In this document: piece after piece, positions 1 to 64,000 of the stretch
Layout of the letters: the number at the start of each line of letters is the position of its first letter
Numbering within the stretch: the first letter of the stretch is position 1
DNA from: Candidatus Omnitrophota bacterium
GTDB taxonomy: Bacteria > Omnitrophota > Gorgyraeia > Gygaellales > Profunditerraquicolaceae
DNA: 64,000 bases
Direction of reading: 5' to 3'
NCBI GenBank assembly: GCA_028717245.1
Contig: JAQUOD010000001.1
Coordinates: 309,324-373,323 of the forward strand
The notes under the pieces: model-generated
What the model was told of the DNA's origin: nothing
The model's database searches: none
What the model saw: only the letters and a program-made list of their open reading frames with translations
Position numbers and translations under genes: made by a program

Positions 1-614
1 GTCGCGGTCAATGAAGGGGAGTGAATTCAAATCGTGGTTGAGTTGAAACTTACCGGTATTTCGGATTTGGCCATCCTGGCGGTAATAAATACCCGGCTCT
101 AATAGCTGTAAGCTGCAGGCGGTAAGCGGTAAGCTTTTAAGATTATTGCATAGATTCAGTAATAAAAAGTCGTAATCGCCGCCGGTTAGGACAAAATCTA
201 CCTGGGAATTTTGGAATGATTCTTCGGGCAGGGCCGTAACGTGGTCGCCGAATAATACTATTTTAGGGACAGTCCCCTTGGTTACCCCGGGATTAGCTAT
301 CTGCGGGGACAGTCCCTTAATTTCATTAATTATCTTCCAGTGTTGTTTGATAACCGGTGTCTTGGTTTCAAAGGCAATTAAATCAGGCTCTTCCTTTTGA
401 ATAAAATCCAGGAATTGCTTGTAAGTCCAACCTTCAGCAATACCATCCAACCAGATGACTTCATGCCCGGCCTGTTTTAAAAGCGTAGCTGCCGTGGCAG
501 GGACAACCGGATAGATATAAGTAGGTTCTTTAAAGAACTGGAACTGGCGGTTTTGCCCCAGGGTCGGGTAACCCTTATGGCTATCTAACGGCGGATAAGC
601 AATTATTACTTTCA
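1..614 (-). CDS. B12-binding-domain radical SAM protein, N-terminal part (gene runs off the window start)
   Basis: Reverse-strand translation from ATG at 614: MKVIIAYPPLDSHKGYPTLGQNR...IWLDGIAEGW...FVLTGGDYDF. This resembles the cobalamin-binding N-domain of class B radical SAM enzymes. It overlaps the stop codon of the next gene. Confidence 0.55.
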
Positions 615-1592
615 TTCTTCCCTAAGCCTTATGGATAACAAACCTTTTAGGAAATTAAAACCGTAAGTCAGGTGCGTCAAGATTATGCCTGAGAATACCA
701 AAGGAAGCATACGTAATTCATTACTAATACTAAAGACAAAAGCTAATGATAAATACAGGATTAAAATAAAAATATAGGTTGTCCTTAATGGGGCTAAAAA
801 ACAGGCTAAGATACCTCCTGATAAAACATACAATAAAAACAGGCTGGGAACAAAATAAGCCAATTTAAACGAAGTCTGCGGATACTTTTTGACAAAATAC
901 CCCCGATGCAGGGCGTAACTGGCTACTTGCTTAAGGTGCGCTAAAAATAAAGGCCGGCGATGGTGGTAAACTAAAACATCAGGGTCATAAATTATTTTTC
1001 TGCCTAACTTTTGGATTATGTCCAGGCAGAATTTTGTATCTTCTCCCGGCCAAAAATTTGTCTTAAAGCCGCCTAATTCCTGCATTACGGATTTACGCAC
1101 CAAAAAATTACAACTGGGATAATCATTAACTTCCCTTCTCTTTTTAGGCAAATACCTATAGGTAAAGTTAGCGCTGACTAAAAAGGAAGAATAGACCATG
1201 CCGCTGGCCCTCTGTCTCAGAGTATCTTCCTGCGGGGTTATCGCCGGCCCTCCCACTGCTCCTACCTGCGGATCCTCAAAGTTTATTACGGCATTCTTTA
1301 ACCAGTCTTTTCGCGGATAGGCGTCATCATCAATAAAAGCGAAGATTTCGCCCTCAGCATGGCCTATTGCCATATCCCTCTTTTGCGCAGGCGTAGCCCT
1401 GCCAGAAGGGACAATCCTGACAGGGACAGCCCCTTTAGTGTTCAATATATTAGATGAGGCAAGGACAGCTCCTGCCTCATCCGGAAAAACCAGGATCTCA
1501 AAATTACTATAATCCAATTCCCGGCATCTTTGGATGCACTCTTCTAAATTACTTTGCCAGGTTTTTACGGGGATAATAATCGATACGGTCAT
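612..1592 (-). CDS. family 2 glycosyltransferase with C-terminal TM segments
   Basis: 326 aa. GT2 fold signature IIIPVKT...DDDAYP, then hydrophobic C-terminus. Confidence 0.8.
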   Translation of the reverse strand: MTVSIIIPVKTWQSNLEECIQRCRELDYSNFEILVFPDEAGAVLASSNILNTKGAVPVRIVPSGRATPAQKRDMAIGHAEGEIFAFIDDDAYPRKDWLKNAVINFEDPQVGAVGGPAITPQEDTLRQRASGMVYSSFLVSANFTYRYLPKKRREVNDYPSCNFLVRKSVMQELGGFKTNFWPGEDTKFCLDIIQKLGRKIIYDPDVLVYHHRRPLFLAHLKQVASYALHRGYFVKKYPQTSFKLAYFVPSLFLLYVLSGGILACFLAPLRTTYIFILILYLSLAFVFSISNELRMLPLVFSGIILTHLTYGFNFLKGLLSIRLREE

Positions 1593-2319
1593 AGTATTTT
1601 AATATGTACATCCGGTAAAATATGGCCAAGGTGTCCCATCCGGTAGTATAAAGAGCCCGGTAACCGATCCTGCCGTATGGCCTTTGCGGCTTAAGGATGA
1701 TGGGCGCCTCGGCAATCTTATAGCCCAGGCGATGGGCATTCACCAAAACCTCTAAATCAAAGGCAAATTCTTTTACTAACACCCGGGGCAATACATCCCT
1801 TAAGACTTCAGTCTTGAATAATTTCAGGCCGGTCTGCGTGTCATGGCAAGGCAGGTTAAAGAGTAACCTTACTAATATATAATAAACAAAACTGATTATC
1901 TTACGCTGGATGGGATAATCTACTATAGAATTCGGGTGCAATTTAGAACCTATCACTATGTCTGCATTATCCAAACGCATAATATCAAAGAGGGTCTGAA
2001 ACTGAAGGGGATGCAAATCCATATCCGCATCTATAAAAAGCGTATAATCTCCGGTTATGTAATGCAGCGCCTTCTTAATGGCCCTGCCCTTGCCCGTATT
2101 CGCAGGATTCCTCCTCACAACAAGCTGGGGGTATTTCTGTGTTAAAGCCGCTGCCCTCTCATATGTCTGGTCAGTTGAGCCGTCATCCATGATAATGAGC
2201 TCCCAGGGGTGGCCAAAACTATTAAAGGCCCGCGCCGTTTCTTCAATGCTGGAGGCAATACGCCCTGCCTCGTTATAAGCAGGCATGACTATGGAAATTT
2301 TCTCTTTTATATCTTGCAT
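1549..2319 (-). CDS. family 2 glycosyltransferase (dolichyl-phosphate mannose synthase-like)
   Basis: 256 aa. SIVMPAYNEAGRI, MDDGSTD and IDADMD motifs. 44-nt overlap with the downstream GT2. Confidence 0.85.
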   Translation of the reverse strand: MQDIKEKISIVMPAYNEAGRIASSIEETARAFNSFGHPWELIIMDDGSTDQTYERAAALTQKYPQLVVRRNPANTGKGRAIKKALHYITGDYTLFIDADMDLHPLQFQTLFDIMRLDNADIVIGSKLHPNSIVDYPIQRKIISFVYYILVRLLFNLPCHDTQTGLKLFKTEVLRDVLPRVLVKEFAFDLEVLVNAHRLGYKIAEAPIILKPQRPYGRIGYRALYTTGWDTLAIFYRMYILKYYDRIDYYPRKNLAK

Positions 2320-2322
2320 ATA

Positions 2323-3576
2323 TTATGCGTGAATGGCCCTTTTCTTATAACTCAAAGCTAAATGTATAAAAAACAGTAAAATTGAATTTATGCATAAGGT
2401 TAACTGAACCTGTAAAAGGTTTGTGTGAAATAAAATAATGGCAAAGAATTGCAATAAGGTAAATAAAATTAAATATTTTATAAAACGCATGTCTTTTAGA
2501 GAAAGGAAATAGGTAATTAAAATAAATGAAAACGAAAAGAAACTCATGGAGAGCCCGAATAACCTGCCTAATATAACAGATTCGCCGAACGTTTTTCCGG
2601 TAAGTATCTTTAAAACGGAAACAGGGAAAAAATTATAAACTATGTTAGCGATAATACAAAGCACAGCGGCATACAAGAGGGAACGCCTTAATGCCGGACG
2701 GGTATCCATATTCCTGGCATTTAACCCTGCGGAGCGCGGAAACATTACCAGGCTTATTGCCCCCGGTAAAAAAAGAAAAATCTTGCCTACCATCTGCGCC
2801 AAAGAATAGAAACCCGCTTCAGCCGGGTTAAAAAAGTATTTTACCAACACCATATCGTAATTTACTAAAGCGGTAAAGCAAAAGAGGCTCACTGCCACGG
2901 GAAATAAGTAAGAAAAAAATTCTTTAAAATTTATATCCTCCTGCACAGGCCCCCGAGAAAAGAAATTGCGCAGAGGAAAAATAAAAATAATAATTCCTAT
3001 CAAATTAGCTGCCAGGAATGCGCCTAATGCCCCGCAGATATTAAACCCTAAACCAATAAATATAAAAGCAAGGCCCAGTTTTAATATTCCTGAGATAAGC
3101 GCGGAAGACACAAGCCAGTTAAATAACTCTAATCCCTGCAAGGCACCTGAAAAAACCGGCATAAACCAGGATAAAGCCAATAAGGCGGCTAAAATATAAC
3201 CGCAATTAAGAGAGGGAATTTTTAATTTATCCGTTACATAAGAAGCGGCCAAGAGAAAAATAAGGAACGTAAACACCGCAGGAAATAATACCTTCCTGCC
3301 AAGCCCCCTTAGTAAGGCCCTGGCTTTATCAGCTCTATTCTGCGCGCTGAATTCCGCGCTATATTTAGCTACTCCTGTCTGAATAGTTGCCAGGGGCGCT
3401 GAGATTAGCAAGAAGATAGAAAGTAAGGAATTAAAAGCAGCGAAGTCCGCTCCGGACATACGATGGGCAAGCAGGAGCTGATAAAAAAGATTAAAGATAT
3501 TAATCAAAGAGGTACCGAGGAATACAAGGATGATATTTTTATGAAAATTATCCAGCTTTTTTATCAGCCTCAACAT
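2323..3576 (-). CDS. polysaccharide flippase (MOP/Wzx-like polytopic membrane protein)
   Basis: 417 aa, about 12 hydrophobic helices. Sits in a glycosyltransferase cluster. Confidence 0.7.
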   Translation of the reverse strand: MLRLIKKLDNFHKNIILVFLGTSLINIFNLFYQLLLAHRMSGADFAAFNSLLSIFLLISAPLATIQTGVAKYSAEFSAQNRADKARALLRGLGRKVLFPAVFTFLIFLLAASYVTDKLKIPSLNCGYILAALLALSWFMPVFSGALQGLELFNWLVSSALISGILKLGLAFIFIGLGFNICGALGAFLAANLIGIIIFIFPLRNFFSRGPVQEDINFKEFFSYLFPVAVSLFCFTALVNYDMVLVKYFFNPAEAGFYSLAQMVGKIFLFLPGAISLVMFPRSAGLNARNMDTRPALRRSLLYAAVLCIIANIVYNFFPVSVLKILTGKTFGESVILGRLFGLSMSFFSFSFILITYFLSLKDMRFIKYLILFTLLQFFAIILFHTNLLQVQLTLCINSILLFFIHLALSYKKRAIHA

Positions 3577-3580
3577 TATT

Positions 3581-4750
3581 TTATTTTTCCAGTCTTAAGA
3601 AACGCTTCTTACCCACCTTTAGGATACCTTCCTGATCAAGGATAGAGTCTTCGCTGTCTAAACGTTTATCCGCAAAGGAAACGCCCCCCTGTTTTATCAG
3701 GCGCCGCGCTTCGTTTTTTGATTCCATTAAACCGCTATCCAAGAGCACGTCGATTAGACTAACTCCTCCTTCTTTTAATTTATAAACCGGGGCATCCTCA
3801 GGAAGCTCACCCTGGCTAAAAACGCGCTCAAAGCCTGCCCTGGCCTCCTTAGCCAAACGGCTGCCGTGATACTGAGAGGTTATCTTCTCTGCCAGGTTCA
3901 ATTTGGCTTGCTTAGGATGCATCTTCTTTACTGTTTCCAAATCCTCGTCCGTAAGCAGGGTGTAATACTTAAACATCAATTCATCGGACACCGACATAGT
4001 CTTCCCAAACATCTCCTTCGGTGCCTCATTAATACCAATATAATTACCCAGCGATTTACTCATCTTATTCACTCCGTCGGTGCCTTCAAGCAACGGTAGA
4101 GTAACGATTACCTGCGGGGACTGGCCAAAATCCTTTTGGAGTTCCCTGCCTACAATCAAATTGAATTTCTGGTCATTACCCCCAATCTCAATATCTGCCT
4201 TCAGGACTACCGAATCATACCCCTGAAGGATAGGATAAATAAATTCTGACATATATAGCGGCTTTTGCTCTTTAATCCTCAAGGAAAAATCATCCCGCTC
4301 TAATAACCTAGTTGCTGTGTAGTGGGTAAGCAGCCTGCCGAATTCAAGCCCCTTCAACCTGTTGAGCCAGCTGCTGTTAAAAACAATTTTTGTCTTTCTG
4401 GAATCAAGAATCTTAAAAACCTGTTTTTTATACGTCGCGCTATTAGCTTTTATTTCTTTTGCGCTGGGGACTCTTCTGGCTTTATTCTGTCCGGAGGGGT
4501 CGCCGATACGCGCGGTAAAATCACCGATGAGAAAAATCACCTGATGGCCTAAGTCCTGAAACTGGCGCAGTTTCCTCAAGAGGACAGTATGGCCCAAATG
4601 GATATCGGCGCTAGTTGGGTCAAAACCTGCCTTTACCCTCAAAGACCGGCCTTCTTTCAAGCTCTTTTCTAGCTTCAGCTTTAATTCTTCCTCGGAGATT
4701 ATCTCTACAGCCCCGCGCCTGATAATTTCCAGCTGTTTATTGATATCCAT
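3581..4750 (-). CDS. tyrS: tyrosine--tRNA ligase
   Basis: HLGH (HIGH-class) and KMSKS motifs; C-terminal S4-like domain. Confidence 0.93.
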   Translation of the reverse strand: MDINKQLEIIRRGAVEIISEEELKLKLEKSLKEGRSLRVKAGFDPTSADIHLGHTVLLRKLRQFQDLGHQVIFLIGDFTARIGDPSGQNKARRVPSAKEIKANSATYKKQVFKILDSRKTKIVFNSSWLNRLKGLEFGRLLTHYTATRLLERDDFSLRIKEQKPLYMSEFIYPILQGYDSVVLKADIEIGGNDQKFNLIVGRELQKDFGQSPQVIVTLPLLEGTDGVNKMSKSLGNYIGINEAPKEMFGKTMSVSDELMFKYYTLLTDEDLETVKKMHPKQAKLNLAEKITSQYHGSRLAKEARAGFERVFSQGELPEDAPVYKLKEGGVSLIDVLLDSGLMESKNEARRLIKQGGVSFADKRLDSEDSILDQEGILKVGKKRFLRLEK

Positions 4751-4762
4751 TTCCCACCTCTT

Positions 4763-6304
4763 TTATATTTTTGCGCTCAGGCCAACTTTCGCCTGCTCCA
4801 CATCCACCTTAATTACCTTTACTTTCAGTTTATCCTGAGGCTTCAACTGTGCCAGTATATCTTTTTCTATCTCGCTGGCATAAACCAAGCCCTCCAATTC
4901 CTCATCAATCTTCACAAATACCCCAAAATCAGTCAGGCTGACGACCTCTGTTTCCAGAAGAGTATCTAAAGGATACTTAGCGGCAATATCCGGCCAGGGG
5001 TTGGGCTGCAATTGTTTTAAACCCAAAGCAATGCGCCTGTTTGTAGCATCTACGGAGAGAACCACTACTTCTACTTTTTGCCCCTTCTTTAACACATCCT
5101 GGGGATGGGTTATTCTTTTTGTCCAGGACATATCTGAGATGTGGATCATCCCCTCTAGGTTACTATCCAGCTCTACAAATACGCCGTAGGTGGTAAAACC
5201 CCTTACCTTACCCGAAACCTTAGTGCCCGCCGGGTATTTGAATTCAGCATCTAACCAGGGGTTCTGTTCCAGCTGCTTAAGGCTTAAAGAAATCTTGCGC
5301 GATTCTTTATCAATATTCAACACCTGGACCTCCACCATATCCTGGATAGCGAACATCTCGCCCGGATTATTAATCCTCTTGGTCCAGGACATCTCTGATA
5401 CGTGGATCAAACCCTCTATCCCTTTTTCTAATTCTACAAATACGCCGTAAGGAAGGATATTTACGACTTTGCCCTTTATTTTGGAACCCACGCTATATTT
5501 TTTCTCGATATCCTGCCAGGGATCGGGAAACCTCTGCTTCAGGCCTAATGAGATCTTCCCTGCCTCTTTGTCCAAATTCAGGATTACGACATCAATTTTA
5601 TCTCCCAATGCCACGACTTCAGAAGGATGGCTGACCTTAGACCAGGACATATCAGTGATGTATAATAGCCCGTCTACCCCGCCTAAATCCACAAAAGCGC
5701 CGAAATCGGTGATGGCCTTGACGGTCCCGGAATGAATCATGCCTGCTTTTAGGTTCTGCCAGATCTTTTCTTTCGCCTCTTCCTTTTCTTTCTGCATAGC
5801 CTCGCGGTGAGATAAGATAATACTGTGCCTTAAGTTATTTATTTTAATGATCTTGAACTTAAATGTCTTATATAAAATATTTTTGTCAGGGACACCCCTA
5901 AAGGCAGAAAGCGATGCCGGCAGGAATCCTTCTATCCCCGTAACATCGATCAGAAAACCGCCTTTTACCTTTTTTATGGGCTTACCCTCAATGAGGCCGC
6001 CGTCTTTGGCATGCTGGACAATCTTATCCCAACCCTGTACGCGTATGGCCTTCTCCCGCGAGAGCCCAATCATGCCCGAGTCATCCTCGATGCAATCGAT
6101 AAAGAAATCAAGCTCTTTGCCCGCCTCCAGGTCCTCCCTGCTGAATTGGGTTATGGGCACAATACCTTCGGATTTAAAGCCCACGTCCACCAGCACCTCT
6201 TTCGTTTTTATGGAAACTATCTTGCCTTTTATAATCTGCCCTTCACGCAGTATTTTTATACTTTGGTTGTAAAGCTCCTCCATTATGGATTTTTCTTCTG
6301 TCAT
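4763..6304 (-). CDS. rpsA: 30S ribosomal protein S1
   Basis: 513 aa with repeated S1 domains (GxV...G.V.....FGAFV). Confidence 0.92.
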   Translation of the reverse strand: MTEEKSIMEELYNQSIKILREGQIIKGKIVSIKTKEVLVDVGFKSEGIVPITQFSREDLEAGKELDFFIDCIEDDSGMIGLSREKAIRVQGWDKIVQHAKDGGLIEGKPIKKVKGGFLIDVTGIEGFLPASLSAFRGVPDKNILYKTFKFKIIKINNLRHSIILSHREAMQKEKEEAKEKIWQNLKAGMIHSGTVKAITDFGAFVDLGGVDGLLYITDMSWSKVSHPSEVVALGDKIDVVILNLDKEAGKISLGLKQRFPDPWQDIEKKYSVGSKIKGKVVNILPYGVFVELEKGIEGLIHVSEMSWTKRINNPGEMFAIQDMVEVQVLNIDKESRKISLSLKQLEQNPWLDAEFKYPAGTKVSGKVRGFTTYGVFVELDSNLEGMIHISDMSWTKRITHPQDVLKKGQKVEVVVLSVDATNRRIALGLKQLQPNPWPDIAAKYPLDTLLETEVVSLTDFGVFVKIDEELEGLVYASEIEKDILAQLKPQDKLKVKVIKVDVEQAKVGLSAKI

Positions 6305-6306
6305 TT

Positions 6307-7164
6307 TTATTTCTCCTTTCGCGAACTTATTTTTTTAACGATATCCCCAACTAACCATTCCGGCGTGGAAGCGCCGCTGATCAAACCGACCCTATCGGCC
6401 TTTTTTAATATACCGGATAACGGCGTTCCTTTATTTTCCACCAGATACGTTCTTTTATTAATTTTGCGGCCTATGGAAAAGAGCCTCTTAGTGTTGGCGC
6501 TTAGGCGCGAACCAACAACCAAAAGGACATCTACGGACTTAGCCAGTTTTCCAGCTTCATCCTGCCTGCGGGCCGTATCCAAACATATGGTGTTATAAAT
6601 ATGCACCTCCTTTACCAAAGGATTTTTCTCTAGAATTTTATTGACTATCTTAAAAAACATGTCCTGCGCCTGCGTAGTCTGGGAAATAATCCCTATTTTC
6701 CTATATGAGAACCAGCCCTGTTTTATATCTTTTATCCTATCGATAGTATGCGCTCCTATAGCCAAATCCAATAACGCCTTTATCTCAGGATGCCTGCGTT
6801 CGCCGATAATGATAACTTCTAGCCCCTGTTCGTGGAGCATGGCGCAGGTCTTCTGCACCAAGGAGACATAAGGACAAGTTACGTCTATAAGCCTTAATTT
6901 TTTCTTTTTTGCGGTTTTTAATATATTGCGCGCAGTGCCGTGGGAGGGTAATATAAGGACGGATGATTCCTTTAGATTATCTAACGATTTTACTACGCAC
7001 AGGCCCCTTCTTTCCAGGCGTTTTATTACCTCGGGGTTATGTATGACCGGCCCCAGCGAATAAATAATGCCTTTATTTCTATTAAGCGCCCCTTCAACAA
7101 TATCTATTGCCCGCTTAACCCCTAAACAGAAACCAATATTCTTCGCTAATTTGATTCCTCGCAT
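6307..7164 (-). CDS. ispH: 4-hydroxy-3-methylbut-2-enyl diphosphate reductase
   Basis: GFCLGVKRAI...HNPEV motif. Adjacent to rpsA, a known ispH-rpsA association. Confidence 0.9.
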   Translation of the reverse strand: MRGIKLAKNIGFCLGVKRAIDIVEGALNRNKGIIYSLGPVIHNPEVIKRLERRGLCVVKSLDNLKESSVLILPSHGTARNILKTAKKKKLRLIDVTCPYVSLVQKTCAMLHEQGLEVIIIGERRHPEIKALLDLAIGAHTIDRIKDIKQGWFSYRKIGIISQTTQAQDMFFKIVNKILEKNPLVKEVHIYNTICLDTARRQDEAGKLAKSVDVLLVVGSRLSANTKRLFSIGRKINKRTYLVENKGTPLSGILKKADRVGLISGASTPEWLVGDIVKKISSRKEK

Positions 7165-7742
7165 GAAAGATGCCTAATATTATCCATTATTTGTTTTGCG
7201 GTTTCTTGATAAGGCACCCTCCTTTCTATGGGAATTTGTTCTCCGAAACGTACTGAAATACTCGCTGCCTTCAGAAACTTAACGCCGCGAGGCAATGCCT
7301 TTTCTGTCCCTGATATAAAAGCCGGTATCACCGGCACGTCCAGTTTTGCGCTTAAAAAACCGATGCCCGCATAAGGTTCGCTCGATTTACCGTCGAATCT
7401 ACGGCTGCCTTCGGGAAATAAAGCCAGGCCTTTACCGTTTTTTACGCGGCGCATAGCTTCTTTAATCGCGGATAAATCCGCAGAATCCCTCTTTACGGGA
7501 AAGGCGTAGACCGCATGCAGGAGCCGCGAAATCCAGGGACGGCAAAATAATTCTTCTTTAGCCATATAATTCAATTTACGCGAACAGGCAGCCCCTAAGA
7601 CCCCAGGGTCTAAGTAACTGACGTGGTTACTGACCAAAATAAACCCGCCTTTCCTGGGGATATGCTTTACCCCACGTACCTCAAAATGGAAAAATATTTT
7701 TAAAATAATGATTATTAGAAACCTGAAGAAACTATAGAGCAT
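7146..7742 (-). CDS. plsC: 1-acyl-sn-glycerol-3-phosphate acyltransferase family protein
   Basis: NHVSYLD (HX4D) and FPEGSR acyltransferase motifs. Confidence 0.8.
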   Translation of the reverse strand: MLYSFFRFLIIIILKIFFHFEVRGVKHIPRKGGFILVSNHVSYLDPGVLGAACSRKLNYMAKEELFCRPWISRLLHAVYAFPVKRDSADLSAIKEAMRRVKNGKGLALFPEGSRRFDGKSSEPYAGIGFLSAKLDVPVIPAFISGTEKALPRGVKFLKAASISVRFGEQIPIERRVPYQETAKQIMDNIRHLSCEESN

Positions 7743-9120
7743 CCTTTAAAATTAATTCCCTGCCGTAGGCTAATAATTTTTTGGCATCGCTTAAATTCTT
7801 TGACTCCGCATAGATACGCATCAGAGGCTCGGTCCCTGAGGCCCGAAACATCAGCCAGCTTTCGTCTGCACAAATCAATTTTATACCATCGTAATCCTTT
7901 ACCTGCGTCACCTTTTTTCCTAAAAGTTGCCCCGGCAGCATTTCTTTCCTGGGTTCTACGCGTTTAGAAAGACGCAAATCCTGGCGTAAATAATAATAAC
8001 GGCCAAATTGTTTTTCGGTTTCATTCAAAATCTTCAGGATATCCTTATTACGGTAGGCCATCATCTCCAGGAGCAAGAGCCCTGCCACTGTCCCGTCGCG
8101 TTCAGGTATATACCCTTTGACGCCCATGCCGCCTGCCTCTTCTCCGCCGGCTAAGATATCTTCTGTCTCCATAAGGTTAGAGATATATTTAAAACCTACC
8201 GGGGTCTCGTAAAGCTTGGCCTTTAAAAATCCGGCTATATGGTCAATCATAGTCGTGCCTGCGATCGTCTTGACAATACCGCCGCGCCAGGACCTATCCT
8301 GATGCAGGTGCAACGCCAAAAGGCCCAATATTTTCTGTGGATGGATAAATATGCCGCCTGGCGCAACTGCGGCAATCCTGTCTGCATCGCCATCTAAGGC
8401 TATCCCCAAATCAAACTTCTCTTTTTTAACCCTGGATTTTAAACCTCCCAGGTTCTCTTCAACCGGTTCGGGGTTTATGCCCATAAAAGAAGGGTTGATG
8501 CTGTTACGCATAAACTCTAATCTTATATCTGTCCCTTTAAGTACCTGGGCGATAAAACTGTCTCCTGAACCATACATGACATCGACTAAAACCTTGAATC
8601 TTTTTTTCTTAACTTTCTTTAAATCAAGGTAAGAACGGATGAATTTAACGTAGGCTCCGGTTAAGTCTTCTTTCTTTATTAAATCCGCGCTGCCGCTATC
8701 AGGCTTAACAGGAGTTTTCCCTAAGCGTTTTTCTATATCCTCTGTGACCTCCTCACCTGCTGCCCCTCCTGAAGGTATCTTAATCTTAAAACCGTTATAT
8801 TGCGCGGGATTATGGGATGCGGTAATCATAATGCCTAAATCCAGTTTCCTTGACCTGACGGCAAAACTTAAAGCAGGAGTAGGGACAGCCCTGTCCGAAA
8901 GCAAAACCTTAATGCCGTTATTTTCCAGCACTCCCGCTGCTGCCTCGGCAAAATCTGCGGACATAAAACGCGTGTCATAACCTACTGCCGCATCCTTCCC
9001 GGAACCCAGATAATCTGCCACCGCCTGCGAAACAATCTTTAAGTTTTTAAAGGTGTAGTTCTTGGCAATGATACCTCTCCAGCCGTCTGTGCCGAATTTA
9101 ATCTCATGGTTATCTTGCAT
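7732..9120 (-). CDS. phosphoglucomutase/phosphomannomutase family protein
   Basis: TASHNP active-site Ser loop; GDGDADR metal site. Confidence 0.88.
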   Translation of the reverse strand: MQDNHEIKFGTDGWRGIIAKNYTFKNLKIVSQAVADYLGSGKDAAVGYDTRFMSADFAEAAAGVLENNGIKVLLSDRAVPTPALSFAVRSRKLDLGIMITASHNPAQYNGFKIKIPSGGAAGEEVTEDIEKRLGKTPVKPDSGSADLIKKEDLTGAYVKFIRSYLDLKKVKKKRFKVLVDVMYGSGDSFIAQVLKGTDIRLEFMRNSINPSFMGINPEPVEENLGGLKSRVKKEKFDLGIALDGDADRIAAVAPGGIFIHPQKILGLLALHLHQDRSWRGGIVKTIAGTTMIDHIAGFLKAKLYETPVGFKYISNLMETEDILAGGEEAGGMGVKGYIPERDGTVAGLLLLEMMAYRNKDILKILNETEKQFGRYYYLRQDLRLSKRVEPRKEMLPGQLLGKKVTQVKDYDGIKLICADESWLMFRASGTEPLMRIYAESKNLSDAKKLLAYGRELILKDAL

Positions 9121-9754
9121 TTCTTATCCTTTCAATTGCTAACCTGGTATTCTTTGCGCCGAATATATAAGAACCCGCGGCTAAAATATCAGCCCCTGAT
9201 TTTATAATCCTGGCTGCTACCTTATCGTTTACTCCCCCGTCTACAGAAATATCCCCTTTAAAAATAGAGCGTAACTGCCTTATTTTTGGCAATACTGCAG
9301 GTATAAAAGATTGGCCGCTAAAGCCGGGGTTGACTGACATAACTAAAACAAAATCTACAAACCCCAGCGTTTCCTTAATTTTTGTTAAGGGTGTAGCAGG
9401 ATTCAAGGATATACCGAGCTTTATTCCCTTTTTTTTAAGCTTTACGCTTTGCGCTTTAAGCTTTGCGCTTGATATGGCTTCAATATGCACGGTAATCATA
9501 TCGCTTCCGGCACTTATAAATTCATCAATGAATTTCTGCGGGTTTTCAATCATTAAATGCACGTCTAAAGGGAGCTTTGTCACCCGGCGTATATATTTAA
9601 CCACTACCGGCCCGATGGTAATATTAGGCACAAAGTGTCCGTCCATAACATCTATGTGCAGCATATCTGCACCCGCTGACTCCACCTTTTTTATTTCCCG
9701 GGCAAGGCAGCTAAAATCCGCAGATAATATGGATGGTGCGATTTTGATTTTCAT
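9110..9754 (-). CDS. rpe: ribulose-phosphate 3-epimerase
   Basis: MKIKIAPSILSADF...HIDVMDGHFVPN. Confidence 0.92.
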   Translation of the reverse strand: MKIKIAPSILSADFSCLAREIKKVESAGADMLHIDVMDGHFVPNITIGPVVVKYIRRVTKLPLDVHLMIENPQKFIDEFISAGSDMITVHIEAISSAKLKAQSVKLKKKGIKLGISLNPATPLTKIKETLGFVDFVLVMSVNPGFSGQSFIPAVLPKIRQLRSIFKGDISVDGGVNDKVAARIIKSGADILAAGSYIFGAKNTRLAIERIRNAR

Positions 9755-10317
9755 TTGTAGAGCCTCTTTTTATTAATATACCTGGATACTGCCTCGGGGA
9801 CCAGATAACGAAATGACCTCTCTTCTTTGATCGCCTGGCGTACTTCAAACCCGGAGACATCCACTGCCCTGATCGGTATGGTAGAAATGTGGGAAGGTAT
9901 CTCCTCCAGCGGATAACCCGGCCGCGTCGCTACCACAAACTTGACCATTTTAATGATTTCATCTAAATCCTTCCACTCTTTTAGATACTTAAGCAGGTCT
10001 GAACCGATTATAAAATATAGCTCATCCTGCGGGTATATTTCCTTTAATGCCCTCAAGGTGTCTATCGTATAAGAACGGCCGTCTCTTTTGATTTCAATAT
10101 CGGAAGCTAAAAAATGCCTGTTGCCTTTTATGGCCAGCTTCACCATAGTAAGGCGCGTAGCAGCGCAGGCAATATCAGAATTATCTTTATGCGGCGGCAG
10201 GTATGCCGGCACAAAAATAACCTTATCTAATTTTAACTTTTCCCTGACCTCCTCAGCTAAAATGAGGTGGCCGATATGTATAGGGTTAAAAGTACCGCCT
10301 AATATTCCTATTTTCAT
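9751..10317 (-). CDS. nadD: nicotinate-nucleotide adenylyltransferase
   Basis: GILGGTFNPIHIGHL (HxGH nucleotidyltransferase). Confidence 0.9.
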   Translation of the reverse strand: MKIGILGGTFNPIHIGHLILAEEVREKLKLDKVIFVPAYLPPHKDNSDIACAATRLTMVKLAIKGNRHFLASDIEIKRDGRSYTIDTLRALKEIYPQDELYFIIGSDLLKYLKEWKDLDEIIKMVKFVVATRPGYPLEEIPSHISTIPIRAVDVSGFEVRQAIKEERSFRYLVPEAVSRYINKKRLYK

Positions 10318-10342
10318 ACTGATTATTGTTAAAATTAGTTCA

Positions 10343-10420
10343 TTGAGTTTATTGAGTTCATAGAGTTATTGAGTTATACATGGTTTAACTCAAAAAACTC
10401 AACAAACTCAAGTAACTCAA
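10343..10420. repeat. phased heptamer array: 4 x TTGAGTT then 4 x AACTCAA (long imperfect palindrome) between proA and nadD
   Basis: TTGAGTT at 10343, 10352, 10361 (TAGAGTT) and 10369. AACTCAA at 10387, 10396, 10405 and 10414. Spacing is 8-9 bp in both arms. Confidence 0.8.
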
Positions 10421-10424
10421 CAAA

Positions 10425-11684
10425 CTATTTTCTAATTTGTCCCTTCCCGAATATCGTATATTTATATGTCGTTAATTCTTCTAATGCCATAGGCCCCCGC
10501 GCATGCAGTTTATCCGTAGAGATACCTATCTCAGCACCCATGCCGAATTGATAACCGTCAGTAAAACGCGTGGAGGCGTTCAGATAAACACAGGCAGAAT
10601 CCACCTGCTTTAAAAAAACTTCTGCGTTCTCTTTATTATCGGTAACAATAGCATCGGAATGATGCGAACCATAATGATTAATGTGCCTGATTGCCTCTTC
10701 TAAACTATCTACGACCTTAACCGATAGGATCAAATCCAGATACTCCGTATGGTAATCTGCATCTTTTGCCTTTTTAATATTTTTCACGATTTTGCAGGTT
10801 ATAGGGCAACCGCGGATTTCCACGCCGGCTTCTTTAAATTTCTTAATCATCCCGGGTAAAAATCTTATGGCAACATCTTTATGCACGAGCATGCTCTCCA
10901 TGGCATTGCAGACTCCAGGCCGCTGAACTTTAGCGTTGTAACATAAATTTTGGGCCATATTCAGGTCTGCCCAATCGTCAACATATACATGGCAGATACC
11001 CTTGTAATGTTTTATTACCGGGATACGCGAAGTTTTGACTACGCGGTTAATCAGGCTTTCGCCGCCGCGGGGAATCACTAGGTCAATATAATCGTTTAAT
11101 TTCAGTAATATATCCACGGCCTGCCTGTCGGCAGTAGTAACCATATTAACGATGCCCGGCGAGATACCTGATCTCTTTATTACCTCTTTGAGTATCTGGT
11201 ATATGGCCAGGTTAGAATTCAGGGCCTCGCTGCCCCCTCTTAAGATAACTGCATTTGCGGATTTAAAACATAACCCGATACAATCCGCAGTCACATTAGG
11301 CCGCGACTCATAAATAATCGCGATTACGCCGATAGGCACGCGCACTTTATTTATCAGGAGGCCGCAAGGCCTGCGCCAAGCCCTCATTACTTCACCCACC
11401 GGGTCATCTAATCCGGCTATTTCTAATAAAGAGCCTGACATCTCTTCTATCCTCTTTTGGTTAAGAACGAGCCTGTCGATAAATGCAGCCGATGAGCCAT
11501 TGGCAAGAGACTTCTGTATATCCTTCTTGTTTGCTTTGAGGATAATGTTTTTATTTTTCTTTAAGGCCATGGCCATGCCCTTGAGAACTTTATTCTTCAA
11601 CGCAGAGGATACGTTAAGCATGCCTAATGATGCCTCACGGGCATTCCTGGCTATACGGATAAATTCTTCTTTCAGCTGCGCCAT
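10425..11684 (-). CDS. proA: glutamate-5-semialdehyde dehydrogenase
   Basis: 419 aa, aldehyde dehydrogenase fold; gene order proB-proA. Confidence 0.9.
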   Translation of the reverse strand: MAQLKEEFIRIARNAREASLGMLNVSSALKNKVLKGMAMALKKNKNIILKANKKDIQKSLANGSSAAFIDRLVLNQKRIEEMSGSLLEIAGLDDPVGEVMRAWRRPCGLLINKVRVPIGVIAIIYESRPNVTADCIGLCFKSANAVILRGGSEALNSNLAIYQILKEVIKRSGISPGIVNMVTTADRQAVDILLKLNDYIDLVIPRGGESLINRVVKTSRIPVIKHYKGICHVYVDDWADLNMAQNLCYNAKVQRPGVCNAMESMLVHKDVAIRFLPGMIKKFKEAGVEIRGCPITCKIVKNIKKAKDADYHTEYLDLILSVKVVDSLEEAIRHINHYGSHHSDAIVTDNKENAEVFLKQVDSACVYLNASTRFTDGYQFGMGAEIGISTDKLHARGPMALEELTTYKYTIFGKGQIRK

Positions 11685-11685
11685 A

Positions 11686-12777
11686 CTATTTCTCCTGCAG
11701 TATCACTATATTATCGCGGTGGATTACTTCTCTGTCGTGACGAGTGCCTTTAACCTTATCTAAATGCCTGCTGGAAAGATTAACTTTACCCCTGGCAAAT
11801 TCGCAATTTTCTTTATCTGCCACGCTGACAATGTCCGCTGACTCAAAGACACCATGGGTAGCAAGAATCCCTACGGCAAGCAGGCTCTTTTTATTCATAA
11901 GCGCCTTTTTCGCCCCGTCGTCAACAGTAATACTCCCTTTGGCTTTTGTGCCAAAGGCGATCCAGCGTTCTCTTGCCGCTAAGCCCTTTTTAGGAGAAAA
12001 CAGTGTTCCATACTTTTCTGGTTCCTTGATTACCGATAAAATTATATCCTTCGTGCGCCCGTTGGCTATAACGCAAGGTATCCCAGAATCCATGCATATC
12101 TTTGCCGCCTCAATCTTTGTAATCATCCCACCGACGCAAATCTTCTTATCTGTCGGACAGGCAAGTGCCTTTATTTGAGAATTAATCTCATCTACAACAG
12201 GAATGACTTTCTTATCCTTATCTAAAAGCCCGTCTACATCAGAAAGAATAATTAAAAGGTCAGCGGAAATCAAACTGGAAACTAAAGCAGAAAGCCTATC
12301 ATTATCTCCAAATTTAATCTCATCAGTAGATATTGTATCGTTTTCATTAATTATAGGAACGATGTGCTGAAGGCAATGCTTTTGTTTTTTTAATAATGCC
12401 TGCAACGTATTTCGGGCATTTAAGTAACGTTTTCTATTTGCAAAATCTTCATTGGTTAAAAGGATCTGAGCGCTAAAATAACCCTTCCCGAAGAAACCCC
12501 GATAACCATCCATCAATTTATTTTGACCAATGGCTGCCGTTGCCTGTAAATCCTCCAACTTCCTGGGGCGTTCTTTTAAGCCAAGCGTACGCATGCCAAA
12601 AGCAATTGCCCCAGAAGAAACAACTATTACTTCGTTGCCTTCTTTAACTAAACTGGCAATTTGACGGTGAGCGATATCATAAACGAAAGAATCATCCCAG
12701 ACTTTATTCGCCGAATATAAAAGGCTTGAGCCTATTTTTACGACAATCCTCTTATATTTTTTTTCCGATTGCTTCAA
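11686..12777 (-). CDS. proB: glutamate 5-kinase (with PUA domain)
   Basis: IVVKIGSSLL...amino-acid kinase fold, C-terminal PUA. Confidence 0.9.
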   Translation of the reverse strand: MKQSEKKYKRIVVKIGSSLLYSANKVWDDSFVYDIAHRQIASLVKEGNEVIVVSSGAIAFGMRTLGLKERPRKLEDLQATAAIGQNKLMDGYRGFFGKGYFSAQILLTNEDFANRKRYLNARNTLQALLKKQKHCLQHIVPIINENDTISTDEIKFGDNDRLSALVSSLISADLLIILSDVDGLLDKDKKVIPVVDEINSQIKALACPTDKKICVGGMITKIEAAKICMDSGIPCVIANGRTKDIILSVIKEPEKYGTLFSPKKGLAARERWIAFGTKAKGSITVDDGAKKALMNKKSLLAVGILATHGVFESADIVSVADKENCEFARGKVNLSSRHLDKVKGTRHDREVIHRDNIVILQEK

Positions 12778-13708
12778 TTAATTCCTCCAGGCCTTCTTTT
12801 TTTAATGCCGATATGGGATAAACCTTCTTCTTTTTTATTGCCTTTCTAAATTTCTCCAGATTAACGGTTGCCCCTTCTAAATCCATTTTGTTGGCTGCGA
12901 TAATCTGAGGTTTTTTGTAAACTTCTTTGCTGTAATTTTTTAGTTCCCTGTTTATGACTTTATAATCTTCTAGGGGGTTGCGGCCTTCATATCCGGACAT
13001 ATCTATAAGATGGATAAGGATCCTCGTGCGCTCAACATGCCTGAGAAACTCATCGCCCAAACCCCTGCCCCTGGATGAACCCTCAATCAGCCCCGGGATG
13101 TCAGCGATAACAAAAGAGCCGCCTGCATAATTTACCGCCCCTAATACCGGGGCCTTGGTGGTAAAGGGATAAGGGGCAATTTTAGGATGGGCATGGGAAA
13201 TACCGCTAATCAAAGTGGATTTCCCTACATTAGGAAAACCCACCACTCCCACATCGGCAATAAGCTTTAAATCCAGGATTAATTCTTTTTCTTCCCCTGG
13301 CTCGCCGTCTGTAGCAATCTGACGATGCTGGTTACCTAAACCTCCCCTGCCTGCGTGCGCTATAATAATTTCTTCCTGGTCTTTACCTAAGTCGCGCAGG
13401 ATACAGCCTGTTTTGGCATCCTTGATAGCCGTGCCGCAAGGGACCCGGATAAGAACCGGGTGGGCGTCTTTACCTTTTTTGTTTTTACTGGACCCGTTTC
13501 CTCCGGCAGGGCCAAAGAAATGCCTATTGTAGCGAAAATCTAAAAGGGTGCGTAGATTCCTGTCTGCCCTTACGACGATATCCGCGCCCCTGCCCCCATT
13601 ACCGCCATTGGGGATACCCCTACGGGTATATTTATCGCGATATAAACTGCTACAGCCTCCTCCGCCGTGGCCGGCCTTTACATAAATTTTTGCGCTGTCA
13701 ATGAACAT
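12752..13708 (-). CDS. obg: GTPase Obg (short form without long C-terminal extension)
   Basis: MFIDSAKIYVKAGHGGGGCSS...Gly-rich Obg fold plus GFPNVGKST G-domain. Confidence 0.9.
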   Translation of the reverse strand: MFIDSAKIYVKAGHGGGGCSSLYRDKYTRRGIPNGGNGGRGADIVVRADRNLRTLLDFRYNRHFFGPAGGNGSSKNKKGKDAHPVLIRVPCGTAIKDAKTGCILRDLGKDQEEIIIAHAGRGGLGNQHRQIATDGEPGEEKELILDLKLIADVGVVGFPNVGKSTLISGISHAHPKIAPYPFTTKAPVLGAVNYAGGSFVIADIPGLIEGSSRGRGLGDEFLRHVERTRILIHLIDMSGYEGRNPLEDYKVINRELKNYSKEVYKKPQIIAANKMDLEGATVNLEKFRKAIKKKKVYPISALKKEGLEELIEAIGKKI

Positions 13709-13745
13709 TTATACCGTTTTAGTCTGTTTTATCCGTTAAACGGAC

Positions 13746-14060
13746 TTAACCAATAGATATCTCTTTTATCTTCAGGCGGGTCAGCTGCTGACGGTGCCCC
13801 TTTTTCCAGTGGGAGGACTTACGGCGGCGGTATTTAAAGGAAACGACTTTCTCGCCCTTTATTTGTCCTAAGACCGTTGCCTCTACTTTTGCGCCTTTCA
13901 GGTAAGGCTGGCCTATTTCGGCCTTTTTATCTTTGGAAACAAAGAGTACTCTATTCAGGGTAATCTCGCTTCCATCTTTACCGGACTGCTTTTCTACCTC
14001 AATAATATCGCCTTTTTTTACACTATACTGTTTTGCCCCAACTTCAACTATTGCATACAT
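13746..14060 (-). CDS. rplU: 50S ribosomal protein L21
   Basis: MYAIVEVGAKQYSVKKGD. Confidence 0.92.
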   Translation of the reverse strand: MYAIVEVGAKQYSVKKGDIIEVEKQSGKDGSEITLNRVLFVSKDKKAEIGQPYLKGAKVEATVLGQIKGEKVVSFKYRRRKSSHWKKGHRQQLTRLKIKEISIG

Positions 14061-14166
14061 TTGTCGCTCTCCTTTAAGTTTATTTTTCTTATTTTATATA
14101 GAGTTATAATAATAACATATGGAACAAAGAGGGTCAAGGGAAAAAATGGGATGGATTAAGGCTGGC

Positions 14167-15609
14167 TTAAGATATTCTTATATCCTCTATATTGAGGCTG
14201 GGGTCAGCTACGGTATTAACTTTCACCCTGAATTTACGCTCAATAAAACGCAGGTGCTCTTTATCTCTTAGAACCTCATCAGCCACGGCAGGATTCAATA
14301 TAATCTTAGCCTCTTTTATAGACTTACCTTTGAGGAATCTCCTTAGCTCTTTAAGCGCGTAAATGGACATGGTCACTGGGGATTTAATCCTGCCCTTTCC
14401 CTGGCAGTAATGGCAGGCCTGATAAGAAAGCATCTGGACAGTCCTGTGTATGCGTTCACGGGTCATCTCTATCAGCCCGAATTTGGAAATACCCTCAATA
14501 TCGTATTTTGCCTTATCATTACTTAATTCTTTTTTGAGCACGTTTAAGACTTCCCGGCGGTGAGATTCCTTTAACATATCAATAAAATCTATGACGATTA
14601 TCCCTCCGAGGTCGCGCAATCTTAATTGGTGGGCAACCTCAATGGCTGCTTCGCAGTTTACCTTAAACGCCGTCTCTTCCTGTTCGGTTTTCTTCCTGAA
14701 ACCTCCGCTATTTACATCGATAACCACCAGGCCCTCGGTAGGCTCGATTATAATATATGCCTTTGATTTTAAATAGATCTTATTCTCAAAAATCCTGCTT
14801 ACCTGTCTTTCAATATCCTTATCTTCAAAGAGGCTATCTCCCCGGTATAATTCTACCCTGTTAGAGAGGTATCTTAAGAACGTGCTGATAAAACGGTGTA
14901 TCCGGCGGTATTCTTCTTTGGAATCTACAATTAATTTAGTAACGTCTTCGGTAAAAGAATCGCGTATCGCCCGCAGGGTCAAATCGTACTCCTCATAGAC
15001 AAGGGAAGGCGCTTTCTTCGCGCGGATTATTTTCTCAATCCTCTTCCATAACTTAATCAGAAAATTAGCATCCCTGAGCAATTCTTTCTTAGATTTACCC
15101 TGCGCAGCTGTGCGCACAATAAAACCCATATCCGTAGGCAGTTTTAATTCATGGAATATTGTTTTAAGGCGCATCCTCTCAACATCATCCTCTATCTTAC
15201 GCGATATCCCTACCTGATGGTCTTGGGGCATAAGCACCAGGTACCTTCCCGGAAGGCCGATATGGGTAGAAAGGCGCGGGCCTTTTGTGCCGAATGATTC
15301 TTTCACTACCTGCACCAGGACTTCCTGGCCCTTCTTGACTTCACGGGGGATATTCTCTTGTGGCGTTTCCACGAATTCAAAAGCAGATTCTATCTCGGTT
15401 AAGTATAAGAAACCTTTCTTGGGTAAGCCTATATCGACAAAGGCGGCGCCGATATTGGCAAGGGCTGCTTCGATTTTACCCTTATAGATATTACCGACTA
15501 TAGTCTTATCCTGCGGCCGTTCGATATAAAATTCTTCCAGGCGGCCGTCATTAACTATGGCTACCCGCTTTTCCTGCGGTTCAATATTAATCAATATCTC
15601 TTTAGGCAT
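14167..15609 (-). CDS. rng: ribonuclease E/G family (RNase G-like)
   Basis: N-terminal S1 domain plus RNase E/G catalytic core (DIDGGxxxxKK-like region), 480 aa. Confidence 0.85.
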   Translation of the reverse strand: MPKEILINIEPQEKRVAIVNDGRLEEFYIERPQDKTIVGNIYKGKIEAALANIGAAFVDIGLPKKGFLYLTEIESAFEFVETPQENIPREVKKGQEVLVQVVKESFGTKGPRLSTHIGLPGRYLVLMPQDHQVGISRKIEDDVERMRLKTIFHELKLPTDMGFIVRTAAQGKSKKELLRDANFLIKLWKRIEKIIRAKKAPSLVYEEYDLTLRAIRDSFTEDVTKLIVDSKEEYRRIHRFISTFLRYLSNRVELYRGDSLFEDKDIERQVSRIFENKIYLKSKAYIIIEPTEGLVVIDVNSGGFRKKTEQEETAFKVNCEAAIEVAHQLRLRDLGGIIVIDFIDMLKESHRREVLNVLKKELSNDKAKYDIEGISKFGLIEMTRERIHRTVQMLSYQACHYCQGKGRIKSPVTMSIYALKELRRFLKGKSIKEAKIILNPAVADEVLRDKEHLRFIERKFRVKVNTVADPSLNIEDIRIS

Positions 15610-15919
15610 ATTCTCTGGTTTCTTTTATAAAAATTCCTTCTGGTAACTGTTTTTGCAGCCTTTCCTGAAAATCCCGGGGGTCAACTGGCTCCCTTAAAGT
15701 AAAGGTCGCTTCTTCGCAATCGCTTTCTATCCCTAATTTCAAAGCGCGTTTAATGCTGATTTTAGGATGCGGGCTGAAGCCTTCGGTAATTTTAATCGGC
15801 AGTTCTGCCCGGCGTAATGCCCGCATAAATAAACGCATCAGGTCCAGATGCGATATGTATTTCATCGGGCCTTTTTTGCTGAATACGATATTCGCCTTAG
15901 GTATAATCCTATTTTTCAT
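15602..15919 (-). CDS. DUF2344/TIGR03936-like protein, N-terminal half only
   Basis: 105 aa. KGPMKYISHLDLMRLFMRALRRAELP matches the start of the radical-SAM-associated DUF2344 family. Overlaps the rng start. Confidence 0.6.
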   Translation of the reverse strand: MKNRIIPKANIVFSKKGPMKYISHLDLMRLFMRALRRAELPIKITEGFSPHPKISIKRALKLGIESDCEEATFTLREPVDPRDFQERLQKQLPEGIFIKETREYA

Positions 15920-16032
15920 ATCTCTAAGCGCTATTGTAAGTTACTGTAACTTAATAGTCAAGGAAAAACAAAGCGGCTGCCTTGTCTTGCTTTCTCATAA
16001 GCACCGCTTTAGTTTTCACTTAATAAGAAGCA

Positions 16033-16413
16033 GCGGGTCCTGCCGTGGGGGCGCCTCTCGTCAAATTTTCCTCGAGGCATCCCCCGCGTCACCCGCTGGA
16101 CATATTTAACCAGACAGTCTAAGTCCGTTCGTATCTTAAAGATGCTGTTCGAAAACACCCAAGCCACCCGCTAAATATGAATCTGACGAGTCACAATAAA
16201 TGAATCTGGCGGTTTTCGAGCGAATGGAGGTTTTAGCCAATGGAGCTTGAGCATTGAGGGAATCCCCGTGGAGCGAAGCGACAAAACGGGGATGGCGAAG
16301 CTGTTTGAGCAGCATTTGTTAGAACAAATGCTGCGAGTTCTGCAGCCACCGAAAATGCGAAAGATCATTGGCGTTAAAAAACCGACTTGAGCGAGAAAAC
16401 TGACAGATTCATT
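16033..16413. repeat. modular intergenic element, copy A (candidate structured ncRNA or MITE-like repeat)
   Basis: Shares a 5' module with copy B: GCGGGTCCTGCCG...GAGGCATCNCCCGCGTCACCCGCT. Carries the core AAATGAATCTGGCGGTTTTCGAGCGAATGGAGGTTTTAGCCAA and a 3' CAGATTCATT that pairs with the core. A/B differences are compensatory in stems. Confidence 0.7.
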
Positions 16414-16447
16414 GAATTGTTGCTTATGTTTATGGATAATATAAAAT

Positions 16448-16486
16448 AAAAAGGGCGAAGTGTTTTTTTTGCTTCGCCCTTTTATC
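16448..16486. terminator. bidirectional intrinsic terminator (GGGCGAAG-loop-CTTCGCCC flanked by A-run and T-run)
   Basis: 8-bp GC-rich stem 16453-16460/16472-16479 with T8 loop. TTTTAT follows on plus; TTTTTATTTTAT follows on minus. Terminates the pilin gene, and possibly a plus-strand transcript of copy A. Confidence 0.8.
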
Positions 16487-16508
16487 AAAACCTTCTTAAT
16501 TAACTAAT

Positions 16509-16940
16509 CTAACCGCCGGCTGCGGTACATGTAGCGTCCGTAGAAAGCACTCCGCCCGTACTTACGGTAAAACTCTTGGTCCCGGAGGTAGTACAACTAA
16601 CAGGCCTTGCGGTTATAGTATAACCGGCAGCCAAAGGAGTACCCACGCTATATGCATAGCCCTGGCAAGGCGAGGTAGCGGTACATTTTGTAAAGTAATT
16701 TTCATTTATATACGGCGGGGTGACATTTACCAGCTGCGCGGCAATATCCGTAGGGTATAAACCGTCATGAGATGCGGAATATGTCTCAAAGGCCGTAGAA
16801 ATAGTCCTTAAGGTCGCCTGGGCCGCTGATTCATTAGCGGTAATTCTCTGCCTTAACAAATTAGGTATGGCTATGGCCGCCAATAAGGCAATAATCGCGA
16901 CAACAATCATGATTTCGACTAACGTAAACCCTCTTTTCAT
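16509..16940 (-). CDS. type IV pilin / pseudopilin (prepilin-type N-terminal methylation domain)
   Basis: MKRGFTLVEIMIVVAIIALLAAIAIPN class III signal peptide. Cys pair in the C-terminal domain. Confidence 0.88.
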   Translation of the reverse strand: MKRGFTLVEIMIVVAIIALLAAIAIPNLLRQRITANESAAQATLRTISTAFETYSASHDGLYPTDIAAQLVNVTPPYINENYFTKCTATSPCQGYAYSVGTPLAAGYTITARPVSCTTSGTKSFTVSTGGVLSTDATCTAAGG

Positions 16941-17009
16941 TTAACACTGCCTCCTTTCTTAAATTACAGTTACCCTATGTTTAAACGCAAGTTATCTTGT
17001 ATTTTACTT

Positions 17010-17038
17010 TTTATATCACTTCCTTAAATACTTGTCAA
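17010..17038 (-). promoter_or_regulatory. sigma70-type promoter for pilin gene (TTGACA-17-TATAAA) with about 70-nt leader and AAGGAGG SD
   Basis: Minus-strand TTGACA at 17033-17038 and TATAAA at 17010-17015. Confidence 0.55.
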
Positions 17039-17085
17039 CACATTTGTATACCATAATAACATTATCGCCGAATGCGCCAGGTTAT

Positions 17086-18018
17086 TTATCCTGAAAACCA
17101 ATCTATCGTGCTTTTAAGGCCTTCCCTAAGCTCTATCCGGGGCTGCCATTTAAGGGCCTGTTTTGCCCGCGAGATATCCGGCTGCCTCTGCTTGGGGTCA
17201 TCTTCCGGTAAAGGCCTAAAAACAACCTTACTTTTAGTTTTGATCATTTTTAAGACCAGCTTTGCAAATTCTAAGATACTGAATTCATGAGGGTTGCCTA
17301 AATTTACCGGCTCATTTATACGGGACAACATAAGCTTGTATATACCTTCTATTAAATCGCTGATATAGCAAAATGAACGGCTCTGCCTTCCGCTGCCATA
17401 TATGGTAATGGGCTTATTATTTATTGCCTGATAGATAAAATTAGGCACCACCCGGCCGTCATTTATGCGCATGCGCGGGCCGTAGGTATTGAAAATCCTG
17501 GCGATCCTTGTATCTATGTTATGTATCCTATGGTATGCCATAGTGAGGGCCTCGGCAAAACGTTTGGATTCATCATAACAACCCCTCACCCCTACCGGAT
17601 TGACATTACCCCAATATTTTTCCGGCTGCGGATGCATTAACGGATCGCCGTAGACCTCCGAAGTAGAAGCTAATAAGAATACGGCGCGTTTCCTTTTAGC
17701 TAACCCCAGCGCATTATGCGTACCCAGGGACCCTACCTTCAGGGTCTGGATAGGGAATTTCAGATAATCTACCGGCGAGGCAAGAGAAGCCAAATGCAAG
17801 ACATAATCTACTTTTCCTGCAATATCAATGTATCCGGTAACGTTGTATCTTATAAACCTGAAATTCCTATCTTTCGTAAGATGCCTTATATTTTCTGTCT
17901 TGCCCGTAATAAGGTTGTCCAAACAGATAACTTTATAATCTTCTTTAATGAGCTTGTCGCATAAATGCGAACCGATAAAACCTGCACCACCCGTAATCAC
18001 TACGGTCTTTTTATGCAT
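17086..18018 (-). CDS. UDP-glucuronate decarboxylase (UDP-xylose synthase)-like SDR
   Basis: [12 protein letters not shown] Rossmann motif, YxxxK; UXS-like length of 310 aa. Confidence 0.8.
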
Positions 18019-18943
18019 TTCTAAAATACTCCGCTGTTAATTCCAGGCCGCGAAGAAAATCTATCCTGGGCCTGTAAGATAAAAGTTTTTGTATCTTAGT
18101 AATATCCGCCTTTGTCTTAAATACATCTCCCGGCCGCGGCGTGAGGAAAACAGGTTTTATATCTTTGCGCATGATTTTATTCAAGGACTTCAGCAGCTCT
18201 AAAACAGTGTAATCCCTGCCAAAGGCTACATTAAAAACCTCTCCCCTGAATTTTTGTTTCTGGCTTGCCAGGATATTCGCTTCTACTACATTGGCCACAT
18301 AAGTGAAATCCCGGGACTGCCTGCCTGTCCCGTATACGGGCGCGGGCTTGCCATTTAATATACAATGAATAAACTTAGGTATGACTACCGCATATTCATC
18401 ATCCAGGCCCTGGCGGGGGCCAAAGACATTAAAATAACGTAGAGATACCGTCGGCAAGCCATAATACCGGCTGAATATCCGGCAATAATGCTCCCCGGCT
18501 AATTTAGTCAGGGCATAGGGCGAAATAGGCGCAGGCGAAAACCCCTCTTTCTGTGGGAAATCTTTTACATCGCCATAGACTGAACTTGAAGAAGCAAAGA
18601 CAAAAGACTTAACTTTATTTTTTAATGCCGCCTCCAGTATATTCAAAGTGCCGTTTATATTTACTTCATTGTACTCTTTAGGATTGTTCATGGACTTAGG
18701 CACGCTCCTTAAGGCTGCCTGATGCAGGATAAAATCCATGCCTTTAGCTGCTTTTAAACACGTATCCTTCGAACGGATATCGCCCCTCACCAACTCTATC
18801 TTAGCCATTACCCCTTCGATATTTTTTTTCTTGCCGCTGGAGAAATTATCCAATACCCGTATAAAATGTTTTTTTTGTACGAGGGCCTCGACAAGGTGAG
18901 AACCGATAAAACCCGCGCCGCCGGTTACTAAGAATTTACTCAT
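18011..18943 (-). CDS. NAD-dependent nucleotide-sugar epimerase/dehydratase
   Basis: [17 protein letters not shown] catalytic Tyr-Lys. Confidence 0.8.
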
Positions 18944-20250
18944 AGTTTAATCACCTTATTGCTTTTGATGCCTTCATAGACATTACGCGTATCGAATATA
19001 ATACGGGAATTCTTCAACAAGGACTGATAGTCTATCGCTGAATGTTCGGTAGCAATAACTACGCAGTCAAACTTCTTCAAGTTAAGTACGGTTAAATCTA
19101 CGGACTTAAGGTCGGTATGGTTAAATTTTAAATAAGGGATAAGCGGGTCATGATAGCATACGCAGGCATTTTCTTTCTCTAAAATTTCGATGATGTCTAA
19201 AGAAGGGGATTTCCTTAGGTCTTTGATGTCTTTTTTATAAGTAACGCCGATAAGCAGGACTTTAGCCTTACTCAACGCAATACCTTGTTTACCTAAAATC
19301 TGCCGCAGCCTTTCTACTACATATTTGGGCATATAAGTAATAATATCCGAAGCAAGTTTAATAAAACGCGGCTTAAAGCCTTGTAGCCCGGCCTTCCAAT
19401 ATAAGTATAAAGGGTCCTTTGGTATGCAGTGGCCGCCCACGCCCGGCCCCGGATAAAAAGGCATAAAACCGAACGGCTTGGTCTTAGCTGCTTCAATAAC
19501 CTCCCAGATATCGATACCCATCTTATGCGCCATCATCGCCAACTCATCTATAAGCCCGATATTAATCAGGCGAAAAGTATTCTCCAGTAATTTTACCGCC
19601 TCCGCAACCCTGCTGGAAGAAACCGGGACGACTTTATGAATTATATTCTTGTAAAGCGCCACGGTTAAATCTGTAGCTTCTTTTGTTATTCCCCCGACGA
19701 CCTTAGGAATTTTATTGACCGGGTATTTGGCATTGCCGGGGTCTATGCGTTCCGGAGAGAATGCCAGATAAAAATCCTCGCCGCATTTTAAGCCTTTTGA
19801 TTCCAGAAGCGGCAGGATCACATCTTCGGTTGTGCCGGGATAAGTAGTGCTCTCCAAAATAATCAGGCTCCCTTTTTTTATATTTTTCGCTATGGAATTC
19901 ACCGCCTGCTTAATATAGGAGATATCAGGATGGTATTTTCTCTTCAAGGGCGTGGGCACACATATAATCACTGCATCCGCTCCTTTTAAGGCCTGGAAAT
20001 TAGCGCTAGCCCTGAATTTTCCGGAGGCTATAATTTTCCTTAATTCCGCTGTGGGGATATCGCTGATATAGGACTCCTTCTTACTGATATGCGCCAACCT
20101 ATCTTTATCTATATCTATGCCTAAAACATAAAAGCCCTTTTTAGCAAACTCCAAAGCCAGAGGCAAACCTACATAACCTAAGCCCACAACGCAAATCCTG
20201 GCTTTCTTTTTATTGATTCTTTCTTTAAACCCCTGTATAGAATTTCCCAT
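18940..20250 (-). CDS. UDP-sugar dehydrogenase (UDP-ManNAc/UDP-GlcNAc dehydrogenase family)
   Basis: VVGLGYVGLPLA N-terminal Rossmann; catalytic Cys region GGHCIPKD. Confidence 0.85.
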   Translation of the reverse strand: MGNSIQGFKERINKKKARICVVGLGYVGLPLALEFAKKGFYVLGIDIDKDRLAHISKKESYISDIPTAELRKIIASGKFRASANFQALKGADAVIICVPTPLKRKYHPDISYIKQAVNSIAKNIKKGSLIILESTTYPGTTEDVILPLLESKGLKCGEDFYLAFSPERIDPGNAKYPVNKIPKVVGGITKEATDLTVALYKNIIHKVVPVSSSRVAEAVKLLENTFRLINIGLIDELAMMAHKMGIDIWEVIEAAKTKPFGFMPFYPGPGVGGHCIPKDPLYLYWKAGLQGFKPRFIKLASDIITYMPKYVVERLRQILGKQGIALSKAKVLLIGVTYKKDIKDLRKSPSLDIIEILEKENACVCYHDPLIPYLKFNHTDLKSVDLTVLNLKKFDCVVIATEHSAIDYQSLLKNSRIIFDTRNVYEGIKSNKVIKL

Positions 20251-20259
20251 TTTTATCCG

Positions 20260-21567
20260 TTATTTTTTAGAGGCTCCTGCCCTGCCAATACCGATATAGT
20301 TAAAGCCTAATTTAGTCAACCCCTGGGGGTCGTAGATATTACGCCCGTCTATGATAAAAGGCCTCTTGAGTAACTTCTTAACCTTAACAAAATCTAACTC
20401 CTTGAATTCATCCCATTCCGTAAGGACCAATAAACAATCGCTGCCCCGGCAAACTTCGTAGGAATCCTTACAGAATGTTACCGCCTTCAATACCTCCTTC
20501 GCCTTCTGCGTTGCGCAAGGGTCATAGACCTTTACTCTTGCGCCTTCTGATTGCAGGGTCTTAATTATATCTATGGCCGGGGCGCTACGGATATCGTCGG
20601 TGTTTGGCTTAAAAGACAGGCCTAATATCCCGATAGTCTTATCTTTAATTATCCATAAGGCATCCTTAACCTTGTTTAAGAATAATTCTTTTTGCTGCTG
20701 GTTAATAACCCTGACTGCCTTAAGCAAATCAAAACTACAGCCTAATTTTTCCGAGATATTTACAAAGGCATCTACGTCCTTAGGAAAACATGACCCGCCG
20801 TATCCTATGCCGGCATTCAAAAATCCCGGTCCAATCCGTTTATCCAAACCCATGCCTTGCGCTACCTCTGCTACATCCGCCCCTACTTTATCGCAAACCT
20901 GGGAGACGGCATTGATAAAAGAAATCTTAGTGGCTAGAAAAGAGTTAGAAGCATGTTTTATCAATTCCGCGGACTTAATATCCGTTACCACCAGCGGTAC
21001 ATTCAGGGGTTTATATAAAGCGGCCAGTATATCCCTTGCCTTTTTTGATTCTACGCCGATAACAATCCTGTCCGGATGCATAAAATCATTGATGGCCTGG
21101 CCTTCCCTTAAGAATTCCGGGTTGGAGGCGATATCAAATTTTACTTTTCGTTTCACATAGGCCGAGATAGTCTGTTTTACCCATTTACCCGTTTCCACCG
21201 GCACGGTAGATTTCTCAACGATAAGACGGTAACCGGAAAGATTCAGCGCTATATTACGCGCTACATTCTCAACACCGGTAAGGTCGGCTTCGCCGTTATC
21301 CAAAGAAGGCGTGCCTACGGCAATAAATATTACCTCAGATTTAGAGAGCGCTTCCTTAATGCTAGTTGTAAAGAAAAGCCTCTTTTTTTTGACATTAATC
21401 TTCACCAGCTCCTCAAGGCCCGGCTCATATATGGGTATGCTGCCTTTTTTCAGGTTGGCAATCTTTTTACGGTCATTGTCCGCGCAGATAACCTTGTTTC
21501 CCAACTCAGCAAAGCAGGCACCCGTAACTAATCCTACATAACCTGTACCAATAATAGCAATATTCAT
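20260..21567 (-). CDS. ugd: UDP-glucose 6-dehydrogenase
   Basis: IIGTGYVGLVTGACFA; GGSCFPKD catalytic Cys. Confidence 0.9.
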   Translation of the reverse strand: MNIAIIGTGYVGLVTGACFAELGNKVICADNDRKKIANLKKGSIPIYEPGLEELVKINVKKKRLFFTTSIKEALSKSEVIFIAVGTPSLDNGEADLTGVENVARNIALNLSGYRLIVEKSTVPVETGKWVKQTISAYVKRKVKFDIASNPEFLREGQAINDFMHPDRIVIGVESKKARDILAALYKPLNVPLVVTDIKSAELIKHASNSFLATKISFINAVSQVCDKVGADVAEVAQGMGLDKRIGPGFLNAGIGYGGSCFPKDVDAFVNISEKLGCSFDLLKAVRVINQQQKELFLNKVKDALWIIKDKTIGILGLSFKPNTDDIRSAPAIDIIKTLQSEGARVKVYDPCATQKAKEVLKAVTFCKDSYEVCRGSDCLLVLTEWDEFKELDFVKVKKLLKRPFIIDGRNIYDPQGLTKLGFNYIGIGRAGASKK

Positions 21568-21584
21568 ACTTCTACCTTCTCCTT

Positions 21585-23849
21585 TTATCGCACTACAGAA
21601 GCTGATTGCGAGCCGGGCTTAGGCGCATGATAATCTTGATTAAAATTAAACTCCAGCTCAGGAAATGCCTTTAGCCTAAAAACAAACCAGATGCTTTCGC
21701 CGTAGCCTCTTTTAACATTGTAGGTAACATCCCAAGTCCAACAGTGTAAATCTCTGGATATGGTATATTCCTGTTCTCTTAAACCCCTGGCCCTATTCGT
21801 TTCGTGCCCCCTATAGTATCTCTGATAAGCCGAGAACTTCCATTTAGGAGTCAAGCGCCACTTTAGATCATAGGTTATTTCATTGCCGCCTTTTATCTCA
21901 TAACGCTGCCCTACCCCGAATGAGCGTTCATTCCCAAAATCAAAATTAATATCATAATTACCGTTAGAGAAATGGTTGTATTTAGGGTCAGAGCGGGCCC
22001 CGGAATGCGTATAGGTGGCATCAGCATCTATATGCATCCATGAATATGGCAAGATTCGCAAATCAAAGAGGACATCAGAGAAGCCGCTGCCCCGCTTACT
22101 CCTTCCTTCCGAGATAGATTTAGGTTTATATACATAGGAGGTATTGATGCGTAAATCCGCAAAATCCACGCTTTTATTATTACGTTTTGTCTGCAGTTTA
22201 TTGGATATTTCAAAAGCCGGAGAGTTGCTGCTGGTATCAATCGTATCTACATCATCTATCTGCCTAAGCTTAGCGCTTCCTATGGTAGGCTCGTGACGAT
22301 AGGTATAACTTACGGTAGGCGTAATGATATGCCTTAAGCCGTTTATATCTAACCCTAAAAAGTTGCTCTTTATATCAAATATACGGTAAAATTTAGTGCT
22401 CATATCCGCCCCGCCATAAAAAATAGTGCGCGGGGCTTCGTCGGAAGCGCTAACCGCCTTTTTATCGTAAAAGGTCAGGCGGTCCATAACAAAAGGAGTG
22501 AAATTGATAAAAGCTACCTTCATAGGTATGGACAGCTTATTACTGGTATCCAGCCTGTCCACGTGGGCATCAGGATTAGTATCGTTTGCCGTAGGCGTCA
22601 TGGTGCTGGTGTTCTTCTTATTATAACTGCCCGCAGAAGTAGTATCTTCAAAATAAAATGGGCTGTCTAAAATCTGGTAACTGGGCAGGCTATATTTTAC
22701 TTCGGGGAGCTTTTCCAAATAACCCGGGTCATACCAACGGTTAGTACGTTTCTGCACAAGTATATCTAAGCTGGAATAATTGAAACTGTGGTGCAATAAG
22801 GCATAACTCAGCGGTTGGCTATCCTTTTCGTATTCACGATAGAAATAATCTTTCAGAAAATTATATGTAGGGCCCTTGATCGCCATCTTAGAATCCGTAA
22901 TTTTATAATATTCTGAGGTAAAATCTGTTCTTTCGTCTATAGTCCACTTGTGCCGCCAACGGATAAGGTATCTTTGGAATATTCTGGGATTGCTATTGTC
23001 TTTGGGAAGGGTATGGTCTCTTTCCTGGGTATAATAATATTTGAAATCGCCTCTTCCGAAATTTTCACTTTTATAATTAGCCCCAAAACCTTCTGCTACG
23101 CCGAGTTTAGTGCGATAATCCAGGTAAATCCTGCCGTTGATATTATCGGTAAAGCTGTATCTCCAGGCGCTGAGCATATAAGGGCCCCATTCTTTTTTCT
23201 TACCGGGCGTTAACTGCACGTGCGCCATCGGGTCCTTCAGGTTATGGTTGTATCGGGGAAGATACAATATGGGCACCTTACCTATGTAGAAAGCATTATC
23301 CTTAGCCTGGATCTTGTCATTCGGAAAAACATCTATCTTTCCGGATTTAATACGGTAATGGGGATTATCATAACTACAAGTGGTAAAATATCCCCGGTTA
23401 GCTATAAATTCGCTATCGCTCACCTTCTCTACGTTCTCTGCCCTGCCGAAATAGGGATTAGCCCGAAAACCTGAATCAATAATAATGCCTTTCTTGGTCT
23501 GGAAATTATATTTTATTTTTTTTCCCTCTACTATCCCTTCCTTATCTTCCAGCCTGACATCGCCTTCGGCCTGTGCATCCTTAGTCTGGGTGTTTACGCT
23601 CAACTTATGGCAGGTCAGCTTGCTGCCTTTATAGATTACCGATACGTTTCCCGTAGCAGTCACTTCTTTGGCATCGGTAGAATATTCAACCGTATCGCCG
23701 TTCACAATAATAGCTTCGTCTTTTTTCTCTTGGGCGTATAAGCTGTAAGCTGTAAGCTGTAAGCTGTAAGCGAAAATAAAAAAGGACAGTGAAATCATCC
23801 TAAGAAATTTCAACTTTTGAACTGTGATTTCTAATTTATGACTTATCAC
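21585..23849 (-). CDS. lptD: LPS-assembly protein LptD (OstA family)
   Basis: 754 aa with OstA N-domain and large beta-barrel region. The annotated GTG start is doubtful; an internal ATG (MISLSFFIF...) about 16 codons downstream fits a signal peptide better. Confidence 0.8.
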   Translation of the reverse strand: MISHKLEITVQKLKFLRMISLSFFIFAYSLQLTAYSLYAQEKKDEAIIVNGDTVEYSTDAKEVTATGNVSVIYKGSKLTCHKLSVNTQTKDAQAEGDVRLEDKEGIVEGKKIKYNFQTKKGIIIDSGFRANPYFGRAENVEKVSDSEFIANRGYFTTCSYDNPHYRIKSGKIDVFPNDKIQAKDNAFYIGKVPILYLPRYNHNLKDPMAHVQLTPGKKKEWGPYMLSAWRYSFTDNINGRIYLDYRTKLGVAEGFGANYKSENFGRGDFKYYYTQERDHTLPKDNSNPRIFQRYLIRWRHKWTIDERTDFTSEYYKITDSKMAIKGPTYNFLKDYFYREYEKDSQPLSYALLHHSFNYSSLDILVQKRTNRWYDPGYLEKLPEVKYSLPSYQILDSPFYFEDTTSAGSYNKKNTSTMTPTANDTNPDAHVDRLDTSNKLSIPMKVAFINFTPFVMDRLTFYDKKAVSASDEAPRTIFYGGADMSTKFYRIFDIKSNFLGLDINGLRHIITPTVSYTYRHEPTIGSAKLRQIDDVDTIDTSSNSPAFEISNKLQTKRNNKSVDFADLRINTSYVYKPKSISEGRSKRGSGFSDVLFDLRILPYSWMHIDADATYTHSGARSDPKYNHFSNGNYDINFDFGNERSFGVGQRYEIKGGNEITYDLKWRLTPKWKFSAYQRYYRGHETNRARGLREQEYTISRDLHCWTWDVTYNVKRGYGESIWFVFRLKAFPELEFNFNQDYHAPKPGSQSASVVR

Positions 23850-23892
23850 TTATAGCTTATAGCTTATAACTTATAGCTTATAACTTATAACT
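23736..23892. repeat. two tandem short-repeat blocks at the lptD 5' end: (GCTGTAAG)x4.5 at 23740-23771 inside the coding region, and (CTTATAR)x7 at 23841-23892 across the start
   Basis: Read directly from the sequence. The in-frame octamer block encodes AYSLQLTAYSLYA in the LptD signal-peptide region. Confidence 0.9.
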
Positions 23893-24537
23893 TCACTTGG
23901 GGATTTTCTTATAATCCTCCAGGAACCTCTGGACGCCTATGTCCGTCAAGGGGTGTTTTATCAGCTGTTCGATGACGGCAAAAGGTATGGTGGCGATATC
24001 TGAGCCGATCTTTGCCGCCTCTACTACATGCAAAGGATTACGGATAGAAGCTACGATTATCTGGGTCTTAAAATTATAATTGGAGTAGACCTGTTTTATA
24101 TCGCGGATCAAATCCATTCCTACCTGGCTTATATCATCCAGCCGGCCGATAAAGGGCGATATATAGTCTGCCCCGGCCTTGGCCGCGAGTATTGCCTGTG
24201 AAGGAGAAAAACAAAGCGTAACATTTGTTTTTATTCCTTTTTCGGAAAGAATTTTTACTGCCTTAAGTCCCTCCTTAACCAGGGGAACCTTAATCACGAT
24301 ATTCTTGGCAATCTTAGAAAGCTCTAAGGCCTCAGCGACCATGCCGTTAGCTTCCAAAGATATAACCTCTGCGCTTACCGGGCCATTTACCAATGAACAT
24401 ATCTCTTTTAATAATTCGCCTGCCTTACGGTTTTCTTTTGCGATTAGGCTGGGATTGGTGGTAACCCCGTCTATGACACCTAAAGCTACTGCCTCTTTTA
24501 TATCTTTTACATTCGCGGTATCAATGAATATTTTCAC
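23893..24537 (-). CDS. tal: transaldolase (fructose-6-phosphate aldolase-like short form)
   Basis: [16 protein letters not shown]...TTNPSL; GTG start. Confidence 0.9.
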
Positions 24538-24589
24538 CCCGCTCTTCCTTTCTTATTTATACCCCTGCCCTTATTAGGAAGGGCGGGGT

Positions 24590-25516
24590 TCATTGCCTTA
24601 TCCCCTCTTTTACTAATATAGCGGCCCCGATTAAACCTGCATCAGCGCCTAATTTTGCCTTAAATATATTTACGCGCCTTGCCTGCACGCTCATTGCGCG
24701 TTTTAAGGTAATCTTTTTTAAATTATCGAACAAGACTCTACCGGCATTTGCTACTCCCCCTCCGATAACGATACAATCCGGATTAAGTATATTTATTATA
24801 CCCGTAAGCGCAACTGATAACCTTTCAGCGAATTGCCTCCAGATTGCTTTGGCCTTGGGATTTCCTTTTCTTGCCAAAGAACTCAATTCCTCCAGGGTTA
24901 TGCTGCTGCTAAAGATCTTCCTTGCTTCTTCCAAAACCCTGTTATTACCGATATAACTTTCAAGGCAGGCCCTGCCGCCGCAATTACACCGCGGCCCATT
25001 TTCATTAATCGGCAAATGCCCTATTTCGCCTGCGGCGTTACTTAATCCGCGGTAGAGCTTCCCGTTAATAATGATGCTTCCGCCGATGCCGGTTCCTAAA
25101 GTAAGGCATACGGCATTAGTTGCACCTCTGGCTGCGCCGAGTTTATATTCTGCAAGGCACATGGCCTTGGCATCATTATCCACGAATACCGGTAACCTTA
25201 ATTTATTTTGGAGAATAATTTTTAGTTTTACTTCTTTCCAGCCGGGAATATTAGGGAAGAAATGGACTATTCCTTTTTCAAAATCTATAGGGCCGGGCAA
25301 ACCTAAACCGACACCTAAGAGGTTCGCCCTGTTTAACTTATTATCCTTTAAGATTTTATCTACGGAATGGACGATTGCCGAAATCAAGGCTTCTTTTTTA
25401 CTAAACCTTTGTGTATCTAAGACTTCCTTGTGCCTAATCCTGAACTTTAAATCTAATAATGCAATCTTTAAATTCGTCCCCCCTAAATCAATAGCCGCTA
25501 TAAATCTCTTCGCCAT
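24590..25516 (-). CDS. ROK family sugar kinase (glucokinase-like)
   Basis: AIDLGGTNLK ATP-binding region and CNCGxxGCLE zinc motif. Confidence 0.88.
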   Translation of the reverse strand: MAKRFIAAIDLGGTNLKIALLDLKFRIRHKEVLDTQRFSKKEALISAIVHSVDKILKDNKLNRANLLGVGLGLPGPIDFEKGIVHFFPNIPGWKEVKLKIILQNKLRLPVFVDNDAKAMCLAEYKLGAARGATNAVCLTLGTGIGGSIIINGKLYRGLSNAAGEIGHLPINENGPRCNCGGRACLESYIGNNRVLEEARKIFSSSITLEELSSLARKGNPKAKAIWRQFAERLSVALTGIINILNPDCIVIGGGVANAGRVLFDNLKKITLKRAMSVQARRVNIFKAKLGADAGLIGAAILVKEGIRQ

Positions 25517-25563
25517 AGTTATTTATTCTATATGAAAGTTACGATAATTTCAATAGATAATAT

Positions 25564-25874
25564 TTTAGCGGGTCCTGCCGCGTGAGCGCCTCTCGCCAAA
25601 TTTGGCTCGAGGCATCTCCCGCGTCACCCGCTAAAGATAAATATGTCAACTTGCAACAAATGAATCTGGCGGTTTTCGAGCGAATGGAGGTTTTAGCCAA
25701 AGCAGCTTGAGTGAACGAGGGAATCCGAACGCGGAAGCATTCGGACAGCGAGGATGTTTGAGCCCGTCCTGGCGAAGCCGACGGGCGAGTTCCGCAGCTG
25801 CCGAGTTCACGAAAGACCTTTGGCGTGCCCGATAGGGCAAAACCGACTTGAGCGAGAAAATCGACAGATTCATT
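25564..25874. repeat. modular intergenic element, copy B
   Basis: Begins TTTAGCGGGTCCTGCCG and ends CAGATTCATT. Has the same core as copies A and C, plus the conserved TTTGAGC-hairpin-CGAGTTC module with a different stem sequence than A. Confidence 0.7.
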
Positions 25875-25889
25875 TGTACGGTAGGCTTG

Positions 25890-26873
25890 CTAATAAAGGC
25901 AAACCTTGTTCCTGCCTCCTTCTTTGGCGCGGTATAAAGCCGTATCAGCTTTATCAATAAGCGTCTTCATATCCTTGCCGTCACCGGGAAAAACAGAGAT
26001 ACCTATACTGACCGTAACTTTTAATTCTTCATCATAGGCCTTTATACGCTTCTCTTCTATGGCCTGGCGGATACGCTCTGCCGCAAACCCCGCTGCTTCT
26101 TTATCCGTCTGGCTCAGAATAACGGAGAATTCTTCTCCGCCGTAGCGGCCCATTAAATCTATCTGCCTGATATTCTGCTGGATTATCTTAGAAAGCTCCC
26201 TGAGTATGGTATCTCCCACAATATGGCCGTAACGGTCATTATATTCTTTAAAATAGTCTATATCTATCATTAAACAACAAAACCGATAGTTGAATTTTTG
26301 TGAACGCTCCAATTCTTCTTTAAACCTCTCCAGATAATACCGGCGGTTAAAAACCTTAGTAAGGCTGTCTATGATAGCCAGCTCCTGGACGTCCTGATAC
26401 AAGATGGCTCTTTTAATCCCCAGAAGAAACTGCTGGGATAAGATATAAAATTTATCCCTCTCCTCCTCCTTTAATCCTTCTACCACCAGATGGCCGATAA
26501 GCTCCCCGCTTATGCTTAAGGGAAAGGTTAAGCAGTCTTTATAAACCGACAGATCTTGATTACCTTTCAAAAATTTACAATCATTTACCGTAACATATTC
26601 CCTGACCTTTTCCTTAAAACAAGCGAACACCTTATCCGCATCCAGTGTTTTAGAGATCTGTTTGGTTATATCGTAAAGGGCCATTGTACTATCGAGTTTA
26701 TCCTGCAATCTATGGTTGGCTTCTTTAATCATCTTGTTTTCTGCCGATAGGTTATCATATTCATTTTTCAGGCTTTTATGCATATGGGCCTCAATGGGGC
26801 TCTTAGACAATTTCTTCCTAAGCCAAAGGAATAAAAAGAAAGTAGCCAGGACTAAAATTATTATGTAATACAT
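25890..26873 (-). CDS. GGDEF-domain diguanylate cyclase with N-terminal TM helix and coiled coil
   Basis: RYGGEEFSVIL active-site motif. Confidence 0.88.
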   Translation of the reverse strand: MYYIIILVLATFFLFLWLRKKLSKSPIEAHMHKSLKNEYDNLSAENKMIKEANHRLQDKLDSTMALYDITKQISKTLDADKVFACFKEKVREYVTVNDCKFLKGNQDLSVYKDCLTFPLSISGELIGHLVVEGLKEEERDKFYILSQQFLLGIKRAILYQDVQELAIIDSLTKVFNRRYYLERFKEELERSQKFNYRFCCLMIDIDYFKEYNDRYGHIVGDTILRELSKIIQQNIRQIDLMGRYGGEEFSVILSQTDKEAAGFAAERIRQAIEEKRIKAYDEELKVTVSIGISVFPGDGKDMKTLIDKADTALYRAKEGGRNKVCLY

Positions 26874-28096
26874 ACCCTGTTCCGTCCTTTTTGTTTCGCT
26901 TCGTACATCGCCTTATCTACTTTCAAGATCAGCTCATCGGCGTTATTTCCGTCCAGAGGAAAAGAAACTACGCCGATAGATACCGTAATATGAGTTTCCT
27001 GTTTACGCAAGGTTACTTTTGCTTTTTCTATCTTTACCCTTAGCTCCTCCGCGACTTGATGGGCCTTGGCCTTACCCAGAGAAGGCAGGATTACGCAGAA
27101 TTCTTCTCCCCCGAAACGGCTGATCACCGCATCGAGGCCTTTTAAAAAATCAGTTATATTGTGGCTTAGGTTCTTTAATACGATATCGCCTGAGATATGG
27201 CCGAATTTATCGTTATAATTCTTAAAATAATCTATATCAAGCATCAGTAATGAAAAAGATGTACCCTGCCTGAGCCCCTTAAGGCATTCATTCTTTAAAC
27301 CGTCTAAAAAATAATGCCTGGTAAAAAGCGAGGTCAGCTCGTCATGTATGGCTAAATCCCTCATCCTCTGGAAGAGCTCTCCGTTTTCTAAAGCTAGTGC
27401 CCCTAAATTGCATATGGCGTCAAGGTAGCGCAGGTCATCCTGGGAATAAAAGCTGCTTAAAGGGCTATCCAGCCTAAACACACCTAAAAACTTATGCTCG
27501 CTGATGAGGGGTGAGCTGATTAAAGAAGAGACAGGCCTGGTATATGCCTGGGCCCCTATTTTTTCCAGATCAAAGCGGAAATCCTTCCTGATATCTTCTA
27601 CTAATAAAGGGCTTGAATGCCTTAATACCCAAAAATCGAATATATCGCCTTCCTTGGCCTTGACGATCAATCCCTCTTCTTCTTTTTTTGTCTTAAAAAG
27701 ATTCAGTTTCTGCGTCTGGCTATCCAATAAATACAAAATACACGTACCCTTACCGCGGGCAATGACGGAAAAGGCAGATGAGGTGAGGCTATCGCCTATA
27801 GTTTCTAAATCCAGGCTCTGGTCTATCTCTTCGGTAATCTCTTTTAATTTATTGTAACGTTTTATTTTATCTTCCAGGGCAATTTTGTTTTCGGCCTCCT
27901 TGGCGTTTTCGGCGTTCAGGATATTTATTTTTTCTTCAAGGCCCTGGCTCTGGATAGTAAGGCAGTTCTTTCTGACGAAATACCTGCGGATAAGATAAAA
28001 TATGGCGAGGATATTAACAAAGAGGAGCACGGCTAATAAACGAAAGAGCAAAATATCCATATGAAGCGCCGGTGGCTTTAAGGAAGGATAAAGCAT
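26861..28096 (-). CDS. GAF-GGDEF diguanylate cyclase with N-terminal TM helix
   Basis: RFGGEEFCVIL motif. 13-nt overlap with the downstream GGDEF gene. Confidence 0.85.
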   Translation of the reverse strand: MLYPSLKPPALHMDILLFRLLAVLLFVNILAIFYLIRRYFVRKNCLTIQSQGLEEKINILNAENAKEAENKIALEDKIKRYNKLKEITEEIDQSLDLETIGDSLTSSAFSVIARGKGTCILYLLDSQTQKLNLFKTKKEEEGLIVKAKEGDIFDFWVLRHSSPLLVEDIRKDFRFDLEKIGAQAYTRPVSSLISSPLISEHKFLGVFRLDSPLSSFYSQDDLRYLDAICNLGALALENGELFQRMRDLAIHDELTSLFTRHYFLDGLKNECLKGLRQGTSFSLLMLDIDYFKNYNDKFGHISGDIVLKNLSHNITDFLKGLDAVISRFGGEEFCVILPSLGKAKAHQVAEELRVKIEKAKVTLRKQETHITVSIGVVSFPLDGNNADELILKVDKAMYEAKQKGRNRVCIT

Positions 28097-28152
28097 GGGT
28101 TAACTATTCCCTGCTTGAGAAGAGTCTTTGCGAGAGGGTATGGAAATTAAGT

Positions 28153-29256
28153 TTATACGATTGTTTCCTCGGTCTTCTTATCGAAAAAATGCGCCTTACT
28201 CATGTCGAAAACTACGTCCATATTCTGGTTGACCGCAGGCCTATCGTGTGCCCCTGCGCGTGCGATAAAAGTGTGTTTTCCTGTGTTCAGATAAAGGTAG
28301 ACCTCTGAACCCATCGGTTCAACCACCTCGCAGTTAACCCTGACGATATTTTCCGGCGGGGCTTCAGAAACGAATAATTTATCGTATATATCTTCGGAGC
28401 GGATGCCAAAAATGACTTCCTGGCCTATGTGGGGGTAGAGTTTCGCATACATCTCCTCTACTATCTTTACTGCGGCCCTGCCCTCATCAAAATACATGCG
28501 CCCGTTTTTTTTGATAAGCTCACCCTGCATAAAATTCATCGGCGGAGAACCGATAAATCCGGCTACGAATTTATTCCGCGGATGGTCATAAACCGTCATC
28601 GGGTCTGCCACCTGCTGCAGGAGGCCGTCTTTCATGACCGCAATCCTGTCGCCCATAGTCATAGCCTCTACCTGGTCATGGGTAACGTATATTATCGTTG
28701 ACTGCAGCCTGATATGGAGCTTGTGTATTTCTGTACGCATCTGAACCCTTAGTTTTGCATCCAGGTTGCTGAGGGGTTCGTCAAATAGAAACACTAAAGG
28801 CTTCCTCACGATTGTCCTGCCTACGGCAACGCGCTGCCTTTCGCCGCCGGAGAGCTCCCGGGGCTTACGGTTCAGCAGGTGTTTTATGCCTAAAATATCC
28901 GCTGCCTCATTAACCCGCCGGACAATCTCATTTTTAGGATAACCCCTTAGTTTCAAACCAAAGGCCATATTCTCAAATACGCTAAAATGCGGATAAATGG
29001 CATAGTTCTGGAAGACCATGGCGATATCGCGGTCTTTTGCCGGAATATCATTTACCAGTTTATCGCCTATATATACCTCGCCTTCACTTATTTCCTCTAA
29101 ACCGGCAATCATCCTCAAGGTCGTAGATTTCCCGCAGCCGGATGGCCCTACCAATATCATAAATTCCTTATTCTCCACCCCTAAATCTATGCTGTCCACT
29201 ACCTTTACGCCGTTACTAAAGACCTTAGAAACTCTTTTCAGGCTCACTTGCGCCAT
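28153..29256 (-). CDS. ABC transporter ATP-binding protein (MalK/UgpC/MsiK-type with TOBE domain)
   Basis: GPSGCGKST Walker A, LSGGERQRVAV signature, Walker B DEPLSNLD. Confidence 0.9.
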   Translation of the reverse strand: MAQVSLKRVSKVFSNGVKVVDSIDLGVENKEFMILVGPSGCGKSTTLRMIAGLEEISEGEVYIGDKLVNDIPAKDRDIAMVFQNYAIYPHFSVFENMAFGLKLRGYPKNEIVRRVNEAADILGIKHLLNRKPRELSGGERQRVAVGRTIVRKPLVFLFDEPLSNLDAKLRVQMRTEIHKLHIRLQSTIIYVTHDQVEAMTMGDRIAVMKDGLLQQVADPMTVYDHPRNKFVAGFIGSPPMNFMQGELIKKNGRMYFDEGRAAVKIVEEMYAKLYPHIGQEVIFGIRSEDIYDKLFVSEAPPENIVRVNCEVVEPMGSEVYLYLNTGKHTFIARAGAHDRPAVNQNMDVVFDMSKAHFFDKKTEETIV

Positions 29257-29279
29257 TTGTCCTCGCTTCGCTCAGTATG

Positions 29280-30119
29280 TCAACTTAAATAATCCAGTAA
29301 TTGGCCGAGCGTCGCCTTTAAACTCTTACGTTGCACTATCATATCAATTAAACCGTGCTGCAGGAGGAACTCCGAACGCTGGAACCCCGCAGGCAATTTC
29401 TGCCTGATAGTCTGTTCAATGACCCGGGGGCCGGTAAAACCTATCAGGGCTTTTGGCTCGGCAATAATTATATCCCCTAATCCCGCAAATGACGCCATAA
29501 CCCCGGCCATAGTAGGGTCAGTGAGGACGGAAATATAAGGTAATTTCTCCTGATGGTGATAATAGAGCGCGGCTGAGGTCTTGGCCATCTGCATCAGGCT
29601 AAACATCCCTTCATACATCCGAGCTCCGCCGCCTGAACCGGAAACAATAATCAAGGGGAGCCTGTTTTTTGTTGCCGCTTCAATGGCGCGGGTTATCTTT
29701 TCTCCCACAACCGTGCCCATCGAACCCATAATAAAACGGGAATCCGTGACGGCAAGGATTGCTTTTTTATTTTCCAAGAGGCCCTCGCCGGTTATTACCG
29801 CCTCTTTTAATCCTGTCGCGGCTTTATCCTGCTCTAATTTCTCCGGGTAAGTCTTTGGCCCTTTAAAATCCAGCGGGTCAGAAGATAGCATATCTTTATC
29901 ATACTCCTGGAACGTATCTTTATCTAAAAGCATGTTTATTCTCTCATAAGCGCCCAGCACAAAATGATAATTACATTTCGGGCAGACTTTCAGGTTCTCG
30001 TCCAGGGTCTTATTATATAAAGCCTCTGAGCAGGCCTCGCATTTTGTCCAGAGCCCGTCAGGGATCTCTTTCTTCTTAAGCCTTACGATTGTGTATTTGG
30101 GTTTACCAAAGAGTGCCAT
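29280..30119 (-). CDS. accD: acetyl-CoA carboxylase carboxyltransferase subunit beta
   Basis: N-terminal zinc ribbon CEACSEALYNK...CPKCNYH plus carboxyltransferase domain. Confidence 0.9.
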   Translation of the reverse strand: MALFGKPKYTIVRLKKKEIPDGLWTKCEACSEALYNKTLDENLKVCPKCNYHFVLGAYERINMLLDKDTFQEYDKDMLSSDPLDFKGPKTYPEKLEQDKAATGLKEAVITGEGLLENKKAILAVTDSRFIMGSMGTVVGEKITRAIEAATKNRLPLIIVSGSGGGARMYEGMFSLMQMAKTSAALYYHHQEKLPYISVLTDPTMAGVMASFAGLGDIIIAEPKALIGFTGPRVIEQTIRQKLPAGFQRSEFLLQHGLIDMIVQRKSLKATLGQLLDYLS

Positions 30120-30144
30120 TTTCCCGTATTGTGTATCGCGTTAT

Positions 30145-30162
30145 GCGTATTGCGCAATACGC
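30145..30162. promoter_or_regulatory. perfect 18-bp palindrome GCGTATTGCGCAATACGC upstream of accD, embedded in CGCAATAC/GTATTGCG repeats
   Basis: The sequence reads identically on both strands. Extra copies of the 8-mer lie at 30166-30174 and, degenerate, at 30125-30140. Confidence 0.75.
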
Positions 30163-30180
30163 CATACGCAATACTCGCTC

Positions 30181-31458
30181 CTAATCACCATGTTTATTAA
30201 TTACCAGCCCCGATAATACCTTCGGATAGAAATAAGTAGATTTAGGCGGCATCTTCTGGCCGGTTAAGGCCACGGAAATTATCTGCTGGATTTTCACCGG
30301 GTTCAAAAAGAAGGCAATATATGTATTATCACTATCTACTCTATCAATCAATTCCTGTGCATGGGGACTATAGGCGATATTCTCCTGATCACCCGCGCCC
30401 ATCCCCATGGCCTTTTTAAAAATCAGGTGGTTTAATATAGAAACGTCCAATGACCTCACCGAGTGGGGTTTATCGCTGATTATCTTATCCAGGATCTTGA
30501 TATTCTTTAAACGCAGGAGCCAGTATTTCTTATCATAATACATACCCAAGGCATGTTCGCTCTGCCCGCCTTTTGCCAGAAGGAAGAAGAAACGCGTTCT
30601 ATCCTTAATCTCCTCCATCTCAAAGAAGTCTTTGATATTCTCTCTAAAATTTTCCATATCCAGCCTATGGTCTAATTTTATCAGGCGGTGGATAGGTAAT
30701 ATAGTAAGGCCGCCGGGGTTTGTATTGGTAAAATAAGCCAGGGTATAATCGAAATCCGCTTCCTGCGCGCTGCCACCTAACTTTTTCCTCATCTCGTCCC
30801 TGTAAATACAGGATACTTCATAACGGTGGTGGCCATCCGCGATAAAGATGCTTTCGTTTTGCATCTTGGATTTTATGCTATCCAAAATATCAGGAGAATC
30901 CAGCCTCCATAGCCTATGGTTGACTTTTTCTTTATCTACTATATCAATAAAAGGCTTCTCATCCTGAATATGTTGATTGATACCAGAGATAATACGTTTT
31001 TTATCGGAGAAAATCACAAATATGGGGCTTAGATTCGCCTTAACGCTTTTAAGCAATTTCAGCCTATCTTCCTTGGGTTCAAGGCGGGTATGTTCATGCC
31101 CGTATATAGCTGTTTTTTTATCCTCCAGGTACAAACGCGCGATAAACCCCAGGCGGGTCTTTTTCTCTCCCTTAATATTATACTGCTGGCTATAAAAATA
31201 TATTGCCGGCGACCTGTCTGGGTTGAGTATCTTATTCTTTTGCCACTCCTTAAAAAGATACGCCGCGCGCCGATACTTATCTTCACCGGGGATATCTTTA
31301 CCTAAAAGTATATGAATGAAGTTATGGGGATTAAGATCGTGATAGTATTGCTGTTGCGCAGGCGAGATGACATCATAGGGCGGGCAGACAACAGAAGAAA
31401 GGTCATTGGTCTCTCCCGGATTATAAATAAGCGCTCTAAAAGGCTCTATCTTTGCCAT
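30181..31458 (-). CDS. DUF1015 family protein
   Basis: MAKIEPFRALIYNPGE is a typical DUF1015 N-terminus; 425 aa. Confidence 0.7.
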   Translation of the reverse strand: MAKIEPFRALIYNPGETNDLSSVVCPPYDVISPAQQQYYHDLNPHNFIHILLGKDIPGEDKYRRAAYLFKEWQKNKILNPDRSPAIYFYSQQYNIKGEKKTRLGFIARLYLEDKKTAIYGHEHTRLEPKEDRLKLLKSVKANLSPIFVIFSDKKRIISGINQHIQDEKPFIDIVDKEKVNHRLWRLDSPDILDSIKSKMQNESIFIADGHHRYEVSCIYRDEMRKKLGGSAQEADFDYTLAYFTNTNPGGLTILPIHRLIKLDHRLDMENFRENIKDFFEMEEIKDRTRFFFLLAKGGQSEHALGMYYDKKYWLLRLKNIKILDKIISDKPHSVRSLDVSILNHLIFKKAMGMGAGDQENIAYSPHAQELIDRVDSDNTYIAFFLNPVKIQQIISVALTGQKMPPKSTYFYPKVLSGLVINKHGD

Positions 31459-31476
31459 AGTTTAGCTAGAGAGTTC

Positions 31477-31737
31477 TTATTTGTGCGGACAGGACTTACA
31501 ACCGTCTTTGGCTTGCGCGCAGGCCTTGCTCGGATTATGTCCGGAGGCAGGCGGATTTTTACGGTAATCCGTCGCATAAAATCCTTTACCCTTAAAGATT
31601 ACGCCCGAACCCGAACCTATAAGCCGCCTGATTTTTTGATTACATTTAGGGCATTTAGTTAATGCCGCTGCGGTCATTTTCTGGAAAAGCTCAAATTGGT
31701 GCCCGCAATGCGTACATTCGTATTCGTAGGTTGGCAC
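31477..31737 (-). CDS. FmdB-family zinc-ribbon protein
   Basis: YECTHCGHQFE...CPKCNQ dual CxxC; 86 aa. Confidence 0.75.
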   Translation of the reverse strand: MPTYEYECTHCGHQFELFQKMTAAALTKCPKCNQKIRRLIGSGSGVIFKGKGFYATDYRKNPPASGHNPSKACAQAKDGCKSCPHK

Positions 31738-31760
31738 TTGTTCATTCCTTTTTTATAATA

Positions 31761-31834
31761 AAGTATCAAGGTGTCAATGTGTCAGAGTATCAAAGTAAAA
31801 CTTTGACACTTTGATACCTTGACACTCTGATACA
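31761..31834. repeat. phased heptamer array: 4 x GTRTCAR then 4 x YTGAYAC (imperfect palindrome) between dnaJ stop and FmdB start
   Basis: GTATCAA 31763, GTGTCAA 31771, GTGTCAG 31780, GTATCAA 31787. TTGACAC 31802, TTGATAC 31811, TTGACAC 31819, CTGATAC 31827. Confidence 0.75.
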
Positions 31835-32998
31835 TTATTTAAATGCTTTCTTTATCCTATCGACAACGCCTTCCCTGTTTATGTCTTCACCCGACGATCT
31901 GGCAAAATCTTCTATGAGCCGGCGTTGCTCTAAAGTTAAACGCGTAGGGATTTCAACCGTTACTCTAACCAGTTCATCGCCTATATCCCTGCTATGTACA
32001 TCGGGTATGCCTTTCTCCCTAAGCCGGAAAATTTTTCCGCTTTGCGTGCCAGGGGGTATCTTCATTTCAACATGGCCATTGAGCGTAGGAACCTCTATCT
32101 CAGAGCCTAATATCGCTTTCGTTAAGCTGATAGTTACTCCAGTTAATATATCATTATTGTGCCTTTGAAAAACCGGATGCGGCCTTACCTCAATAACTAC
32201 ATATAAATCGCCTCTGCCGGCAGTGCCGGATTCTCCCTCTCCCCGTATCCTCAAATGCGAATCCGTATCTACTCCGGCGGGGATCTTCACTTTAATCTTA
32301 CGCGTTACCTTAGTCCTGCCTTGCCCGCGGCATTGCGGGCAGGGCGCTTGTATAATCGAACCTTCTCCGCCGCAGCGCGAACAGGCCTGGGCCAGCTGAA
32401 AAAAACCGTTAGAGACTACTGTACGGCCCGAACCTTTACACTGAGAACAGGTAACCTTTTTAGTGCCCGGTTTTGCTCCGCTGCCCGCGCATACCTGACA
32501 TGTTTCATAGCGGGGCACATTAATAGTCTTTTCCGTACCGCTGGCTGCTTCTTCCAAAGTTATATTCAATGCAATCTCTAAATCTCTCCCGCGGCGCGCA
32601 GCACGTCCTGTGCCCTGACGGCCCCTGCCGCCGAAAATATCATAGCCTAAATCGCTGAATATTTCGTCAAATAACCCGCCTCCTACGCCAAAGTCTCCCA
32701 GGTCCTGGAATACGCTGTTAAAATCTGCCCCCTTAAAAATATCTTCATAGGCATATTTCTGATCTATCCCGGAATGGCCATACTGGTCATAAAGGGCCCG
32801 CTTTTGAGAATCAGAAAGTACCGCATAAGCTTCGGAAATTTCTTTGAACTTCTCTTCTGCTTCTTTTTTTTGCTCGTGAGGCACCCTGTCCGGATGATAA
32901 CGCAGGGCCATCTCCCGATAGGCCTTCTTTATTTCATCCAGACTGGCACTCTTTTTGACTCCCAGGATTTCGTAATAATCACGTTTTGTAGTCGGCAT
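31835..32998 (-). CDS. dnaJ: molecular chaperone DnaJ
   Basis: J-domain HPD, G/F region, four CxxCxGxG zinc repeats. Confidence 0.95.
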
Positions 32999-33007
32999 TC
33001 TTAGTTT

Positions 33008-33046
33008 TAAGCTGTAAGCTTTAAGCTTACGGCTTACTGCTTAAGA
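33008..33046. repeat. GTAAG-family heptamer tandem repeat / hairpin in the dnaK-dnaJ intergenic region
   Basis: AGCTGTAAGCTTTAAGCTTACGGCTTACTGCTTAAGACTTACC. Contains a 9-bp stem GCTGTAAGC/GCTTACGGC with loop TTTAA. Confidence 0.7.
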
Positions 33047-34960
33047 CTTACCACTTTTATCATCTTCTTCCTTAAAATCCGCGTCTATAATATCTTCGTC
33101 TTTTCCGCCGGAGGCGGATCCGCCTTCGGCGGACTTCTTATCCTCTGGCTCTTCAGTTTGCTCCTGGCCTCTTGCACCTTGCGCCTGGCCCTGTTGCTGC
33201 TGTTTCTGCGCTGCCTGCTTATATATTTCTTCTGCTAATTTATGCGAGGCCTTGGTTAAATCCTCTGAGCCCCTTTTGATCCTATCAACGTTCTTATCTT
33301 TTATAGCTGCCTTAAGGTCATTGAGCTTTGCTTCTATATCTAAGCGCTCTGCCTGGGAGACTTTATCGCCGAATTCTTTCAGGGATTTCTCCGTAGCGTA
33401 AACAAGATTGTCTGCCTGGTTAATGACTTCTACTTCTTCTTTCTTCTTTGTGTCTTCGGCGGCAAACTTTTCCGCATCCCTGACCATCTTATCGATTTCT
33501 TCTTTAGAGAGCTTCTTGGGTGCGGTAATGCGTATGGATTGTTCTTTGCCTGTGCCTAAATCCTTGGCAGAAACGTGCACAATCCCGTCACGGTCAATAT
33601 CAAATTTTACCTCTATCTGCGGAACGCCGCGCGGAGCCGCGGGAATACCTACCAGGTCAAACCTGCCCAATTCCACGTTATCATCGGCCATCTGGCGTTC
33701 GCCCTGAAGCACGCGGATAGTCACCGCCGTCTGATTATCGGCAGCTGTGGAAAATATCTGGCTCTTTTGCGTAGGGATAGATGCGTTTCTTTCAATCAAT
33801 TTTGTATCTACTCCGCCTAAGGTTTCAATACCGAGGGATAGCGGGGTAACATCCAAAAGCAATACATCTTTAACATCCCCCTTTATAATCGCTGCCTGTA
33901 TTGCAGCGCCTAAGGCAACGCACTCCATGGGGTCGACTCCGCGCTCTATTTTCTTGCCGACATAATCCTCGACAAATTTCTGCACGATAGGCATACGCGT
34001 AGGCCCGCCGACCATGATAATCCTGTCTATATCTTTGGGCGTCAATTTGGCATCGCTGATTGCCTGCTCCATGGGGTGGCGGCACCGGTCAATTATAGGC
34101 GAAATCAAATCCTCTAATTTTGCGCGGGTGATGGTCATGGTTAAATGCTTAGGGCCGGTGGCGTCTGCCGTGATAAAAGGTAAATTGATATCCGTGCTTA
34201 CCGTAGAGGATAATTCTATCTTGGCCTTCTCCGCTGCCTCGCGTAACCTCTGCACAGCCATCTTGTCATTCATCAGGTCTATCCCGGTTTCGCGTTTAAA
34301 TTGCCCGGCAATATGTTCAAGTAATACCTTATCCATATCTGTGCCGCCTAATTGCGTATCGCCTGATGTTGACTGCACATGGAATACGCCTTGAGCCATT
34401 TCCATTATAGTGACATCCAGGGTTCCGCCGCCTAAATCAAAGACCATGATCTTCTGCTCTTTCTGCGCTTTTTCAAGGCCATAAGCCAGGCAGGCTGCGG
34501 TCGGTTCGTTTATAATCCTTAATACTCTTAAACCCGCTATTTCACCGGCATCCTTAGTAGCTGTCCTCTGGTTATCATCAAAATATGCGGGGCAGGTAAT
34601 TACCACTTCCTCAACTTTATCTCCGAGATACGCCTCCGCATCCTGCTTTATCTTTTGCAGGATAAAAGCGGAGATCTGTTGCGGCGTATATTCCTTGCCG
34701 AAAACTTTAAACTTAAAGTCAGTACCCATCTTACGTTTAGCAGCTTGTATAGTACCTTCTGCGTTAATTGCTGCCTGGCGCCTAGCCGGCTCGCCGACTA
34801 AACGCTGGCCGTCTTTGGTAAAAGCAACGTAAGAAGGGAATGCCTTGCCTGATGCCACGCCCGCGCCTTCGGCAGACGGGATTATTACGGGCCTGCCGCC
34901 TTCCATCACTGCTGCTGCCGAGTTAGATGTCCCTAAGTCAATACCTATCACTTTAGCCAT
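33041..34960 (-). CDS. dnaK: molecular chaperone DnaK
   Basis: [16 protein letters not shown] and VGGPTRMP Hsp70 signatures. Confidence 0.97.
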
Positions 34961-34987
34961 ATTGCACCTCCGTAAATTTTAAATTAT

Positions 34988-35080
34988 CCAATTGCTAAAT
35001 CCCAATTAATTTCCAATTATTCAATTACCAATTGTAGAATTGGGCATTGGTAATTTATTGGACATTGGAAATTGGGAATT
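34988..35080. repeat. CCAATT/AATTGG palindromic element, copy 1, in the dnaK leader
   Basis: 4-5 x CCAATT, then 5 x ATTGG inverted. About 93 percent identical over about 95 nt to the copy at 51105-51210. Confidence 0.85.
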
Positions 35081-35087
35081 ATAAAAT

Positions 35088-35639
35088 TTATTTCTGTTTA
35101 CTAACCTTCACTTTCGCCGTCCTGATAATCCGGTCATTCAATAAATAACCTTTTTGTAATTCCTCTATAACGGTGTGCTCCGGCACATCAATGTCTTCTG
35201 CCTGCATCAGCGCTTCGTGGTAATGCGGGTCAAATAACTTACCCTCTGCCTCGATGGGTTTAACCCCGTATTCTTTCAGCATTTCGTAAAGATGCGCCAG
35301 GATCATTTCTACGCCTTTTAAAAAAACCGGCAGGTCCTGGTGTTTAGACTGGGCTAATTCCACAGTGCGCTCTAAATCATCCAGTATATTTAATAATTCT
35401 AGAATAATGCCTTCGTTAGCAAATTTTACAAAATCCTGCTTTTCCTTCTCTAAACGCTTACGCGTATTATCAAAATCAGCCTGCAGCCGCAGCAACCTGT
35501 CCCAGTATTCCTTAGCTTTTTCTGCCTCTTCCTTTAACTTCAGGTATTCGGATTCTGGCAAAGAAACGGTCTTTTCTTCTTTTGCGGGCGCTTCGGTGTG
35601 CTTTTTATCCTCTTGCTGATTTTGTTTCTGGGGCTGCAT
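35088..35639 (-). CDS. grpE: nucleotide exchange factor GrpE (start placed at internal ATG with SD)
   Basis: The ORF track extends to 35798, but AAGGATGACGATG gives an SD plus ATG at 35639. GrpE coiled-coil and beta domain follow. Confidence 0.85.
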   Translation of the reverse strand: MQPQKQNQQEDKKHTEAPAKEEKTVSLPESEYLKLKEEAEKAKEYWDRLLRLQADFDNTRKRLEKEKQDFVKFANEGIILELLNILDDLERTVELAQSKHQDLPVFLKGVEMILAHLYEMLKEYGVKPIEAEGKLFDPHYHEALMQAEDIDVPEHTVIEELQKGYLLNDRIIRTAKVKVSKQK

Positions 35640-35647
35640 CGTCATCC

Positions 35648-36385
35648 TTAAATGCTGTCGATAACCTCTGTTAAAACATCCGATATGTAACCTAATGCGG
35701 GAATAGCGTGTTCGTATTCCATGCGCATCGGCCCTAAAACCGCAAGCCTGCCTGCGCTTTTGTCCTTTAGACGGTAAGTAGAAACGACCAGGGAACAACC
35801 GTTCATTTCAGGGCACTCTAATTCTTCGCCGATATAGACCTTTACCTTATCATTAAAGTCACGGTTGATAATATCCAGTAAGTACTGCCTGTCTTCGATA
35901 GTCTTGATTAAAAGGCGTATCCTCCGGGAATCCTGAAATTCCGGCTGTTTTAAAACAAGGCTTATGCCTTTATAAAAAAACTTATCCTGCCACTCTGGGA
36001 AATAAGCTATCCCCGTATAATGCGTGATTTCAGATATAATCTGTGAAGTCTTATCCAGGATATCCTCTAACCGGTTTATTTTTTTCTTATATTCCCTGCT
36101 AATATGTTCTTTTTCTTCTGCCACAAGCTCTATTTGCGAAAGCAGAAAATCTACATAGTAACGGTACCCCTTAACCGTAGGTATCCTTCCTCCGGAAGTA
36201 TAAAGGTGCGTAAGGTAATTTGCCTCCTCCAGCTCAGCTAATATACTTCTTATAGTAGCCGGGCTTAAGTCAAAATCCCTGGCAATATCCTCCGAGGCTA
36301 CCGGTTCTGCGTCCTGGATATACTTATTAATAGTTGCGGCAAGAATCGCCCTTCTTCTAGACTCGTAATCAACTGTCTTAACCAT
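35648..36385 (-). CDS. hrcA: heat-inducible transcription repressor HrcA
   Basis: N-terminal wHTH RRRAILAATINKYIQDAEPVAS...SPATIRSILAELE. CIRCE operators lie upstream. Confidence 0.88.
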   Translation of the reverse strand: MVKTVDYESRRRAILAATINKYIQDAEPVASEDIARDFDLSPATIRSILAELEEANYLTHLYTSGGRIPTVKGYRYYVDFLLSQIELVAEEKEHISREYKKKINRLEDILDKTSQIISEITHYTGIAYFPEWQDKFFYKGISLVLKQPEFQDSRRIRLLIKTIEDRQYLLDIINRDFNDKVKVYIGEELECPEMNGCSLVVSTYRLKDKSAGRLAVLGPMRMEYEHAIPALGYISDVLTEVIDSI

Positions 36386-36400
36386 AGATCACCCCACCTT

Positions 36401-36427
36401 TTAGCGCTTCCACCATAAGAATGCTAA
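36401..36427. promoter_or_regulatory. CIRCE operator 2 (TTAGCGCTT-N9-GAATGCTAA), immediately downstream of the hrcA promoter -10
   Basis: Matches the CIRCE consensus TTAGCACTC-N9-GAGTGCTAA at 14/18 arm positions. Promoter TTGACA (36456-36461) -16- TAGAAT (36434-36439) on the minus strand. Confidence 0.8.
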
Positions 36428-36492
36428 AAGTTAATTCTAACATAATTTTCCGCTTTGTCAATCCAGCTCTTTATCGAGATATACTATATAAT

Positions 36493-36519
36493 TTAGCGCC
36501 CTCAACCATAGAGTGCTAA
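36493..36519. promoter_or_regulatory. CIRCE operator 1 (TTAGCGCCC-N9-GAGTGCTAA)
   Basis: 15/18 arm matches to the CIRCE consensus. Located upstream of the -35 element. Confidence 0.8.
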
Positions 36520-36536
36520 TGACAATTTAAAAAAAA

Positions 36537-36800
36537 TTATTCCTCTGTTTCTTTTTCTAGGATTATCCTTATACCATGAATATTCACGCGTTTTTCTTCC
36601 ATGAGATAATGCACATACTCTAATTTCTTTACATCCTTTAAAGAATAAAGCCGGTTCTTTTTACCTATTCTCTTGGGGCAAACCAGCCCTGCCTTATCCA
36701 GCTGGCGTAAAGTCCACGCCGGCAGGTCCACTAATTTGCTGACCACGCTGATTACATAAACAGGCTCATCAGGACTAATACGGATATCAAATAAAGGCAT
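36537..36800 (-). CDS. MerR-family regulator, HspR-like
   Basis: 87 aa. VYVISVVSKLVDLPAWTLRQLDKAGLV...YSLKDVKKLEYVHYLMEEKRVNIHGIRIILE aligns by eye with HspR/MerR HTH plus the conserved GV(N)LAG(I/V)(R/K)(I/R)(I/V)LEL region. Confidence 0.65.
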   Translation of the reverse strand: MPLFDIRISPDEPVYVISVVSKLVDLPAWTLRQLDKAGLVCPKRIGKKNRLYSLKDVKKLEYVHYLMEEKRVNIHGIRIILEKETEE

Positions 36801-36887
36801 TCTTCTCTCCCTTTGCTTCTTTGATTATTATGTATAACATAAAATAATAATTTTGTCAAGGAAAATTAATAAAATTTATTAGATATT

Positions 36888-38147
36888 CTAATTGATTTTC
36901 TCTATTTCTTTGTTATGCAATAACTTATGTGCTATAATTATAGGTAGATTTACTCTAATTTTTATACCTTTTTGCAGATATTTTACCTCTTCTACTTTAC
37001 CCTCCCGATAACAAAAATCTATCAGATCCATGCGGGAATGCGGGATATTTAATTCCAGGTAAGTCATCCTATCCGAAAAATTATCCTCTATCTTTTTTAA
37101 TAATAAACTTAGGTTTTCTCCGGACCGCGCAGAAATAGCTATAGAATTAGGGAAATCTGCCTTCTGTTTCTCTAACCAACTCTTATCTTCTAATAAATCA
37201 ACTTTATTTAAAGCAGTGATTATGGGCTTGTCCTCTGCCCCTAATTCTTTCAATACGCCAAACACAGCCTGATTGTGTTGATATGCGCGCGGGTGGCTTA
37301 TATCTAAAACATGGATTAATAAATCTGCTTCTGTGGCTTCTTCTAACGTAGCCTTAAATGCCTCGATGAGATGATGAGGAAGGTCGTGCAAAAATCCTAC
37401 GGTGTCTGAGATGATCACCTGTTCTGCGTTAGGTAATTTCAGGCTCTTTGAGAGAGGGTCTAAAGTAGTAAACAAACTATCGGCTACCACTTGTCCGGCA
37501 GATGTCAACGCATTAAGCAGCGTCGATTTACCGGCATTGGTATAACCTATTAAAGCCACGCTGGGTATAGCTTTATCTTTTCTTTTTTTACGCAGAGTCA
37601 GGCGGTGCTGGGTAAGATACCTTAAATCAGCCTTAAGGTTATCAATCTTTTTTCTGATACGCCTGCGGTCTGTCTCAAGCTTCTGTTCTCCCGGGCCGCT
37701 TGTACCGATACCGCCTCCTAAACGCGAAAGGATTATCCCCTTACCTATTAACCTGGGCATAATATACTGTAACTGCGCCAGCTCTACCTGCATCTTCCCT
37801 TGCGGGCTCTTAGCGTGCTGGGCAAAGATATCCAGGATCAACTGCGTGCGGTCAATGGTCTTTTTATTGATGACCTCTTCTAAATTCCGCTGCTGCGTTC
37901 CGGATAAATCATGGCTGAAAATTACCGTATCTACGCCTTCCTCATCGGCTAACAAAGCTATCTCTTCTGTTTTTCCTTTACCGATAAAAAAATTAGGCGT
38001 GGGTTTATCGCAGACGCAGGTAATATTATCCACTGCTTCTACGCCGCAGGTTTGAGCCAGCTCTTCTAGCTCCTCAGCCGTATCTTCCATCCGCCAGCTG
38101 TCCTTCTCTGACCTCAATTTTATCGTGACTAACAGCGCCCGTTCCAT
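36888..38147 (-). CDS. hflX: GTPase HflX
   Basis: HflX N-domain plus G-domain GYTNAGKSTLLNAL, DTVGF. Confidence 0.9.
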   Translation of the reverse strand: MERALLVTIKLRSEKDSWRMEDTAEELEELAQTCGVEAVDNITCVCDKPTPNFFIGKGKTEEIALLADEEGVDTVIFSHDLSGTQQRNLEEVINKKTIDRTQLILDIFAQHAKSPQGKMQVELAQLQYIMPRLIGKGIILSRLGGGIGTSGPGEQKLETDRRRIRKKIDNLKADLRYLTQHRLTLRKKRKDKAIPSVALIGYTNAGKSTLLNALTSAGQVVADSLFTTLDPLSKSLKLPNAEQVIISDTVGFLHDLPHHLIEAFKATLEEATEADLLIHVLDISHPRAYQHNQAVFGVLKELGAEDKPIITALNKVDLLEDKSWLEKQKADFPNSIAISARSGENLSLLLKKIEDNFSDRMTYLELNIPHSRMDLIDFCYREGKVEEVKYLQKGIKIRVNLPIIIAHKLLHNKEIEKIN

Positions 38148-38171
38148 AATTATTCCTCTATAACTATAACA

Positions 38172-39086
38172 TTAAAACATTCTAACAATTCTATTAACTA
38201 TATGTTGTGGCTTTTGTTTTTCGCTAATTTCAATCCACTGAATACGTTTATCCTTCCTGAACCAGGTAAGTTGCCTCTTGGCGTAATTACGGGTATTTTT
38301 TTTGAGTAAACGTTTTGCTTCTTCTAAATCATATAAACCATCCAAATAACCCTTTATCTCCCTTATGCCTAAGGCGTACCCGGCGGTCCTGCTTAGTTTT
38401 AATTTAAGCAGCTTCTTTGCCTCGGAAACCGCGCCTTGAATAAACATCTTATCTACACGCCCATCTATTCTACGATAAAGTTTATCGCGCTCCATATTCA
38501 GGCAAAAAATCTTTACATCATATTCATCCTTTAAGCCCTGCCTCTGTCTTTGTAAAGAAGATATGGGCTTACCCGTGGCTGCATAGACTTCCAGTGCACG
38601 TATGATGCGTTTAGTATCATGGGGATGTATTTTTAGCGCTGCGTCAGGGTCTATGCCTTTGAGTTTACTATATAAATATCCGCTCCCCTTTGTTTCTGCT
38701 TCTTTATAAAAACGGCTGCGCCTAACTTTGCAAATGGGCCTGCTTTTAAATATACCGTCAATGAGTATGGACATATAAAGGCCGGTCCCGCCTACAATAA
38801 GCGGAATCTTACCGCGCCCTATAATCTCTTTAACCTTTGCTGCTACGTCTTTATAGTATCTGGAGACATTATATTCTTTATCCGCGGAAACCATGTTTAT
38901 TAAATGGTGGGGAATGGCTTTTCTTAATGCCGCAGGCGGCTTAGAAGTAAGGATATCCGCGCCCCTATAAACCTGCATGGAATCGCAGGAGATGATTTCT
39001 GCTTTGATTTTTTTCGCTAACGCCAGCGCAATATCGGTTTTACCTATGGCGGTGGGGCCGACCAGGAATACTATTTTTGGCTTCAT
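38172..39086 (-). CDS. miaA: tRNA dimethylallyltransferase
   Basis: GPTAIGKT P-loop; MiaA core. Confidence 0.9.
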   Translation of the reverse strand: MKPKIVFLVGPTAIGKTDIALALAKKIKAEIISCDSMQVYRGADILTSKPPAALRKAIPHHLINMVSADKEYNVSRYYKDVAAKVKEIIGRGKIPLIVGGTGLYMSILIDGIFKSRPICKVRRSRFYKEAETKGSGYLYSKLKGIDPDAALKIHPHDTKRIIRALEVYAATGKPISSLQRQRQGLKDEYDVKIFCLNMERDKLYRRIDGRVDKMFIQGAVSEAKKLLKLKLSRTAGYALGIREIKGYLDGLYDLEEAKRLLKKNTRNYAKRQLTWFRKDKRIQWIEISEKQKPQHIVNRIVRMF

Positions 39087-39094
39087 AAAAAGCT

Positions 39095-39895
39095 TTAAGG
39101 AATGATCTTTGTGGGATAACCTTCGCCTGAAAGTCGATTTTCTAATTGCGTTGCTTCCGAGCGTAACTTTAATCTTCCGACCTTAACCCGGTAGACCCTG
39201 GCATCATTCATCTGGGCCTCTTCGGTATAGGCATCGTATCCTCTCTTGATTAATTTATCGCGTAGATTCCCGGCATTTGAGGCCTTTGCAAACGAGCCTA
39301 CCTGTACGGTATAGTATATATCCGTAAGAGAATACAGTTCCTTATCTAATTTTACTTCAAGGCTGGAAGGAAAATTTTTCTTTAGTTTGTCCAGGTATTC
39401 TTTTGCCTGCTGGGTATCCCCTGTCTTGAATCCGATCTGGCTGAGCCGGTAATAAAGCGAAGCGGTAAATCTTGTGCGGGGGTCAACATTTAAGAGTTCT
39501 TTGTAGTAATCTTGCGCCTTAACGTATTCGCCTCTTAGGAAATAAGTGTCGCCTAACCCTACCTGCGCGCCTTCCGTAAAAGGGCTATTTTTGAATTCTT
39601 TAAGTAATATTTCAAATATATCCGAAGCACGCAGATAATTACCGTCCTTAAGATAACTTAAGGCCAGTATATAATACAGCTCTTCCAGGCCAGAATGGCT
39701 GCCGCTATAATTAGCTAAGGCCTTTTCGCCTGCTGATATAGCGGACTTGTAATCGCCGTTTAAAAAGGAAACCTTAACCTTATCAATATCTAAGGCATAA
39801 GCACTGTTACAAATCACAATACACAATACACAAATTATAAATAATACCCATTTCCGTAAGCTGTAAGTGGTAAGCTGTAAGCCGTAATTTAACAT
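39095..39895 (-). CDS. TPR-repeat protein with C-terminal SPOR (peptidoglycan-binding) domain
   Basis: TPR motifs. C-terminal YTVQVGSF...YRVKVGRL matches SPOR. The N-terminus is encoded by a GTAAG heptamer repeat. Confidence 0.7.
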   Translation of the reverse strand: MLNYGLQLTTYSLRKWVLFIICVLCIVICNSAYALDIDKVKVSFLNGDYKSAISAGEKALANYSGSHSGLEELYYILALSYLKDGNYLRASDIFEILLKEFKNSPFTEGAQVGLGDTYFLRGEYVKAQDYYKELLNVDPRTRFTASLYYRLSQIGFKTGDTQQAKEYLDKLKKNFPSSLEVKLDKELYSLTDIYYTVQVGSFAKASNAGNLRDKLIKRGYDAYTEEAQMNDARVYRVKVGRLKLRSEATQLENRLSGEGYPTKIIP

Positions 39896-41028
39896 TGCTT
39901 CTTCCTAGATATTTCTTTCTGTAACTCCAGAATCAACCGATGCCTTTTTTCCTTCTCCTGTTTATCTACGTCATCAAGAAAATTCTCGGCTTGCGTATGC
40001 GGACGCGGCGAATATTTAAATATATACGCGGCGTTGAATCCTACATCCTTTACTAAATCGTAAGTATCCTGGAAGTCCTGTAATGCCTCCGTAGGAAAGC
40101 CTACGATAATATCCGTAGTCAGGGCCGCACCCTTTACAATTTTACGATAATTACCTGCTAATTCCAAATAAAAATTTCTGGTGTAGCCGCGGTTCATCAG
40201 CTTCAAAATCCTGTCCGAGCCTGACTGGATGGGTAGATGCAGGTATTTTTTTAACTTTTCTAAATCTGCCATTGCCTTAAATAATTCCAGGGACGTGTCC
40301 TTAGGATGCGAGGTAATAAAACTGAATTCTTTTAACCCTTTAACGGAATTAACCGATTCAATAAGCTTAACGAAATTAATACCATTGTATTTATAGGCAT
40401 TTACATTCTGGCCTAAAAGCGTAATTTTGTCTCTACCGCGGCCGACCGCCTCTTTTATTTCTTTCAGGATATCTTTGTCATTACGGTTACGTAACTGCCC
40501 TCTGACATAAGGCACGACGCAATAAGAACAATAATTGGAGCAACCTTCTGAAATAACCACATAGGCGTGTTTTTTATCTGCGTAAAAACCGCTGTGATAA
40601 ATCCCTTCCGGCCTGCCATCGCCGTCAGTCTCCCAAACCTTTCTCTCGAATAAATCTTTTTGTGCTGATAATTTTTTTATAATTTCGGGTATCTTATCTA
40701 TATCTTGCGGCCCCACCACAAAATTTACATTAGCTGCTTTTTGAAAAATATCTTCTTTATAATTCTGGGCCATACATCCGACGACACCGATAATTACCTT
40801 TTTATTCTTATACCTGCCGATCTCTGACCAAACCTTATCTTCGGCGTGCCGGCGCACCGAACAAGTATTAAAAATAATGATGCCGGATTTCTTGGGCTCT
40901 TGAGTTATTTTATAACCTTCTTTTTTCAGCAGCCCGCAGATTACCTCCGAATCCCGCACATTCATCTGGCAACCGAAGGTAACAATGTAGAGACGCTTGC
41001 CTAACTCTTTTTTGGTTGTTACACCCAT
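39889..41028 (-). CDS. miaB: radical SAM methylthiotransferase (MiaB-like, no TRAM domain)
   Basis: MTTase N-domain, CSNYCSYC radical SAM motif; next to miaA. Confidence 0.8.
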   Translation of the reverse strand: MGVTTKKELGKRLYIVTFGCQMNVRDSEVICGLLKKEGYKITQEPKKSGIIIFNTCSVRRHAEDKVWSEIGRYKNKKVIIGVVGCMAQNYKEDIFQKAANVNFVVGPQDIDKIPEIIKKLSAQKDLFERKVWETDGDGRPEGIYHSGFYADKKHAYVVISEGCSNYCSYCVVPYVRGQLRNRNDKDILKEIKEAVGRGRDKITLLGQNVNAYKYNGINFVKLIESVNSVKGLKEFSFITSHPKDTSLELFKAMADLEKLKKYLHLPIQSGSDRILKLMNRGYTRNFYLELAGNYRKIVKGAALTTDIIVGFPTEALQDFQDTYDLVKDVGFNAAYIFKYSPRPHTQAENFLDDVDKQEKEKRHRLILELQKEISRKKQC

Positions 41029-41151
41029 ATTTGTTAAATAGAAAACCTTATTTAAAATTTATCTTGCCTAGGATATTACGGACATCCCAATCAACATAGT
41101 CTAACGTCTTAGAAATATGCCACAATTGAATAATTATAATAACTAGCAAAA

Positions 41152-41841
41152 TTATGAGAATATATTTAAGATATCTTTTTCTCTTGCTTCTTCCAATCCT
41201 TTTATAACTTTCTTCTGCCATTTCGGTAACATGGAATTAAAAACGTGTTTAATGGTTGCTGCTTCGCCCTTATTTATCAAAGCCTTAATAATTTCTATAG
41301 CAGCATTCCTGTCTTTTGCGGCTTTATCTTCCTTGAATCTACGCTGGAAAATGATTAATTTGTGGAGGGCAAAATTGATAGGATGAGGTAATAAAACTTC
41401 AAAATCTTCAACTTTAGCCTTAATTACATTGTCGGTAAGCAAACTCAAAAACCTCAGAGCAACCGCATTAACGCCTAATTTTGGTAAGGGGATTGGCTTG
41501 TCGCTGCCTTTTCCTTTTTCTGGAGATAAAAATTCTACTACCAAATCAGGATGTTCTAATTTAATATATCCTTTTGCTCCCCTATAACCAATGATAAATC
41601 CTAAGTCTTTTAATAATTCTGGAATATTCACATTAACGCTGATTCCGTGTGGGTTGGGAATCAAGAAATCTACGTCTCTTGTTTTAATGGTCGAGATATA
41701 CTTTATACCTACAAAATATTCTTTATAGAATGGAATACACCAACTACCTATAAGAATAACGTCTTTTAGAACTCCGGCCTTCTCTAATCTTTTTAGAACT
41801 TTAACGCATAGTTCATATTGATTCTTTTCCACGCAAAGCAC
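41152..41841 (-). CDS. nucleotidyltransferase-fold protein (AbiEii/MNT-like, candidate toxin/effector)
   Basis: 229 aa. LIGSW...RDVDFLI resembles the GS...DxD minimal nucleotidyltransferase motif. Overlaps the upstream small gene by 29 nt. Confidence 0.5.
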   Translation of the reverse strand: MLCVEKNQYELCVKVLKRLEKAGVLKDVILIGSWCIPFYKEYFVGIKYISTIKTRDVDFLIPNPHGISVNVNIPELLKDLGFIIGYRGAKGYIKLEHPDLVVEFLSPEKGKGSDKPIPLPKLGVNAVALRFLSLLTDNVIKAKVEDFEVLLPHPINFALHKLIIFQRRFKEDKAAKDRNAAIEIIKALINKGEAATIKHVFNSMLPKWQKKVIKGLEEAREKDILNIFS

Positions 41842-42130
41842 TCCTTAAGAATCTGATTTGTTTTTTTACTTGAGATAATAATTTCCTATACTTGGCCCTG
41901 TATTCTTTTACTTCTCTATATTTCTTTATTTCTTCGTCAGATACTTTCCCCTTGTAGATAAATTTAACCTTACCCTTCTCCCGTAACAGAATATAGTAAT
42001 ATTCGTGCCCCTTGACCTTCTTCTTAATAAGGCTGCCTTTAGGCAATTTTGCCAATTCTCTCTCATAATCGCTTTTCATCCGTATAGAATTCTCAAGTTC
42101 TTCTTTAAGTACCCCTTTTATCACTCCCAT
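41813..42130 (-). CDS. small Lys/Tyr-rich protein, candidate partner (antitoxin or regulator) of the nucleotidyltransferase
   Basis: 105 aa, highly basic, no recognisable family. First gene of the two-gene unit, downstream of the operator-laden promoter. Confidence 0.45.
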   Translation of the reverse strand: MGVIKGVLKEELENSIRMKSDYERELAKLPKGSLIKKKVKGHEYYYILLREKGKVKFIYKGKVSDEEIKKYREVKEYRAKYRKLLSQVKKQIRFLRSALRGKESI

Positions 42131-42156
42131 ATTATCTCTCCATTTAATATAAGATA

Positions 42157-42226
42157 GTTACCATACAAACTACTGAATAGTATATATTGTATGGTAACTA
42201 TTGTCAAACAAAAAAGTTACCATACA
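42157..42226 (-). promoter_or_regulatory. consensus sigma70 promoter (TTGACA-17-TATACT) embedded in three copies of the 11-mer GTTACCATACA (two inverted), a candidate autoregulatory operator
   Basis: Minus-strand -35 at 42202-42207 and -10 at 42179-42184. 11-mer copies at 42157-42167, 42188-42198 (inverted) and 42216-42226. Confidence 0.7.
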
Positions 42227-42430
42227 TTTTTTGTAATTCATGCTTTTGTAGGGTAACTGGCGGCTGAGATTAAAAAAGTCTCTCCGTAACTTTAGTTTCT
42301 AAAATTATGGCCTGTATAACCTAACCCATTTATTCCAAAACACTTATCCTCTTTAATACTTCAAGCGCCATCCCGAGCCACTGTAACCAACGGCCAGCCG
42401 AAAGTCCAGATAGATATTCTTCTTATCCAT

Positions 42431-44446
42431 TTAATGTTTCAACAGCGCCACGGGTCTATATTTTACTGAATAAATCGCTGCGATTATATATAAACCTAAG
42501 GCTATCAGGTAGAGGGCGTTTAAACCCCAGATCATAGAGGTGTACTCCAGGAAACCCCCGATTACCGCACCCAAAAGGTTTGAACCCAGGGCAATACCCG
42601 TATCCTTTGTATGTTTAAGTATAACCGCAAATATCAAAGACGTAAAGAATATAGGTAAGGCCAATAATATGCCGGCAGAAAGAATTTTAGCTAAAAACCC
42701 CAGCCTCAATAAATTAGTAACGGGAAAAAAGTAAAGAAAAAATAAAGATAATATCAGACCTACCAGGAACCAGCGCGGGTTTTCTAATTGCCTCGCCTGC
42801 ACAAACCAATTAGCCAGCAATGCAATAGTTAAAATAGCCGAAAATACCACCGCGTTCACTATCCAGGTAGAGCCGAAAAGCAGGGAAAAAGTAGTCACGC
42901 TTTTTGTCTCAAGCAGGAGAAAACCGCACCCCAATAAGAAAAATAAAGGGTCTATTTTTCCGGGCTTAAGGGGTGAAAAGACCAATACCGCCATAATAGA
43001 AAAACAGATAAGGAAAATGAGCGTAGTCAGATAAAGATGAGGAATGCCGCGCTGGGTAAGATATAAATAAGGCCAGTCATCTTTAGGGAGAGTAGTATTT
43101 AATTTTTCAGGCGGGGCAGATAGAATTTTAGATAGATCCGCATTCTCTGAAAGCGCCTGCCTGACTCCTGGCCCTGCCACTATCACCAGATTAAATAAAT
43201 AGCCGTCCATAATAACATAGCGCGTATCCTGCGCGCCAAAGACAGAACGTACTGTCTCCAGGAGCCTATTAGCTAACCAATCCGTAGGGACAGAGAAAAG
43301 CAGGACCATGACTCCTTGGGTGCTGAGTAATTGCTTTGCCTCCGTAAGCGCTTCCTGGGTATAAACGTAATTATCTAAACGTATGGAAGAAGTCACGGAA
43401 AGAGTAGCATGAGAATCCAGGGTCCCATAGATAATCATATCGTATTTTTCCCTGGCTTTATGCATAAATGAACGGGCATCATCTACAAAGACCCTTACCC
43501 TTTTAGCCTCATAAGGACGCTGGGGATGTTTTTGGTAACCCACCTTCAGGATAATCGGGTCTATTTCCACTGCATCGATGGATTCAACCCCGGCGTTGCG
43601 CGCAATCCAGACGTCATTGCCCGTGCCCGAACCTATGATCAATACCCGCTTAGGATGAAACCACTTATAAGGAAACATATATTTTTCATACGTCGTTTTT
43701 TCCTGTTCAAAGTTTACCGCCTTTTGATGAGCGAGTTTATTTATGTAGACAAGTATACCTTTATTATCGGTTTCTCTTAAATCAATAGCATAATAAGGTG
43801 ACCATAAGGTGCCTTTTTCCGCGAATCCTATGGTAAGGACGATCGCTACCATAGCCATTAGTCTTATAACAAAGCCCTGTTTTTTATAATTTATTGCCGC
43901 AACCGCTAATCCTGTAATGATAAACCAGAGATAGGCCGGGGCGCAAAAAAGGGCAAGCAATCCGAAGCCAATAACACCCAGCAGGCTCCCTAAAATATTC
44001 AAGGTGTAAGCGCGTAAAGGGATAAGCCCCTGCATAAGCTTACCTATCTTCTGCCCGACAGGAACAAGAATAACCACCGTTAAGGCAAAAATTAACCCTA
44101 TAAGCTGCGCAATAGTAAGTTTTAAGGAAGATAAATTATAGAGCCTATTTTCCTGATAATAACTCCAGATCCAGGTCTGGGCATTGGCAGGCAGCGCTAC
44201 CTGGATATCCCGTAAAAACAAAACCAGGCATACGCCAGCCAAAAGGATATATGGAAAGAAATTGAAGAAATCGCGTTTGTAGTGCGAAAGAAGTAACCCT
44301 AAACCTAATCCTAAAAACGAGGCAATCAAAACAATATTAGAAAAGAAGGCGATAGAGAAAATATGCGCGGGAAACCAGCGGATAAGGCTAAGCTCAAGAA
44401 AAAGGCCTAAAAAACTCACTAAAACCAATTCTATCTTCTGCCTCAT
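42431..44446 (-). CDS. polytopic membrane protein with spermidine synthase-like (aminopropyltransferase-fold) domain
   Basis: VLIIGSGTGND...DAVEIDP...DMIIYGTLDSH methyltransferase-fold motifs, flanked by many TM helices. Confidence 0.7.
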   Translation of the reverse strand: MRQKIELVLVSFLGLFLELSLIRWFPAHIFSIAFFSNIVLIASFLGLGLGLLLSHYKRDFFNFFPYILLAGVCLVLFLRDIQVALPANAQTWIWSYYQENRLYNLSSLKLTIAQLIGLIFALTVVILVPVGQKIGKLMQGLIPLRAYTLNILGSLLGVIGFGLLALFCAPAYLWFIITGLAVAAINYKKQGFVIRLMAMVAIVLTIGFAEKGTLWSPYYAIDLRETDNKGILVYINKLAHQKAVNFEQEKTTYEKYMFPYKWFHPKRVLIIGSGTGNDVWIARNAGVESIDAVEIDPIILKVGYQKHPQRPYEAKRVRVFVDDARSFMHKAREKYDMIIYGTLDSHATLSVTSSIRLDNYVYTQEALTEAKQLLSTQGVMVLLFSVPTDWLANRLLETVRSVFGAQDTRYVIMDGYLFNLVIVAGPGVRQALSENADLSKILSAPPEKLNTTLPKDDWPYLYLTQRGIPHLYLTTLIFLICFSIMAVLVFSPLKPGKIDPLFFLLGCGFLLLETKSVTTFSLLFGSTWIVNAVVFSAILTIALLANWFVQARQLENPRWFLVGLILSLFFLYFFPVTNLLRLGFLAKILSAGILLALPIFFTSLIFAVILKHTKDTGIALGSNLLGAVIGGFLEYTSMIWGLNALYLIALGLYIIAAIYSVKYRPVALLKH

Positions 44447-44469
44447 AATATCTTCCCGCGCCTTATATA

Positions 44470-44516
44470 CATATAAAGATTAACCCCGCACCTTAACAGT
44501 AAGATGCGGGGTTAAT
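44470..44516 (-). terminator. intrinsic terminator (11-bp stem TTAACCCCGCA/TGCGGGGTTAA) after the TM-helix protein gene
   Basis: Stem 44480-44490/44505-44515, followed on the minus strand by a U-rich tract. Confidence 0.7.
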
Positions 44517-44538
44517 TTATGCGTGCTCAAAAACTATA

Positions 44539-45225
44539 TTATTTTTTTGACTTTACACTATCAACTAAATCTGAAAGGGACTTTGCAGCCATATCTTTGC
44601 ATCCTAAGCCAAAGGCTAAAGCCAAACCTAGCCCTAAAGAACCCAGGATTATGGTTATGCCTAACTTAATTATATCGGTGCTGATACCCAGTTGTTCCAG
44701 GGACATAACCGCAGCAAAGATAATTACCGCAATCTCTACCACCTTACCCAGCAACTTCGCCTGAATTAAACCGGCGTTATTAGCCGCTGTGCGGATGATA
44801 TTGCTTAATAACGTAGCCACGAACATACCCAATACCAGAATGAATATCGCGGCGATGACGCTGGGTATGTAAAGGATGACCTTGTTCAAAAGGTCAGCGG
44901 CAATCGTCAGGCCTATAGCATTGACGGCAACTACAAAGGTCACTAATAGCCCCAACCAATAGCATATCACCCCGATGAGCTCGGAAAGTGAATAATTGAT
45001 ACCGCCCTTCGCCAGCACATTGTCTAACTCAATACGTTCGGATAACTCATCCAACTTTATCGTCCGCAAGAGCTTTGTAACCACTGTCCTGATGAGTTTA
45101 GCGATAACCCAGCCAACGATGAGAATAACCACCACCAGCAGCACGTTAACGAGGAACTTGCCGATTTCAGAAAGGACTGCCTTGGCTGGTTCCATTAAAA
45201 CTGTTTGCCAATCGCTCATGCCCAC
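44539..45225 (-). CDS. conserved TM-helix repeat membrane protein (MscS-like N-terminal region)
   Basis: Repeated hydrophobic helices. Likely true start is ATG at 45219, preceded by AAGGAGG. Confidence 0.6.
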   Translation of the reverse strand: MGMSDWQTVLMEPAKAVLSEIGKFLVNVLLVVVILIVGWVIAKLIRTVVTKLLRTIKLDELSERIELDNVLAKGGINYSLSELIGVICYWLGLLVTFVVAVNAIGLTIAADLLNKVILYIPSVIAAIFILVLGMFVATLLSNIIRTAANNAGLIQAKLLGKVVEIAVIIFAAVMSLEQLGISTDIIKLGITIILGSLGLGLALAFGLGCKDMAAKSLSDLVDSVKSKK

Positions 45226-45255
45226 CTCCTTTGGTTTTTGAGCTTATTTCCCATA

Positions 45256-45284
45256 ACATTATCATAATTATCGGGTTATGTCAA
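45256..45284 (-). promoter_or_regulatory. sigma70-type promoter TTGACA-17-TAATGT
   Basis: Minus-strand -35 at 45279-45284 and -10 at 45256-45261. Confidence 0.55.
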
Positions 45285-45325
45285 GTGAAAGTTTTATTAA
45301 GTGAAGGGCATAAGTTATGCGCTCA

Positions 45326-46111
45326 TTAAAAGTCAAGCGCCATTCCGTCATAGGCTGCCAATACCTCTATCCCCAGCTTTTTGGATAATTCCTCTGCCTG
45401 TATATGGGGTTTTGCCTTAAGCATGGTCATGCCAAAATGCGTAAGTATAGCTTTCCTGGGCCGGATATCCCTGATTAAAGTTTCAGCATCCAAAAGGCTC
45501 AAATGGTCTATCTCCGCGCGGGGTTCAAAAAATACTACGCAGATAATTAATATGTCTGTCTTATAAAAATCTGACAGCTCTTTAAAATACCGGGTGTCCG
45601 TGAGCAGGGACACGCTTGTATTTTTAAGCTTGAATTTTAAACCATAGGTCGAAACAGGATGGATGTGTTTCATCGAAGTCTGAAAGGAAAAATCGCCCAC
45701 GCTATATGTCTTATCGGCTTCCAATATTTCTATCTTCTCCAGAAAAGCCCTGGTGTGCCTCAACAATACAGGGTCTTCGCCTATGGCGTCACCCGGACAA
45801 AATAATACGCCTCTCTTTTTAAATCCGCCTTCTGTCATGGCTTCAATCATCACGTTTACATCATTAGCGTGGTCGAGGTGGCGGTGCGTCAATATAATGC
45901 CGTCTAATTTTCCCGGGTCTAACCTGGGCCGGCTAGAAGCGCAGCGCACTATGCTGCCAGGGCCCGGGTCAATAAGGACGTTCGTCCCCTTATACGAAAC
46001 CCACAGGCCTCCTGATGCACGTAACTGCCTGATCATTACAAAGCGCGCCCCGGCAGTGCCTAAAAATTTTATAAAGTCCCCCTGGCTTGGTTTATCTAAT
46101 CTTTTAACCAT
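45326..46111 (-). CDS. MBL-fold metallo-hydrolase
   Basis: THRHLDHAND (HxHxDH) motif. Confidence 0.8.
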   Translation of the reverse strand: MVKRLDKPSQGDFIKFLGTAGARFVMIRQLRASGGLWVSYKGTNVLIDPGPGSIVRCASSRPRLDPGKLDGIILTHRHLDHANDVNVMIEAMTEGGFKKRGVLFCPGDAIGEDPVLLRHTRAFLEKIEILEADKTYSVGDFSFQTSMKHIHPVSTYGLKFKLKNTSVSLLTDTRYFKELSDFYKTDILIICVVFFEPRAEIDHLSLLDAETLIRDIRPRKAILTHFGMTMLKAKPHIQAEELSKKLGIEVLAAYDGMALDF

Positions 46112-46578
46112 ATCTTTTTTAATTCCTGGTTTATCGCATCCATCTGGGTATAGGTTAATTCGGTCTTGAGCAGATCCTTCTGCCGGGCCTGCGATTTATC
46201 CTTCGGGCAGATAAATTCTTCAACGCTAATCGGCCGCGCCCCCAGCGCCCTGATAAAAAATTTTATCTCTTTATCATCGGAAACTACCACGACGTTCTTA
46301 GGGTTACTGTGTACTTCAACCATCTTCTTAATCCTGCTATCTGCCGATTCTTTACAGGAAAAAACAACGCGGATATCGGAACCATTCAATTCCTGTCCGG
46401 ATGAACCCGCGTAGCCGTCAAAGACTACGGTAATCTTATTGTTAGGGCTACCGCATAATTTTTTGGCCTTAATTAATTCCAAAAGCGCCTCTCTGGGGTC
46501 TTTTATCTTTTTATGGGCAGGGGTGAACTTGCTGTGGCTTGTGATATTGCATCCGTCTATGATGTATGTTAAGGACAT
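46096..46578 (-). CDS. NYN-domain (YacP-like) protein
   Basis: YIIDGCNI...VVFDG pattern of the PIN-like NYN/YacP nucleases. Confidence 0.65.
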   Translation of the reverse strand: MSLTYIIDGCNITSHSKFTPAHKKIKDPREALLELIKAKKLCGSPNNKITVVFDGYAGSSGQELNGSDIRVVFSCKESADSRIKKMVEVHSNPKNVVVVSDDKEIKFFIRALGARPISVEEFICPKDKSQARQKDLLKTELTYTQMDAINQELKKIWLKD

Positions 46579-47503
46579 AAATGAGTCCTCCTATAAGGGC
46601 ATATACCAGGATAAAGGAAAAGTTTATCAGGGACATGGCAAAAGCCAGATCCTTGCTCATGCCTGCCTTGGAAAAAAAGTATATAGTCGTAGCATCCCGT
46701 AAGCCCAGGCCGCCTATAGAAATGGGCAAGAGCGTAATGGCTCCTATAATAGGGATATAGACAAAAAAGTAGGCGATATTTATCTTAACCCCCAGGGAAA
46801 GGGCAATGATATAAAAAGTGAGGGGAGTAATAGACTGTATAAGGATAGATAAAATAAGGTTATTTACGATTATATTTTTCCGGTGCCTGAAAATATGGAT
46901 CTCCTGGTGCAGGTTTTTGATGGCCTCTCTCATCCTGCCGGCAGTAGGCGAATGCAGGATTTGATTTATCTTAGAATACAGGAAACTATTAAATAATATT
47001 AATAATGCCACCACCAATACGCCGGTGATGACAGCCACAGACCAGAAGACGCTTTTTTCCTCCACTAATCCCCAGCCAAAAACCAGAGCCAATAATGTTA
47101 CTGTTACCAAACCTATATAACCGCTTAACCTGTCTAATAATACCGTAGTCACAACTTCCCGGGGCCTTTTTGTATGCGTAGCCAGATCAATACTGCGGAT
47201 AAGGTCCCCCCCGATGCTGGAGGGCAGAAAAATATTAAAAAAATTCCCTCCGGCAAAAGATATAATTACCCTTTTTAAGGGTAGGTAAACTTTAGCGCCC
47301 TTAAGCAGCATCTCCCAGCGAAAGAGAGCCAGGATATATAGAGAAAAATAAATAAACGCCGCAAGGAGCACAAGGCCTATATCGGCATTGCTGACTACTT
47401 TCCATAAGGCCTTGGCATCTACGTGCCTGAATAAAAAAATCAGCAAGACAATGCTGATACCGACTCTCAAGAATACAGGCAAAATTTGTTTTAGTATTTT
47501 CAT
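46511..47503 (-). CDS. UPF0104 / lysylphosphatidylglycerol-synthase-TM-region-like membrane protein
   Basis: 330 aa, about 8 TM helices. Confidence 0.6.
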   Translation of the reverse strand: MKILKQILPVFLRVGISIVLLIFLFRHVDAKALWKVVSNADIGLVLLAAFIYFSLYILALFRWEMLLKGAKVYLPLKRVIISFAGGNFFNIFLPSSIGGDLIRSIDLATHTKRPREVVTTVLLDRLSGYIGLVTVTLLALVFGWGLVEEKSVFWSVAVITGVLVVALLILFNSFLYSKINQILHSPTAGRMREAIKNLHQEIHIFRHRKNIIVNNLILSILIQSITPLTFYIIALSLGVKINIAYFFVYIPIIGAITLLPISIGGLGLRDATTIYFFSKAGMSKDLAFAMSLINFSFILVYALIGGLIYVLNIHHRRMQYHKPQQVHPCP

Positions 47504-47513
47504 TTATTTTTCC

Positions 47514-48434
47514 TTAAAGTTCTTTGCCGGTCAATCTCTTATATGCCTCAAGGTATTTTTGGCTCGTCTTCTCAATAATCTCCGGGGGCAGTTTTGGCGC
47601 AGGCGGAGTCTTGTCCCAATCTAAACTCTCCAGATAATCCCGCACAAACTGCTTATCAAAACTATGCTGAGGCTTACCCGGCTGATACTGGTCCGAGGGC
47701 CAGAAACGCGAAGAATCCGGGGTGAGCGCTTCATCGATTAAAATAAGCTTATCTTCCTCTATACCGAATTCGAATTTTGTATCCGCGATAATAATCCCCT
47801 TATTAAGCGCATAATCGCTGGCTTTTTTATAAATAGCTATGCTTATCCTTTTTAATTTATCGGCAATATCCCCGCCTATTGCGCTTGCCACTTCTTTTTG
47901 GGTAATATTCATATCGTGGCCCGTGTCTGCTTTGGTAGAAGGGGTGAAGATAACCTCCGGCAGCTTATCCGATTCACGCAAGTCCACAGGCAACTTTATC
48001 CCGCATACTGACCCGCTCCGCTGGTACTCTTTCCAGCCTGAACCCGAGAGATAACCCCTGACCACACACTCTACAGGCAGGGGTTTTGTTTTTACCACCA
48101 ACATCGAGCGGCCGGGGAGTTTGCCCTTATATTTCTGTAACTCTTTAGGATACCGGTTTATATCTGAAGTGATAAAGTGATGCGGAATAATTTCCCGGAT
48201 AAAATCAAACCAGAAACAGGATAAGCCGGTTAAGACCTGGCCCTTACAGGGTATGCCGGAAGGTAAAACCACATCAAAACAAGAGATCCTATCCGTGGAA
48301 ACAACCAGCAATTTATCGCCTAAATCATAAACGTCCCTTACTTTGCCGCGCTTGTAAAGTTTCAGGTCTTTAAAATCAGTAGTCAATAAAATGTCTCTAG
48401 TCATGGGATCCCAGGCGTATGCGTAAGGCCTCAT
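47514..48434 (-). CDS. purC: phosphoribosylaminoimidazole-succinocarboxamide synthase
   Basis: [12 protein letters not shown]...SAICAR synthetase core. Confidence 0.9.
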
Positions 48435-50190
48435 ATTCCTGCCACAATTCCTGCGGCAGGCTTCTTTTGAATTGTTTAAAGAACGCCTTGATGCCTTTTA
48501 ATTCCTCAAGCCAGGCCTGTTTATCTATCGCCAGGAGTTTCTCCATGGCCCCGGCGGATAATTGCAGGCCGGTCATATCTATATCAGAATTGCTGGGGAT
48601 ATAGCCGATAGGCGTTTTTACTGCCTCTACCTTATTGTTGCAACGGTCTAATATCCATTCTAAAATTCTTAAGTTCTCTCCAAAACCCGGCCAGAGGAAT
48701 TTATTTTCCGCATCGACCCTGAACCAGTTTACATGGAAAATTTTAGGGGGCTTAACCATGCGCCTGCCCATTTCTAACCAATGCCGGAAATAATCCGCCA
48801 TATTATAACCGCAGAAAGGCAGCATAGCCATGGGGTCGCGGCGTACCTGGCCGATCTTTCCGACTTGCGCAGCAGTCAATTCAGAGGCCATAGCCGCTCC
48901 TAAAAATACGCCGTGCTGCCAGCTAAATGATTCCTGGACTAAAGGCGCAAGATGCGCCCGGCGCCCGCCAAAAATAATAGCGGAAATAGGTACGCCATGA
49001 TGTTGCTCTATCCTGAATGAAGCAGTAGGGCAATTAGTAATGGGGGTAGTAAAACGGCTATTAGGATGTGCGCCTAAAACAACTTTCCCATGAGCATCAA
49101 CTATACCCGGTTTCCAGGCCCTACCCTGCCAGTCAATGCCTCCGGAAGGAACTTCACCGTCAGCCCCCTCCCACCATACTGTGCCGTCTGGTTTTAAAAG
49201 AACATTGGTATAAATAGTATCTTTCTTGATAGTCTCAACCATATTAGGGTTGGTTTTAGAATTCGTCCCCAAGGCAACCCCAAAAAAACCCGTCTCCGGA
49301 TTAACTGCCCAGAGCGAGCCGTCAGAATCAATGCGCATCCAGGCAATATCATCGCCTACTGTCCAAATACGGTAACCTTTTTTCTTCAGGCCTTCAGGGG
49401 GAACGAGCATCGCCAGGTTTGTTTTACCGCAAGCGCTGGGGAATGCTGCGGCAATATATTCGACATGGCCGCTAGGCTCTTCAATACCCATAATCAACAT
49501 ATGCTCGGCAAACCATTTTTCTTTTCTGGCCAGAAAACTGGCGATACGTAATGAAAGGCATTTTTTACCCAGCAGTACATTCCCGCCATATCCGGAACCC
49601 ACGCTCCAGATAGTATTATCCTGGGGGAAGTGCAATATCAATCTCTTATTTATATCCAACTGGGCCTTGGAGTGAAGGCATTTGGTAAACTCAATATCCT
49701 TATCCAGCTGCTTAAGGACTGCTTCTCCGGCGCGGGTCATGATTAACATATTCAGCACTACGTAGCGCGAATCGGTTAATTCTATGCCGATCTTGCTAAA
49801 GGTAGAGCCCACCGGCCCCATGGAGAAAGGAATAACATACATCGTCCTTCCTTTCATCGCACCCTGAAAAATTACTTTCGCTTTTCTATAAGCTACCCCG
49901 GGAGACATCCAGTTATTTGTTACTCCGGCGTCGCGTTTTCTCTTTGTGCAGATAAAGGTAAGGTGTTCTGTACGCGCTACGTCATCAGTACTGGTGCGGT
50001 GCAGAAAACAACCCGGGAGTTTATCCTGATTTAAAGGAATAATCTCCCCCTGGGCAATGGCTTCTTCTTCTATTTTCTTTCTCTGGGCCTCTGAACCGTC
50101 TATCCAGGCTATCTCATCCGGCTGACAGAGTTTGGCCATTTTATTGACCCACTTAACCAATTTTTTATTACGGGTGGGGAATTTAATCAT
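48397..50190 (-). CDS. pckG: phosphoenolpyruvate carboxykinase (GTP)
   Basis: 597 aa, GTP-PEPCK kinase-1a/P-loop region [10 protein letters not shown]. Confidence 0.92.
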
Positions 50191-51095
50191 TTATTTAATA
50201 GGTATTTATGCGCGGAATCAGCGGCTTGCGCGCCTTCTGCGCAGGCGGTAATGACCTGATATAAACCTTTTTTACGGCAGTCTCCGCAGGCAAATACGCC
50301 CTCACAAGAAGCCTTCATGTCCTGGTCAGTCATTATAAAGCCGGCTTCGTCCATATTCAATTGATTTTTTAGGAAAATAGTATTCGGCTCTATGCCCACG
50401 AATATGAATACCCCCTGCGTAGAAAGTTCGCTCGTAGAACCTGTTTTAACATCTTTAAGCTTCACTGACTCTGCCTTATCCTTGCCTTTGATTTCTTCTA
50501 TAACGGTATCCAAAATAAAATTTATCTTAGGATTCTGCCGCGCCTTCTCTTCTAATATTTTTGATGCCCGCAGGGCCTGGCGGCGATGAATAACATTAAC
50601 TTTTTTGGCATAGCTGCTTAAAAAAAGCGCATCTTCTATAGCCCTGTCTCCCCCTCCGACGACTATGATATCTTTATCTCTGAATAATGGCCCGTCGCAG
50701 GTACCGCAATAAGAAACGCCCCGTCCGGTAAGCCTTTCTTCACCTGCTACACCCAGGCGCTTAGGTTTAGCTCCGCTGGCAATAACCACTGTCTTGGCCC
50801 GATATTCCTCCTCTCTACCGGATATTTTAGATTCGGGGCCAAAAATTATTTTCTGCGCTTCGTCGATTTTTATTTCCACATCTAATTCTTCAACTTGTTT
50901 CTGCATTGAAGAAATAAGCTTGTCGGTAATCACCCCCCCGGAGAAACCGGGAAAATTTTCAATAGTAGGAGTCAAAATAACTTGCCCTCCTAAACTCATC
51001 TTCTCCAAAAGCAGGGTCTTCATACGGAACCTGCCTGCATACAGGGCGCAAGTCAATCCTGCAGGCCCGCCTCCGATAATAATCAAATCATACAT
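50187..51095 (-). CDS. trxB: thioredoxin-disulfide reductase
   Basis: IIGGGPAG FAD motif; redox CGTCD-like CxxC (CGTCDG). Confidence 0.92.
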   Translation of the reverse strand: MYDLIIIGGGPAGLTCALYAGRFRMKTLLLEKMSLGGQVILTPTIENFPGFSGGVITDKLISSMQKQVEELDVEIKIDEAQKIIFGPESKISGREEEYRAKTVVIASGAKPKRLGVAGEERLTGRGVSYCGTCDGPLFRDKDIIVVGGGDRAIEDALFLSSYAKKVNVIHRRQALRASKILEEKARQNPKINFILDTVIEEIKGKDKAESVKLKDVKTGSTSELSTQGVFIFVGIEPNTIFLKNQLNMDEAGFIMTDQDMKASCEGVFACGDCRKKGLYQVITACAEGAQAADSAHKYLLNK

Positions 51096-51104
51096 AATTC
51101 AATT

Positions 51105-51210
51105 TCCAATTAGCCAATTGCCAAATCCCAATTAATTTCCAATTATTCAATTACCAATTGTAAAATCGGTCATTGGTAATTTATTTGACATTGGAAATTG
51201 GTAATTGGCC
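51105..51210. repeat. CCAATT/AATTGG palindromic element, copy 2; its right arm encodes the last 10 codons and the stop of lipA
   Basis: Near-identical to copy 1. The lipA frame reads through ATTGG repeats to TAA at 51181. Confidence 0.85.
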
Positions 51211-52137
51211 ATTATTGTGTAATAATGCTAGTTCGTTATAAATCTTCCCTGCCTGATAAGAACTGCGTACTTTCGGCCCGGATAATACTGCCTTAAATCC
51301 TAAATCAAGGCCGACCTCTTTATAACGCCTGAATTGCTCAATATTAATGAATTCCTGGACAGGATAGTGTTCTTTAGAAGGCGCCAGGTACTGGCCCAGC
51401 GTCAGAATATCGCATTGGCAATATCTTAAGTCCGCCATAGCCTCTATAATTTCTTCTTCAGTCTCGCCTAAACCCAGCATCAACGAGGACTTGGTGATTA
51501 AGGCACGATTTACACTCTTTATTCTGGCCAGTAATTCTAAAGAACGCAGATAACCTGCCTGCGGCCTTAATTGCGGGTACAACCTGGAGATGGTCTCCAG
51601 ATTATGCGCCAAGACAGCGGGCTTAGACATAATCACAGTTTTGAGGCTGTCAAAATGCCCTGAGAAATCCGGAATCAACGCCTCTATCTTGGTATTTTTA
51701 TTTATCCGGCGGATTAATCCTATTGTCCTGGCAAACTCTCCCGCGCCGCCATCGTTTAAGTCATCCCTGGTAACCGAAGTAATCACCACATAACTTAAAT
51801 CCAATAATTTAATTATCCGGCCGACCTTCCCTGGTTCGTTTTGGTCAATCGGTAAAGTTTTTTTGCTGGTTTTTGTTACGGCGCAGAACCTGCAATCCCT
51901 GGTGCAGGTATCCCCTAAAATCATAAAAGTAAATTCCAGGTTCTTAAAACAACGGCTAAGGTTAGGGCATCTGGCTTCCTGACATACGGTATGCACATTA
52001 AGCCCGGAAAACAAACGCATGCCAGCTTTGGCTTCGGCATCCGGTATATCCTGTCTAAACCACGCAGGCAATCTGTTTTTCACCCCGCTCTTCCTTGATA
52101 TATTTAATTCGTTTATTTTAGGAAGAGCAGGGTTCAT
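51181..52137 (-). CDS. lipA: lipoyl synthase
   Basis: CPNLSRC and CTRDCRFC Fe-S cluster motifs. Confidence 0.93.
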   Translation of the reverse strand: MNPALPKINELNISRKSGVKNRLPAWFRQDIPDAEAKAGMRLFSGLNVHTVCQEARCPNLSRCFKNLEFTFMILGDTCTRDCRFCAVTKTSKKTLPIDQNEPGKVGRIIKLLDLSYVVITSVTRDDLNDGGAGEFARTIGLIRRINKNTKIEALIPDFSGHFDSLKTVIMSKPAVLAHNLETISRLYPQLRPQAGYLRSLELLARIKSVNRALITKSSLMLGLGETEEEIIEAMADLRYCQCDILTLGQYLAPSKEHYPVQEFINIEQFRRYKEVGLDLGFKAVLSGPKVRSSYQAGKIYNELALLHNNGQLPISNVK

Positions 52138-52331
52138 TTATTTGTTCTGATAAAATTGGCGATGGAGCGGTCATAAGTTTTTTCTATATCGGCGGGGAAA
52201 AAACAGGCAGGTATCTGGCTGTTCTTACGATGATAAAGAACGCATTCGCAACAGACCCCTTTCCTGGAGCAAGGATCATAACTACAATTGCAATTAGCGA
52301 GATTCCTTTTTTGATTCGGGCAATCCTTCAT
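52134..52331 (-). CDS. small Cys-rich protein of unknown function (9 Cys in 65 aa)
   Basis: C-x8-C-x-C-x4-C-x5-CC-x-C pattern. Translationally coupled to def upstream and lipA downstream. Confidence 0.5.
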   Translation of the reverse strand: MKDCPNQKRNLANCNCSYDPCSRKGVCCECVLYHRKNSQIPACFFPADIEKTYDRSIANFIRTNK

Positions 52332-52830
52332 CTTTTGACCTCTTTTTGATTTGCGCTAATTTCCTCTTTATCTTTAACTTATCAAGTAACGAGGCGTAAT
52401 CGACAATAAGCTTGCCTTTTAAATGGTCTATCTCATGCTGAAAAACACAGGCCAATAAGTCTTCTGCTTCTATGCTCACATCCTTGGCGGATTCATCCTG
52501 CGCCTGGAGTAAAACTTTTTTAGCGCGCTTAACCTTTATACAAACACCGGGAATACTCAGACAACCCTCTTCCGTAATCTGCTGGCCCTCTTTTTTCACG
52601 ATTCTGGGATTAATCAATTTATAGAGGCCGCTGCCGATATCCACGACAATTATCGCTTCGTTAATGCCTACCTGGGGCGCTGCCAGGCCTACGCCTGAAT
52701 TAGCATACATTAACTGAACCATGCGGCTTAATATATCGCTATGGCTAGGCGTTATTTTCTTTACCAGACAGGACTTTTTCCTTAATCCGGGTTCACCCAA
52801 CAACCTAATCTCTAATGCGGTTTCTTTCAT
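52294..52830 (-). CDS. def: peptide deformylase
   Basis: [15 protein letters not shown] and HEIDHL motifs. Confidence 0.93.
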
Positions 52831-53155
52831 TAACGGTAATTATCTTTGGTTTGATAGCCTTGGCATCCTTATCGTCAACTATGGCGTAAGAGACAATGAC
52901 GACCTCATCGCCTACGCATGAGCCCCGCGCGGCCGGGCCGTTAAGACAGATAACGCCGGAATCCCCCTTGCCTTTGATAGCGTAGGTCTCCAGGCGCTGG
53001 CCGTTATTCAGATTCAGCACTTCCACCTTTTCGCCCTCAATAATATCTGTTGCCTGCATCAGCCTTTCATCGATAGTGATGCTGCCTTCATAATAAAGAT
53101 TTGCTTCTGTAACATGCGCACGGTGTATCTTTGATTTTAAGAGTGTCCGTAACAT
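52805..53155 (-). CDS. panD: aspartate 1-decarboxylase
   Basis: [29 protein letters not shown]; Gly-Ser self-processing site. Confidence 0.92.
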
Positions 53156-53176
53156 ATTTCTCTCCTCATTTCTTCT

Positions 53177-53767
53177 TTATTTTAATGCCTTAACTAATTC
53201 CTGCGCGAATTCAGCTACCGCAGTGGGTCCAGAAGCGGTAATAATATTTCCGTCTTTTTCTACTGCCCTTGCGGTATAATTTGCGCCTTTTGATTTAAGC
53301 TCGCCTGCCTCGGAAGAAAAAACCGTAGCGCGCCTGCCTTTTAAAATGCCTGCCCTGGCTAAAGTAACCGGGGCAATGCAAATCGCAGCTACAATTTTAT
53401 TCTGGGTAAGCGCCTCCTGGGCTAATTTGTGCGCCAACGGGTCATCGTAGTATTGAATGGCGCCTGAGCCGCCTACGAATATTATCGCGGAAAAATCCCC
53501 TATCTTTATGTCGGTAAGCAAAATATCAGGCCGGGCTTTTGCGCCCAACATGCCTTCTATCTGGTTAATGGTCGTAGAAGCAACTTTAACCTCTATGCCG
53601 TTTCTTTCCAGGATATTTTTAGTCTCTATGAGTTCCTCGTCTCTAAACTCAGTTGAAGGGATAATCATTACTACTTTTTTCATATCTACCGCCCTCTCTT
53701 GGGCATAACCCATTGCTAACAATCCATAATTCACAACTAATAATAAAGCTAATAAGGTTCTTTTCAC
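53177..53767 (-). CDS. DJ-1/PfpI family protein with signal peptide
   Basis: AICIAP nucleophile-elbow Cys; N-terminal signal sequence. Confidence 0.8.
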   Translation of the reverse strand: MKRTLLALLLVVNYGLLAMGYAQERAVDMKKVVMIIPSTEFRDEELIETKNILERNGIEVKVASTTINQIEGMLGAKARPDILLTDIKIGDFSAIIFVGGSGAIQYYDDPLAHKLAQEALTQNKIVAAICIAPVTLARAGILKGRRATVFSSEAGELKSKGANYTARAVEKDGNIITASGPTAVAEFAQELVKALK

Positions 53768-53771
53768 TCTA

Positions 53772-54827
53772 TTAACTTTTTATCAGCCGATAGGCCTGCC
53801 GGGCAATAAAGAGCTCTTCGTTGGTAGGAATAACCAGGATCTTTGGTTTCTTCTTAAGATACGAGAATAAACCCCGGGAAATTTCTCCCCTGATCCTTTT
53901 CTGATTTTCGCCGATACCTCCCGTAAACACCAGGGCATCGCAGCCGGACATAATAGCGGTGTAGGCCCCGATATATTTTTTGATCCGGTAGATAAAAATA
54001 TCAACGGCCAGCCTGGCGCGTTTATTTTGTTTTTTTGCCCTCTCTTCCAATATTCTCATATCATTGCTTATACCGGAGATGCCTTTGAGGCCGCTGGCTT
54101 TATTGAGAAGATCCTCCGCCTGAGAGATATTAAATTTTTCTTTGTGCATGATATAGGTGACCAGGGCCGGATCAATATCTCCGCAGCGCGTACCCATGAT
54201 TAAACCTTCTAAAGGAGTAAAACCCATACTGGTATCAATGGATCTACCCCTGTCTATTGCCGTAATACTGCAGCCATTGCCTAAATGACAGGTAATCATC
54301 TTTAATCGCGCAATCGGTTTTTTTAAACGCCTGGCTGCTTCATGGGCTACGTATTGGTGGCTGGTGCCATGAAAACCGTATTTTCTGATACCGAATCTTT
54401 TATAATATTCATAAGGCAGGCCGTAGATGTAAGCGTAGTCGGGTAACGTCTGATGAAAGGCAGTATCAAAAACGGCGACCTGTCTTATACCCGGTAATAA
54501 TTTCTTACAGGCCAGGATACCGGCTAAATTGGCAGGGTTGTGTAAAGGTGCTAATTCACAACACTCCTTTATCTCTTTGATTACCGCGGCATTGATTAAT
54601 ATTGGTTTTTTAAATTTTTCTGCTCCGTGCACCACACGATGCCCCACTAGGTCCACGTGCCTGACCTTTCCTAAAACCATCTTCAGGCCCGTATAATGGT
54701 CTTCTATTTTAGAGCCTTTTTCACCGATATGCTCAATTATGCCGTGCGTTGAATTCTTTTCGGTAGGCATATCAAACAGCTTATATTTTATGGAAGAACT
54801 GCCGCAGTTTATAACTAATATATTCAT
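53772..54827 (-). CDS. ackA: acetate kinase (short form)
   Basis: ILVINCGSSSIKY...HLGNG motifs. Confidence 0.85.
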   Translation of the reverse strand: MNILVINCGSSSIKYKLFDMPTEKNSTHGIIEHIGEKGSKIEDHYTGLKMVLGKVRHVDLVGHRVVHGAEKFKKPILINAAVIKEIKECCELAPLHNPANLAGILACKKLLPGIRQVAVFDTAFHQTLPDYAYIYGLPYEYYKRFGIRKYGFHGTSHQYVAHEAARRLKKPIARLKMITCHLGNGCSITAIDRGRSIDTSMGFTPLEGLIMGTRCGDIDPALVTYIMHKEKFNISQAEDLLNKASGLKGISGISNDMRILEERAKKQNKRARLAVDIFIYRIKKYIGAYTAIMSGCDALVFTGGIGENQKRIRGEISRGLFSYLKKKPKILVIPTNEELFIARQAYRLIKS

Positions 54828-54830
54828 ATT

Positions 54831-55760
54831 TTATTGTGCCCTGATTGCAGTCACTGCTACACAATCTACAATATCCTCGGCAGAACAACCGCGCGATAAA
54901 TCACTGCAGGGCTTATTCAAACCCACGATTAACGGCCCTATTGCGCGGGCCTTAGCCAGCCTCTCTACCAGTTTATAACCGATATTCCCCGCCTCTAAAT
55001 TAGGAAAGATCAAAACATTTGCCCGGCCCTTAAGCAGGCTGTCAGGGTATTTGATCTCTGCTACTTCCGGGACAATGGCAGCGTCTACCTGTAATTCTCC
55101 GTCAATAAGAAGGTCTGGCCGCATTTTCTTCGCCAGGGCTAATGCATCCAGTGTCTTATCTATAACCCTGCCCTTCGCAGACCCTTTAGTGGAATAACTC
55201 AAAAACGCCACTTTTGGAGTAACACCCAGCACCTGTTGTGCTAAACCGGCATTGGCAATGGCAATAGAGGCTAACTGCCTGGAATTAGGGTCAGGGACAA
55301 TACCGCAGTCCGCAAAAACAAATGCCCCTGCTTCCCCGTAAGGAGAATCCGGAACAACCATCAAAAAACAGCTGGAGGCGATATTTATCTCTTTTTCTAC
55401 CCCCAGGCAGTGTATCGCAGCCCTGGCCACATCCGGGGTAGTATGGCTTGCCCCGGCCACAAAACCGTCGATTTCTCCGTTATGCGCCATCATTGCGGCA
55501 TAATAAAGAGGGTCCTCTAAAGTTTTTTTCGCCTCTTCTAAGCTGATTCCTTTTATTTTACGCAATTCGTAATAACTTTTTGCGTATTCATCCTGCCTGG
55601 CCTTATCCAACATCCCCCTGCCGAATAATAAAACCTTAGCAAAACCTTCTTTTTCTATAATTCCTGCTGCTTCCTTGACCCGCTTGTCTTCGATTTCGGG
55701 CAAGGCGATAGTTTTTATTTTTAGTTTTGCGCGCGCCCTGATTTTATTAATAATATCCAT
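54831..55760 (-). CDS. pta: phosphate acetyltransferase (PTA_PTB catalytic domain only)
   Basis: 309 aa, PTA_PTB fold. Confidence 0.85.
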   Translation of the reverse strand: MDIINKIRARAKLKIKTIALPEIEDKRVKEAAGIIEKEGFAKVLLFGRGMLDKARQDEYAKSYYELRKIKGISLEEAKKTLEDPLYYAAMMAHNGEIDGFVAGASHTTPDVARAAIHCLGVEKEINIASSCFLMVVPDSPYGEAGAFVFADCGIVPDPNSRQLASIAIANAGLAQQVLGVTPKVAFLSYSTKGSAKGRVIDKTLDALALAKKMRPDLLIDGELQVDAAIVPEVAEIKYPDSLLKGRANVLIFPNLEAGNIGYKLVERLAKARAIGPLIVGLNKPCSDLSRGCSAEDIVDCVAVTAIRAQ

Positions 55761-55761
55761 A

Positions 55762-56853
55762 TTATAACCCCTTTGTAATCATGTCCAGGTCCACATAATC
55801 ATGAATTATTTTTTTTACTATCTCTATTTTCTCCCTGTCAGCCGGCCTGATCTTTACGGTCAGGTCATGCACTATTGCAGCTGCGGCATAGGTATCTGAC
55901 CTGGCTAATAATACGGGTATAGAGGCTGCCTTTGTCTGTTCTATAACCTCATCAGATGGCATCAAATCTCCGGTCAGGACTATCCCGGCAATCTTACAGC
56001 CTTTACCTGAAAGTTCCAGGGCAAGCTTAATCATGTCCTCCCGGTCTCCGGGAGTAATCATCAGGCTGTGTCCGGTAATATATTTTACGGCATCTTTTAC
56101 CTGCATTGCCCCGATTACCACCTTGGAGACATGGTTATCTAACGCCGTATCAGCGCATTCAAATAATAATTCATATTCCGTCTCTTCCAACAGCTGCCTG
56201 ACAGTAGGACAGGAAAGCACGGGGTTGTAGGGTACGACGCCTAATACCTTGATTCCCTTGCGGCGTAAGCCCTTTCTGATTAAATTATTTATCTTGCCGA
56301 ATTTTTCCGGTATAACCTTATTGACAATTACACCTAAAAGTTTTACGCCCTCCCGGTCAAAGAGCGCCTTATTCAAAATAATTTCGTCAATGGGCCTGCC
56401 GATGCCTCCGGAAGAAATCATAATGACTTTTGAACCGAGTAATTTTGCCACTACGGCATTGGAATGGTCAAAGACCGAACCTACTCCGGCATGGCCGGTA
56501 CCTTCGATAACTACCAGGTCTTCTTTTTTAGAAACGCGCTTAAAGGCATATTTAATTTGCCTGGTAATGTTTTTCCGTTCAGGGTTGGCAATATATTTTT
56601 CGGTAAAACCCTTTTCTACGGCTACCGGACTCATATCTTTCAACTTAGCCTTTATCCCGTATAACTTCAAGGATTCCTCAATCAATATAGAATCCTCGTC
56701 CACCTTTAAGCCGTCTTCCTCCAAATACCTCTGGCCTACCGGTTTAATAAATCCTATTTTCTTAAAATGCTTCTGTAAGTTGGATATCAACCCCAAGGCG
56801 ACGGTAGTCTTGCCGTCATTCTGTTTTGTAGCGGCGATAAATATCTTCTTCAT
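55762..56853 (-). CDS. Pta N-terminal-like AAA/DRTGG domain protein (split pta)
   Basis: KQNDGKTTVALGL P-loop-like region and DRTGG-type C-domain, encoded separately from the catalytic domain. Confidence 0.7.
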   Translation of the reverse strand: MKKIFIAATKQNDGKTTVALGLISNLQKHFKKIGFIKPVGQRYLEEDGLKVDEDSILIEESLKLYGIKAKLKDMSPVAVEKGFTEKYIANPERKNITRQIKYAFKRVSKKEDLVVIEGTGHAGVGSVFDHSNAVVAKLLGSKVIMISSGGIGRPIDEIILNKALFDREGVKLLGVIVNKVIPEKFGKINNLIRKGLRRKGIKVLGVVPYNPVLSCPTVRQLLEETEYELLFECADTALDNHVSKVVIGAMQVKDAVKYITGHSLMITPGDREDMIKLALELSGKGCKIAGIVLTGDLMPSDEVIEQTKAASIPVLLARSDTYAAAAIVHDLTVKIRPADREKIEIVKKIIHDYVDLDMITKGL

Positions 56854-56862
56854 CCTAGGGCC

Positions 56863-57186
56863 CTAAAGAAGGTTCTCTTCTATCCTCTTTTTTAATTCAG
56901 CCTTACTCAAAGCGCCGACAGCCTGGTCCATGACGCGGCCTTGTTTAAAAAACATCAGTGTAGGTATGGACATTACTCCATAATGGGTGGGAGTTTTGGG
57001 GTTTTCATCTATATTGATTTTGCCGATTTTTATCCTGTGGCCGTATTCCTTGGCCAGTTCCTCGATAAAAGGCGCGATCATCTTGCAGGGCCCGCACCAG
57101 GTGGCCCAAAAATCCACCAAAACCGTCAGGTCCGCTTCCAAAACTTCCTTCTTAAAATTAGTATCGGTTAAATGTAATAAGGCCAT
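56863..57186 (-). CDS. trxA: thioredoxin
   Basis: WCGPCK active site. Confidence 0.93.
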   Translation of the reverse strand: MALLHLTDTNFKKEVLEADLTVLVDFWATWCGPCKMIAPFIEELAKEYGHRIKIGKINIDENPKTPTHYGVMSIPTLMFFKQGRVMDQAVGALSKAELKKRIEENLL

Positions 57187-57302
57187 CTGGTAATAAAATT
57201 ATTAAATAGACGGAATGAATTTATAAAATATCACAAACAGTGGGAGAATGCAAGAGATTTTAGGCTTCCGCTAAAATCCGTAGATATATATAGCAGTTTA
57301 AC

Positions 57303-57675
57303 GGGTCCTGTCTTGGCTTGTTCTCGCAGCATCGCTCGAAATTCCCAGCGTGAATTTCTCGCTTCGTGAAACTTCTCGCTCTCGATACTAAGCAGGGGCG
57401 AAACGAACCTTGCCCGCTCGAACTTTCAAGATGCTGCTGAAAAACATGCCTCGTTACCCGCTAAAGATAAATATGCTAATTTACAAATGAATCTGGCAGT
57501 TTTCGAGCGAACGTTAGCATTTAGTGGGTGGCTTGGGTGTTTTCGACAGCATGTAGTTTGTGCGAACGGCCAGGGTTCACCCGCTACCACAAATATCAGT
57601 GAGAGTGAGCACAAACTCCAAGCGATCCGCCGTAGGCGGAGAGCGGTGCTGGAGAAAATACCCAAGACAGGACCC
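57303..57675. repeat. modular intergenic element, copy C, bounded by perfect 14-bp terminal inverted repeats GGGTCCTGTCTTGG / CCAAGACAGGACCC
   Basis: Shares with A/B the core TTACCCGCTAAAGATAAATATG...CAAATGAATCTGGCAGTTTTCGAGCGAA. Shares with A the AAGATGCTG.T..GAAAAACA module. Confidence 0.75.
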
Positions 57676-57683
57676 ACTACCTC

Positions 57684-59261
57684 TCAAGTTCCTTGACTCT
57701 CATGAATTTGGCGGGAGAAATAGCCACCGGTTAAGGCATCTATGGAGGCGGTGAGTTCCTGCAGTTTTAACTCCTTCTCAAACCTTTTCTTCCTGTCTTC
57801 TATACTAAGATTATCCATCTCCGCCTTAGTGCGGATACGCTCAAAATATAATTTGGTCACCTCATCTAAGATCTCATCGCGTAACTCTACCATTAACCGC
57901 GAACGCACATCAATGGAGGTCTGGTCGTCGTTCCAGATGAGTTCGCCTAAATCCCAGCTTAAAGTCACATCCCAACCTATGCCATCGTTGCCCTTACGCA
58001 GTATATCGTCTTCGGTCTTGGTGCTGGAACCTGTCTCCCAATGCCAGAGGTCAGTAATATTCCTATCCAGGCCTATGTTCACTTGAGGCAGAAACGCTCT
58101 CTTGGCTGCCTGTTTTCTCCAACGCATAATCTTCTGAGGTTCTACTTCAGCATACTTAATTGCCGCCTGCTGCACTTCATTAATCTTAGGTTCGCCCTGG
58201 CAATACAGGAAAAAGGTATTGCCACCCCCATTGTTACTAAAACCTGTTAAATTTGCCTTAAATAATCCTTTATCACAAGCCGCATAAAGATTATTCAGGT
58301 TATCTAAAACCAGAAACCTGATATCATCTGCTGGCAGGCTAAACGATAATTCCTGCCAACGCCCCATGCTATATTTAAATATACCGGATTTGGTAAGCGC
58401 GTAGATGTCGGATCTATCGGAAACTAATAAAAATTTTATACCTTGGCTCAACAGGCCGTAGTTAGAAACTGCATCCCAACTCTTACCTTTATCCTGGCTC
58501 TTATAAAGGCCTTTTGCGGTAGCCAGATAAAGATAATTTAAGTTATTAAGGTCGCAACTTATATGGCTTACTTGCGAAAAACGCTGCTCTTCATCCCGAT
58601 CCCCCTTCTCTTGCCCGTTATCGCTATCTCCATTTTCTACGGGCTTAGCTACAAAAACCCTCTCCCAGGATTGGCCTCCATCTTGCGTCTGGAAAACCCC
58701 GTCTACACAAGCCAGAGAAATATAGCCCGATTTTTTGGGATGAACGGCAATAGCGAGAATATTACTGTTAGCTAATGTGCCTGATGCCCTTTGCCAACTG
58801 CGGCCCTTATCTTTACTCACGAAAAACCCGGACCTGGTGCCTAAGTAAATGGCCTCGGATAAAACCGCGATGCTTGTGCAGTCACTTTCTAAATAGTTCT
58901 TACCCTGAAAAATCCTCCTCCAGCCCTGGCCTTGATTATGGCTATAGAAAAGGCCGTTGCCGGTTGCCGCATATAGATAATTTCTGTTCTGATGATCAAA
59001 TAAAAGGAAATTTACTGCCTTGTTTTGGCCTTTTGCCAAAAAGATATTCCTCCAACTCTCTCCTGCATCCTCTGTCTTAAATATCCCCTTATCAGAACCG
59101 ATATAGATAATGCGCGGATTTTTCGAATCGATTAAAACACACCTTAAATCCAGGATTTCCCTGCTTATGTTCTGCCAGATGAACTCATCAGCTAGGGATC
59201 TTGTCCTAAGGCCTAAAATAAATAAACCTGCAGCTGCCAGAATTACAATATATTTTTTCAT
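57684..59261 (-). CDS. secreted BNR/Asp-box repeat (beta-propeller-like) protein with C-terminal coiled-coil region
   Basis: Signal peptide MKKYIVILAAAGLFILG. Five or more S/T-x-D-x-G-x-S-W-like repeats (DAGESW, GQGW, KGRSW, DGGQSW, DKGKSW). Confidence 0.7.
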   Translation of the reverse strand: MKKYIVILAAAGLFILGLRTRSLADEFIWQNISREILDLRCVLIDSKNPRIIYIGSDKGIFKTEDAGESWRNIFLAKGQNKAVNFLLFDHQNRNYLYAATGNGLFYSHNQGQGWRRIFQGKNYLESDCTSIAVLSEAIYLGTRSGFFVSKDKGRSWQRASGTLANSNILAIAVHPKKSGYISLACVDGVFQTQDGGQSWERVFVAKPVENGDSDNGQEKGDRDEEQRFSQVSHISCDLNNLNYLYLATAKGLYKSQDKGKSWDAVSNYGLLSQGIKFLLVSDRSDIYALTKSGIFKYSMGRWQELSFSLPADDIRFLVLDNLNNLYAACDKGLFKANLTGFSNNGGGNTFFLYCQGEPKINEVQQAAIKYAEVEPQKIMRWRKQAAKRAFLPQVNIGLDRNITDLWHWETGSSTKTEDDILRKGNDGIGWDVTLSWDLGELIWNDDQTSIDVRSRLMVELRDEILDEVTKLYFERIRTKAEMDNLSIEDRKKRFEKELKLQELTASIDALTGGYFSRQIHESQGT

Positions 59262-59282
59262 TTTGCCCTCCTTTTATATTAA

Positions 59283-59309
59283 TAGACGCAGGAAGGCAGT
59301 AAATCTAAC
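59283..59309 (-). promoter_or_regulatory. conserved promoter-like motif GTTAGATT-N11-TGCGTCTATTA upstream of the BNR gene
   Basis: Near-identical bipartite motif also at 62276-62302. The CGTCTA resembles an ECF -10 element. Confidence 0.55.
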
Positions 59310-59330
59310 AGGATTTTTTTAACGGCGGGC

Positions 59331-61541
59331 CTAGTTGGTGCTGGGATTATCGAATTCCGAGAGTTTCTCCTTTATTTCCTGGTATTCAGGCGTACCCATC
59401 TGCCCATAAATCTCCTGGGCCTGCCGGAGATAGTCTTTGGCTTTATTCCTCCGGCCCCTTTTTTCGTATAAAACCCCCAGGCTGTAAAAAGCAGAAGCAA
59501 GTTCCGGGCGCGCGTTTATTTCTTTGCCGGCTAAAACCGATTGCTTAAGAAACCTTTCGGCATCAGCAAAATTATCCATCTCCATATATAATTCGCCGAT
59601 CATGCCATAATCACCGGCGATATTGGGTTTATTCTGCTGCCTCTGATCAATTGCTAACCCTTTAAAGTAATAAGCTATGGCCTTTTGGTATTGTTTCTCA
59701 AAGGCATATATCTCACCCAGGTTAAAATAATAATCGCTCAGCTCTCCTTTTAATTTTAATTTTTCGAATAGCTTCAGGCCCTTATGATAAAAATCCCTGG
59801 CTGCGGCAAAATCATCCTTATTAGTAAAAACCAGCCCTATATCGAAATAATCGCAGGCTAAATTATACCTATGCTCATACAGATATTTCCTCTCCCGGTT
59901 GATTTCCGAACTCTTCATTAATAATTCCAGGGCCTTATCATTATCCTCCTTATCGATGTACCAGACCGCCAGTTTCCTAAGGGCGATTGCTTCATTCAGC
60001 TTGTCCCCGCCTTCGCTGCTTAGGCGGATAGCTTTATTATAGAAATCAAACGCCTTAGAATATTCTCCCTGCAGGTGATAAATCCAGCCGATCCCGATAT
60101 AAGCACAAGAGAGATGTTTTTTATTATTCTTCTTTTCACTATAAAGGGCATAATCAAAATAATATTTAAGCGCCTTCTCCCTATCGCCTTGCCTCTGATA
60201 AGTATCTGCTAAAAGAGGATAAGCCTGCAGAAAAAGTGGCTCCTTTTCAATGATTTGTCCGCAGAGTAAAATAACTTTCTGGTTATCGCCTTTAAGATAC
60301 AATTTATGCGATTTAGCAAAAGAAAGGTAAGTATTGGGATTTATGGTCGGCAGCCAGGCATATAAAGGTATGCAAAGAGATACTATAAGGGCTACTGAGG
60401 CAATCGCTAAAGCCGGTTTTTTATATAAAGAGGCCTTTCTTTTAAACTTTAGCGCCTGCGGTTTATGCTTAGGTTTAAATAATATAAAGCTGGGATTTCC
60501 GTAGAGAAGATAACTCATCCAGGATACGCCGGCAATGCCATATTCTTTGATTAATTTTAGGCGCCCCAGGCGCACGCATTCTCCTACGCAGGAGCCCCTA
60601 ATTAACTGGGTATAGAATTCCTTGGCAAATATCAGGCTTACGGGGTCTTCGATCTTGCGCGTGGTGCCGATATAATGCCGCACGCCGGAAAATAAAAATG
60701 CCGAGGCCAAGCTGTAATTTTTCTCTTGATAATCTGCATCCGTTAAACCGGATGCGGCCCTTGCAGAATGGCAGGCATTGGAAAAAATCAGACTCGGCAA
60801 AGGCGAACTCTGCGCCAGCTTAAGGATATCCGAAGGCGTAAACTTCCCGTCGTTTAACAACCATCCCATATTTTTCTGGTTATCCGTATCATATTCGCAG
60901 TGTCCGGCAAAATGCACGATATCATAATCGCGCAGATTTTTCTTTACATAGAGCGTATCGATAGAGGTAGATTTAAAATTGATGCTAATCTCGTTTCTTC
61001 TGCGGTCAAACTGATTTTTGATATACACGCCCTCTAGATACGCGGACCTTAGGTCATTGGTAGGGTTAGCCAGTATCAACATCCTGGGAGTACCCATGTG
61101 GCTTCGGTATTGCGGCAGGCGTATTTCATCCTTGGTCCGGATTAACCTGCCTAAATTAAATTTGAGGCACAGGAAATTTTCTGCGTCGTATAAGAGTTCC
61201 CAGGGAATATGGACTAATTTTTCATCTATGGAAAGGATTAAATCCTTAATGATCGTGGACTTTAATCTGTCTTTAACTATCCTCGTAAGCAACTGGTCCC
61301 AGAGTAGCTGGCCTATTTTCCTAAGGTTTTGCAGGGCATCGGACTCTAAAATACCTCCTGGGGTAGCTTTATTCAATATAGCTATCATTTCCTGGCATAA
61401 TTTATCTATTTCGGGAAAGGATACGGCTAGCTGGCTATAATGCCTTAAGGTCGAGGCAAGCTCTTTTTGTTCAAAAATGCTCATCGCCAGCGTCTCTTCT
61501 TGCCGCGATATCTCTAAAACCAGGGCATTCGATTCTTCCAT
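59331..61541 (-). CDS. CHAT-domain (caspase-like protease) protein with one TM helix and C-terminal TPR repeats
   Basis: IVHFAGHCEY (His) and LIFSNACHSA (Cys) CHAT dyad. TM helix KPALAIASVALIVSLCIPLYAWL near residue 375. About 330 aa of TPR-like repeats follow. Confidence 0.8.
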   Translation of the reverse strand: MEESNALVLEISRQEETLAMSIFEQKELASTLRHYSQLAVSFPEIDKLCQEMIAILNKATPGGILESDALQNLRKIGQLLWDQLLTRIVKDRLKSTIIKDLILSIDEKLVHIPWELLYDAENFLCLKFNLGRLIRTKDEIRLPQYRSHMGTPRMLILANPTNDLRSAYLEGVYIKNQFDRRRNEISINFKSTSIDTLYVKKNLRDYDIVHFAGHCEYDTDNQKNMGWLLNDGKFTPSDILKLAQSSPLPSLIFSNACHSARAASGLTDADYQEKNYSLASAFLFSGVRHYIGTTRKIEDPVSLIFAKEFYTQLIRGSCVGECVRLGRLKLIKEYGIAGVSWMSYLLYGNPSFILFKPKHKPQALKFKRKASLYKKPALAIASVALIVSLCIPLYAWLPTINPNTYLSFAKSHKLYLKGDNQKVILLCGQIIEKEPLFLQAYPLLADTYQRQGDREKALKYYFDYALYSEKKNNKKHLSCAYIGIGWIYHLQGEYSKAFDFYNKAIRLSSEGGDKLNEAIALRKLAVWYIDKEDNDKALELLMKSSEINRERKYLYEHRYNLACDYFDIGLVFTNKDDFAAARDFYHKGLKLFEKLKLKGELSDYYFNLGEIYAFEKQYQKAIAYYFKGLAIDQRQQNKPNIAGDYGMIGELYMEMDNFADAERFLKQSVLAGKEINARPELASAFYSLGVLYEKRGRRNKAKDYLRQAQEIYGQMGTPEYQEIKEKLSEFDNPSTN

Positions 61542-61547
61542 CTGTTA

Positions 61548-62252
61548 TTATTTTTTTATATCCAATAATACGGAGGCGATTTTGCTTTCGGGATTAGATA
61601 TCTCAATGGTATATTTGCCCGCTAATACATGCTCGAAAATCACCTTTTCGGAATCGCTAAGGTAGGACTCTAGTTCCAGATCTTCTTTGAAGAGGGTAAC
61701 CCTTAAATCTTTTATGACGCGATGGGTTTGCTTATCTTTTACAAAAACGCTCAAATCAAAAACCTCACCCACCTTCCTTTCTAATTTTAACTCTACCCTA
61801 ATATTCTTAAAATCCTTTAATATGGTCACTTCGTCTTTAAAATCTTTTATCTGACGGCTGCGCAATACGGGCGCAGGCACAAATTCCTGGCCCACCAGTA
61901 TATCTCCGGTAGTATGGATTATCTCTAACGCCTTTTCTTTAAAGGCAATACAAATCTCTAAAATAGGGGCCTTACCTTGCCCGATAACTAAATTTTTCAT
62001 ACGTTCCAACAATTCTTTAGGCACGTTTTTACCCTGCTCGGGCCCTAGCCTCAGCTGAATAGCAAAGGCCTCGGCACAGATATCGCAACTGAGCAAATGT
62101 TCTTCTAAATCCCGGCTTTCTTGCTGGCCTAGCCTTCCTTCCAGAAAACAGGCCCAAGCCTCCTCATCAGGATGCGTGTCATGAACCCTGACGTGACCGG
62201 ATCTCCATCTCTTATAAACTGCCTTAATTAATCTCTCTAATCGATCTGCCAT
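61548..62252 (-). CDS. anti-sigma factor, ZAS (zf-HC2) type, cytoplasmic
   Basis: HLLSCDICAE H-x3-C-x2-C zinc motif. No TM segment. Immediately downstream of the ECF sigma gene. Confidence 0.65.
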   Translation of the reverse strand: MADRLERLIKAVYKRWRSGHVRVHDTHPDEEAWACFLEGRLGQQESRDLEEHLLSCDICAEAFAIQLRLGPEQGKNVPKELLERMKNLVIGQGKAPILEICIAFKEKALEIIHTTGDILVGQEFVPAPVLRSRQIKDFKDEVTILKDFKNIRVELKLERKVGEVFDLSVFVKDKQTHRVIKDLRVTLFKEDLELESYLSDSEKVIFEHVLAGKYTIEISNPESKIASVLLDIKK

Positions 62253-62275
62253 TTTTAAACCCTCTCCTGCTATAA

Positions 62276-62302
62276 TAGACGCAAATACTTCAGCAATCTA
62301 AC
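62276..62302 (-). promoter_or_regulatory. conserved promoter-like motif GTTAGATT-N11-TGCGTCTATTA upstream of the anti-sigma gene (overlaps sigma stop codon)
   Basis: Same motif and spacing as at 59283-59309; followed by an SD and ATG. Confidence 0.55.
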
Positions 62303-62895
62303 ATAAAACCTTTGTCTCTAAAACACTCTCTTAACCGTTCTAAAATCCGCGACTTACGCATATCTATGGCCCCGCGAGAGACTTTAAAATAGGCCCTTAG
62401 TTCTTCGAGGTTTAACCCCCTATGGATATGTAGCTCCAAGAAATATTTATCATTATTCTCCAGTTTATCAATGCAGTCTTTAAGGTGCACCAGCCTCTCC
62501 TGTTGATTGTAGGTATCAGCTGCAGACGGAGAATTAGAAGAAAGTATCTCTGTAAGGCTAAAGCCCTTATCGTCTTCCTCATCAATAGAGATAACTGACT
62601 TAAGCCGGCGCGTGTAACTAATGGTAAAATTAACCGTAACTTGTCTTAACCAGCTGGCGAGGCTTGCGCCATTTCTGGCTTTAAAACTGCTTAATTTTCT
62701 AAAATTATCTTTGACTAAGGAGAGGATTATTTCCTGAAAGATATCGTTAAGGTTTTCCTGCGTAAAGCTAGAACCCTGGATTTTTAAAACGCTGTGTATA
62801 TAGTTATATATCAGGCGGGAATACTTATCTATGAATTCATCCCAGGCGCGTTTGTCCCCTTTGGCACACTTTTGGACAAACTCTAGATCATCCAT
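62290..62895 (-). CDS. RNA polymerase ECF-type sigma-70 family factor
   Basis: Region 2 (FIDKYSRLIYNYIHSVL) and region 4 HTH (LELHIHRGLNLEELRAYFKVSRGAIDMRKSRILERLR). Confidence 0.85.
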   Translation of the reverse strand: MDDLEFVQKCAKGDKRAWDEFIDKYSRLIYNYIHSVLKIQGSSFTQENLNDIFQEIILSLVKDNFRKLSSFKARNGASLASWLRQVTVNFTISYTRRLKSVISIDEEDDKGFSLTEILSSNSPSAADTYNQQERLVHLKDCIDKLENNDKYFLELHIHRGLNLEELRAYFKVSRGAIDMRKSRILERLRECFRDKGFMLDC

Positions 62896-62904
62896 AGTGG
62901 TAAA

Positions 62905-62934
62905 ATTATACCACTAAATATTCCCCTTTATCAA
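62905..62934 (-). promoter_or_regulatory. sigma70-type promoter TTGATA-18-TATAAT for the ECF sigma gene; -10 sits in a GTGGTA/TACCAC mini-palindrome 9 nt before the ATG (leaderless-like)
   Basis: Minus-strand -35 at 62929-62934 and -10 at 62905-62910. No SD before the ATG at 62895. Confidence 0.45.
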
Positions 62935-62982
62935 TCTTTTTTAGTAATTAGAACTTGGGGGGGGACAGGTACAATCTTAAGT

Positions 62983-63020
62983 TTGCACCAGGTGCCCGAT
63001 TAGTTTCGCACCTGGTGCAA
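62983..63020. promoter_or_regulatory. perfect 13-bp inverted repeat TTGCACCAGGTGC-N12-GCACCTGGTGCAA between hppA stop and the sigma promoter; G8 homopolymer at 62957-62964
   Basis: Read directly from the sequence. No U-tract follows on the coding strand, so operator or hppA 3' hairpin are both possible. Confidence 0.6.
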
Positions 63021-63024
63021 AAAT

Positions 63025-63966
63025 TTATTTGAAGAGGGTATGGGAGATAATAAAGGAAGCAAAAACAATAGAGACCATAGACATAAGTTTAATCAGGATA
63101 TTCAGGCTGGGGCCGGAAGTATCCTTAAAAGGGTCGCCAACGGTATCGCCGACAACCCCTGCCTTATGCGCCAGAGAGCCTTTTCCGCCGTGATGGCCTT
63201 CTTCTATATATTTCTTGGCATTATCCCAGGCGCCTCCGGAATTAGCCATCATTATTGCCAGGACAAAACCGGATACGGTCGCGCCGGTCAAAAGCCCTAC
63301 TTCTGCTTCAATGCCCACAAAAAGCCCCACGGCAATAGGAACAATTATGGCCATAAGCGAGGGTATGATCATCTCTTTCTGCGCGGCTGCAGTAGCTATA
63401 TCCACGCAACGCGCATAATCCGGCTTAGCTTTACCTTCCATCAGGCCGGTTATCTCCTTGAATTGCCTGCGCACCTCTACTACGATTTTACCCGCTGCCC
63501 TGCCTACCGCGCGCATAGTCATAGAACAGAATAAAAACGGCAGCATCCCTCCAAGAAATAAGCCTACCAGGATATTGGGGTTCATCATGCTCAAGTTCAT
63601 CTCTTTACCGTATAGGGCTATCTGGTCGCGATAAGCGGCAATTAAAGCTAAGGCGGTTAAGGCGGCTGAGCCAATGGCAAATCCTTTTCCTGTCGCAGCG
63701 GTAGTATTACCTAAGGCATCCAAAGCATCCGTCCTTTTTCTTACTTGCGGGTCCAGATTAGCCATCTGGGCGTTACCGCCGGCATTATCCGCTACCGGCC
63801 CATAGGCATCAGTAGCCAGGGTTATACCTAACGTAGAAAGCATACCCACCGCAGAGATAGCCACGCCGTAGAGCCCGGAATTAAAATTTGCCGCGCCTCC
63901 GGATAAGAAATAGCTGGTCAATATAGCAATCCCTACCACGATAACCGGTATAGCAGTTGACATCAT
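63025..63966 (-). CDS. hppA: membrane-bound proton-translocating pyrophosphatase, C-terminal part (gene continues past window end)
   Basis: [23 protein letters not shown] and DNAGG motifs of H+-PPase. Confidence 0.9.
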
Positions 63967-64000
63967 GCCTACGGAGATACCGCCGATAATTACGGTTGCC

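Follow-up and report, generated by a model that had tools for sequence, protein, structure and literature searches.

Ribosomal RNA genes of several bacteria carry intervening sequences (IVS). The IVS in the 23S rRNA of Coxiella carries a gene of the four-helix-bundle family, its inverted ends form a 28-bp stem that RNase III cleaves, and its tandem GACAGAT heptamers differ in number from strain to strain (PMC4990558). Short tandem repeats of this size have been described elsewhere as well: Xanthomonas genomes each hold GGGAATC heptamer arrays in 70-75 convergent pairs, to which no function has been assigned (PMC4692102), and direct repeats of the heptamer TAACTGA occur in marine Beggiatoaceae, Cyanobacteria and Bacteroidetes (PMC4679880). 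Separately, genes annotated as 23S_rRNA_IVP have been noted between cas genes and interpreted as functional partners (PMC3936711). Within the literature that we searched, whose coverage was incomplete, we found no paper that describes intercistronic cassettes in which periodic arrays bracket a four-helix-bundle gene, and none on gene-less hairpin derivatives of such cassettes.

Here we analyze a palindromic periodic array of 90 bases (10337-10426) in a 64-kb window (the whole stretch of DNA analyzed, 64,000 nucleotides) from an Omnitrophota-like genome. That the array belongs to a class of IVS-like periodic hairpin elements is, in our judgment, likely; the fuller reading that we favor, in which it is a gene-less element of this kind and is also neutralized at the RNA level, we place a little above even. 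The array fills the 107-nt gap between the proA stop codon and the nadD ATG in an operon on the minus strand, with the following features (genes from the list of open reading frames and Pfam; hairpin as predicted):

12752-13708, minus strand: obg
11686-12777, minus strand: proB
10425-11684, minus strand: proA, gamma-glutamyl phosphate reductase (Pfam Aldedh)
10387-10426, minus strand: 5' arm of the hairpin in mRNA sense, four UUGAGUU with 2-nt linkers and a partial fifth unit
10376-10386, minus strand: hairpin loop of 11 nt, AAACCAUGUAU in mRNA sense (from sequence and fold)
10337-10375, minus strand: 3' arm of the hairpin in mRNA sense, AACUCAA, AACUCUA, AACUCAA, AACUCAA and a partial AACU
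10318-10336, minus strand: A/U-rich unpaired leader before the nadD AUG, AAUUUUAACAAUAAUCAGU, 19 nt
9751-10317, minus strand: nadD, nicotinate-nucleotide adenylyltransferase (Pfam CTP_transf_like)
9110-9754, minus strand: rpe
7732-9120, minus strand: pgm, phosphoglucomutase gene

Read on the plus strand, the left arm contains exact TTGAGTT units at 10343, 10352 and 10369 and a unit with one mismatch, TAGAGTT, at 10361 (spacings 9, 9 and 8 nt), and the right arm contains exact AACTCAA units at 10387, 10396, 10405 and 10414 (spacings 9, 9 and 9 nt). The period of 9 nt is thus made of a 7-nt core and a 2-nt linker, and the arms are separated by the loop at 10376-10386 (ATACATGGTTT on this strand). 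A preliminary description of this DNA had reported four direct copies at spacings of 8-9 nt and four inverted ones at 9 nt; the spacings agree with our measurements and the inverted copies are all exact, whereas only three of the direct copies are. The imperfect palindrome of about 78 bp given there is also present, but it is longer than stated, since the partial fifth units AGTT (10337-10340) and AACT (10423-10426) widen it to 10337-10426.

The repeat array is a real feature, well beyond chance: 7 of the 16 exact heptamer matches in the whole 64-kb window fall inside these 78 bases, and shuffled windows, for which 7.4 matches are expected, reached 16 in none of 100 shuffles. Tandem Repeats Finder (TRF) and a repeat finder both recover the inverted repeat together with its two arrays of 9-nt period, and a separate assembly (Logan SRR22315508, L001) contains the same proA and the first array units, up to the end of its contig. 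Neither the 64-kb window nor the relatives' loci examined yielded a second TTGAGTT array. Rfam gave no matching family anywhere in the window at gathering thresholds, and none in 25400-26000 at E <= 1.

The proA/nadD junction differs widely among relatives. Nearly all ProA relatives with 67-79% identity carry the label Candidatus Omnitrophota, those with 70-79% identity without exception, and we measured the distance from proA stop to nadD start in 40 distinct loci, the window among them. Half of these (20/40) have a 4-nt ATGA overlap (gap -4 nt), five have a gap of 4-15 nt, 14 have one of 31-159 nt (including the 107 nt of the window), and a single locus, L201, has a gap of 432 nt that holds a gene-bearing cassette. 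The larger gaps are mostly occupied by hairpin-forming inserts. Periodic palindromes make up 6 of the 14 inserts of 31-159 nt, each with its own repeat unit; units at this junction include TTAGGTN in L003, CAGCTNN in L011, AAGAGTG/AACTCTT in L018, a CAAAAT-type unit in L029 and GTTATAA/CTTACGA in L062. Palindromes of the GGGAC(A/T)GTCCC type are found in five further loci (L004, L027, L033, L034 and L050), and L037 has arrays in direct orientation only. Because the two genes overlap by 4 nt in half of the relatives measured and the junction carries varied hairpin inserts in others, the array is an insertion, and the junction is a recurrent landing place for inserts. No clear target-site duplication was seen at the insert. 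The sequence GAAAATAG is present on both sides of it, but the end of proA and the start of nadD are conserved, and homology to them accounts for these copies equally well.

In three relatives the outermost unit of the array overlaps conserved proA or nadD codons, which counts against insertion and would suit arrays that had grown in place: in L003 the unit TTAGGT coincides with GTT AGG, conserved codons at the C-terminal end of proA, in L018 the first AAGAGTG unit includes the TGA stop of proA, and in L011 the array runs with its last unit into the start of nadD. Under such an origin, a short repeat would have expanded neutrally by slippage and then been copied in inverted orientation by a template switch (fold-back), with no link to any cassette and no function. 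The direct-only arrays of L037 would be explained in the same way, and so would two observations described below, the absence of a strand asymmetry in folding and the patchy occurrence of arrays between lineages. The evidence from dispersed and gene-bearing copies, to which we return, makes growth in place unlikely in our view.

As an RNA, the array is predicted to form a long periodic hairpin between the two cistrons, one of the possibilities raised in the preliminary description. The mRNA (sense) strand has a folding energy of -41.8 kcal/mol (z = -7.8; 0/200 shuffles fold as well) and forms a single stem of about 39 bp with small internal loops at the linkers, and the TAG stop codon of proA (10425-10427) is paired inside the base of this stem. 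The opposite strand folds at -33.8 kcal/mol (z = -5.5), the difference of 8 kcal/mol arising from G-U pairs at TG/TG linkers. Among 23 gene-less elements, however, the better fold belongs to the sense strand in 13 cases and to the antisense strand in 10, so that the sense advantage at proA/nadD may be due to chance; selection on the RNA strand is not demonstrated across these elements as a group. The G-rich arm is the 5' one in sense orientation in 16 of the 23, which is a trend only (p = 0.09). A sliding-window scan of folding across the 64 kb mainly reflected G+C content and was uninformative, and a strict ungapped palindrome finder retrieved two elements only, owing to bulges in the arms.

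A long and stable hairpin that directly follows a stop codon and precedes AAUUUU might act as an intrinsic terminator or attenuator that lowers transcription of nadD relative to proA; an attenuator had also been proposed. The sequence contradicts this reading, which we consider very unlikely: in place of the G+C-rich stem and U run of a terminator there is an A/U-rich stem base followed by only four U, and a terminator scan of the array yields no site. Nor is there a promoter-like site between the hairpin and nadD from which transcription could restart, U runs are missing after other elements of the class, and proA and nadD overlap in half of the measured relatives, where they are presumably co-translated. 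The nadD ATG lies 25 nt from the last full repeat unit, and the leader at 10318-10336 between array and ATG contains no GGAG-type Shine-Dalgarno motif, as the preliminary description had remarked. About half of the gene-less elements, the proA/nadD array included, have no Shine-Dalgarno sequence downstream, which is compatible with a putative coupling across the stem.

HspR binds an operator named HAIR, with the sequence CTTGAGT-N7-ACTCAAG. Array and operator have the hexamer TTGAGT/ACTCAA in common, and the array had accordingly been likened to HAIR half-sites, with an HspR-like gene pointed out in the window. The open reading frame in question (36537-36800) encodes a protein of 87 aa that could be classed as MerR-type and no further. 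As a target of this protein, the array is contradicted by sequence on several counts. It has eight half-sites instead of two and no promoter position, and its sole inverted pair is TTGAGT-N13-ACTCAA rather than N7, a departure from the canonical spacing that had been recognized from the start. HAIR matches in the window, the region upstream of the dnaK operon included, do not exceed chance (one match, at 8608, with three mismatches allowed, versus 1.6 by chance). The array lies between cistrons of a proline/NAD operon and not in a heat-shock promoter (dnaK, clpB, hspR), and the hrcA-grpE-dnaK-dnaJ operon of the window carries, next to hrcA, two CIRCE-like elements (36401-36427 and 36493-36519). 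Finally, sister elements with the same architecture have unrelated units and periods of 7, 8 or 9 nt, a misfit both for one sequence-specific regulator and for sites phased on one face of a 10.5-bp DNA helix. We rejected the HspR operator as extremely improbable.

TRF and inspection of the intergenic gaps revealed further paired inverted short-period arrays in the window, all of them in gaps between same-strand genes and several starting straight after a stop codon:

23737-23893: two arrays with a 60-nt spacer
30120-30180: array with unit GTATTGC
31757-31839: array of 8-nt units
32999-33051: array with unit GTAAGCT, dnaK to dnaJ
34990-35085: array with unit CCAATTN, grpE to dnaK
51096-51215: array with unit CCAATTN

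The repeat units of the window comprise TTGAGTTNN, GTATTGC, GTATCAAA/GTGTCAAG, GTAAGCT, CCAATTN and TTATAAC, with periods of 7, 8 and 9 nt. Applied to the window, our detection pipeline reports 6 paired inverted periodic arrays, against none for any of 20 Markov-simulated sequences of the same dinucleotide make-up. When aligned, the regions around the CCAATTN elements (34975-35100 and 51085-51225) show 87% identity, although the gene pairs that enclose them are unrelated, so that at least some members of the class are dispersed copies; the GTAAGCT unit is found at three sites in the window. An even denser case is L018, a groundwater MAG with at least 8 paired periodic arrays in 9 kb, one of them a composite stem made from three different units. 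This locus also has the only other element with an AACTCAA core that we found, which is gene-less and of 8-nt period (6058-6136); in a MAFFT alignment of the proA/nadD array with L018 6050-6150 the 7-nt core alone is in common, and we claim no homology between the two. Many other relatives have no such arrays, and the class is thus patchy across lineages.

No transposase was seen near any periodic element, and likewise no RAYT gene. Like REP/BIME elements and MITEs, the elements are short palindromic non-coding inserts in operons, some of them in dispersed copies; they differ in their periodic arms, in units that vary from one site to another, and in an associated gene that codes for a four-helix-bundle protein. 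REP hairpins stabilize the mRNA upstream of them.

The associated gene was found at the proA/nadD junction itself. In L060 and L032 this junction holds a gene of about 130 aa, annotated as "23S rRNA intervening-sequence protein" or "four helix bundle protein" (PF05635/TIGR02436), with a tandem array upstream and a reverse-complement array downstream. Counting these two, PF05635/TIGR02436 genes with inverted periodic arrays occupy the junction in five relatives (L032, L060, L070-72, L073 and L201), and cassettes of this type were also found at rpe|pgm, gatA|gatB, T2SS-E|F, cheA|cheB and V-ATPase I|c junctions and in a pilus/T2SS-type locus (L203). In the contexts that we fetched, the cassette genes lie between cistrons and are co-oriented with their host operons, and arrays flank the gene at all 12 of 12 sites examined in Omnitrophota-type metagenome loci. 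A profile search with the four-helix-bundle family retrieved thousands of homologues, many of them named Omnitrophota and most on short contigs; the gene also has a weak match to the Avd model NF033474.

The arrays differ with the gene that they bracket. Genes of the L032 type have GTGTAAT/ATTACAC arrays, a unit that we encountered at no fewer than 7 junctions, and genes of the L060 type have TTAATTGG/CCAATTAA arrays, the L060 gene being 35% identical to that of L032; judging by these sequences, the repeat unit tracks the protein subfamily. The relation between forms with and without a gene is best seen in L073, where the order is proA-[gene cassette]-nadD-[gene-less palindrome]-rpe-[gene cassette]-pgm. 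Its palindrome in the nadD-rpe gap, which encloses no gene, folds at -59.1 kcal/mol (z = -9.5) and aligns collinearly with both the left and the right arm of the cassettes that carry a gene on this contig. Because of this collinearity, L073 provides direct evidence that gene-less periodic hairpins and gene cassettes are two forms of one element.

The comparison thus points to a class of periodic hairpin elements that lie between cistrons in Omnitrophota and some other bacteria, to which the proA/nadD array is assigned by the architecture and position that it shares with elements bracketing four-helix-bundle genes. The same evidence bears on growth in place: the recurrence of units at unrelated sites and genomes (GTGTAAT, the two CCAATTN and the three GTAAGCT sites) and the collinear element of L073 argue against it, and a purely local origin leaves the tracking of unit and subfamily unexplained. 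Against the class assignment counts that the period of the proA/nadD array is 9 nt and not 7, that we found no gene-bearing cassette with TTGAGTT arms, and that the 64-kb window contains no significant four-helix-bundle gene or remnant (tblastn with 120 homologues; HMM search in six frames). None of the 120 homologues has a C-terminal tail that would betray a TTGAGTT-type array, and viral contigs searched with the four-helix-bundle alignment gave no match. Viral contigs did contain more than 120 matches to three consecutive TTGAGTT-N2, which we set aside, a 9-nt period being compatible with coding tripeptide repeats.

When set beside the rRNA IVS of Coxiella burnetii and Leptospira, the array is likewise extra sequence in a transcribed region, with inverted ends that pair (here by prediction) into a long stem, and in Coxiella the stem-forming 5' end similarly contains tandem heptamers (PMC4990558). 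The array is extra sequence relative to the 20 of 40 homologous loci in which the two genes overlap, and it has terminal inverted repeats capable of a long stem, both properties of an IVS. The loop of an rRNA IVS either carries a PF05635 gene or is empty, gene-less copies being known, and gene-bearing relatives of the array sit at the same proA/nadD junction; its own loop, of 11 nt, holds no such gene. The two differ in host, which is helix 9, 25 or 45 of 23S rRNA (or, more broadly, a 23S/16S rRNA helix) for the IVS and an intercistronic mRNA spacer for the array, and in that the arms of the array consist wholly of tandem units with a 9-nt period and enclose no ORF. Excision by RNase III would be, in the present case, an analogy with the IVS of Coxiella, Salmonella and Leptospira (PMC4990558).

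The Xanthomonas GGGAATC pairs resemble the array in that an intergenic tandem array is followed closely by its reverse complement, and such repeats, like those of the cyanobacterial STRR type, could form a stem-loop or cruciform and are mostly reported to be transcribed (PMC4692102). The Xanthomonas repeats have a single unit of 7-nt period genome-wide, G-rich enough for quadruplexes, whereas the genome of the window mixes many A/T-rich units, with periods of 7, 8 and 9 nt in the window, in arrays that fill stop-to-start gaps within operons; the Xanthomonas paper makes no link to four-helix-bundle genes (PMC4692102). The TAACTGA repeats, for their part, are also intergenic heptamers just before start codons, often with no Shine-Dalgarno sequence between, but they are direct repeats of a single unit with one inverted case, and neither a hairpin nor an associated gene was described for them (PMC4679880).

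We extended the comparison to other phyla with a sample of 15 plasmid-borne PF05635 genes from Cyanobacteria, Bacteroidota and Gemmatimonadota. Tandem arrays of 7-8 nt units adjoin at least 13 of the 15 genes, each lineage having its own repeat unit. In eight clear cases and one borderline case the arrays are inverted, as with GGGTGTA/TACACCC in Calothrix and Nostoc punctiforme, GTAGGGA/TCCCTAC in Nostoc edaphicum, GGGAACA/TGTTCCC in Nostoc C052, GGGAARA/TTTTCCC in Geminocystis and GGTTYAA/TTRAACC in Riemerella. In five cases they are direct on both sides, among them (GCTAAAA)n in Pseudanabaena galeata, where the gene lies between cas6 and cas4. Since some plasmid cassettes thus have direct, non-inverted arrays, the hairpin is not universal in the wider class.

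These direct arrays, where a hairpin cannot form, raise the possibility that the units are a row of sites, on DNA or RNA, to which an oligomeric protein provided in trans would bind, and that binding, rather than the hairpin alone, is what matters. The most plausible candidate binder would be a pentameric four-helix-bundle (S23p/Avd-like) protein encoded elsewhere, and not HspR. Members of this family do form pentamers (PMC4990558), a relative, Avd, belongs to diversity-generating retroelements, arrays accompany the genes across phyla, and repeat unit and protein subfamily co-vary. The absence of a four-helix-bundle gene from the window speaks against such sites, however, and the variable 2-nt linkers and the imperfect TAGAGTT are unlike a tight operator array; we consider binding of this kind distinctly improbable, more so than growth in place.

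Returning to the reading of the array as a gene-less IVS-like hairpin, its tolerance in the operon could be explained as follows. In the obg-proB-proA-nadD-rpe-pgm message the arms would pair into the interrupted stem of about 39 bp, so that the insert is looped out. Pairing would thereby bring the stop codon of proA, which sits at the 5' base of the stem, back into proximity with the start codon of nadD, 19 nt beyond the 3' base. A stem of this length is also a likely RNase III substrate, to judge from rRNA intervening sequences, and by the same analogy the array hairpin is probably cut by this enzyme. Either looping or cutting would render the insert tolerable at a junction where the two genes once overlapped. 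The array would then be neither an operator nor a terminator, and would represent a tolerated, probably selfish insert. Taken by itself, an RNA-level mechanism of this kind (looping out or RNase III) is a tentative proposal, to which we give somewhat less than an even chance.

A broader and more speculative view, which we think rather doubtful, is that tandem arrays of 7-9 nt units and PF05635 (S23p/Avd-like) genes form one widespread mobile system that does without a transposase. In such a system each protein subfamily would recognize its own repeat unit, and cassettes, together with far more numerous gene-less hairpins, would colonize stop-to-start gaps of operons and rRNA helices; folding or RNase III excision would make the element harmless at the RNA level, and it could spread possibly through the excised RNA. 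If this were true, the heptamer repeats of Cyanobacteria, Xanthomonas, Beggiatoa-type bacteria and Bacteroidota, as well as the array of the window, would be footprints of the system.

The new point in these results is the kinship of the array with IVS-type four-helix-bundle cassettes, which ties heptamer arrays to a widespread protein family. It bears on the nature of the abundant heptamer tandem repeats in Cyanobacteria, Xanthomonas and other bacteria, on the role of the "23S rRNA intervening-sequence" four-helix-bundle proteins, and on why genes for these proteins appear between cas genes and other operon genes: within cas operons, they may be inserts even though they resemble functional partners. 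In practical terms, such arrays break short-read assemblies. Operon junctions in these genomes are, moreover, not minimal, since a 100-nt hairpin can replace a 4-nt overlap, which raises the question of how the downstream gene is translated; and heptamer arrays, four-helix-bundle proteins and their insertions into operons may be parts of one thing.

Besides the TTGAGTT/AACTCAA hairpin between proA and nadD, the window contains six more paired inverted arrays of short period, together with arrays in direct orientation:

23737-23893, paired inverted array, units TAAGCTG/TTATAGC
30120-30180, paired inverted array, unit GTATTGC
31757-31839, paired inverted array, 8-mers GTATCAAA/GTGTCAAG
32999-33051, paired inverted array, unit GTAAGCT
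34990-35085, paired inverted array, unit CCAATTN
51096-51215, paired inverted array, unit CCAATTN
39809-39834 and 39856-39887, direct heptamer arrays, ACACAAT-type and GTAAGCT

The gene pairs surrounding the six inverted arrays are same-strand in every case (6/6), and three of these arrays punctuate the grpE-dnaK-dnaJ operon. The CCAATTN periodic palindrome is present in two copies (34975-35100 and 51085-51225) that align with 87% identity between unrelated neighbors, grpE and dnaK in one case versus lipoyl synthase-like and thioredoxin-reductase-like genes in the other. The direct ACACAAT-type and GTAAGCT arrays are separated by 20 nt, have no mutual complementarity and, according to the ORF caller, lie within the N-terminal extension of ORF 39095-39895. 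A 7/14-nt periodicity (GCTTTAAGCTTTGC, 2.3 copies, 94% match) was also seen in the rpe coding region (9434-9470).

Two CIRCE-like inverted repeats of the TTAGCGC...GCTAA type (36401-36427 and 36493-36519), each with 2-3 mismatches to the consensus, are found between hrcA and an 87-aa MerR-type gene (ORF 36537-36800). Since these repeats adjoin hrcA, the heat-shock operon is probably under HrcA/CIRCE control.

Two large non-coding regions (25517-25889 and 57187-57683) have strong predicted structure. They share a core of ~60 nt (TTCGCTCGAAAACYGCCAGATTCATTTGT...CATATTTATCTTTAGCGGGTRACG) as well as a distal CAGGACCCGYTAAA able to pair with this core, and neither matched an Rfam family. They may be two copies of an unknown RNA or element.

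In other Omnitrophota (L027, L033, L034, L050 and L004), the proA/nadD junction carries a different palindromic family, built as GGGAC(A/T)GTCCC(C)-loop-(G)GGGAC(A/T)GTCCC, which looks like a REP-type dispersed repeat. In the groundwater MAG locus L018, the proB/proA gap is occupied by a 160-nt composite hairpin (3818-3979) with a sense-strand folding energy of -98.7 kcal/mol, its stem comprising three consecutive repeat blocks (CGCAGAGA, CAAGATG and AAGCTGA) mirrored on the opposite side. Among IMG/VR viral contigs (L081-L160), the TTGAGTT-N2 x3 pattern gave >120 pattern matches, and a 9-nt period would fit coding tripeptide repeats.

The CCAATTN motif resembles the CCAATTAA arms of the L060-type four-helix-bundle cassettes, in which the downstream CCAATTAA array encodes the C-terminal tails (INQLTN) of the proteins. 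In L032-type cassettes, the protein N-termini (MWNG..., MCNV...) are encoded by the final repeats of the GTGTAAT/GTGGAAT array that lies upstream. Such array-encoded termini were noted in proteins P0003-P0056 and others, and in loci L073, L074 and L076. Four-helix-bundle genes flanked by heptamer arrays also lie between cmr2 and cmr3 on a Picosynechococcus plasmid (L212) and, with (GCTAAAA)x14, between cas6 and cas4 on a Pseudanabaena galeata plasmid (L221). The reported CRISPR-Cas "association" of this family may be a mere by-product of insertion between cistrons.

Follow-up and report, generated by a model that had tools for sequence, protein, structure and literature searches.

The window analysed here, a stretch of 64,000 nt, comes from a Candidatus Omnitrophota bacterium; Omnitrophota are widespread, mostly uncultured and very small bacteria. 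It contains three intergenic elements on the + strand, copy A (16033-16413), copy B (25564-25874) and copy C (57303-57675), found where the first-pass annotation had placed them. The copies sit between - strand genes, and their flanks encode DUF2344/RNase G/L21, a pilin-like protein, ROK kinase/transaldolase, two GGDEF proteins, thioredoxin/pta and a BNR-repeat protein. GC skew on the + strand is about -0.11 throughout the window; the G-rich strand is thus the one that carries the genes, and the elements are on its complement. The DUF2344 protein (15602-15919, - strand) has 105 aa, matches only positions 2-96 of the 176-position Pfam profile and overlaps the RNase G gene start; the protein is perhaps naturally short, or its gene truncated.

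A 26-nt core, AATGAATCTGGCRGTTTTCGAGCGAA, has exactly three exact occurrences in the window and no match in 100 shuffles with up to three mismatches permitted. A direct-repeat scan recovers the pieces common to copies A, B and C, and searching the window with profiles and a covariance model found no sites beyond these three. The common core had initially been described as roughly 45 nt long. Its exact 26-nt part holds in all three copies; the longer version merges parts of two modules, a hairpin (H), which contributes its 3' arm, and a rod, whose 5' strand (K) begins there. In copies A and B the rod carries a further domain, T1. The parts of the three copies are as follows.

16032-16097, + strand: H module of copy A, a short hairpin closed by AGCGGGT/ACCCGCT with a conserved CCTG...(T/C)C internal loop, 86% identical to that of copy B
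16098-16196, + strand: debris between H and K of copy A, with parts of a second long-type H and of the core start
16141-16177, + strand: 3' arm of the second long-type H within this debris, GATGCTGTTCGAAAACACCCAAGCCACCCGCTAAAT, a 94% match to the inverted H of copy C
16175-16187, + strand: partial duplicate of the core start within the debris, ATATGAATCTGAC
16197-16415, + strand: 3' module of copy A (K rod and T1), covariance-model score 226 bits
16199-16221/16391-16413 and 16226-16233/16379-16386, + strand: helices P1 and P2 of copy A
16236-16242/16366-16372 and 16246-16259/16349-16363, + strand: helices P3 and P4 of copy A
16263-16292 and 16309-16334, with 16297-16300/16340-16343, + strand: hairpins Pa and Pc of copy A, with Pb
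25564-25636, + strand: H module of copy B, a short hairpin, TTTAGCGGGTCCTG...CACCCGCTAAA
25637-25656, + strand: AT-rich linker of copy B, of a kind that varies in length and sequence across the family
25657-25876, + strand: 3' module of copy B (K rod and T1), covariance-model score 249 bits
25659-25681/25852-25874 and 25686-25693/25840-25847, + strand: helices P1 and P2 of copy B
25696-25702/25818-25824 and 25706-25720/25801-25815, + strand: helices P3 and P4 of copy B
25724-25745 and 25762-25786, with 25750-25753/25792-25795, + strand: hairpins Pa and Pc of copy B, with Pb
57298-57470, + strand: long H of copy C (H1), oriented as the H of A and B, profile score 123 bits, E 4e-37
57485-57511, + strand: first half only of the core in copy C, AAATGAATCTGGCAGTTTTCGAGCGAA, with neither 3' partner strand nor T1
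57519-57679, - strand: second long H of copy C (H2), inverted relative to H1, profile score 108 bits

Copies A and B are collinear across the 5' hairpin, which is 86-89% identical between them, and a 3' module of about 215 nt that ends in CAGATTCATT in both, in agreement with the modules first recognised. The long-H profile covers 16032-16174 in copy A. Paired segments of A are replaced by different paired segments in B. Two such replacements had been proposed earlier and can be read directly in the sequence: the stem GGGGG/CCCCC in A against GAG/CTC in B, and the hairpin between TTTGAGC and CGAGTTC, which is a different one in each copy. Further cases are GCCAATG/CATTGGC in A against GCCAAAG/CTTTGGC in B and GCATT/AATGC against GTGAAC/GTTCAC. 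The likeness originally drawn among all three copies holds for A and B but not for C, which is built as H1, half a core and inverted H2. It has in common with A and B only the type of 5' hairpin and the first core half, and possesses neither T1 nor the CAGATTCATT end. Between the end of H2 and the convergent gene's stop codon (57684) lie 5-9 nt. The peptide noticed earlier in spurious ORFs is indeed present in - strand ORFs lying on the repeats; the element itself is non-coding.

Further copies were retrieved from species-representative genomes and metagenomes with an exact 20-nt core pattern. The genome scan yielded 22 loci. Half of them (11/22) belong to Candidatus Omnitrophota, from groundwater, lakes, deep mines, springs and single-cell genomes, and the remaining 11 are chance matches in coding sequence of unrelated bacteria, with dissimilar surroundings. 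Some 33 of the 47 loci from the metagenome scan are real. This gives about 44 further copies in total, all in Candidatus Omnitrophota genomes or metagenomes, and what had been taken for a local, three-copy feature is a family spread across Omnitrophota. Viral contigs, phage records and plasmids gave no core matches, and a phage or plasmid origin was rejected. Retrieval relied on an exact 20-mer, and this ascertainment accounts for the invariance of K and for some of the conservation seen overall. Diverged cores were found by adjacency in two loci (L002 and L054), and the true extent of the family certainly exceeds this sample. Nine contigs from metagenomes (L024, L025, L035, L042, L046, L054, L055, L057 and L068) stop about 50 nt or less from K, a sign of assemblies broken by the repeat and of undercounted copies in MAGs. 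As the first-pass annotation had supposed, the elements correspond to no known RNA: Rfam 15 gave no matches in the whole window at the gathering score, none for copy B even at E<=10, and none at E<=0.1 for five related loci with H, T1, T2 (described below) and minimal forms. A full-text literature search returned no description of Omnitrophota ncRNAs or repeats. The three elements are thus real copies of an undescribed multi-copy Omnitrophota family of folded non-coding elements.

The core unit of the family is an imperfect rod of about 90 nt closed by AAATGAATCTGGCGGTTTTC/GAAAACCGACAGATTCATTT. Its 5' strand, K, reads AAATGAATCTGGCGGTTTTC-GAGCGAA-UGGAG..., and its 3' strand ...CGACUU-GAGCGA-GAAAAYCGACAGATTCATTT. 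K is the 5' strand of a long helix whose partner in most copies is ...CGACTTGAGCGAGAAAAYCGACAGATTCATTT. Where GAGCGA stands opposite GAGCGA, the rod reads as two tandem G·A pairs flanking a G-C/C-G step within a continuous helix. GGAG opposite CGAC makes another tandem G·A, for which L009 and L044 have Watson-Crick GUCG/CGGC instead. The tip of the rod is a variable slot occupied by a plain hairpin, T1 or an inverted H. Rods range from 90 to 340 nt, and the insert between K and its partner strand consists of 20-250 nt of non-coding structure. A plain hairpin produces the 90-nt minimal elements (L012, L006), and an inverted H fills the slot in L040 and L066. T1 is the commonest filling (copies A and B of the window and about 25 others). 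It is a three-way-junction domain of about 150 nt made up of P3, P4 and a junction, from which hairpin Pa and an arm of Pb, internal loop and Pc extend; several of its helices are flanked by UGA...GA(G/A). A K-turn in T1 was considered on account of UUU and GA...GA by hairpin Pc, but there is no Watson-Crick C-stem and the arrangement is not canonical. The covariance model built from the 21-copy alignment described below recovers 27 full copies of this type (type I), as well as minimal and truncated forms, among the retrieved loci.

T2 is a different domain of about 190 nt that follows K without a closing strand (L017, L021, L029, L053, L058, L062 and L065; for example, 6503-6730 in L017 and 4398-4605 in L065). 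It has a second conserved fold, with invariant stretches including GGATTTACGAGGAG and GAGTAAACCGTAGCAGACGGCAAAAA. Its 3' part, ACGGCAAAAAATTTCAGCGCG...GCAAAATA, stands alone after type-I elements in L006, L014, L032 and L063 and is inverted upstream of K in L023, L045 and L053. H, a second hairpin of rod-like form, is either short (67-74 nt) or long (160-254 nt). It is closed by (T)TAGCGGGT/ACCCGCTAA, has a conserved CCTG/CC internal loop and mostly begins with TTAGCGGG; GTAG is found at the 5' end in a few copies only. The interior of H, TTTCTCGC...GCTCGAAA, is the reverse complement of the rod motif. When H lies upstream of K, the two are separated by a non-conserved AT-rich linker of 12-40 nt. 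It is also found inverted downstream of K (window copy C, L002, L060, L073) and alone (L001, L034, L048/L065, L072, L074).

The fold was derived from an alignment of 21 type-I 3' modules. RNAalifold predicted 61 pairs, 25 of them with compensatory changes. After three doubtful pairs were removed and a 3-bp helix was added from a column-pair scan, 59 pairs were counted. Across the 21 copies, 97.4% of the cells in these pairs are paired, against 88.2% in shuffles, which overstate the significance, since many of the loci were sampled in similar sediments and are possibly closely related, and 36-49% with slid partners, a control that does not have this problem. Changes on both sides are seen in 26 of the 59 pairs (13.6 in shuffles, 2-6 with slid partners). 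The covariation score is 0.278 compared with 0.110 in shuffles, none of 500 shuffles reaching as high, and all helices contribute to the signal. This larger alignment therefore bears out the proposal, first made from the three window copies, that the elements are structured and under selection.

The strand on which selection acts can also be recognised. Among non-Watson-Crick cells, 28 are G·U, at 16 positions, whereas only six are A·C, at four positions. The strand carrying K in the sense orientation (K-sense) folds more stably in all 21 copies, by 10-26 kcal/mol (mean 16.5), and its consensus energy is -57.8 kcal/mol against -43.9 for the complement; it is also purine-rich. The outer 20 nt of the two rod strands are complementary at about 19 of 20 positions. 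Mismatches are biased by strand (28 G·T against 6), and the non-complementary GAGCGA is conserved on both strands; the rod arms thus seem to act as a folded helix and not as duplicated transposase sites. Selection for folding acts on a single strand, the K-sense one (+ in the window). T2 conforms to this pattern, the K-sense strand being more stable in 7/7 copies and 10 of 33 pairs showing double changes. For H, energies point instead to the reverse complement, the more stable form of 7/7 short and 9/10 long hairpins, but the G·U and A·C counts conflict. Unpaired positions of T1 are as conserved as paired ones (42% and 32% invariant columns, respectively).

Two other accounts of K were considered. 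A small protein starting ATG AAT CTG GCG GTT TTC GAG CGA (MNLAVFER...), with the variable core base at a third codon position, was rejected: it is contradicted by loss of the ATG in L006, L032, L035 and L044, and changes of the L009 type (N to P, EV to SI) are compensated in the helix instead. A sigma-54 promoter was suggested by TGGC-N9-GC, which fits the GG-N10-GC spacing, but the -12 TTGC is GAGC; K pairs with its partner strand with compensatory changes and is therefore part of the folded strand.

Placement relative to genes is strongly biased. By approximate, ORF-based calls, 29 of the 37 informative copies run antisense to the two co-oriented housekeeping genes around them, and eight have the opposite orientation. 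The median distance from the 3' end of the rod to the convergent stop codon is 20 nt, and in four cases the two abut or overlap. In L040 and L054 the RBS of the next gene is 15-20 nt from K, which means that the gene-strand transcript must cross the element or start in it. This arrangement is what one would expect of a cis-acting mRNA feature, whose reverse complement, in a 3' UTR or operon spacer, would act as a REP-like stabiliser or terminator hairpin. We regard such a role as quite improbable, since the gene strand is the less stable one by the margin given above and has the wrong G·U bias, a separate terminator divides copy A from the upstream gene, and the oppositely oriented copies do not fit. 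Nor do the copies hold a fixed position upstream of a co-oriented gene of consistent function, as a riboswitch or leader would; the genes beside them have housekeeping roles and are unrelated to one another. When the ORFs of 44 loci were clustered all against all, no recurrent partner gene emerged; the clusters were syntenic housekeeping genes and spurious repeat ORFs, with no transposase, TnpB/IscB or reverse transcriptase among them.

The following transcription signals were noted beside the window copies.

15961-15933, - strand: promoter of the neighbouring gene at copy A, TTGACT-17-TACAAT, outside the element
25553-25525, - strand: promoter of the ROK gene at copy B, TTGAAA-17-TAGAAT, outside the element
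25532-25561, + strand: sigma-70-like site at copy B, ATGAAA-18-GATAAT, a consensus match only
16449-16483, both strands: terminator-like hairpin with an A-run and a T-run, GGGCGAAG...CTTCGCCC, between copy A and the convergent pilin-like gene

The sigma-70-like site of copy B overlaps the divergent ROK promoter, and its predicted start is at the first bases of H; a consensus scan found no comparable + strand promoter for A or C. The bidirectional terminator reported after copy A is present as this hairpin and T-run, which has weak Rfam matches to terminator-bearing sRNAs on both strands. Its simplest role is to terminate the pilin-like gene, and a + strand transcript of copy A could stop there too. 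Neither B nor C has such a hairpin; they end 9-16 nt from the convergent stop codon, with no terminator. Across the family neither a conserved promoter nor a conserved terminator was found; transcription of the K-sense strand is therefore inferred, though probable.

These signals bear on the reading of the elements as a family of trans-acting structured ncRNA genes, in which each K-T1 or K-T2 unit would be independently transcribed, the rod serving as a protein-binding handle and the distal domain as the seat of activity (a scaffold, sponge, ribozyme or ligand binder, for example). Copy number would then reflect dosage or sub-functionalisation, and mosaicism recombination between paralogues. 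Strong covariation, conserved junction nucleotides, the purine-rich sense strand and conservation across MAGs of very different habitats agree with such genes, as do the site placed to start copy B, the terminator after A and, by eye, hexamers resembling a -10 box that precede many H modules by 7-12 nt and a TAAAAT-like box where K starts. We nevertheless consider it doubtful, given the lack of conserved promoters and terminators, the ends of B and C so close to convergent stop codons, and the frequency of truncated and debris copies, of modules in both orientations and nested, and of orthologous sites that differ or are empty.

This variability is seen most clearly when spacers between the same genes are compared. 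At one orthologous site with alignable flanks, L048 carries K, T1 and the closing strand and L065 carries K-T2. We compared the GGDEF-ROK spacer, the site of copy B, with that of four related genomes whose ROK proteins are 71-81% identical. Five states occur in the five genomes: H and K-T1 in the window, a 5' piece of H with other repeats in L071, a core remnant and an inverted long H in L073, only a long H in L072, and an unrelated palindromic element in L070. The ROK promoter beside this spacer is conserved in all of them. The BNR-thioredoxin spacer, the site of copy C, has three states: H1, half K and H2 in the window, one short H by the stop codon, in the same place as H2 of copy C, in L074, and an empty spacer of 94 nt in L075. 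Presence/absence polymorphism, as expected of mobile repeats, is therefore found at two orthologous spacers. Across the family, modules occur inverted, nested, alone, swapped or as fragments. The discrete three-copy ncRNA gene envisaged in the first-pass annotation is not supported, in view of this exchange, the differences between orthologous sites, the lack of conserved promoters or terminators, the antisense position of most copies, frequently right beside a stop codon, the contigs that break at K and the missing partner gene. In short, the family is multi-copy and lacks a linked protein gene, and related genomes have gained, lost and re-assorted its members.

No target-site duplications were seen on inspecting flanks or on comparing filled and empty spacers, which are too diverged for base-exact junctions; the insertion signature of a plain MITE, named at the outset as the finding that would undo the structured-RNA proposal, is thus not seen. 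A clean filled/empty junction was likewise not found in the two orthologous spacers, the flanks being too diverged to align, and none of the approximately 45 Omnitrophota loci has an autonomous copy with a transposase gene between the same ends.

Missing target-site duplications are also compatible with a non-autonomous single-stranded DNA transposon of the REPIN/RAYT or IS200/IS605 PATE kind. Here the rod and H would be folded ssDNA substrates of an unlinked HUH/Y1 enzyme, pairing would be kept for mobility, and T1 and T2 would be passengers. Strand-specific folding, orientation bias relative to genes and GC skew, the inverted doublet in copy C, presence/absence polymorphism, and an extragenic, multi-copy distribution adjoining other palindromic repeat families all agree with it. 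Such a transposon is unlikely, since the modules measure 70-220 nt instead of 20-40 nt and lack a regular GTAG/CGTC tag, about 45 loci showed no RAYT or TnpA gene, and the conserved multi-branch T1 would be left unexplained. Moreover, the folding strand lies opposite the genes and is by GC skew the leading-strand template, which is reportedly the reverse of the strand preference of IS200/IS605.

A stand-alone guide-RNA scaffold resembling omega-RNA, serving a TnpB/IscB-type or other RNA-guided protein encoded elsewhere and using the flank as guide, would account for multi-copy, RNA-like elements of 200-300 nt with a long rod and variable domains, dispersed with no linked gene. Stand-alone omega-RNA copies are reported from other phyla. 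No tnpB- or iscB-like ORF overlaps or adjoins a copy in about 45 loci, the HEARO and IS605-orfB RNA families do not match, and half-cores and inverted modules misfit a layout of scaffold plus guide; we judge this reading very improbable. The guide-RNA and mRNA-element readings each fail a test in this analysis.

Several other repeats share the intergenic space. A second, unrelated family in the window (34975-35080 and 51101-51206, intergenic, 92% identical) is an AT-rich imperfect palindrome of about 100 nt rich in CCAATT/AATTGG units. Tandem heptamers, (TAAGCTG)n/(TAAGCTT)n and the variant GCTTATA, lie at gene boundaries directly upstream of - strand start codons (102-135, 23739-23773, 23846-23895, 33001-33049 and 39857-39887 of the window) and recall the STRR heptamer repeats of cyanobacteria. 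Further palindromic families, an inverted repeat of the GGGGACAGTCCCC type and one of the AAAATGGGGTCAGAATTATTTTT type, occur beside K elements or in orthologous spacers at the following places.

L031, about 700-770
L052, about 1100-1150, - strand
L058
L059, about 2710-2790
L071, 2760-2990
L070, 2800-2990

The intergenic DNA of Omnitrophota carriers seems to be a patchwork of several repeat families.

Taken together, we put at about even odds (a probability near 0.5) that the elements are a lineage-specific, non-coding interspersed family of Candidatus Omnitrophota, built from a few hairpin modules, moved as DNA and expressed from the K-sense strand. Copies would spread or be exchanged as DNA among intergenic sites, recombination at the conserved K segment would swap the distal modules, and any enzyme involved would act in trans. 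In the usual arrangement, K-sense transcription might arise from divergent firing of the neighbouring gene's AT-rich promoter. Its product would be a purine-rich structured RNA of 220-380 nt, running antisense to the upstream gene's 3' end, and the helix/tandem-G·A repeats of this RNA may form a surface recognised by an unlinked protein. Against this account stand the missing transposition footprint and the multi-branch folds of T1 and T2 with their conserved junction nucleotides, features unusual for selfish DNA repeats and typical of functional RNAs. It is possible, though rather unlikely, that K-T1 and K-T2 are a new class of bacterial structured RNA, 220-380 nt long, with helix/tandem-G·A units around a conserved three-way junction, carried as a mobile RNA gene that works with a trans-acting protein as a guide, scaffold or catalytic RNA.

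Whichever holds, the family is abundant enough to break metagenome assemblies, and it takes up much of the scarce intergenic DNA, with three copies in the 64 kb of the window, otherwise a tightly packed housekeeping region. The signature of selection on a folded single strand is clearer than in classical bacterial repeats. If the elements act as RNA, they are a new class of large structured RNA with swappable domains; if they act at the DNA level, they are an unusually elaborate REP/BIME relative, implying a mobilising enzyme not yet known. In either case, the covariance model is ready for annotating Omnitrophota genomes, and the family is a marker of assembly problems.

Among known systems, orphan multi-copy structured RNA motifs in Rfam resemble the family in being lineage-restricted, with covariation-supported folds and conserved loops. 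The Omnitrophota architecture, unlike theirs, is not fixed and is polymorphic at orthologous sites, and it is absent from Rfam 15. With omega-RNA/HEARO of the IS200/IS605 kind it shares a strongly structured non-coding unit of 200-300 nt present in many copies per genome, with a long closing helix and variable internal domains. The differences are that no locus has an IscB/TnpB ORF or an Rfam match and that half units and inverted modules are common. BOX of Streptococcus pneumoniae, ERIC and Correia elements are likewise intergenic, consist of few modules varied in number and order, and have predicted RNA folding and co-transcription with neighbours. They belong to different phyla and have no homology to the Omnitrophota family, whose modules are also inverted and nested and whose covariation across many genomes far exceeds what recent copies would be expected to show; terminal inverted repeats with target duplications, as in Correia and ERIC, were not seen in it. 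REP/BIME/REPIN sequences are similar in several respects: they are extragenic, multi-copy, imperfect palindromes with maintained pairing and no linked gene, in alternating orientation with variable linkers (copy C being an inverted doublet), often just after stop codons and variable between related genomes. REP units, however, have 20-40 nt compared with 70-220 nt for the Omnitrophota modules, which lack the regular GTAG/CGTC tag and any sequence similarity to them, and no recurrent ORF of the RAYT (Y1 transposase) type was found on clustering the ORFs of the retrieved loci. T1, with its conserved three-way junction and invariant unpaired bases, is a further difference. The elements are structure-constrained interspersed repeats of the broad REP/BIME, BOX and MITE class, much more elaborate than its known members, and they behave like a mobile or recombining family instead of one conserved RNA gene.

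Follow-up and report, generated by a model that had tools for sequence, protein, structure and literature searches.

Between dnaJ and a gene for an FmdB-like Zn-ribbon protein, a Candidatus Omnitrophota bacterium carries a block of short repeats, and the question raised by this locus is whether the block is to be read as an RNA structure or as a set of protein-binding sites on DNA. An initial annotation had described four direct and four inverted heptamers (GTRTCAR x4 / YTGAYAC x4), and had named as candidates an RNA hairpin family with periodic bulges and binding arrays for paralogous regulators. The window, that is, the whole stretch of DNA analysed here, comprises 64 kb, and its dnaJ is 70-84% identical to the dnaJ of many Candidatus Omnitrophota MAGs. 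We conclude that the block is, with a probability of about 0.6, an intercistronic tandem-repeat palindrome that is driven by slippage, forms a hairpin and is transcribed within an operon, and that it does not consist of operator sites.

The 74-base stretch that follows dnaJ (31761-31834) is a real hairpin of four 8-base repeats and their four complements. On the plus strand, the four GTRTCAR units start at 31763, 31771, 31779 and 31787 (span 31763-31793) and the four YTGAYAC units at 31803, 31811, 31819 and 31827 (span 31803-31833). The spacing had been put at 8-9 bp; measured, it is exactly 8 nt, and the unit of the array is therefore an 8-mer, consisting of a 7-nt core and one variable base. 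The 4+4 arrangement itself is confirmed by several lines of evidence. The four-unit pattern has one match per strand, with no match in 100 dinucleotide shuffles and 0 expected by chance, while the single GTRTCAR heptamer occurs elsewhere in the window at background level (12 and 13 hits, versus ~15 expected per strand). Both arrays are called by TRF, the YTGAYAC array with period 8 and the GTRTCAR array with periods 8 and 16, and an inverted-repeat finder returns arms of 29 nt with 79% complementarity. Positions 31144-33129 of the window recur at 100% identity in a Logan contig that was assembled independently (SRR22315508), hence the array sequence is no assembly artefact. The features of the locus and the related palindromes of the window are collected in Table 1.

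Table 1. Coordinates in the 64-kb window of the array, its predicted hairpin, the adjacent genes and the sibling palindromes.
Feature	Position	Strand	Description
dnaJ, upstream gene	31835..32998	-	Pfam DnaJ, DnaJ_C, DnaJ_CXXCXGXG; stop codon within hairpin base
Whole predicted sense-RNA hairpin	31757..31839	-	35 pairs; helices of 5/7/7/2/3/11 bp with single mismatches between them
5' arm, mRNA-sense	31801..31834	-	GTATCAGA GTGTCAAG GTATCAAA GTGTCAAA G; YTGAYAC x4 on the + strand
Apical loop	31797..31799	-	UUU in sense RNA; 3-nt loop, from RNA folds
3' arm, sense	31763..31796	-	ACTTTGATAC TCTGACAC ATTGACAC CTTGATAC; GTRTCAR x4 on the + strand
Shine-Dalgarno-like AGGA of downstream gene	31746..31749	-	From sequence; outside hairpin
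Zn_ribbon_8 (FmdB-type) gene, GTG start	31477..31737	-	Pfam; downstream gene
Sibling, dnaK-dnaJ junction	33003..33051	-	(GTAAGCN)x3 / (GCTTANA)x3, period 7
Sibling, DUF1015-accD junction	30125..30174	-	GTATTGC-type / complement, period 7
Sibling, grpE-dnaK junction	34973..35090	-	CCAATT/AATTGG arrays; ~92% identical to the copy at 51100-51210
Second CCAATT copy	51100..51210	-	Unrelated junction, radical-SAM gene to Pyr_redox_2 gene
Sibling, TTGAGTT array	10335..10426	-	Period 9
Sibling, TAAGYTA	23736..23893	-	(TAAGYTA)n ... 78-nt centre ... (GCTTACA)n, period 7

Folding of the sense (minus-strand) RNA yields -37.4 kcal/mol (z = -6.5), and folding of the plus-strand RNA a slightly more stable hairpin of -41.6 kcal/mol (z = -8.2); for either strand, 0 of 200 shuffles folds as well. 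The stem is built of helices of ~7 bp, and the 1x1 mismatches fall mainly at the eighth, variable base of the unit. The apex (AAAGUUUUACUUU) includes a TTTTAC/GTAAAA motif that is frequent at the apices of the class of elements described below. The array begins 4-5 nt past the dnaJ stop codon UAA (31835-31837), which pairs with 31757-31761 in an A-U extension at the base of the hairpin. On the downstream side, the last paired base lies 7 nt from the AGGA and 19 nt from the GTG start of the Zn-ribbon gene. Rfam returns no match in the window at gathering thresholds, and a permissive search of both strands gives only sub-threshold matches to eukaryotic miRNA precursors, that is, to generic long hairpins. 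We also considered an RNA thermometer and rejected it: the stability of the stems (-20 to -65 kcal/mol) is much too high for one, and the Shine-Dalgarno motif of the downstream gene is not sequestered here.

The local gene order starts with two CIRCE-like operators, followed by hrcA, grpE, the CCAATT element, dnaK, the GTAAGC element, dnaJ, the GTRTCAR array, the Zn_ribbon_8 gene, a DUF1015 gene, the GTATTG element and accD. The CIRCE-like operators are located at 36401 and 36493, upstream of hrcA (0.01 expected); these are the only matches to the CIRCE pattern TTAGCACTC-N9-GAGTGCTAA, and the GTRTCAR array contains none. The scanned ORFs of the window with at least 100 aa (~60) are all minus-strand housekeeping genes. 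Given the co-directional string from CIRCE through hrcA, grpE, dnaK, dnaJ, the Zn-ribbon gene and DUF1015 to accD, the operon mRNA most likely includes the GTRTCAR array. The Zn-ribbon gene adjoins dnaJ in 128 of the examined loci, and in most relatives it follows within 10-20 nt, which suggests co-transcription.

The location at the end of the classical hrcA-grpE-dnaK-dnaJ unit would also suit a leaky intrinsic terminator or attenuator, ending most transcripts of the heat-shock operon after dnaJ. The sense hairpin is followed by UUUAUUAU, with U at 6 of the 8 bases after the stem, and a homologous element in another locus (L138) is followed by AUUUUUAA. This tail, however, is only U-rich, the stem is long, A/U-rich and mismatched, unlike the canonical short G+C-rich stem, and a consensus scan places no terminator call at the site. 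Nor is there a class-wide enrichment of U after the hairpin (mean of 2.7 T in 12 nt). Most elements of the class lie inside tight operons, where at the dnaK-dnaJ junction termination would abolish the expression of dnaJ, and the short distance between dnaJ and the Zn-ribbon gene in most relatives likewise speaks against a terminator, which we consider decidedly unlikely.

The more stable plus-strand fold can be read as a sign of an antisense small RNA gene, transcribed from ~31766, with the hairpin and a U-rich stretch as its body and terminator. A promoter-like site on the plus strand (TTGGCA-17-TATAAT, 31731-31759) agrees with 11 of 12 consensus positions of a consensus that may not be that of Omnitrophota, and the sequence after the stem on this strand is T-rich (ATTATTTAAATGCTTTCTTTAT). 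However, the -35 hexamer is the reverse complement of Pro-Thr codons that are conserved at the beginning of the Zn-ribbon gene and the -10 hexamer falls within a generic A/T-rich spacer. Three promoter-like sites are found in 600 nt, versus 1.1 expected, and the promoter signal is thus weak. The plus-strand site is probably coincidental, and an antisense RNA gene at this position appears highly improbable.

Many hairpins built from short repeats fill the gene junctions of Omnitrophota, and the GTRTCAR array is one of them. The window alone holds at least seven tandem-repeat palindromes with at least five unrelated motifs. To describe the class, we surveyed 1.24 Mb of non-redundant Omnitrophota DNA, consisting of the window and 145 loci fetched around dnaJ. 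Arrays were called by TRF (period 6-11, at least 2.8 copies), and an inverted partner was defined as an array of the reverse-complement unit within 130 nt, with at least 75% identity over three units. The survey yields 261 arrays, 189 of them (72%) with period 7 and 34 with period 8. An inverted partner accompanies 135 of the 261 arrays (52%), versus 3% in a swapped-probe null; no array has one among the 15-22 arrays of dinucleotide shuffles or among the 5 arrays found in four 50-kb stretches of E. coli K-12. Merged, the arrays form 86 palindromes in 49 loci. The proposal of a shared periodic-palindrome architecture is thus correct and stronger than initially stated, and a search for further instances, which random expectation might have explained, gives 86 palindromes in Omnitrophota, compared to zero for shuffles and for 200 kb of E. 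coli.

With respect to genes, intergenic DNA holds 82 of the 86 palindromes, and in 76 of 80 cases the flanking genes are co-directional; the elements extend from the upstream stop codon towards the next ribosome binding site. The median element has a length of 80 nt and a stem of 27 pairs, and the median gap is 4.5 nt to the preceding stop codon and 16 nt to the following start codon. When all long hairpins (at least 18 bp) are considered, periodic arms are found in 20 of 48. The apex motif GTAAAA/TTTTAC is common to several families (17 of 74 apices, versus 2 of 148 arm controls). The number of elements per locus is over-dispersed: 49 of the 73 loci of at least 8 kb contain none, and several contain three or four.

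The elements are oriented relative to the genes. In the sense orientation, G is enriched in the 5' arm (26.6% vs 16.4%) and C in the 3' arm, a skew seen in 53 elements against 18 (p ~1e-5) and shared by the GTRTCAR array. A and T are balanced between the arms across the class, and an impression of A-rich 5' arms and U-rich 3' arms proved wrong. The unit motifs are oriented as well: among cross-locus pairs of unit consensus sequences within one mismatch, 117 agree in orientation and 19 are opposite, compared to a mean of 34 and a maximum of 55 for letter-shuffled units. The bias is retained when the pairs are restricted to different junctions (81 vs 16) or to a single genome (10 vs 0). The recurrence of motifs, together with the matching in the same orientation, indicates that the motifs are not arbitrary and that a fixed arm order goes with gene direction. 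The initial description of the motifs as unrelated therefore stands insofar as the motif differs between elements, but the motifs belong to a limited vocabulary that recurs across genomes.

We note that the orientation bias could reflect the direction of replication instead of transcription; the two are confounded, because nearly all genes of the sampled loci share one orientation. In 41 of 73 elements of the class, the sense fold has a higher stability than the antisense fold (41 vs 32, p = 0.19, not significant). G-U pairs number 167 in sense folds and 128 in antisense folds, a weak difference that could also stem from mutational bias. A supply of stop codons in every frame by the 5' arm was considered and rejected, as stop triplets occur in 42 5'-arm and 41 3'-arm units. 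As a matter of speculation, the G-first order might be selected to keep a C-rich, G-poor single strand from Rho before the second arm is made.

The junctions on both sides of dnaJ are hot spots of such elements. Periodic hairpins occupy the dnaK-dnaJ junction in 38 of 130 genomes (29%) and the dnaJ-Zn-ribbon junction in 16 of 128 genomes (12.5%), and are found in 20 of 658 other co-directional junctions (3%). Only the count of periodic hairpins was used for this comparison, as the background junction set over-calls long 'IGRs' with non-periodic hairpins; the periodicity caller reported 0 of 400 random perfect hairpins as periodic. Junctions fall into an empty (0-30 nt) and an occupied (60-150 nt) state, and the spacing is accordingly bimodal: the dnaK-dnaJ spacer is shorter than 10 nt in 54 genomes and measures 50 nt or more in 61, and the dnaJ-Zn-ribbon spacer is at most 30 nt long in 80 genomes and 50 nt or longer in 40. 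The inserts always spare the translation signals. At the dnaK-dnaJ junction, the stop codon abuts the ATG in the empty state, and in the occupied state the insert is placed exactly between the stop codon and the ATG, where an SD-like motif is found near the ATG in just 2 of 61 cases. At the dnaJ-Zn-ribbon junction, an SD-like motif is kept downstream of the insert in all 40 occupied cases (40/40). Since stop and start codon of an occupied dnaK-dnaJ junction can be adjacent only if the insert folds, this geometry is the strongest, albeit indirect, argument that the hairpin may matter at the level of RNA. The hot spot at dnaK-dnaJ could also reflect tolerance or targeting instead of function.

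Comparison of related loci shows turnover of the elements. The GTRTCA 8-mer family is found in the window and in three further loci (L138, L033 and L007), with GTRTCA in the 5' arm every time. In L138, a homologous element occupies the same dnaJ-Zn-ribbon junction and shares 20 identical bases in the 3' arm with the element of the window, its 5' arm consisting of ~11 units compared to four here. In the closest relative (L097, ~86% nucleotide identity), the dnaJ-Zn-ribbon junction is empty; strain-level relatives of the locus were absent among the genome and metagenome contigs searched, where the best match has 84% amino-acid identity. Two loci with ~95% identical coding DNA (L053 and L091) carry unrelated palindromes at dnaK-dnaJ, of CGTATTG-type in one and of GCGYAAA-type in the other. 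One locus (L142) has elements at both junctions, and a 90% identical locus (L151) has spacers of 2 and 10 nt instead. Near-identical copies also occur at different places: in L096, the two junctions that flank dnaJ share their motif and their loop, L155 contains two 130-nt elements that are ~96% identical within unrelated flanks, and L099 harbors four copies of one family. Several arrays, for example in L052 and L074, show the same mismatch in every unit, which implies that each arm is homogenised on its own, as slippage predicts. The limited vocabulary and the near-identical dispersed copies exceed what slippage in place can provide alone, and point to a copying mechanism.

With this evidence at hand, the second of the two initial candidates, in which the heptamers are double-stranded DNA binding arrays for one or several paralogous regulators, is very improbable. 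Palindromic arrays do resemble operator architecture, and the recurrence of a limited motif vocabulary across genomes counts in favour of such sites. Yet at least five unrelated motifs are present within 64 kb, and the arrays sit between cistrons, from stop codon to RBS, and not at promoters, the CIRCE operators for HrcA being found upstream of hrcA instead. The same junction carries different motifs in 95%-identical genomes or is empty in 90%-identical ones. A period of 8 or 7 nt is out of phase with the DNA helix, and an arm order fixed to gene direction is irrelevant for a symmetric double-stranded site.

The pattern of dispersal brings up a second possibility, which overlaps with the explanation that we prefer: the elements might be non-autonomous mobile elements of REP/REPIN/MITE type, whose effects as RNA are incidental. 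A trans-acting, strand-specific enzyme (e.g., of HUH/RAYT-type, or another transposase) would read the units and insert the element beside stop codons, with the hairpin as its substrate. Such a mechanism would account for near-identical copies at different junctions of one genome (L155 and the CCAATT elements of the window), for the same motif and loop on both sides of dnaJ in L096 and the four copies in L099, for clean presence or absence between close relatives, for a limited vocabulary of fixed orientation common to distant genomes, for over-dispersed counts per genome and for the GTAAAA/TTTTAC apex motif across families. However, we found no conserved termini, and no target-site duplication is recognisable at the dispersed copies of sibling families or at occupied compared to empty junctions. 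The 64-kb window contains no transposase gene among its minus-strand ORFs of at least 100 aa scanned with Pfam, and the GTRTCA element is single-copy in it. Moreover, the number of units per arm changes in place, which is the behaviour of a simple-sequence repeat, and the many motifs per genome would need many enzymes or a sequence-tolerant one. We regard mobility of this kind as possible but rather unlikely.

A more far-reaching reading, which we put forward tentatively and hold to be doubtful, is that of phylum-wide, orientation-specific copy-and-paste 'intercistronic cassettes', whose arms consist of 7-8-nt units from a small shared vocabulary. It implies a dedicated machinery for reading the units, which would be a strand-specific recombinase or transposase, or else an RNA-binding factor. 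If it were true, the folded hairpin would let ribosomes re-initiate across inserts of 60-130 nt between the dnaK stop and the dnaJ start, and the elements would be a tunable, fast-evolving control of cistron stoichiometry.

We favour the slippage-driven palindrome, for which the following sequence of events may be proposed. Units of 7-9 nt would change by replication slippage within each arm, which would explain both the differences in unit number and the periodic mismatches; the 1x1 mismatches are best read as a by-product of the separate homogenisation of the two arms. Expansions in one arm would be copied to the other by template switching, a process known to homogenise and expand imperfect inverted-repeat arms (PMC13100816, PMC7202029). 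Together with slippage, such quasipalindrome template switching would yield balanced arrays such as the 4+4 array described here. It is a process, not an element family, and is documented outside Omnitrophota (PMC7202029, PMC13100816). Some families would be copied to new gene junctions by some further route. Once transcribed, the operon mRNA is predicted to fold the array into a hairpin of ~35 bp, with the dnaJ stop codon in its base and its end 7 nt before the next Shine-Dalgarno motif. The persistence of elements in tight stop-to-start junctions is attributed to looping-out of the folded insert, by which the geometry of stop codon, ribosome binding site and start codon would be kept. The element may thus be tolerated, and possibly used, thanks to its folding in the operon mRNA. 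A likely effect is post-transcriptional, either as a structural insulator or as a processing or 3'-stabilising hairpin that would uncouple dnaJ from the downstream genes; insulation, processing or 3' stabilisation could plausibly change the ratio of dnaJ to downstream expression. The first of the initial candidates, an RNA hairpin family with periodic bulges, fits the intergenic position between co-directional genes, the start at the stop codon, the respected RBS and the fixed orientation.

The architecture of inverted heptamer arrays is in itself already known. The closest precedent is the GGGAATC repeat of Xanthomonas (Rehm et al. 2015, PMC4692102), whose heptamer arrays mostly have four units, are ~90% intergenic and are located close to the 3' end of the preceding ORF. 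Each genome contains 70-75 convergent inverted pairs, which vary between close relatives; few inverted heptamer pairs occur in Nostoc, and the cyanobacterial STRR heptamers are mentioned as well (PMC4692102). Earlier work cited there found heptamer repeats over-represented in many bacteria, with polymerase slippage favouring such a size (PMC4692102). The Xanthomonas pairs and the GTRTCAR array have in common two convergent arrays of a ~7-nt unit in close proximity (here 4+4 with a 3-nt loop), and both the Xanthomonas pairs and the Omnitrophota elements are intergenic, lie mostly between co-directional genes and are found near the 3' end of the upstream ORF. In Xanthomonas, a single G-rich motif is involved, read as G-quadruplex-forming, whereas Omnitrophota genomes carry many motifs, none of them G4-prone; the GTRTCAR array contains no G-tract motif and is therefore not of the GGGAATC-type. 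Further differences are the periods 8 and 9 besides 7, the fixed arm order, the concentration at operon junctions and the other phylum.

A second group of comparable elements are the STRR heptamers of cyanobacteria (Calothrix/Anabaena), reportedly described by Mazel in 1990 and by Vioque in 1997, complementary arrays of which are said to extend helix P12 of RNase P RNA. If so, such arrays can be carried as looped-out RNA helices. Like the Omnitrophota elements, STRRs lie between genes as tandem arrays of heptanucleotides and comprise several motif families in each genome, but their motifs (CCCCAGT, TTGGTCA, CAACAGT) and lineage (heterocystous cyanobacteria) differ from those of the GTRTCAR array. 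To our knowledge, no junction-specific geometry has been described for STRRs.

REP elements form a third group. REPs are unique palindromes of 20-40 bp that carry a conserved tag (GTAG or CGTC) and have a cognate RAYT transposase. REP, BIME and REPIN sequences often follow highly expressed genes within operons and can stabilise the 3' end of the mRNA there. They resemble the Omnitrophota elements as intergenic imperfect palindromes with many copies, genome-specific families and an orientation bias. The arms of the GTRTCAR array, by contrast, are 33-nt tandem arrays devoid of a GTAG/CGTC tag, and no RAYT is seen among the scanned ORFs of the 64-kb window.

Finally, the TAACTGA repeats of marine Beggiatoaceae are intergenic, comprise 2-6 units and are biased in orientation towards the downstream gene (MacGregor 2015, PMC4679880). 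Relatives have shorter, repeat-free junctions, and a post-transcriptional role has been proposed (PMC4679880). These repeats consist of one motif, are direct repeats with only 1 of 170 sets inverted, are placed just upstream of start codons and form no hairpin. The GTRTCAR array differs from them by its motif, by its inverted arrays and by its end 19-22 nt upstream of the start codon.

A literature search on intergenic repeats of Omnitrophota returned no paper. What is new is the phylum, the presence in each genome of many motif families that come from a common, oriented vocabulary, and the periods 8 and 9 besides 7. The concentration at the dnaK-dnaJ and dnaJ-Zn-ribbon junctions, the geometry of stop codon, hairpin and start codon, and slippage alongside dispersal are likewise new. 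The elements also have consequences for the available genome data: as seen from 100-N gaps at the junctions, they break MAG assemblies, and in Omnitrophota they inflate the ORFs called at gene starts. An excess of short heptamer arrays is seen in many bacteria and still lacks an explanation, and the Omnitrophota are a lineage in which such arrays are abundant and mostly paired into hairpins. The origin of the arrays, by slippage, template switching or mobility, becomes directly testable in this lineage, and so do the need for palindromes in tight operons, where the insert may be looped out from stop to start codon, and their possible part in setting the expression ratios of cistrons.

The periodic CCAATT/AATTGG element is a dispersed repeat: its two copies, located at unrelated gene junctions, share approximately 92% identity across roughly 100 nt. 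Arrays of the GTAAGCN/GCTTACN type occur in the window without an inverted partner, in one instance inside a coding region; at 23736-23893 and 33003-33051, units of the same type also make up the arms of periodic elements. The two adjacent hairpins at 42156-42258, which share the core GTTACCATACA...TGTATGGTAAC and have arms of 47 nt with 74% complementarity, are a palindromic insert of another class than the periodic elements. Further families of non-periodic palindromic inserts are found in other Omnitrophota loci at the same kinds of junctions as the periodic elements; one type has the form AATTCGCAGAC...GTCTGCTCATTAAAGGAG, another TTAGGGACGGTTC...GAACCGTCCCTA.

A feature that recurs across periodic elements with unrelated arm motifs is found at the apex of the hairpin. 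Apices are A/T-rich in many loci, as well as in the studied element (31790-31806), and GTAAAA or TTTTAC is present in 17 of 74 apices versus 2 of 148 arm controls, often arranged as GTAAAA-N-TTTTAC.

Positions of the features discussed (L-numbers denote Omnitrophota loci compared around dnaJ; all other positions refer to the window)
Feature	Position	Context
CCAATT/AATTGG element, copy 1	34973-35090	grpE-dnaK junction
CCAATT/AATTGG element, copy 2	51100-51210	junction of radical-SAM and Pyr_redox_2 genes
Direct-only array, GTAAGCN/GCTTACN type	104-134	
Direct-only array, GTAAGCN/GCTTACN type	39856-39887	
Direct-only array, GTAAGCN/GCTTACN type	9434-9470	within ribulose-phosphate 3-epimerase gene
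Two non-periodic hairpins	42156-42258	gap between ORFs 41813-42130 and 42431-44446
Promoter-like site TTGGCA-17-TATAAT	31731-31759, + strand	11/12 consensus positions
CIRCE-like inverted repeat 1	36401-36427	upstream of hrcA
CIRCE-like inverted repeat 2	36493-36519	upstream of hrcA
RNase E/G gene	14167-15609	
Ribosomal protein S1 gene	4763-6304	
Non-periodic inserts	L033, L087 (e.g. 1799-1974), L064, L091, L093; L051, L089, L151	
100-N runs	L039 1276-1375; L047 5895-5994; L053 3919-4018, 7020-7119; L057 4482-4583	
CUCCGAGCGA-N-GAAAGGAGCGAGG module	L039 3980, 9915; L063 7197; L089 1480; L098 5215, 7833; L126 5240; L137 2076; L142 5227; L158 1359	

All of the approximately 60 scanned ORFs of at least 100 aa (1-64000) lie on the minus strand and are separated by very short intergenic spacers; genes for RNase E/G and ribosomal protein S1 are present. 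The hrcA-grpE-dnaK-dnaJ string is probably under HrcA/CIRCE control, as suggested by two upstream repeats of the form TTAGCRC...N9...GAGTGCTAA with 2-3 mismatches, compared to 0.01 expected by chance. An antisense sRNA as an alternative reading of the studied hairpin would draw on the plus-strand promoter-like site, which is directed into the hairpin. The conserved codons with which the Zn-ribbon gene begins give, in reverse complement, the -35 hexamer of this site, and the match may therefore be coincidental.

The 100-N runs in four of the compared loci are read as scaffold gaps. Those in L047 and L053 are located at gene junctions, and L091 harbors repeat elements at positions matching the gaps of L053, which suggests that the elements break MAG assemblies.

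Many of the hairpin elements are followed immediately on their 3' side by a conserved module, CUCCGAGCGA-N-GAAAGGAGCGAGG, which sits 2-6 nt upstream of the start codon and is absent from the window. The CUCC within the module could pair with the first GGAG. The module looks like a ribosome-binding site that moves together with the elements.

Follow-up and report, generated by a model that had tools for sequence, protein, structure and literature searches.

Heptanucleotide tandem repeats at gene junctions and in permissive coding segments of a Candidatus Omnitrophota genome

Array hairpins and the GTAAG family in the window

In the window, i.e., the whole 64-kb stretch of Candidatus Omnitrophota DNA analyzed here, the spacer from the dnaK stop codon to the dnaJ start codon is occupied by a heptamer hairpin (coordinates of features in Table 1). 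In the mRNA, its 5′ arm, (GUAAGNC)n, takes in the last dnaK codons together with the TAA stop, and its 3′ arm, (GCUUANA)n, stops about 10 nt 5′ of the dnaJ ATG. The structure folds with −17.1 kcal/mol (z −2.87), has no T-tail and is not terminator-like. The 8-nt-unit hairpin on the other side of dnaJ folds with −35.6 kcal/mol (z −7.40). Closest relatives of the encoded DnaK are found in Omnitrophota MAGs, with no exact match to the window DnaK on record.

Array hairpins are present in 7 of the 22 window spacers of at least 40 nt, their fold z-scores ranging from −2.9 to −9.5; the 9-nt-unit hairpin at 10337-10426 reaches −40.4 kcal/mol (z −9.45). Neighbouring junctions carry unrelated units (CCAATTN, CGTATTG, GTATCAAA and GAGTTNATT). 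The two copies of the CCAATTN hairpin (34975-35080 and 51101-51206) share 92% identity over their 106 nt, with sharp boundaries and unrelated flanks, and the remaining hairpins of the window are each unique in sequence. An Rfam scan of the window at gathering thresholds and a tRNA scan yielded no matches. Intrinsic terminators were considered and dismissed, since no array hairpin between 22000 and 41000 is terminator-like, a T-tail being absent and most stems abutting the next start codon. Integron attC sites were likewise rejected, as judged from gene context: the flanking genes are core genes, and their order is conserved in relatives with and without hairpins. In the same lineage, a second, clearly dispersed palindromic element, consisting of GGGGACAGTCCCC pairs, is located within ORFs.

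Table 1. Tandem arrays and array hairpins in the 64-kb window (TRF, Tandem Repeats Finder)
Feature	Position	Strand	Evidence
(GCNGTAA)x4.4 array, B12-binding radical-SAM gene	102-137	-	TRF 104-134, 79% matches
Weak GTAAG-family member GCTTTAN, ribulose-phosphate 3-epimerase gene	9434-9470	-	TRF, family D1
9-nt-unit hairpin GAGTTNATT/AACTCAANA, spacer between aldehyde-dehydrogenase-like and cytidylyltransferase-like genes	10337-10426	-	TRF
(TAAGCTG)x4.7 array, LptD-like signal peptide	23739-23771	-	TRF 100% matches, score 66
(GCTTATA/ACTTATA)x8.9 array	23832-23893	-	TRF; inverted score 17-19
Heptamer hairpin CGTATTG/CAATACG, spacer between DUF1015 and accD-like genes	30125-30174	-	TRF, fold z −4.96
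8-nt-unit hairpin GUAUCARA/UYUGAUAC, directly 3′ of dnaJ stop	31760-31833	-	TRF, fold
Heptamer hairpin, dnaK-dnaJ spacer (target locus)	33006-33051	-	TRF, fold, Pfam HSP70 and DnaJ matches
(CCAATTN)n/(NAATTGG)n hairpin, copy 1 of dispersed element, grpE-dnaK spacer	34975-35080	-	TRF, family D2
Second heptamer array, sense (GTATTGT)n, TPR-SPOR gene	39809-39834	-	TRF period 7, 3.7 copies
(GTAAGCT)x4.6 solitary array, TPR-SPOR N-terminus	39856-39887	-	TRF, 80% matches
CCAATTN hairpin, copy 2, spacer between lipoyl synthase and thioredoxin-reductase-like genes	51101-51206	-	fold z −4.18

The 7-9-nt arrays of the window fall into at least six unit families, among them the GTAAG family. An earlier note on this DNA had described the latter as hepta- or octanucleotide tandem blocks at five gene boundaries, all in the same orientation. 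Tandem Repeats Finder detects repeats at each of these five loci (104-134, 4.4 copies; 23739-23771; 23832-23893; 33006-33028 plus 33025-33051; 39856-39887) and assigns period 7 to all of them. In the 64-kb window, there are 7 forward occurrences and 1 reverse occurrence of GTAAG-N2-GTAAG at exact 7-nt spacing versus 0.02 expected, and GTAAG pairs at 6-, 8- or 9-nt spacing are absent; the blocks are indeed simple-sequence tandem repeats, with a spacing excess far above chance. The octanucleotide unit had to be abandoned: the unit comprises 7 nt, never 8, and GCTGTAAG (8 observed in the window versus 0.6 expected) is simply what the TGTAAGC heptamer yields when the reading spans two adjacent units. 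Nor does the block at 105-137 mark a gene boundary, as it sits about 480 nt (about 160 codons) into a gene starting at 615. That arrays overlap the first codons of two minus-strand genes, the LptD-like and the TPR-SPOR gene, was described correctly, as were the AYSLQLT-type peptides in the LptD-like signal peptide and the TPR-SPOR N-terminus.

Co-orientation, regarded in the earlier note as strand-fixed at five loci, applies to the solitary arrays and is confounded even there, whereas the paired loci carry both orientations. The dnaK-dnaJ hairpin consists of GTAAGC units followed by GCTTAC units, i.e., an inverted pair, and the GCTTATA array at 23832-23893 is a reverse-complement variant of TGTAAGC which pairs with 23739-23771. 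Since all credible ORFs of the 64-kb window lie on the minus strand and the GC skew does not change sign across it (one replichore only), orientation relative to replication, transcription and reading frame is inseparable here. The three solitary GTAAG-family arrays are all located within minus-strand ORFs, whereas the two non-coding loci contain both orientations. On the minus strand, none of the three frames of (GCTTACA)n contains a stop codon, whereas a (TGTAAGC)n repeat meets an in-frame TAA within three units. Since every gene here is a minus-strand gene and the GCTTACA reading alone is free of stops, the apparent strand polarity of the GTAAG family represents a by-product.

Arrays within coding regions

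The LptD/LptC-like protein (754 aa, LptC-related Pfam match) is encoded by a gene with an array pair around its start. The minus-strand reading GCTTACA of 23739-23771 yields AYSLQLTAYSL, located where the signal peptide has its hydrophobic and cleavage region (MISLSFFIFAYSLQLTAYSLYA|QEKK). Together with 23832-23893, which occupies the spacer from the transaldolase stop to the LptD-like start, this array builds a long-range stem, of which it provides the 3′ arm. At the mRNA level, the (UAUAAGC)n stretch base-pairs with the (GCUUACA)n stretch 75 nt further downstream, placing the ribosome-binding site and the start codon in the loop; the stem spanning 23739-23893 folds with −44.7 kcal/mol (z −4.92) and is composed of 6-bp helices with one A.C mismatch per unit between them. 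In relative L009, the LptD signal-peptide array was considered as a clean insertion compared to L001, which was rejected: the signal peptides are equal in length and L001 has a degenerate copy of the array, so that this case reflects persistence or homogenisation, not de novo gain.

The start ATG of the TPR-SPOR gene overlaps the stop of the upstream MiaB-like gene. Its solitary array encodes NYGLQLTTYSL, an N-terminal extension preceding the RK..hydrophobic..AYA signal peptide and lacking in the orthologue of L025; no hairpin is formed (fold z −0.12). The second array (39809-39834) encodes ICVLCIVIC, the hydrophobic core of this signal peptide. Among orthologues of the envelope-protein genes, L009, L019, L004 and L020 carry signal-peptide arrays of other units. 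A linker of the MiaB-like protein is the single ORF site with array-free orthologues for comparison. Here, (AGCTNTC)x4.6 in L020 and L069 and (CGGTTCT)x4.4 in L001 each correspond to an additional 21 nt versus the window and L010, i.e., 3 units or 7 codons in frame, and frameshift differences are not observed. The array of L020 and L069 begins inside conserved KLSA codons of the MiaB-like gene and thus points to in-situ growth rather than insertion.

The B12-binding radical-SAM gene continues past the window edge. Its in-frame array encodes KSLPLTACSLQL in a length-hypervariable linker following the B12-binding domain, which comprises 2 to 40 residues in homologues and in several of them holds 7-aa periodic peptides (e.g., NYQLPITNYQLP, RPTTNDQRPN). 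The GCTTTAN repeat in the ribulose-phosphate 3-epimerase gene is 71% identical to the reference array and gives no fold signal (z 0.03); it may reflect chance periodicity in a helix-coding stretch, its membership in the family being marginal.

Distribution among related loci

The survey comprised the window and 80 related loci (81 sequences, 1.3 Mb; about 22 kb per relative). At a TRF score of at least 30, 160 period-7 arrays were detected versus 31 in a Markov shuffle; at a score of at least 42, 45 arrays have period 7, compared to 9, 10 and 1 with periods 8, 9 and 6, respectively. Within 60 nt of an ORF boundary lie 73% of the period-7 arrays versus 16% of random positions, and arrays internal to ORFs occupy permissive segments, i.e., signal peptides and domain linkers. 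For 34 of 74 period-7 arrays and 9 of 15 period-8 arrays, an inverted partner lies no more than 150 nt away; in the control, this holds for 1 of 165 arrays with periods 6-11. Such paired arrays form periodic imperfect hairpins of 5-7-bp helices with one mismatch per unit. An apparent preference for a length of 31-33 nt was observed (24 of 160 arrays).

Arrays are absent from 51 of the 81 sequences (heterogeneity chi-square 284 on 80 df); their presence is a genome-level propensity, confined to a subset of Omnitrophota genomes. Unit sequences differ between junctions as well as between genomes, yet recur within a genome: a unit family is shared by 22% of same-genome pairs versus 4.7% of between-genome pairs (p = 7e-10), recurrent units being AACAGAG at 5 loci in L009 and GTAAGC at 5 in the window. 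For copy-number comparison with a same-species strain, metagenomes were scanned with the DUF1015 protein; the best match shares only 72% aa identity, and no sequence from the same species was recovered.

At the dnaK-dnaJ junction, a hairpin of a different unit is present in about 11 of 39 relatives, whereas the spacer of the others measures 0-15 nt; judging from these sequences, the hairpins would be independent gains at one orthologous site. The orthologous hairpins of L044 and L054 are about 88% identical, as compared to only 31-39% at 4-fold degenerate sites of dnaK/dnaJ, with the immediate coding flanks conserved to a similar degree. This hairpin identity hints at constraint, weighing against passive slippage.

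Proposed origin of the arrays and relation to known repeats

The GTAAG blocks are best explained as heptanucleotide simple-sequence repeats (SSR) of the STRR/LSSR class, representing one unit family among several in this Candidatus Omnitrophota genome and generated by slippage and inverted copying under the filter of selection; we assign this reading a probability of roughly 0.6. Arrays would originate in the DNA itself, replication slipping in a 7-nt register over local proto-repeats, e.g., codons specifying K-L-S-A or a gene end consisting of Lys and stop (AAG-TAA-GC), and the inverted partner would be made via fold-back or template-switch copying. Selection would purge insertions outside spacers and tolerant coding segments. 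That a whole hairpin can be copied to an unrelated junction is shown by the pair 34975-35080/51101-51206. G.U-type mismatches number 36 in the sense versus 29 in the antisense reading (p = 0.46); this strand-symmetric complementarity of the arms fits a DNA-level origin. In polycistronic mRNAs (e.g., hrcA-grpE-dnaK-dnaJ), the hairpins, possessing no U-tail, would probably modulate processing, stability or translational coupling rather than termination.

Slippage alone does not explain the recurrence of a unit family at several loci of one genome, nor the inverted array 75 nt off, across the LptD-like start. The same holds for the gain of 3 units in essential-looking genes without frameshifted intermediates, for which a multi-unit burst or some other process would be needed. 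One may speculate, at rather long odds, that an active, lineage-restricted DNA process instead of passive slippage makes the arrays in some Omnitrophota only. It would add several 7-nt units in a single step, place an inverted copy nearby and occasionally copy the product to other junctions, and what it makes would be co-opted for intercistronic RNA stems and even for new signal-peptide segments; if true, Omnitrophota would provide a handle on the unsolved heptamer dominance of bacterial long SSRs. The idea of stop-rich 5′ arms and open 3′ arms, the latter co-opted as N-termini, was discarded (113 versus 115 stop trinucleotides, p = 0.86).

Clearly less likely than slippage and inverted copying is the view of the paired arrays as selected intercistronic RNA hairpins, serving as RNase III/processing sites, 3′-end stabilisers or translational-coupling gates which could, e.g., set the dnaK:dnaJ ratio or mask and unmask the LptD start, with a stem length tunable via tandem repeats. 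Hairpins occupy spacers within the apparent hrcA-grpE-dnaK-dnaJ operon, which has its best promoter-like site only upstream of hrcA. Their folding is backed by very strong z-scores, the distance from hairpin end to the following start codon is 0-12 nt, and a Shine-Dalgarno sequence is not clear in several examples inspected by eye. Experimental precedent exists in the heptamer SSR of H. influenzae hmw1A (PMC12721329). The repeated gain of hairpins at the dnaK-dnaJ junction and the about 88% conservation of the L044/L054 hairpin agree with such selection, whereas most relatives have no hairpin at corresponding junctions and presence follows a genome-wide propensity, not a gene-specific one. The sense fold is more stable than the antisense fold in 23 versus 11 hairpins (p about 0.06, a weak hint), but a sense-specific wobble signature is lacking in the mismatch counts given above, the systematic mismatch per unit indicates arms not optimised for pairing, and solitary ORF arrays do not fold. 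Non-autonomous mobile elements (REP/REPIN- or MITE-like), copied by an enzyme and with same-unit arrays descending from one master copy, are an unlikely source: neither length nor sequence is fixed, and the unit differs at nearly every junction. The two 92%-identical 106-nt copies with sharp boundaries at unrelated junctions would suit mobility, but show neither array-distinct terminal inverted repeats nor target-site duplications. Within-genome recurrence of unit families and the dispersed palindromic GGGGACAGTCCCC element in the same lineage would also suit mobility; however, Pfam scans of part of the window's genes revealed no transposase or RAYT domain, and at one coding site the array starts within conserved local codons.

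Contingency loci, a role offered in the earlier note, would imply that the LptD-like and TPR-SPOR genes, with perfect or near-perfect heptamer tracts in their 5′ coding regions, are switched by changes of ±1 unit, just as a CTCTT tract in the signal-peptide region switches Neisseria opa genes on and off. The unit length is not divisible by 3, and the tracts lie within the signal-peptide coding regions of two envelope proteins. However, the same family also appears in the dnaK-dnaJ spacer and the radical-SAM linker, two tracts lie outside 5′ coding regions, and the MiaB-like orthologues differ by an in-frame 21 nt. Judged by LptD of other diderm bacteria, the LptD-like protein is expected to be essential. 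The genes concerned are those for dnaK/dnaJ, LptD-like, MiaB-like and radical-SAM proteins instead of dispensable surface or host-interaction genes. Since the arrays are located in or next to housekeeping genes and most are imperfect (tracts of only 4-5 units, other than the LptD-like one 79-87% matched), contingency is unsupported, fits poorly and appears very improbable in general, being conceivable for the LptD-like array 23739-23771, whose 4.7 units match perfectly (100%). A polar genomic signal (Chi, KOPS or DNA-uptake-like), or iterons for one sequence-specific protein, can be given hardly any credence. Co-orientation of all solitary GTAAGC arrays would suit it, but both orientations occur at 33006-33051 and ORF-internal orientation is forced by stop-codon avoidance. 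Array-free GTAAGC, with 13 forward (12.9 expected, whole window) and 12 reverse occurrences, is neither enriched nor strand-skewed, and the Chi/KOPS/uptake proposal of the earlier note thus fails within the 64-kb window. Its further suggestion of a single site-specific recognition sequence is unlikely in view of unrelated units at neighbouring junctions and still other units at the dnaK-dnaJ junction of relatives.

Heptamer tandem repeats were reportedly described in cyanobacteria by Mazel and co-workers in 1990, and to our knowledge there is no accepted origin or function of bacterial heptamer repeats (in cyanobacteria, later Xanthomonas and Beggiatoaceae). A literature search on Omnitrophota repeats found no paper. 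The arrays are a known kind of bacterial SSR in a new phylum (Omnitrophota), not a polar genome signal. REP/BIME, REPIN and MITEs are intergenic hairpin repeats between co-directional genes and are thought to affect mRNA stability; comparable here is the occurrence of one hairpin in two 92%-identical dispersed copies, whereas a conserved family sequence or length is missing, the arms are internally tandem-repetitive and no RAYT/transposase was found in the genes scanned.

Closer similarities exist to the cyanobacterial STRR (Calothrix/Nostoc), Xanthomonas GGGAATC and Nostoc GGGGAYT repeats, all with a 7-nt unit in a few to about 10 copies (PMC4692102). As in these repeats and in the heptamer-dominated LSSR of Mrazek et al. 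(2007), as related in PMC4679880 and PMC4692102, period 7 is dominant and arrays are intergenic and near gene ends; according to the former account, heptamers are the most abundant unit category of long SSRs. Genome-specific favoured units, patchy phylogeny and presence/absence at orthologous spacers are further shared traits. As in Xanthomonas, where 70 (Xcc) and 75 (Xac) convergent inverted pairs are found among 186 and 183 GGGAATC repeat patterns, respectively, many arrays form convergent inverted pairs able to adopt stem-loops (PMC4692102). In contrast to STRR/LSSR with one dominant G-rich unit, several unrelated unit families coexist per genome, the Omnitrophota units are AT-rich and allow no G-quadruplex, about half of the arrays are hairpin-paired, and arrays have repeatedly entered ORFs (signal peptides, linkers). 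The TAACTGA repeats of marine Beggiatoaceae, some cyanobacteria and Bacteroidetes (MacGregor 2015, PMC4679880) resemble the present arrays as short heptamer sets directly 5′ of start codons, essential genes included, and in occasionally being ORF-internal; they show between-strain indels in 7-nt steps (PMC4679880). There, however, one fixed genome-wide unit forms 169 direct sets versus 1 inverted (PMC4679880), compared to many units and about half inverted pairs here. In H. influenzae, (ATCTTTC)n represents one arm of a 5′-UTR hairpin; RNase III cleaves this hairpin, which controls the expression of hmw1A (PMC12721329). The shared arrangement is a heptamer arm of a long RNA hairpin just 5′ of an envelope-protein gene, the closest analogue in the window being the 23739-23893 structure at the LptD-like start. 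The hmw1A system comprises at least 10 repeats, a non-repeat G-rich tract as other arm and proven phase variation in a host-adapted pathogen (PMC12721329), whereas the window arrays comprise 4-9 units and repeats make up both arms, the 3′ one being translated.

The phenomenon is unusually readable in Omnitrophota, a candidate phylum with small, gene-dense genomes, where conserved junctions are empty in most genomes and elsewhere filled with differing heptamer hairpins. Together with inverted pairing and entry into ORFs, such readable junctions make it feasible to compare presence and absence and to look for genomic correlates. The arrays are also relevant to annotation, as they distort start-codon calls and create odd N-terminal extensions; in MAGs, they may be a partial cause of contig breaks or truncated gene calls.

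Rickettsia palindromic elements (RPE), as Ogata and co-workers are said to have reported in 2000, are dispersed elements of 100-150 bp with conserved sequence which reside in frame at permissive protein sites. A tolerance of in-frame repeat DNA at structurally permissive coding sites is common to both, whereas the coding inserts found here are local heptamer arrays of about 21-33 nt; a better analogue of RPE than the heptamer arrays is the GGGGACAGTCCCC element.

Heptanucleotide arrays in the window

The earlier note had described hepta- and octanucleotide GTAAG repeats, all in one orientation, at five gene boundaries. Period-7 arrays were confirmed at all five places by Tandem Repeats Finder (TRF; see table), and the observation is real in substance, albeit wrong in several details. 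Since GTAAG spacings of 6, 8 or 9 nt do not occur in the window, the supposed octanucleotide GCTGTAAG is the heptamer TGTAAGC spanning the unit border. A single orientation fails at 33006-33051, where GTAAGC units are directly followed by GCTTAC units; furthermore, the GCTTATA units at 23832-23893 are a variant of TGTAAGC in reverse complement, and this array pairs with the one at 23739-23771. The block at 105-137 lies ~160 codons inside a B12-binding radical-SAM gene rather than at a boundary. The linker that holds it is length-hypervariable across homologues, several of which contain 7-residue periodic peptides there, the signature of three heptamers. Many database homologues of the radical-SAM protein (window 1-615; e.g., P0007, P0010 and P0013) are gene calls truncated to 164-290 aa, located on long contigs of as much as 2.1 Mb, and some of them end at the linker with the repeats or shortly beyond it. 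This may reflect frameshifts, misassembly or genuine gene disruption brought about there by heptamer arrays or by the palindrome described below.

Repeat features of the window and of related Omnitrophota loci (L handles)
Feature	Position	Unit or extent	Context	mRNA-strand fold z
Period-7 array (TRF)	104-134		radical-SAM protein, hypervariable linker	
Period-7 array (TRF)	23739-23771	TAAGCTG x4.7, 100% perfect	coding, within LptD-like signal peptide (MISLSFFIFAYSLQLTAYSLYA, then QEKK)	
Period-7 array (TRF)	23832-23893	x8.9	transaldolase/LptD spacer	
Two period-7 arrays (TRF)	33006-33028 + 33025-33051		fill spacer from dnaK stop to dnaJ start	
Period-7 array (TRF)	39856-39887		N-terminal extension of TPR-SPOR signal peptide (MLNYGLQLTTYSL-RKWVLFIIC...)	
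Hairpin	10337-10426	GAGTTNATT		-9.45
Hairpin	30125-30174	CGTATTG		-4.96
Hairpin	31760-31833	GTATCARA		-7.40
Hairpin	33006-33051	GTAAGCT		-2.87
Hairpin, two copies	34975-35080 and 51101-51206	CCAATTN		-4.18 (51101-51206)
Palindrome pair	266-276 and 306-316	GGGGAC(A/T)GTCCCC	in frame within radical-SAM ORF, encodes KGLSPQIANPGVTKGTVPK	
Same palindrome, relatives	L004 4310-4862; L021 1512-4214; L057 3586-4092; L081 724-3583; L025 458-484; L026 4392-4419			
Dispersed repeat family	16032-16413, 25567-25874, 57449-57511		third copy partial	
Paralogous ORFs	16171-16488 and 25646-25957	~104 aa	follow dispersed GC-rich element	

All spacers were read, and in 7 of the 22 spanning at least 40 nt a tandem array is followed by its reverse complement. 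Units of these hairpins are mutually unrelated, the GTAAG family being one of several. Stems are built of 5-7-bp helices with one or two intervening mismatches per unit, and the next start codon directly adjoins most hairpins. Both LptD-associated arrays together form a ~35-bp stem of the same periodic build (z -4.92), with ribosome-binding site and start codon contained in the ~75-nt loop; no folding is seen for solitary arrays in coding sequence (z about 0). Intrinsic terminators are rejected for the scanned stretch, where the hairpins have neither a T-tail nor a terminator-like call.

By-eye reading of the spacer upstream of hrcA (36386-36887) revealed two CIRCE-like inverted repeats (TTAGCGC-N-GTGCTAA type). 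This spacer also contains the best sigma-70-like promoter (TTGACA-16-TAGAAT with TG; 36461-36434, minus strand) within the scanned stretch. Together they would fit an HrcA-controlled hrcA-grpE-dnaK-dnaJ operon with three of the array hairpins inside.

All credible ORFs of the 64 kb (at least 100 aa, real-looking) are on the minus strand and the GC skew is uniformly negative without change of sign; therefore, the apparent strand fixation is not attributable to replication polarity. The window displays extreme gene-strand bias and a very compact genome with numerous start/stop overlaps. The three solitary GTAAG arrays all reside within minus-strand ORFs. Read on this strand (GCT-TAC-AGC-TTA-CAG-CTT-ACA), no frame contains a stop; the opposite orientation carries TAA and a heptamer array visits every frame within three units, leaving just one orientation that a gene can tolerate. 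At the two non-coding loci, the units run inversely or both ways. Counted beyond the arrays, GTAAGC has 13 forward copies (12.9 expected for the whole window) and 12 reverse ones. Within these 64 kb it is neither enriched nor skewed, the outcome that the earlier note itself had named as refuting a polar or uptake-like motif. The more exotic interpretations of the earlier note find no support.

Occurrence and gains across Omnitrophota

DnaK (33041-34960, minus strand) shares at most 90% identity with proteins of Candidatus Omnitrophota MAGs. Among 80 related loci with 10-kb flanks, many retain the order MiaB-like, TPR-SPOR, dnaK-dnaJ and, further on, transaldolase and LptD-like. In the window plus these loci (1.30 Mb), period 7 is over-represented, with 160 arrays versus 31 in a Markov shuffle (TRF score at least 30); at scores of at least 42, periods 7, 8, 9 and 6 account for 45, 9, 10 and 1 arrays, respectively. 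Gene junctions are the prevailing location, since 73% of period-7 arrays have an ORF boundary within 60 nt (random positions, 16%). Inverted partners within 150 nt accompany 34 of 74 period-7 and 9 of 15 period-8 arrays (control, 1 of 165 arrays of periods 6-11). Arrays are unevenly distributed among genomes (chi-square 284, 80 df), ranging from none in 51 of 81 sequences scanned to, e.g., 10 in 22 kb (L009). Unit families recur within genomes, where 22% of array pairs share one, compared to 4.7% of pairs from different genomes (p = 7e-10). Arrays of this kind extend across the lineage and are specific to heptamers. Their lengths appear to peak a second time at 31-33 nt (24 of 160 arrays, about 4.4-4.7 units), the neighbouring classes of 28-30 and 34-36 nt having 9 and 4, respectively; growth by three units from a seed of about 1.5 units would be compatible with this.

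The dnaK/dnaJ spacer measures 0-15 nt in most relatives, and ~11 of 39 possess an array hairpin, each time with a different unit (GGTTCAN, TTTTCAG, CAGCTGA, AGAGAAC, AAAAGTN, GGAGCTT and others). They represent repeated, independent gains at a single permissive position. In the MiaB-like linker past the conserved K-K-L-S-A, the sole ORF with array-free orthologues for comparison, (AGCTNTC)x4.6 in L020 and L069 and (CGGTTCT)x4.4 in L001 each lengthen the gene by 21 nt compared with the window and L010. In L020 and L069 the array starts inside the KLSA codons, which points to in-situ growth in frame-preserving steps. Arrays of other units are found in the signal peptides of the LptD-like orthologue from L009 and of the TPR-SPOR orthologues from L019, L004 and L020. 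Both hairpin arms lie within predicted coding sequence in the MiaB-like linker of L004 (4504-4560) and at the TPR-SPOR gene start of L020 (4432-4502); in the latter, the N-terminus resembles a signal peptide, with a charged part (TKELKNLRTEEP) specified by the A-rich arm and the hydrophobic part (FFRSFVLSFFRF) by its T-rich complement.

Growth in place does not explain everything: the CCAATTN hairpin is present in two copies (92% identical) at the unrelated junctions grpE/dnaK and lipA/trxB-like. The dnaK/dnaJ hairpin common to L044 and L054 is ~88% identical even though just 31-39% of their 4-fold degenerate sites match; the coding flanks directly beside it are ~85% identical as well.

Origin and relation to known repeats

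In 42 hairpins between co-directional genes, G.U-type positions are similarly frequent on the sense (36) and antisense strand (29; p = 0.46), while the majority of mismatches, 82, would not form wobble pairs on either strand. The sense fold is more stable in 23 and the antisense fold in 11 hairpins (p about 0.06). Arms are homogenised separately, often with one systematic mismatch per unit. Taken together, these observations favour a DNA-level origin of the complementarity; the hairpins may also have an RNA role.

Simple slippage does not account for three-unit gains, made without frameshifted intermediates, in essential-looking genes, for complementary arrays on either side of the LptD start at a distance of 75 nt, or for unit-family recurrence in one genome. 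Most likely, local proto-repeats would be extended by slippage in 7-nt register to heptanucleotide simple-sequence repeats (SSRs), with inverted partners arising by fold-back or template-switch copying, occasional copying between loci, and retention solely in spacers, signal peptides and linkers. Once formed, arrays would be part of polycistronic mRNAs and probably affect processing, stability or translational coupling.

In most genomes where long SSRs abound, heptamers are commoner than any other unit length (Mrazek et al. 2007, summarised in PMC4679880 and PMC4692102). Intergenic heptamer arrays include cyanobacterial STRRs, Nostoc GGGGAYT and Xanthomonas GGGAATC, and convergent inverted pairs make up 70 of 186 (Xcc) and 75 of 183 (Xac) Xanthomonas repeat patterns (PMC4692102). 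In H. influenzae, hmw1A is controlled by a 5'-UTR hairpin that RNase III cleaves and that has a heptamer array as one of its arms (PMC12721329). The Omnitrophota arrays share every testable defining feature of this heptamer-SSR class; they do not conform to attC sites or, except for one duplicated pair, to REP/MITE elements. Our literature search retrieved no paper on repeats in Omnitrophota. The arrays are a real, statistically strong feature, representing a type of repeat already known elsewhere and here extended to a new phylum. They are of value chiefly because presence/absence comparisons are clean, inverted pairs predominate and arrays are documented to enter coding sequence, each point being relevant to the long-standing heptamer-repeat puzzle.

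Other repeat elements

A dispersed family consists of a GC-rich, apparently structured element (GCGGGTCCTGCC...CACCCGCTAAAGATAAATATG) followed by paralogous ORFs; the element has no Rfam match at gathering thresholds and the ORFs have none in Pfam. Separately, the small palindrome GGGGAC(A/T)GTCCCC (2 matches versus 0.01 expected in the window) occurs in pairs 6-50 nt apart, most copies being flanked by an A-run and a T-run (e.g., AAAATGGGGACAGTCCCCAAAAGGCGGGGACAGTCCCCATTTT). Its sequence is near-identical between different genomes; it resembles an RPE and would be a mobile palindrome of Omnitrophota inserting in protein linkers. In relatives, several of its pairs fall within the MiaB-like gene span.
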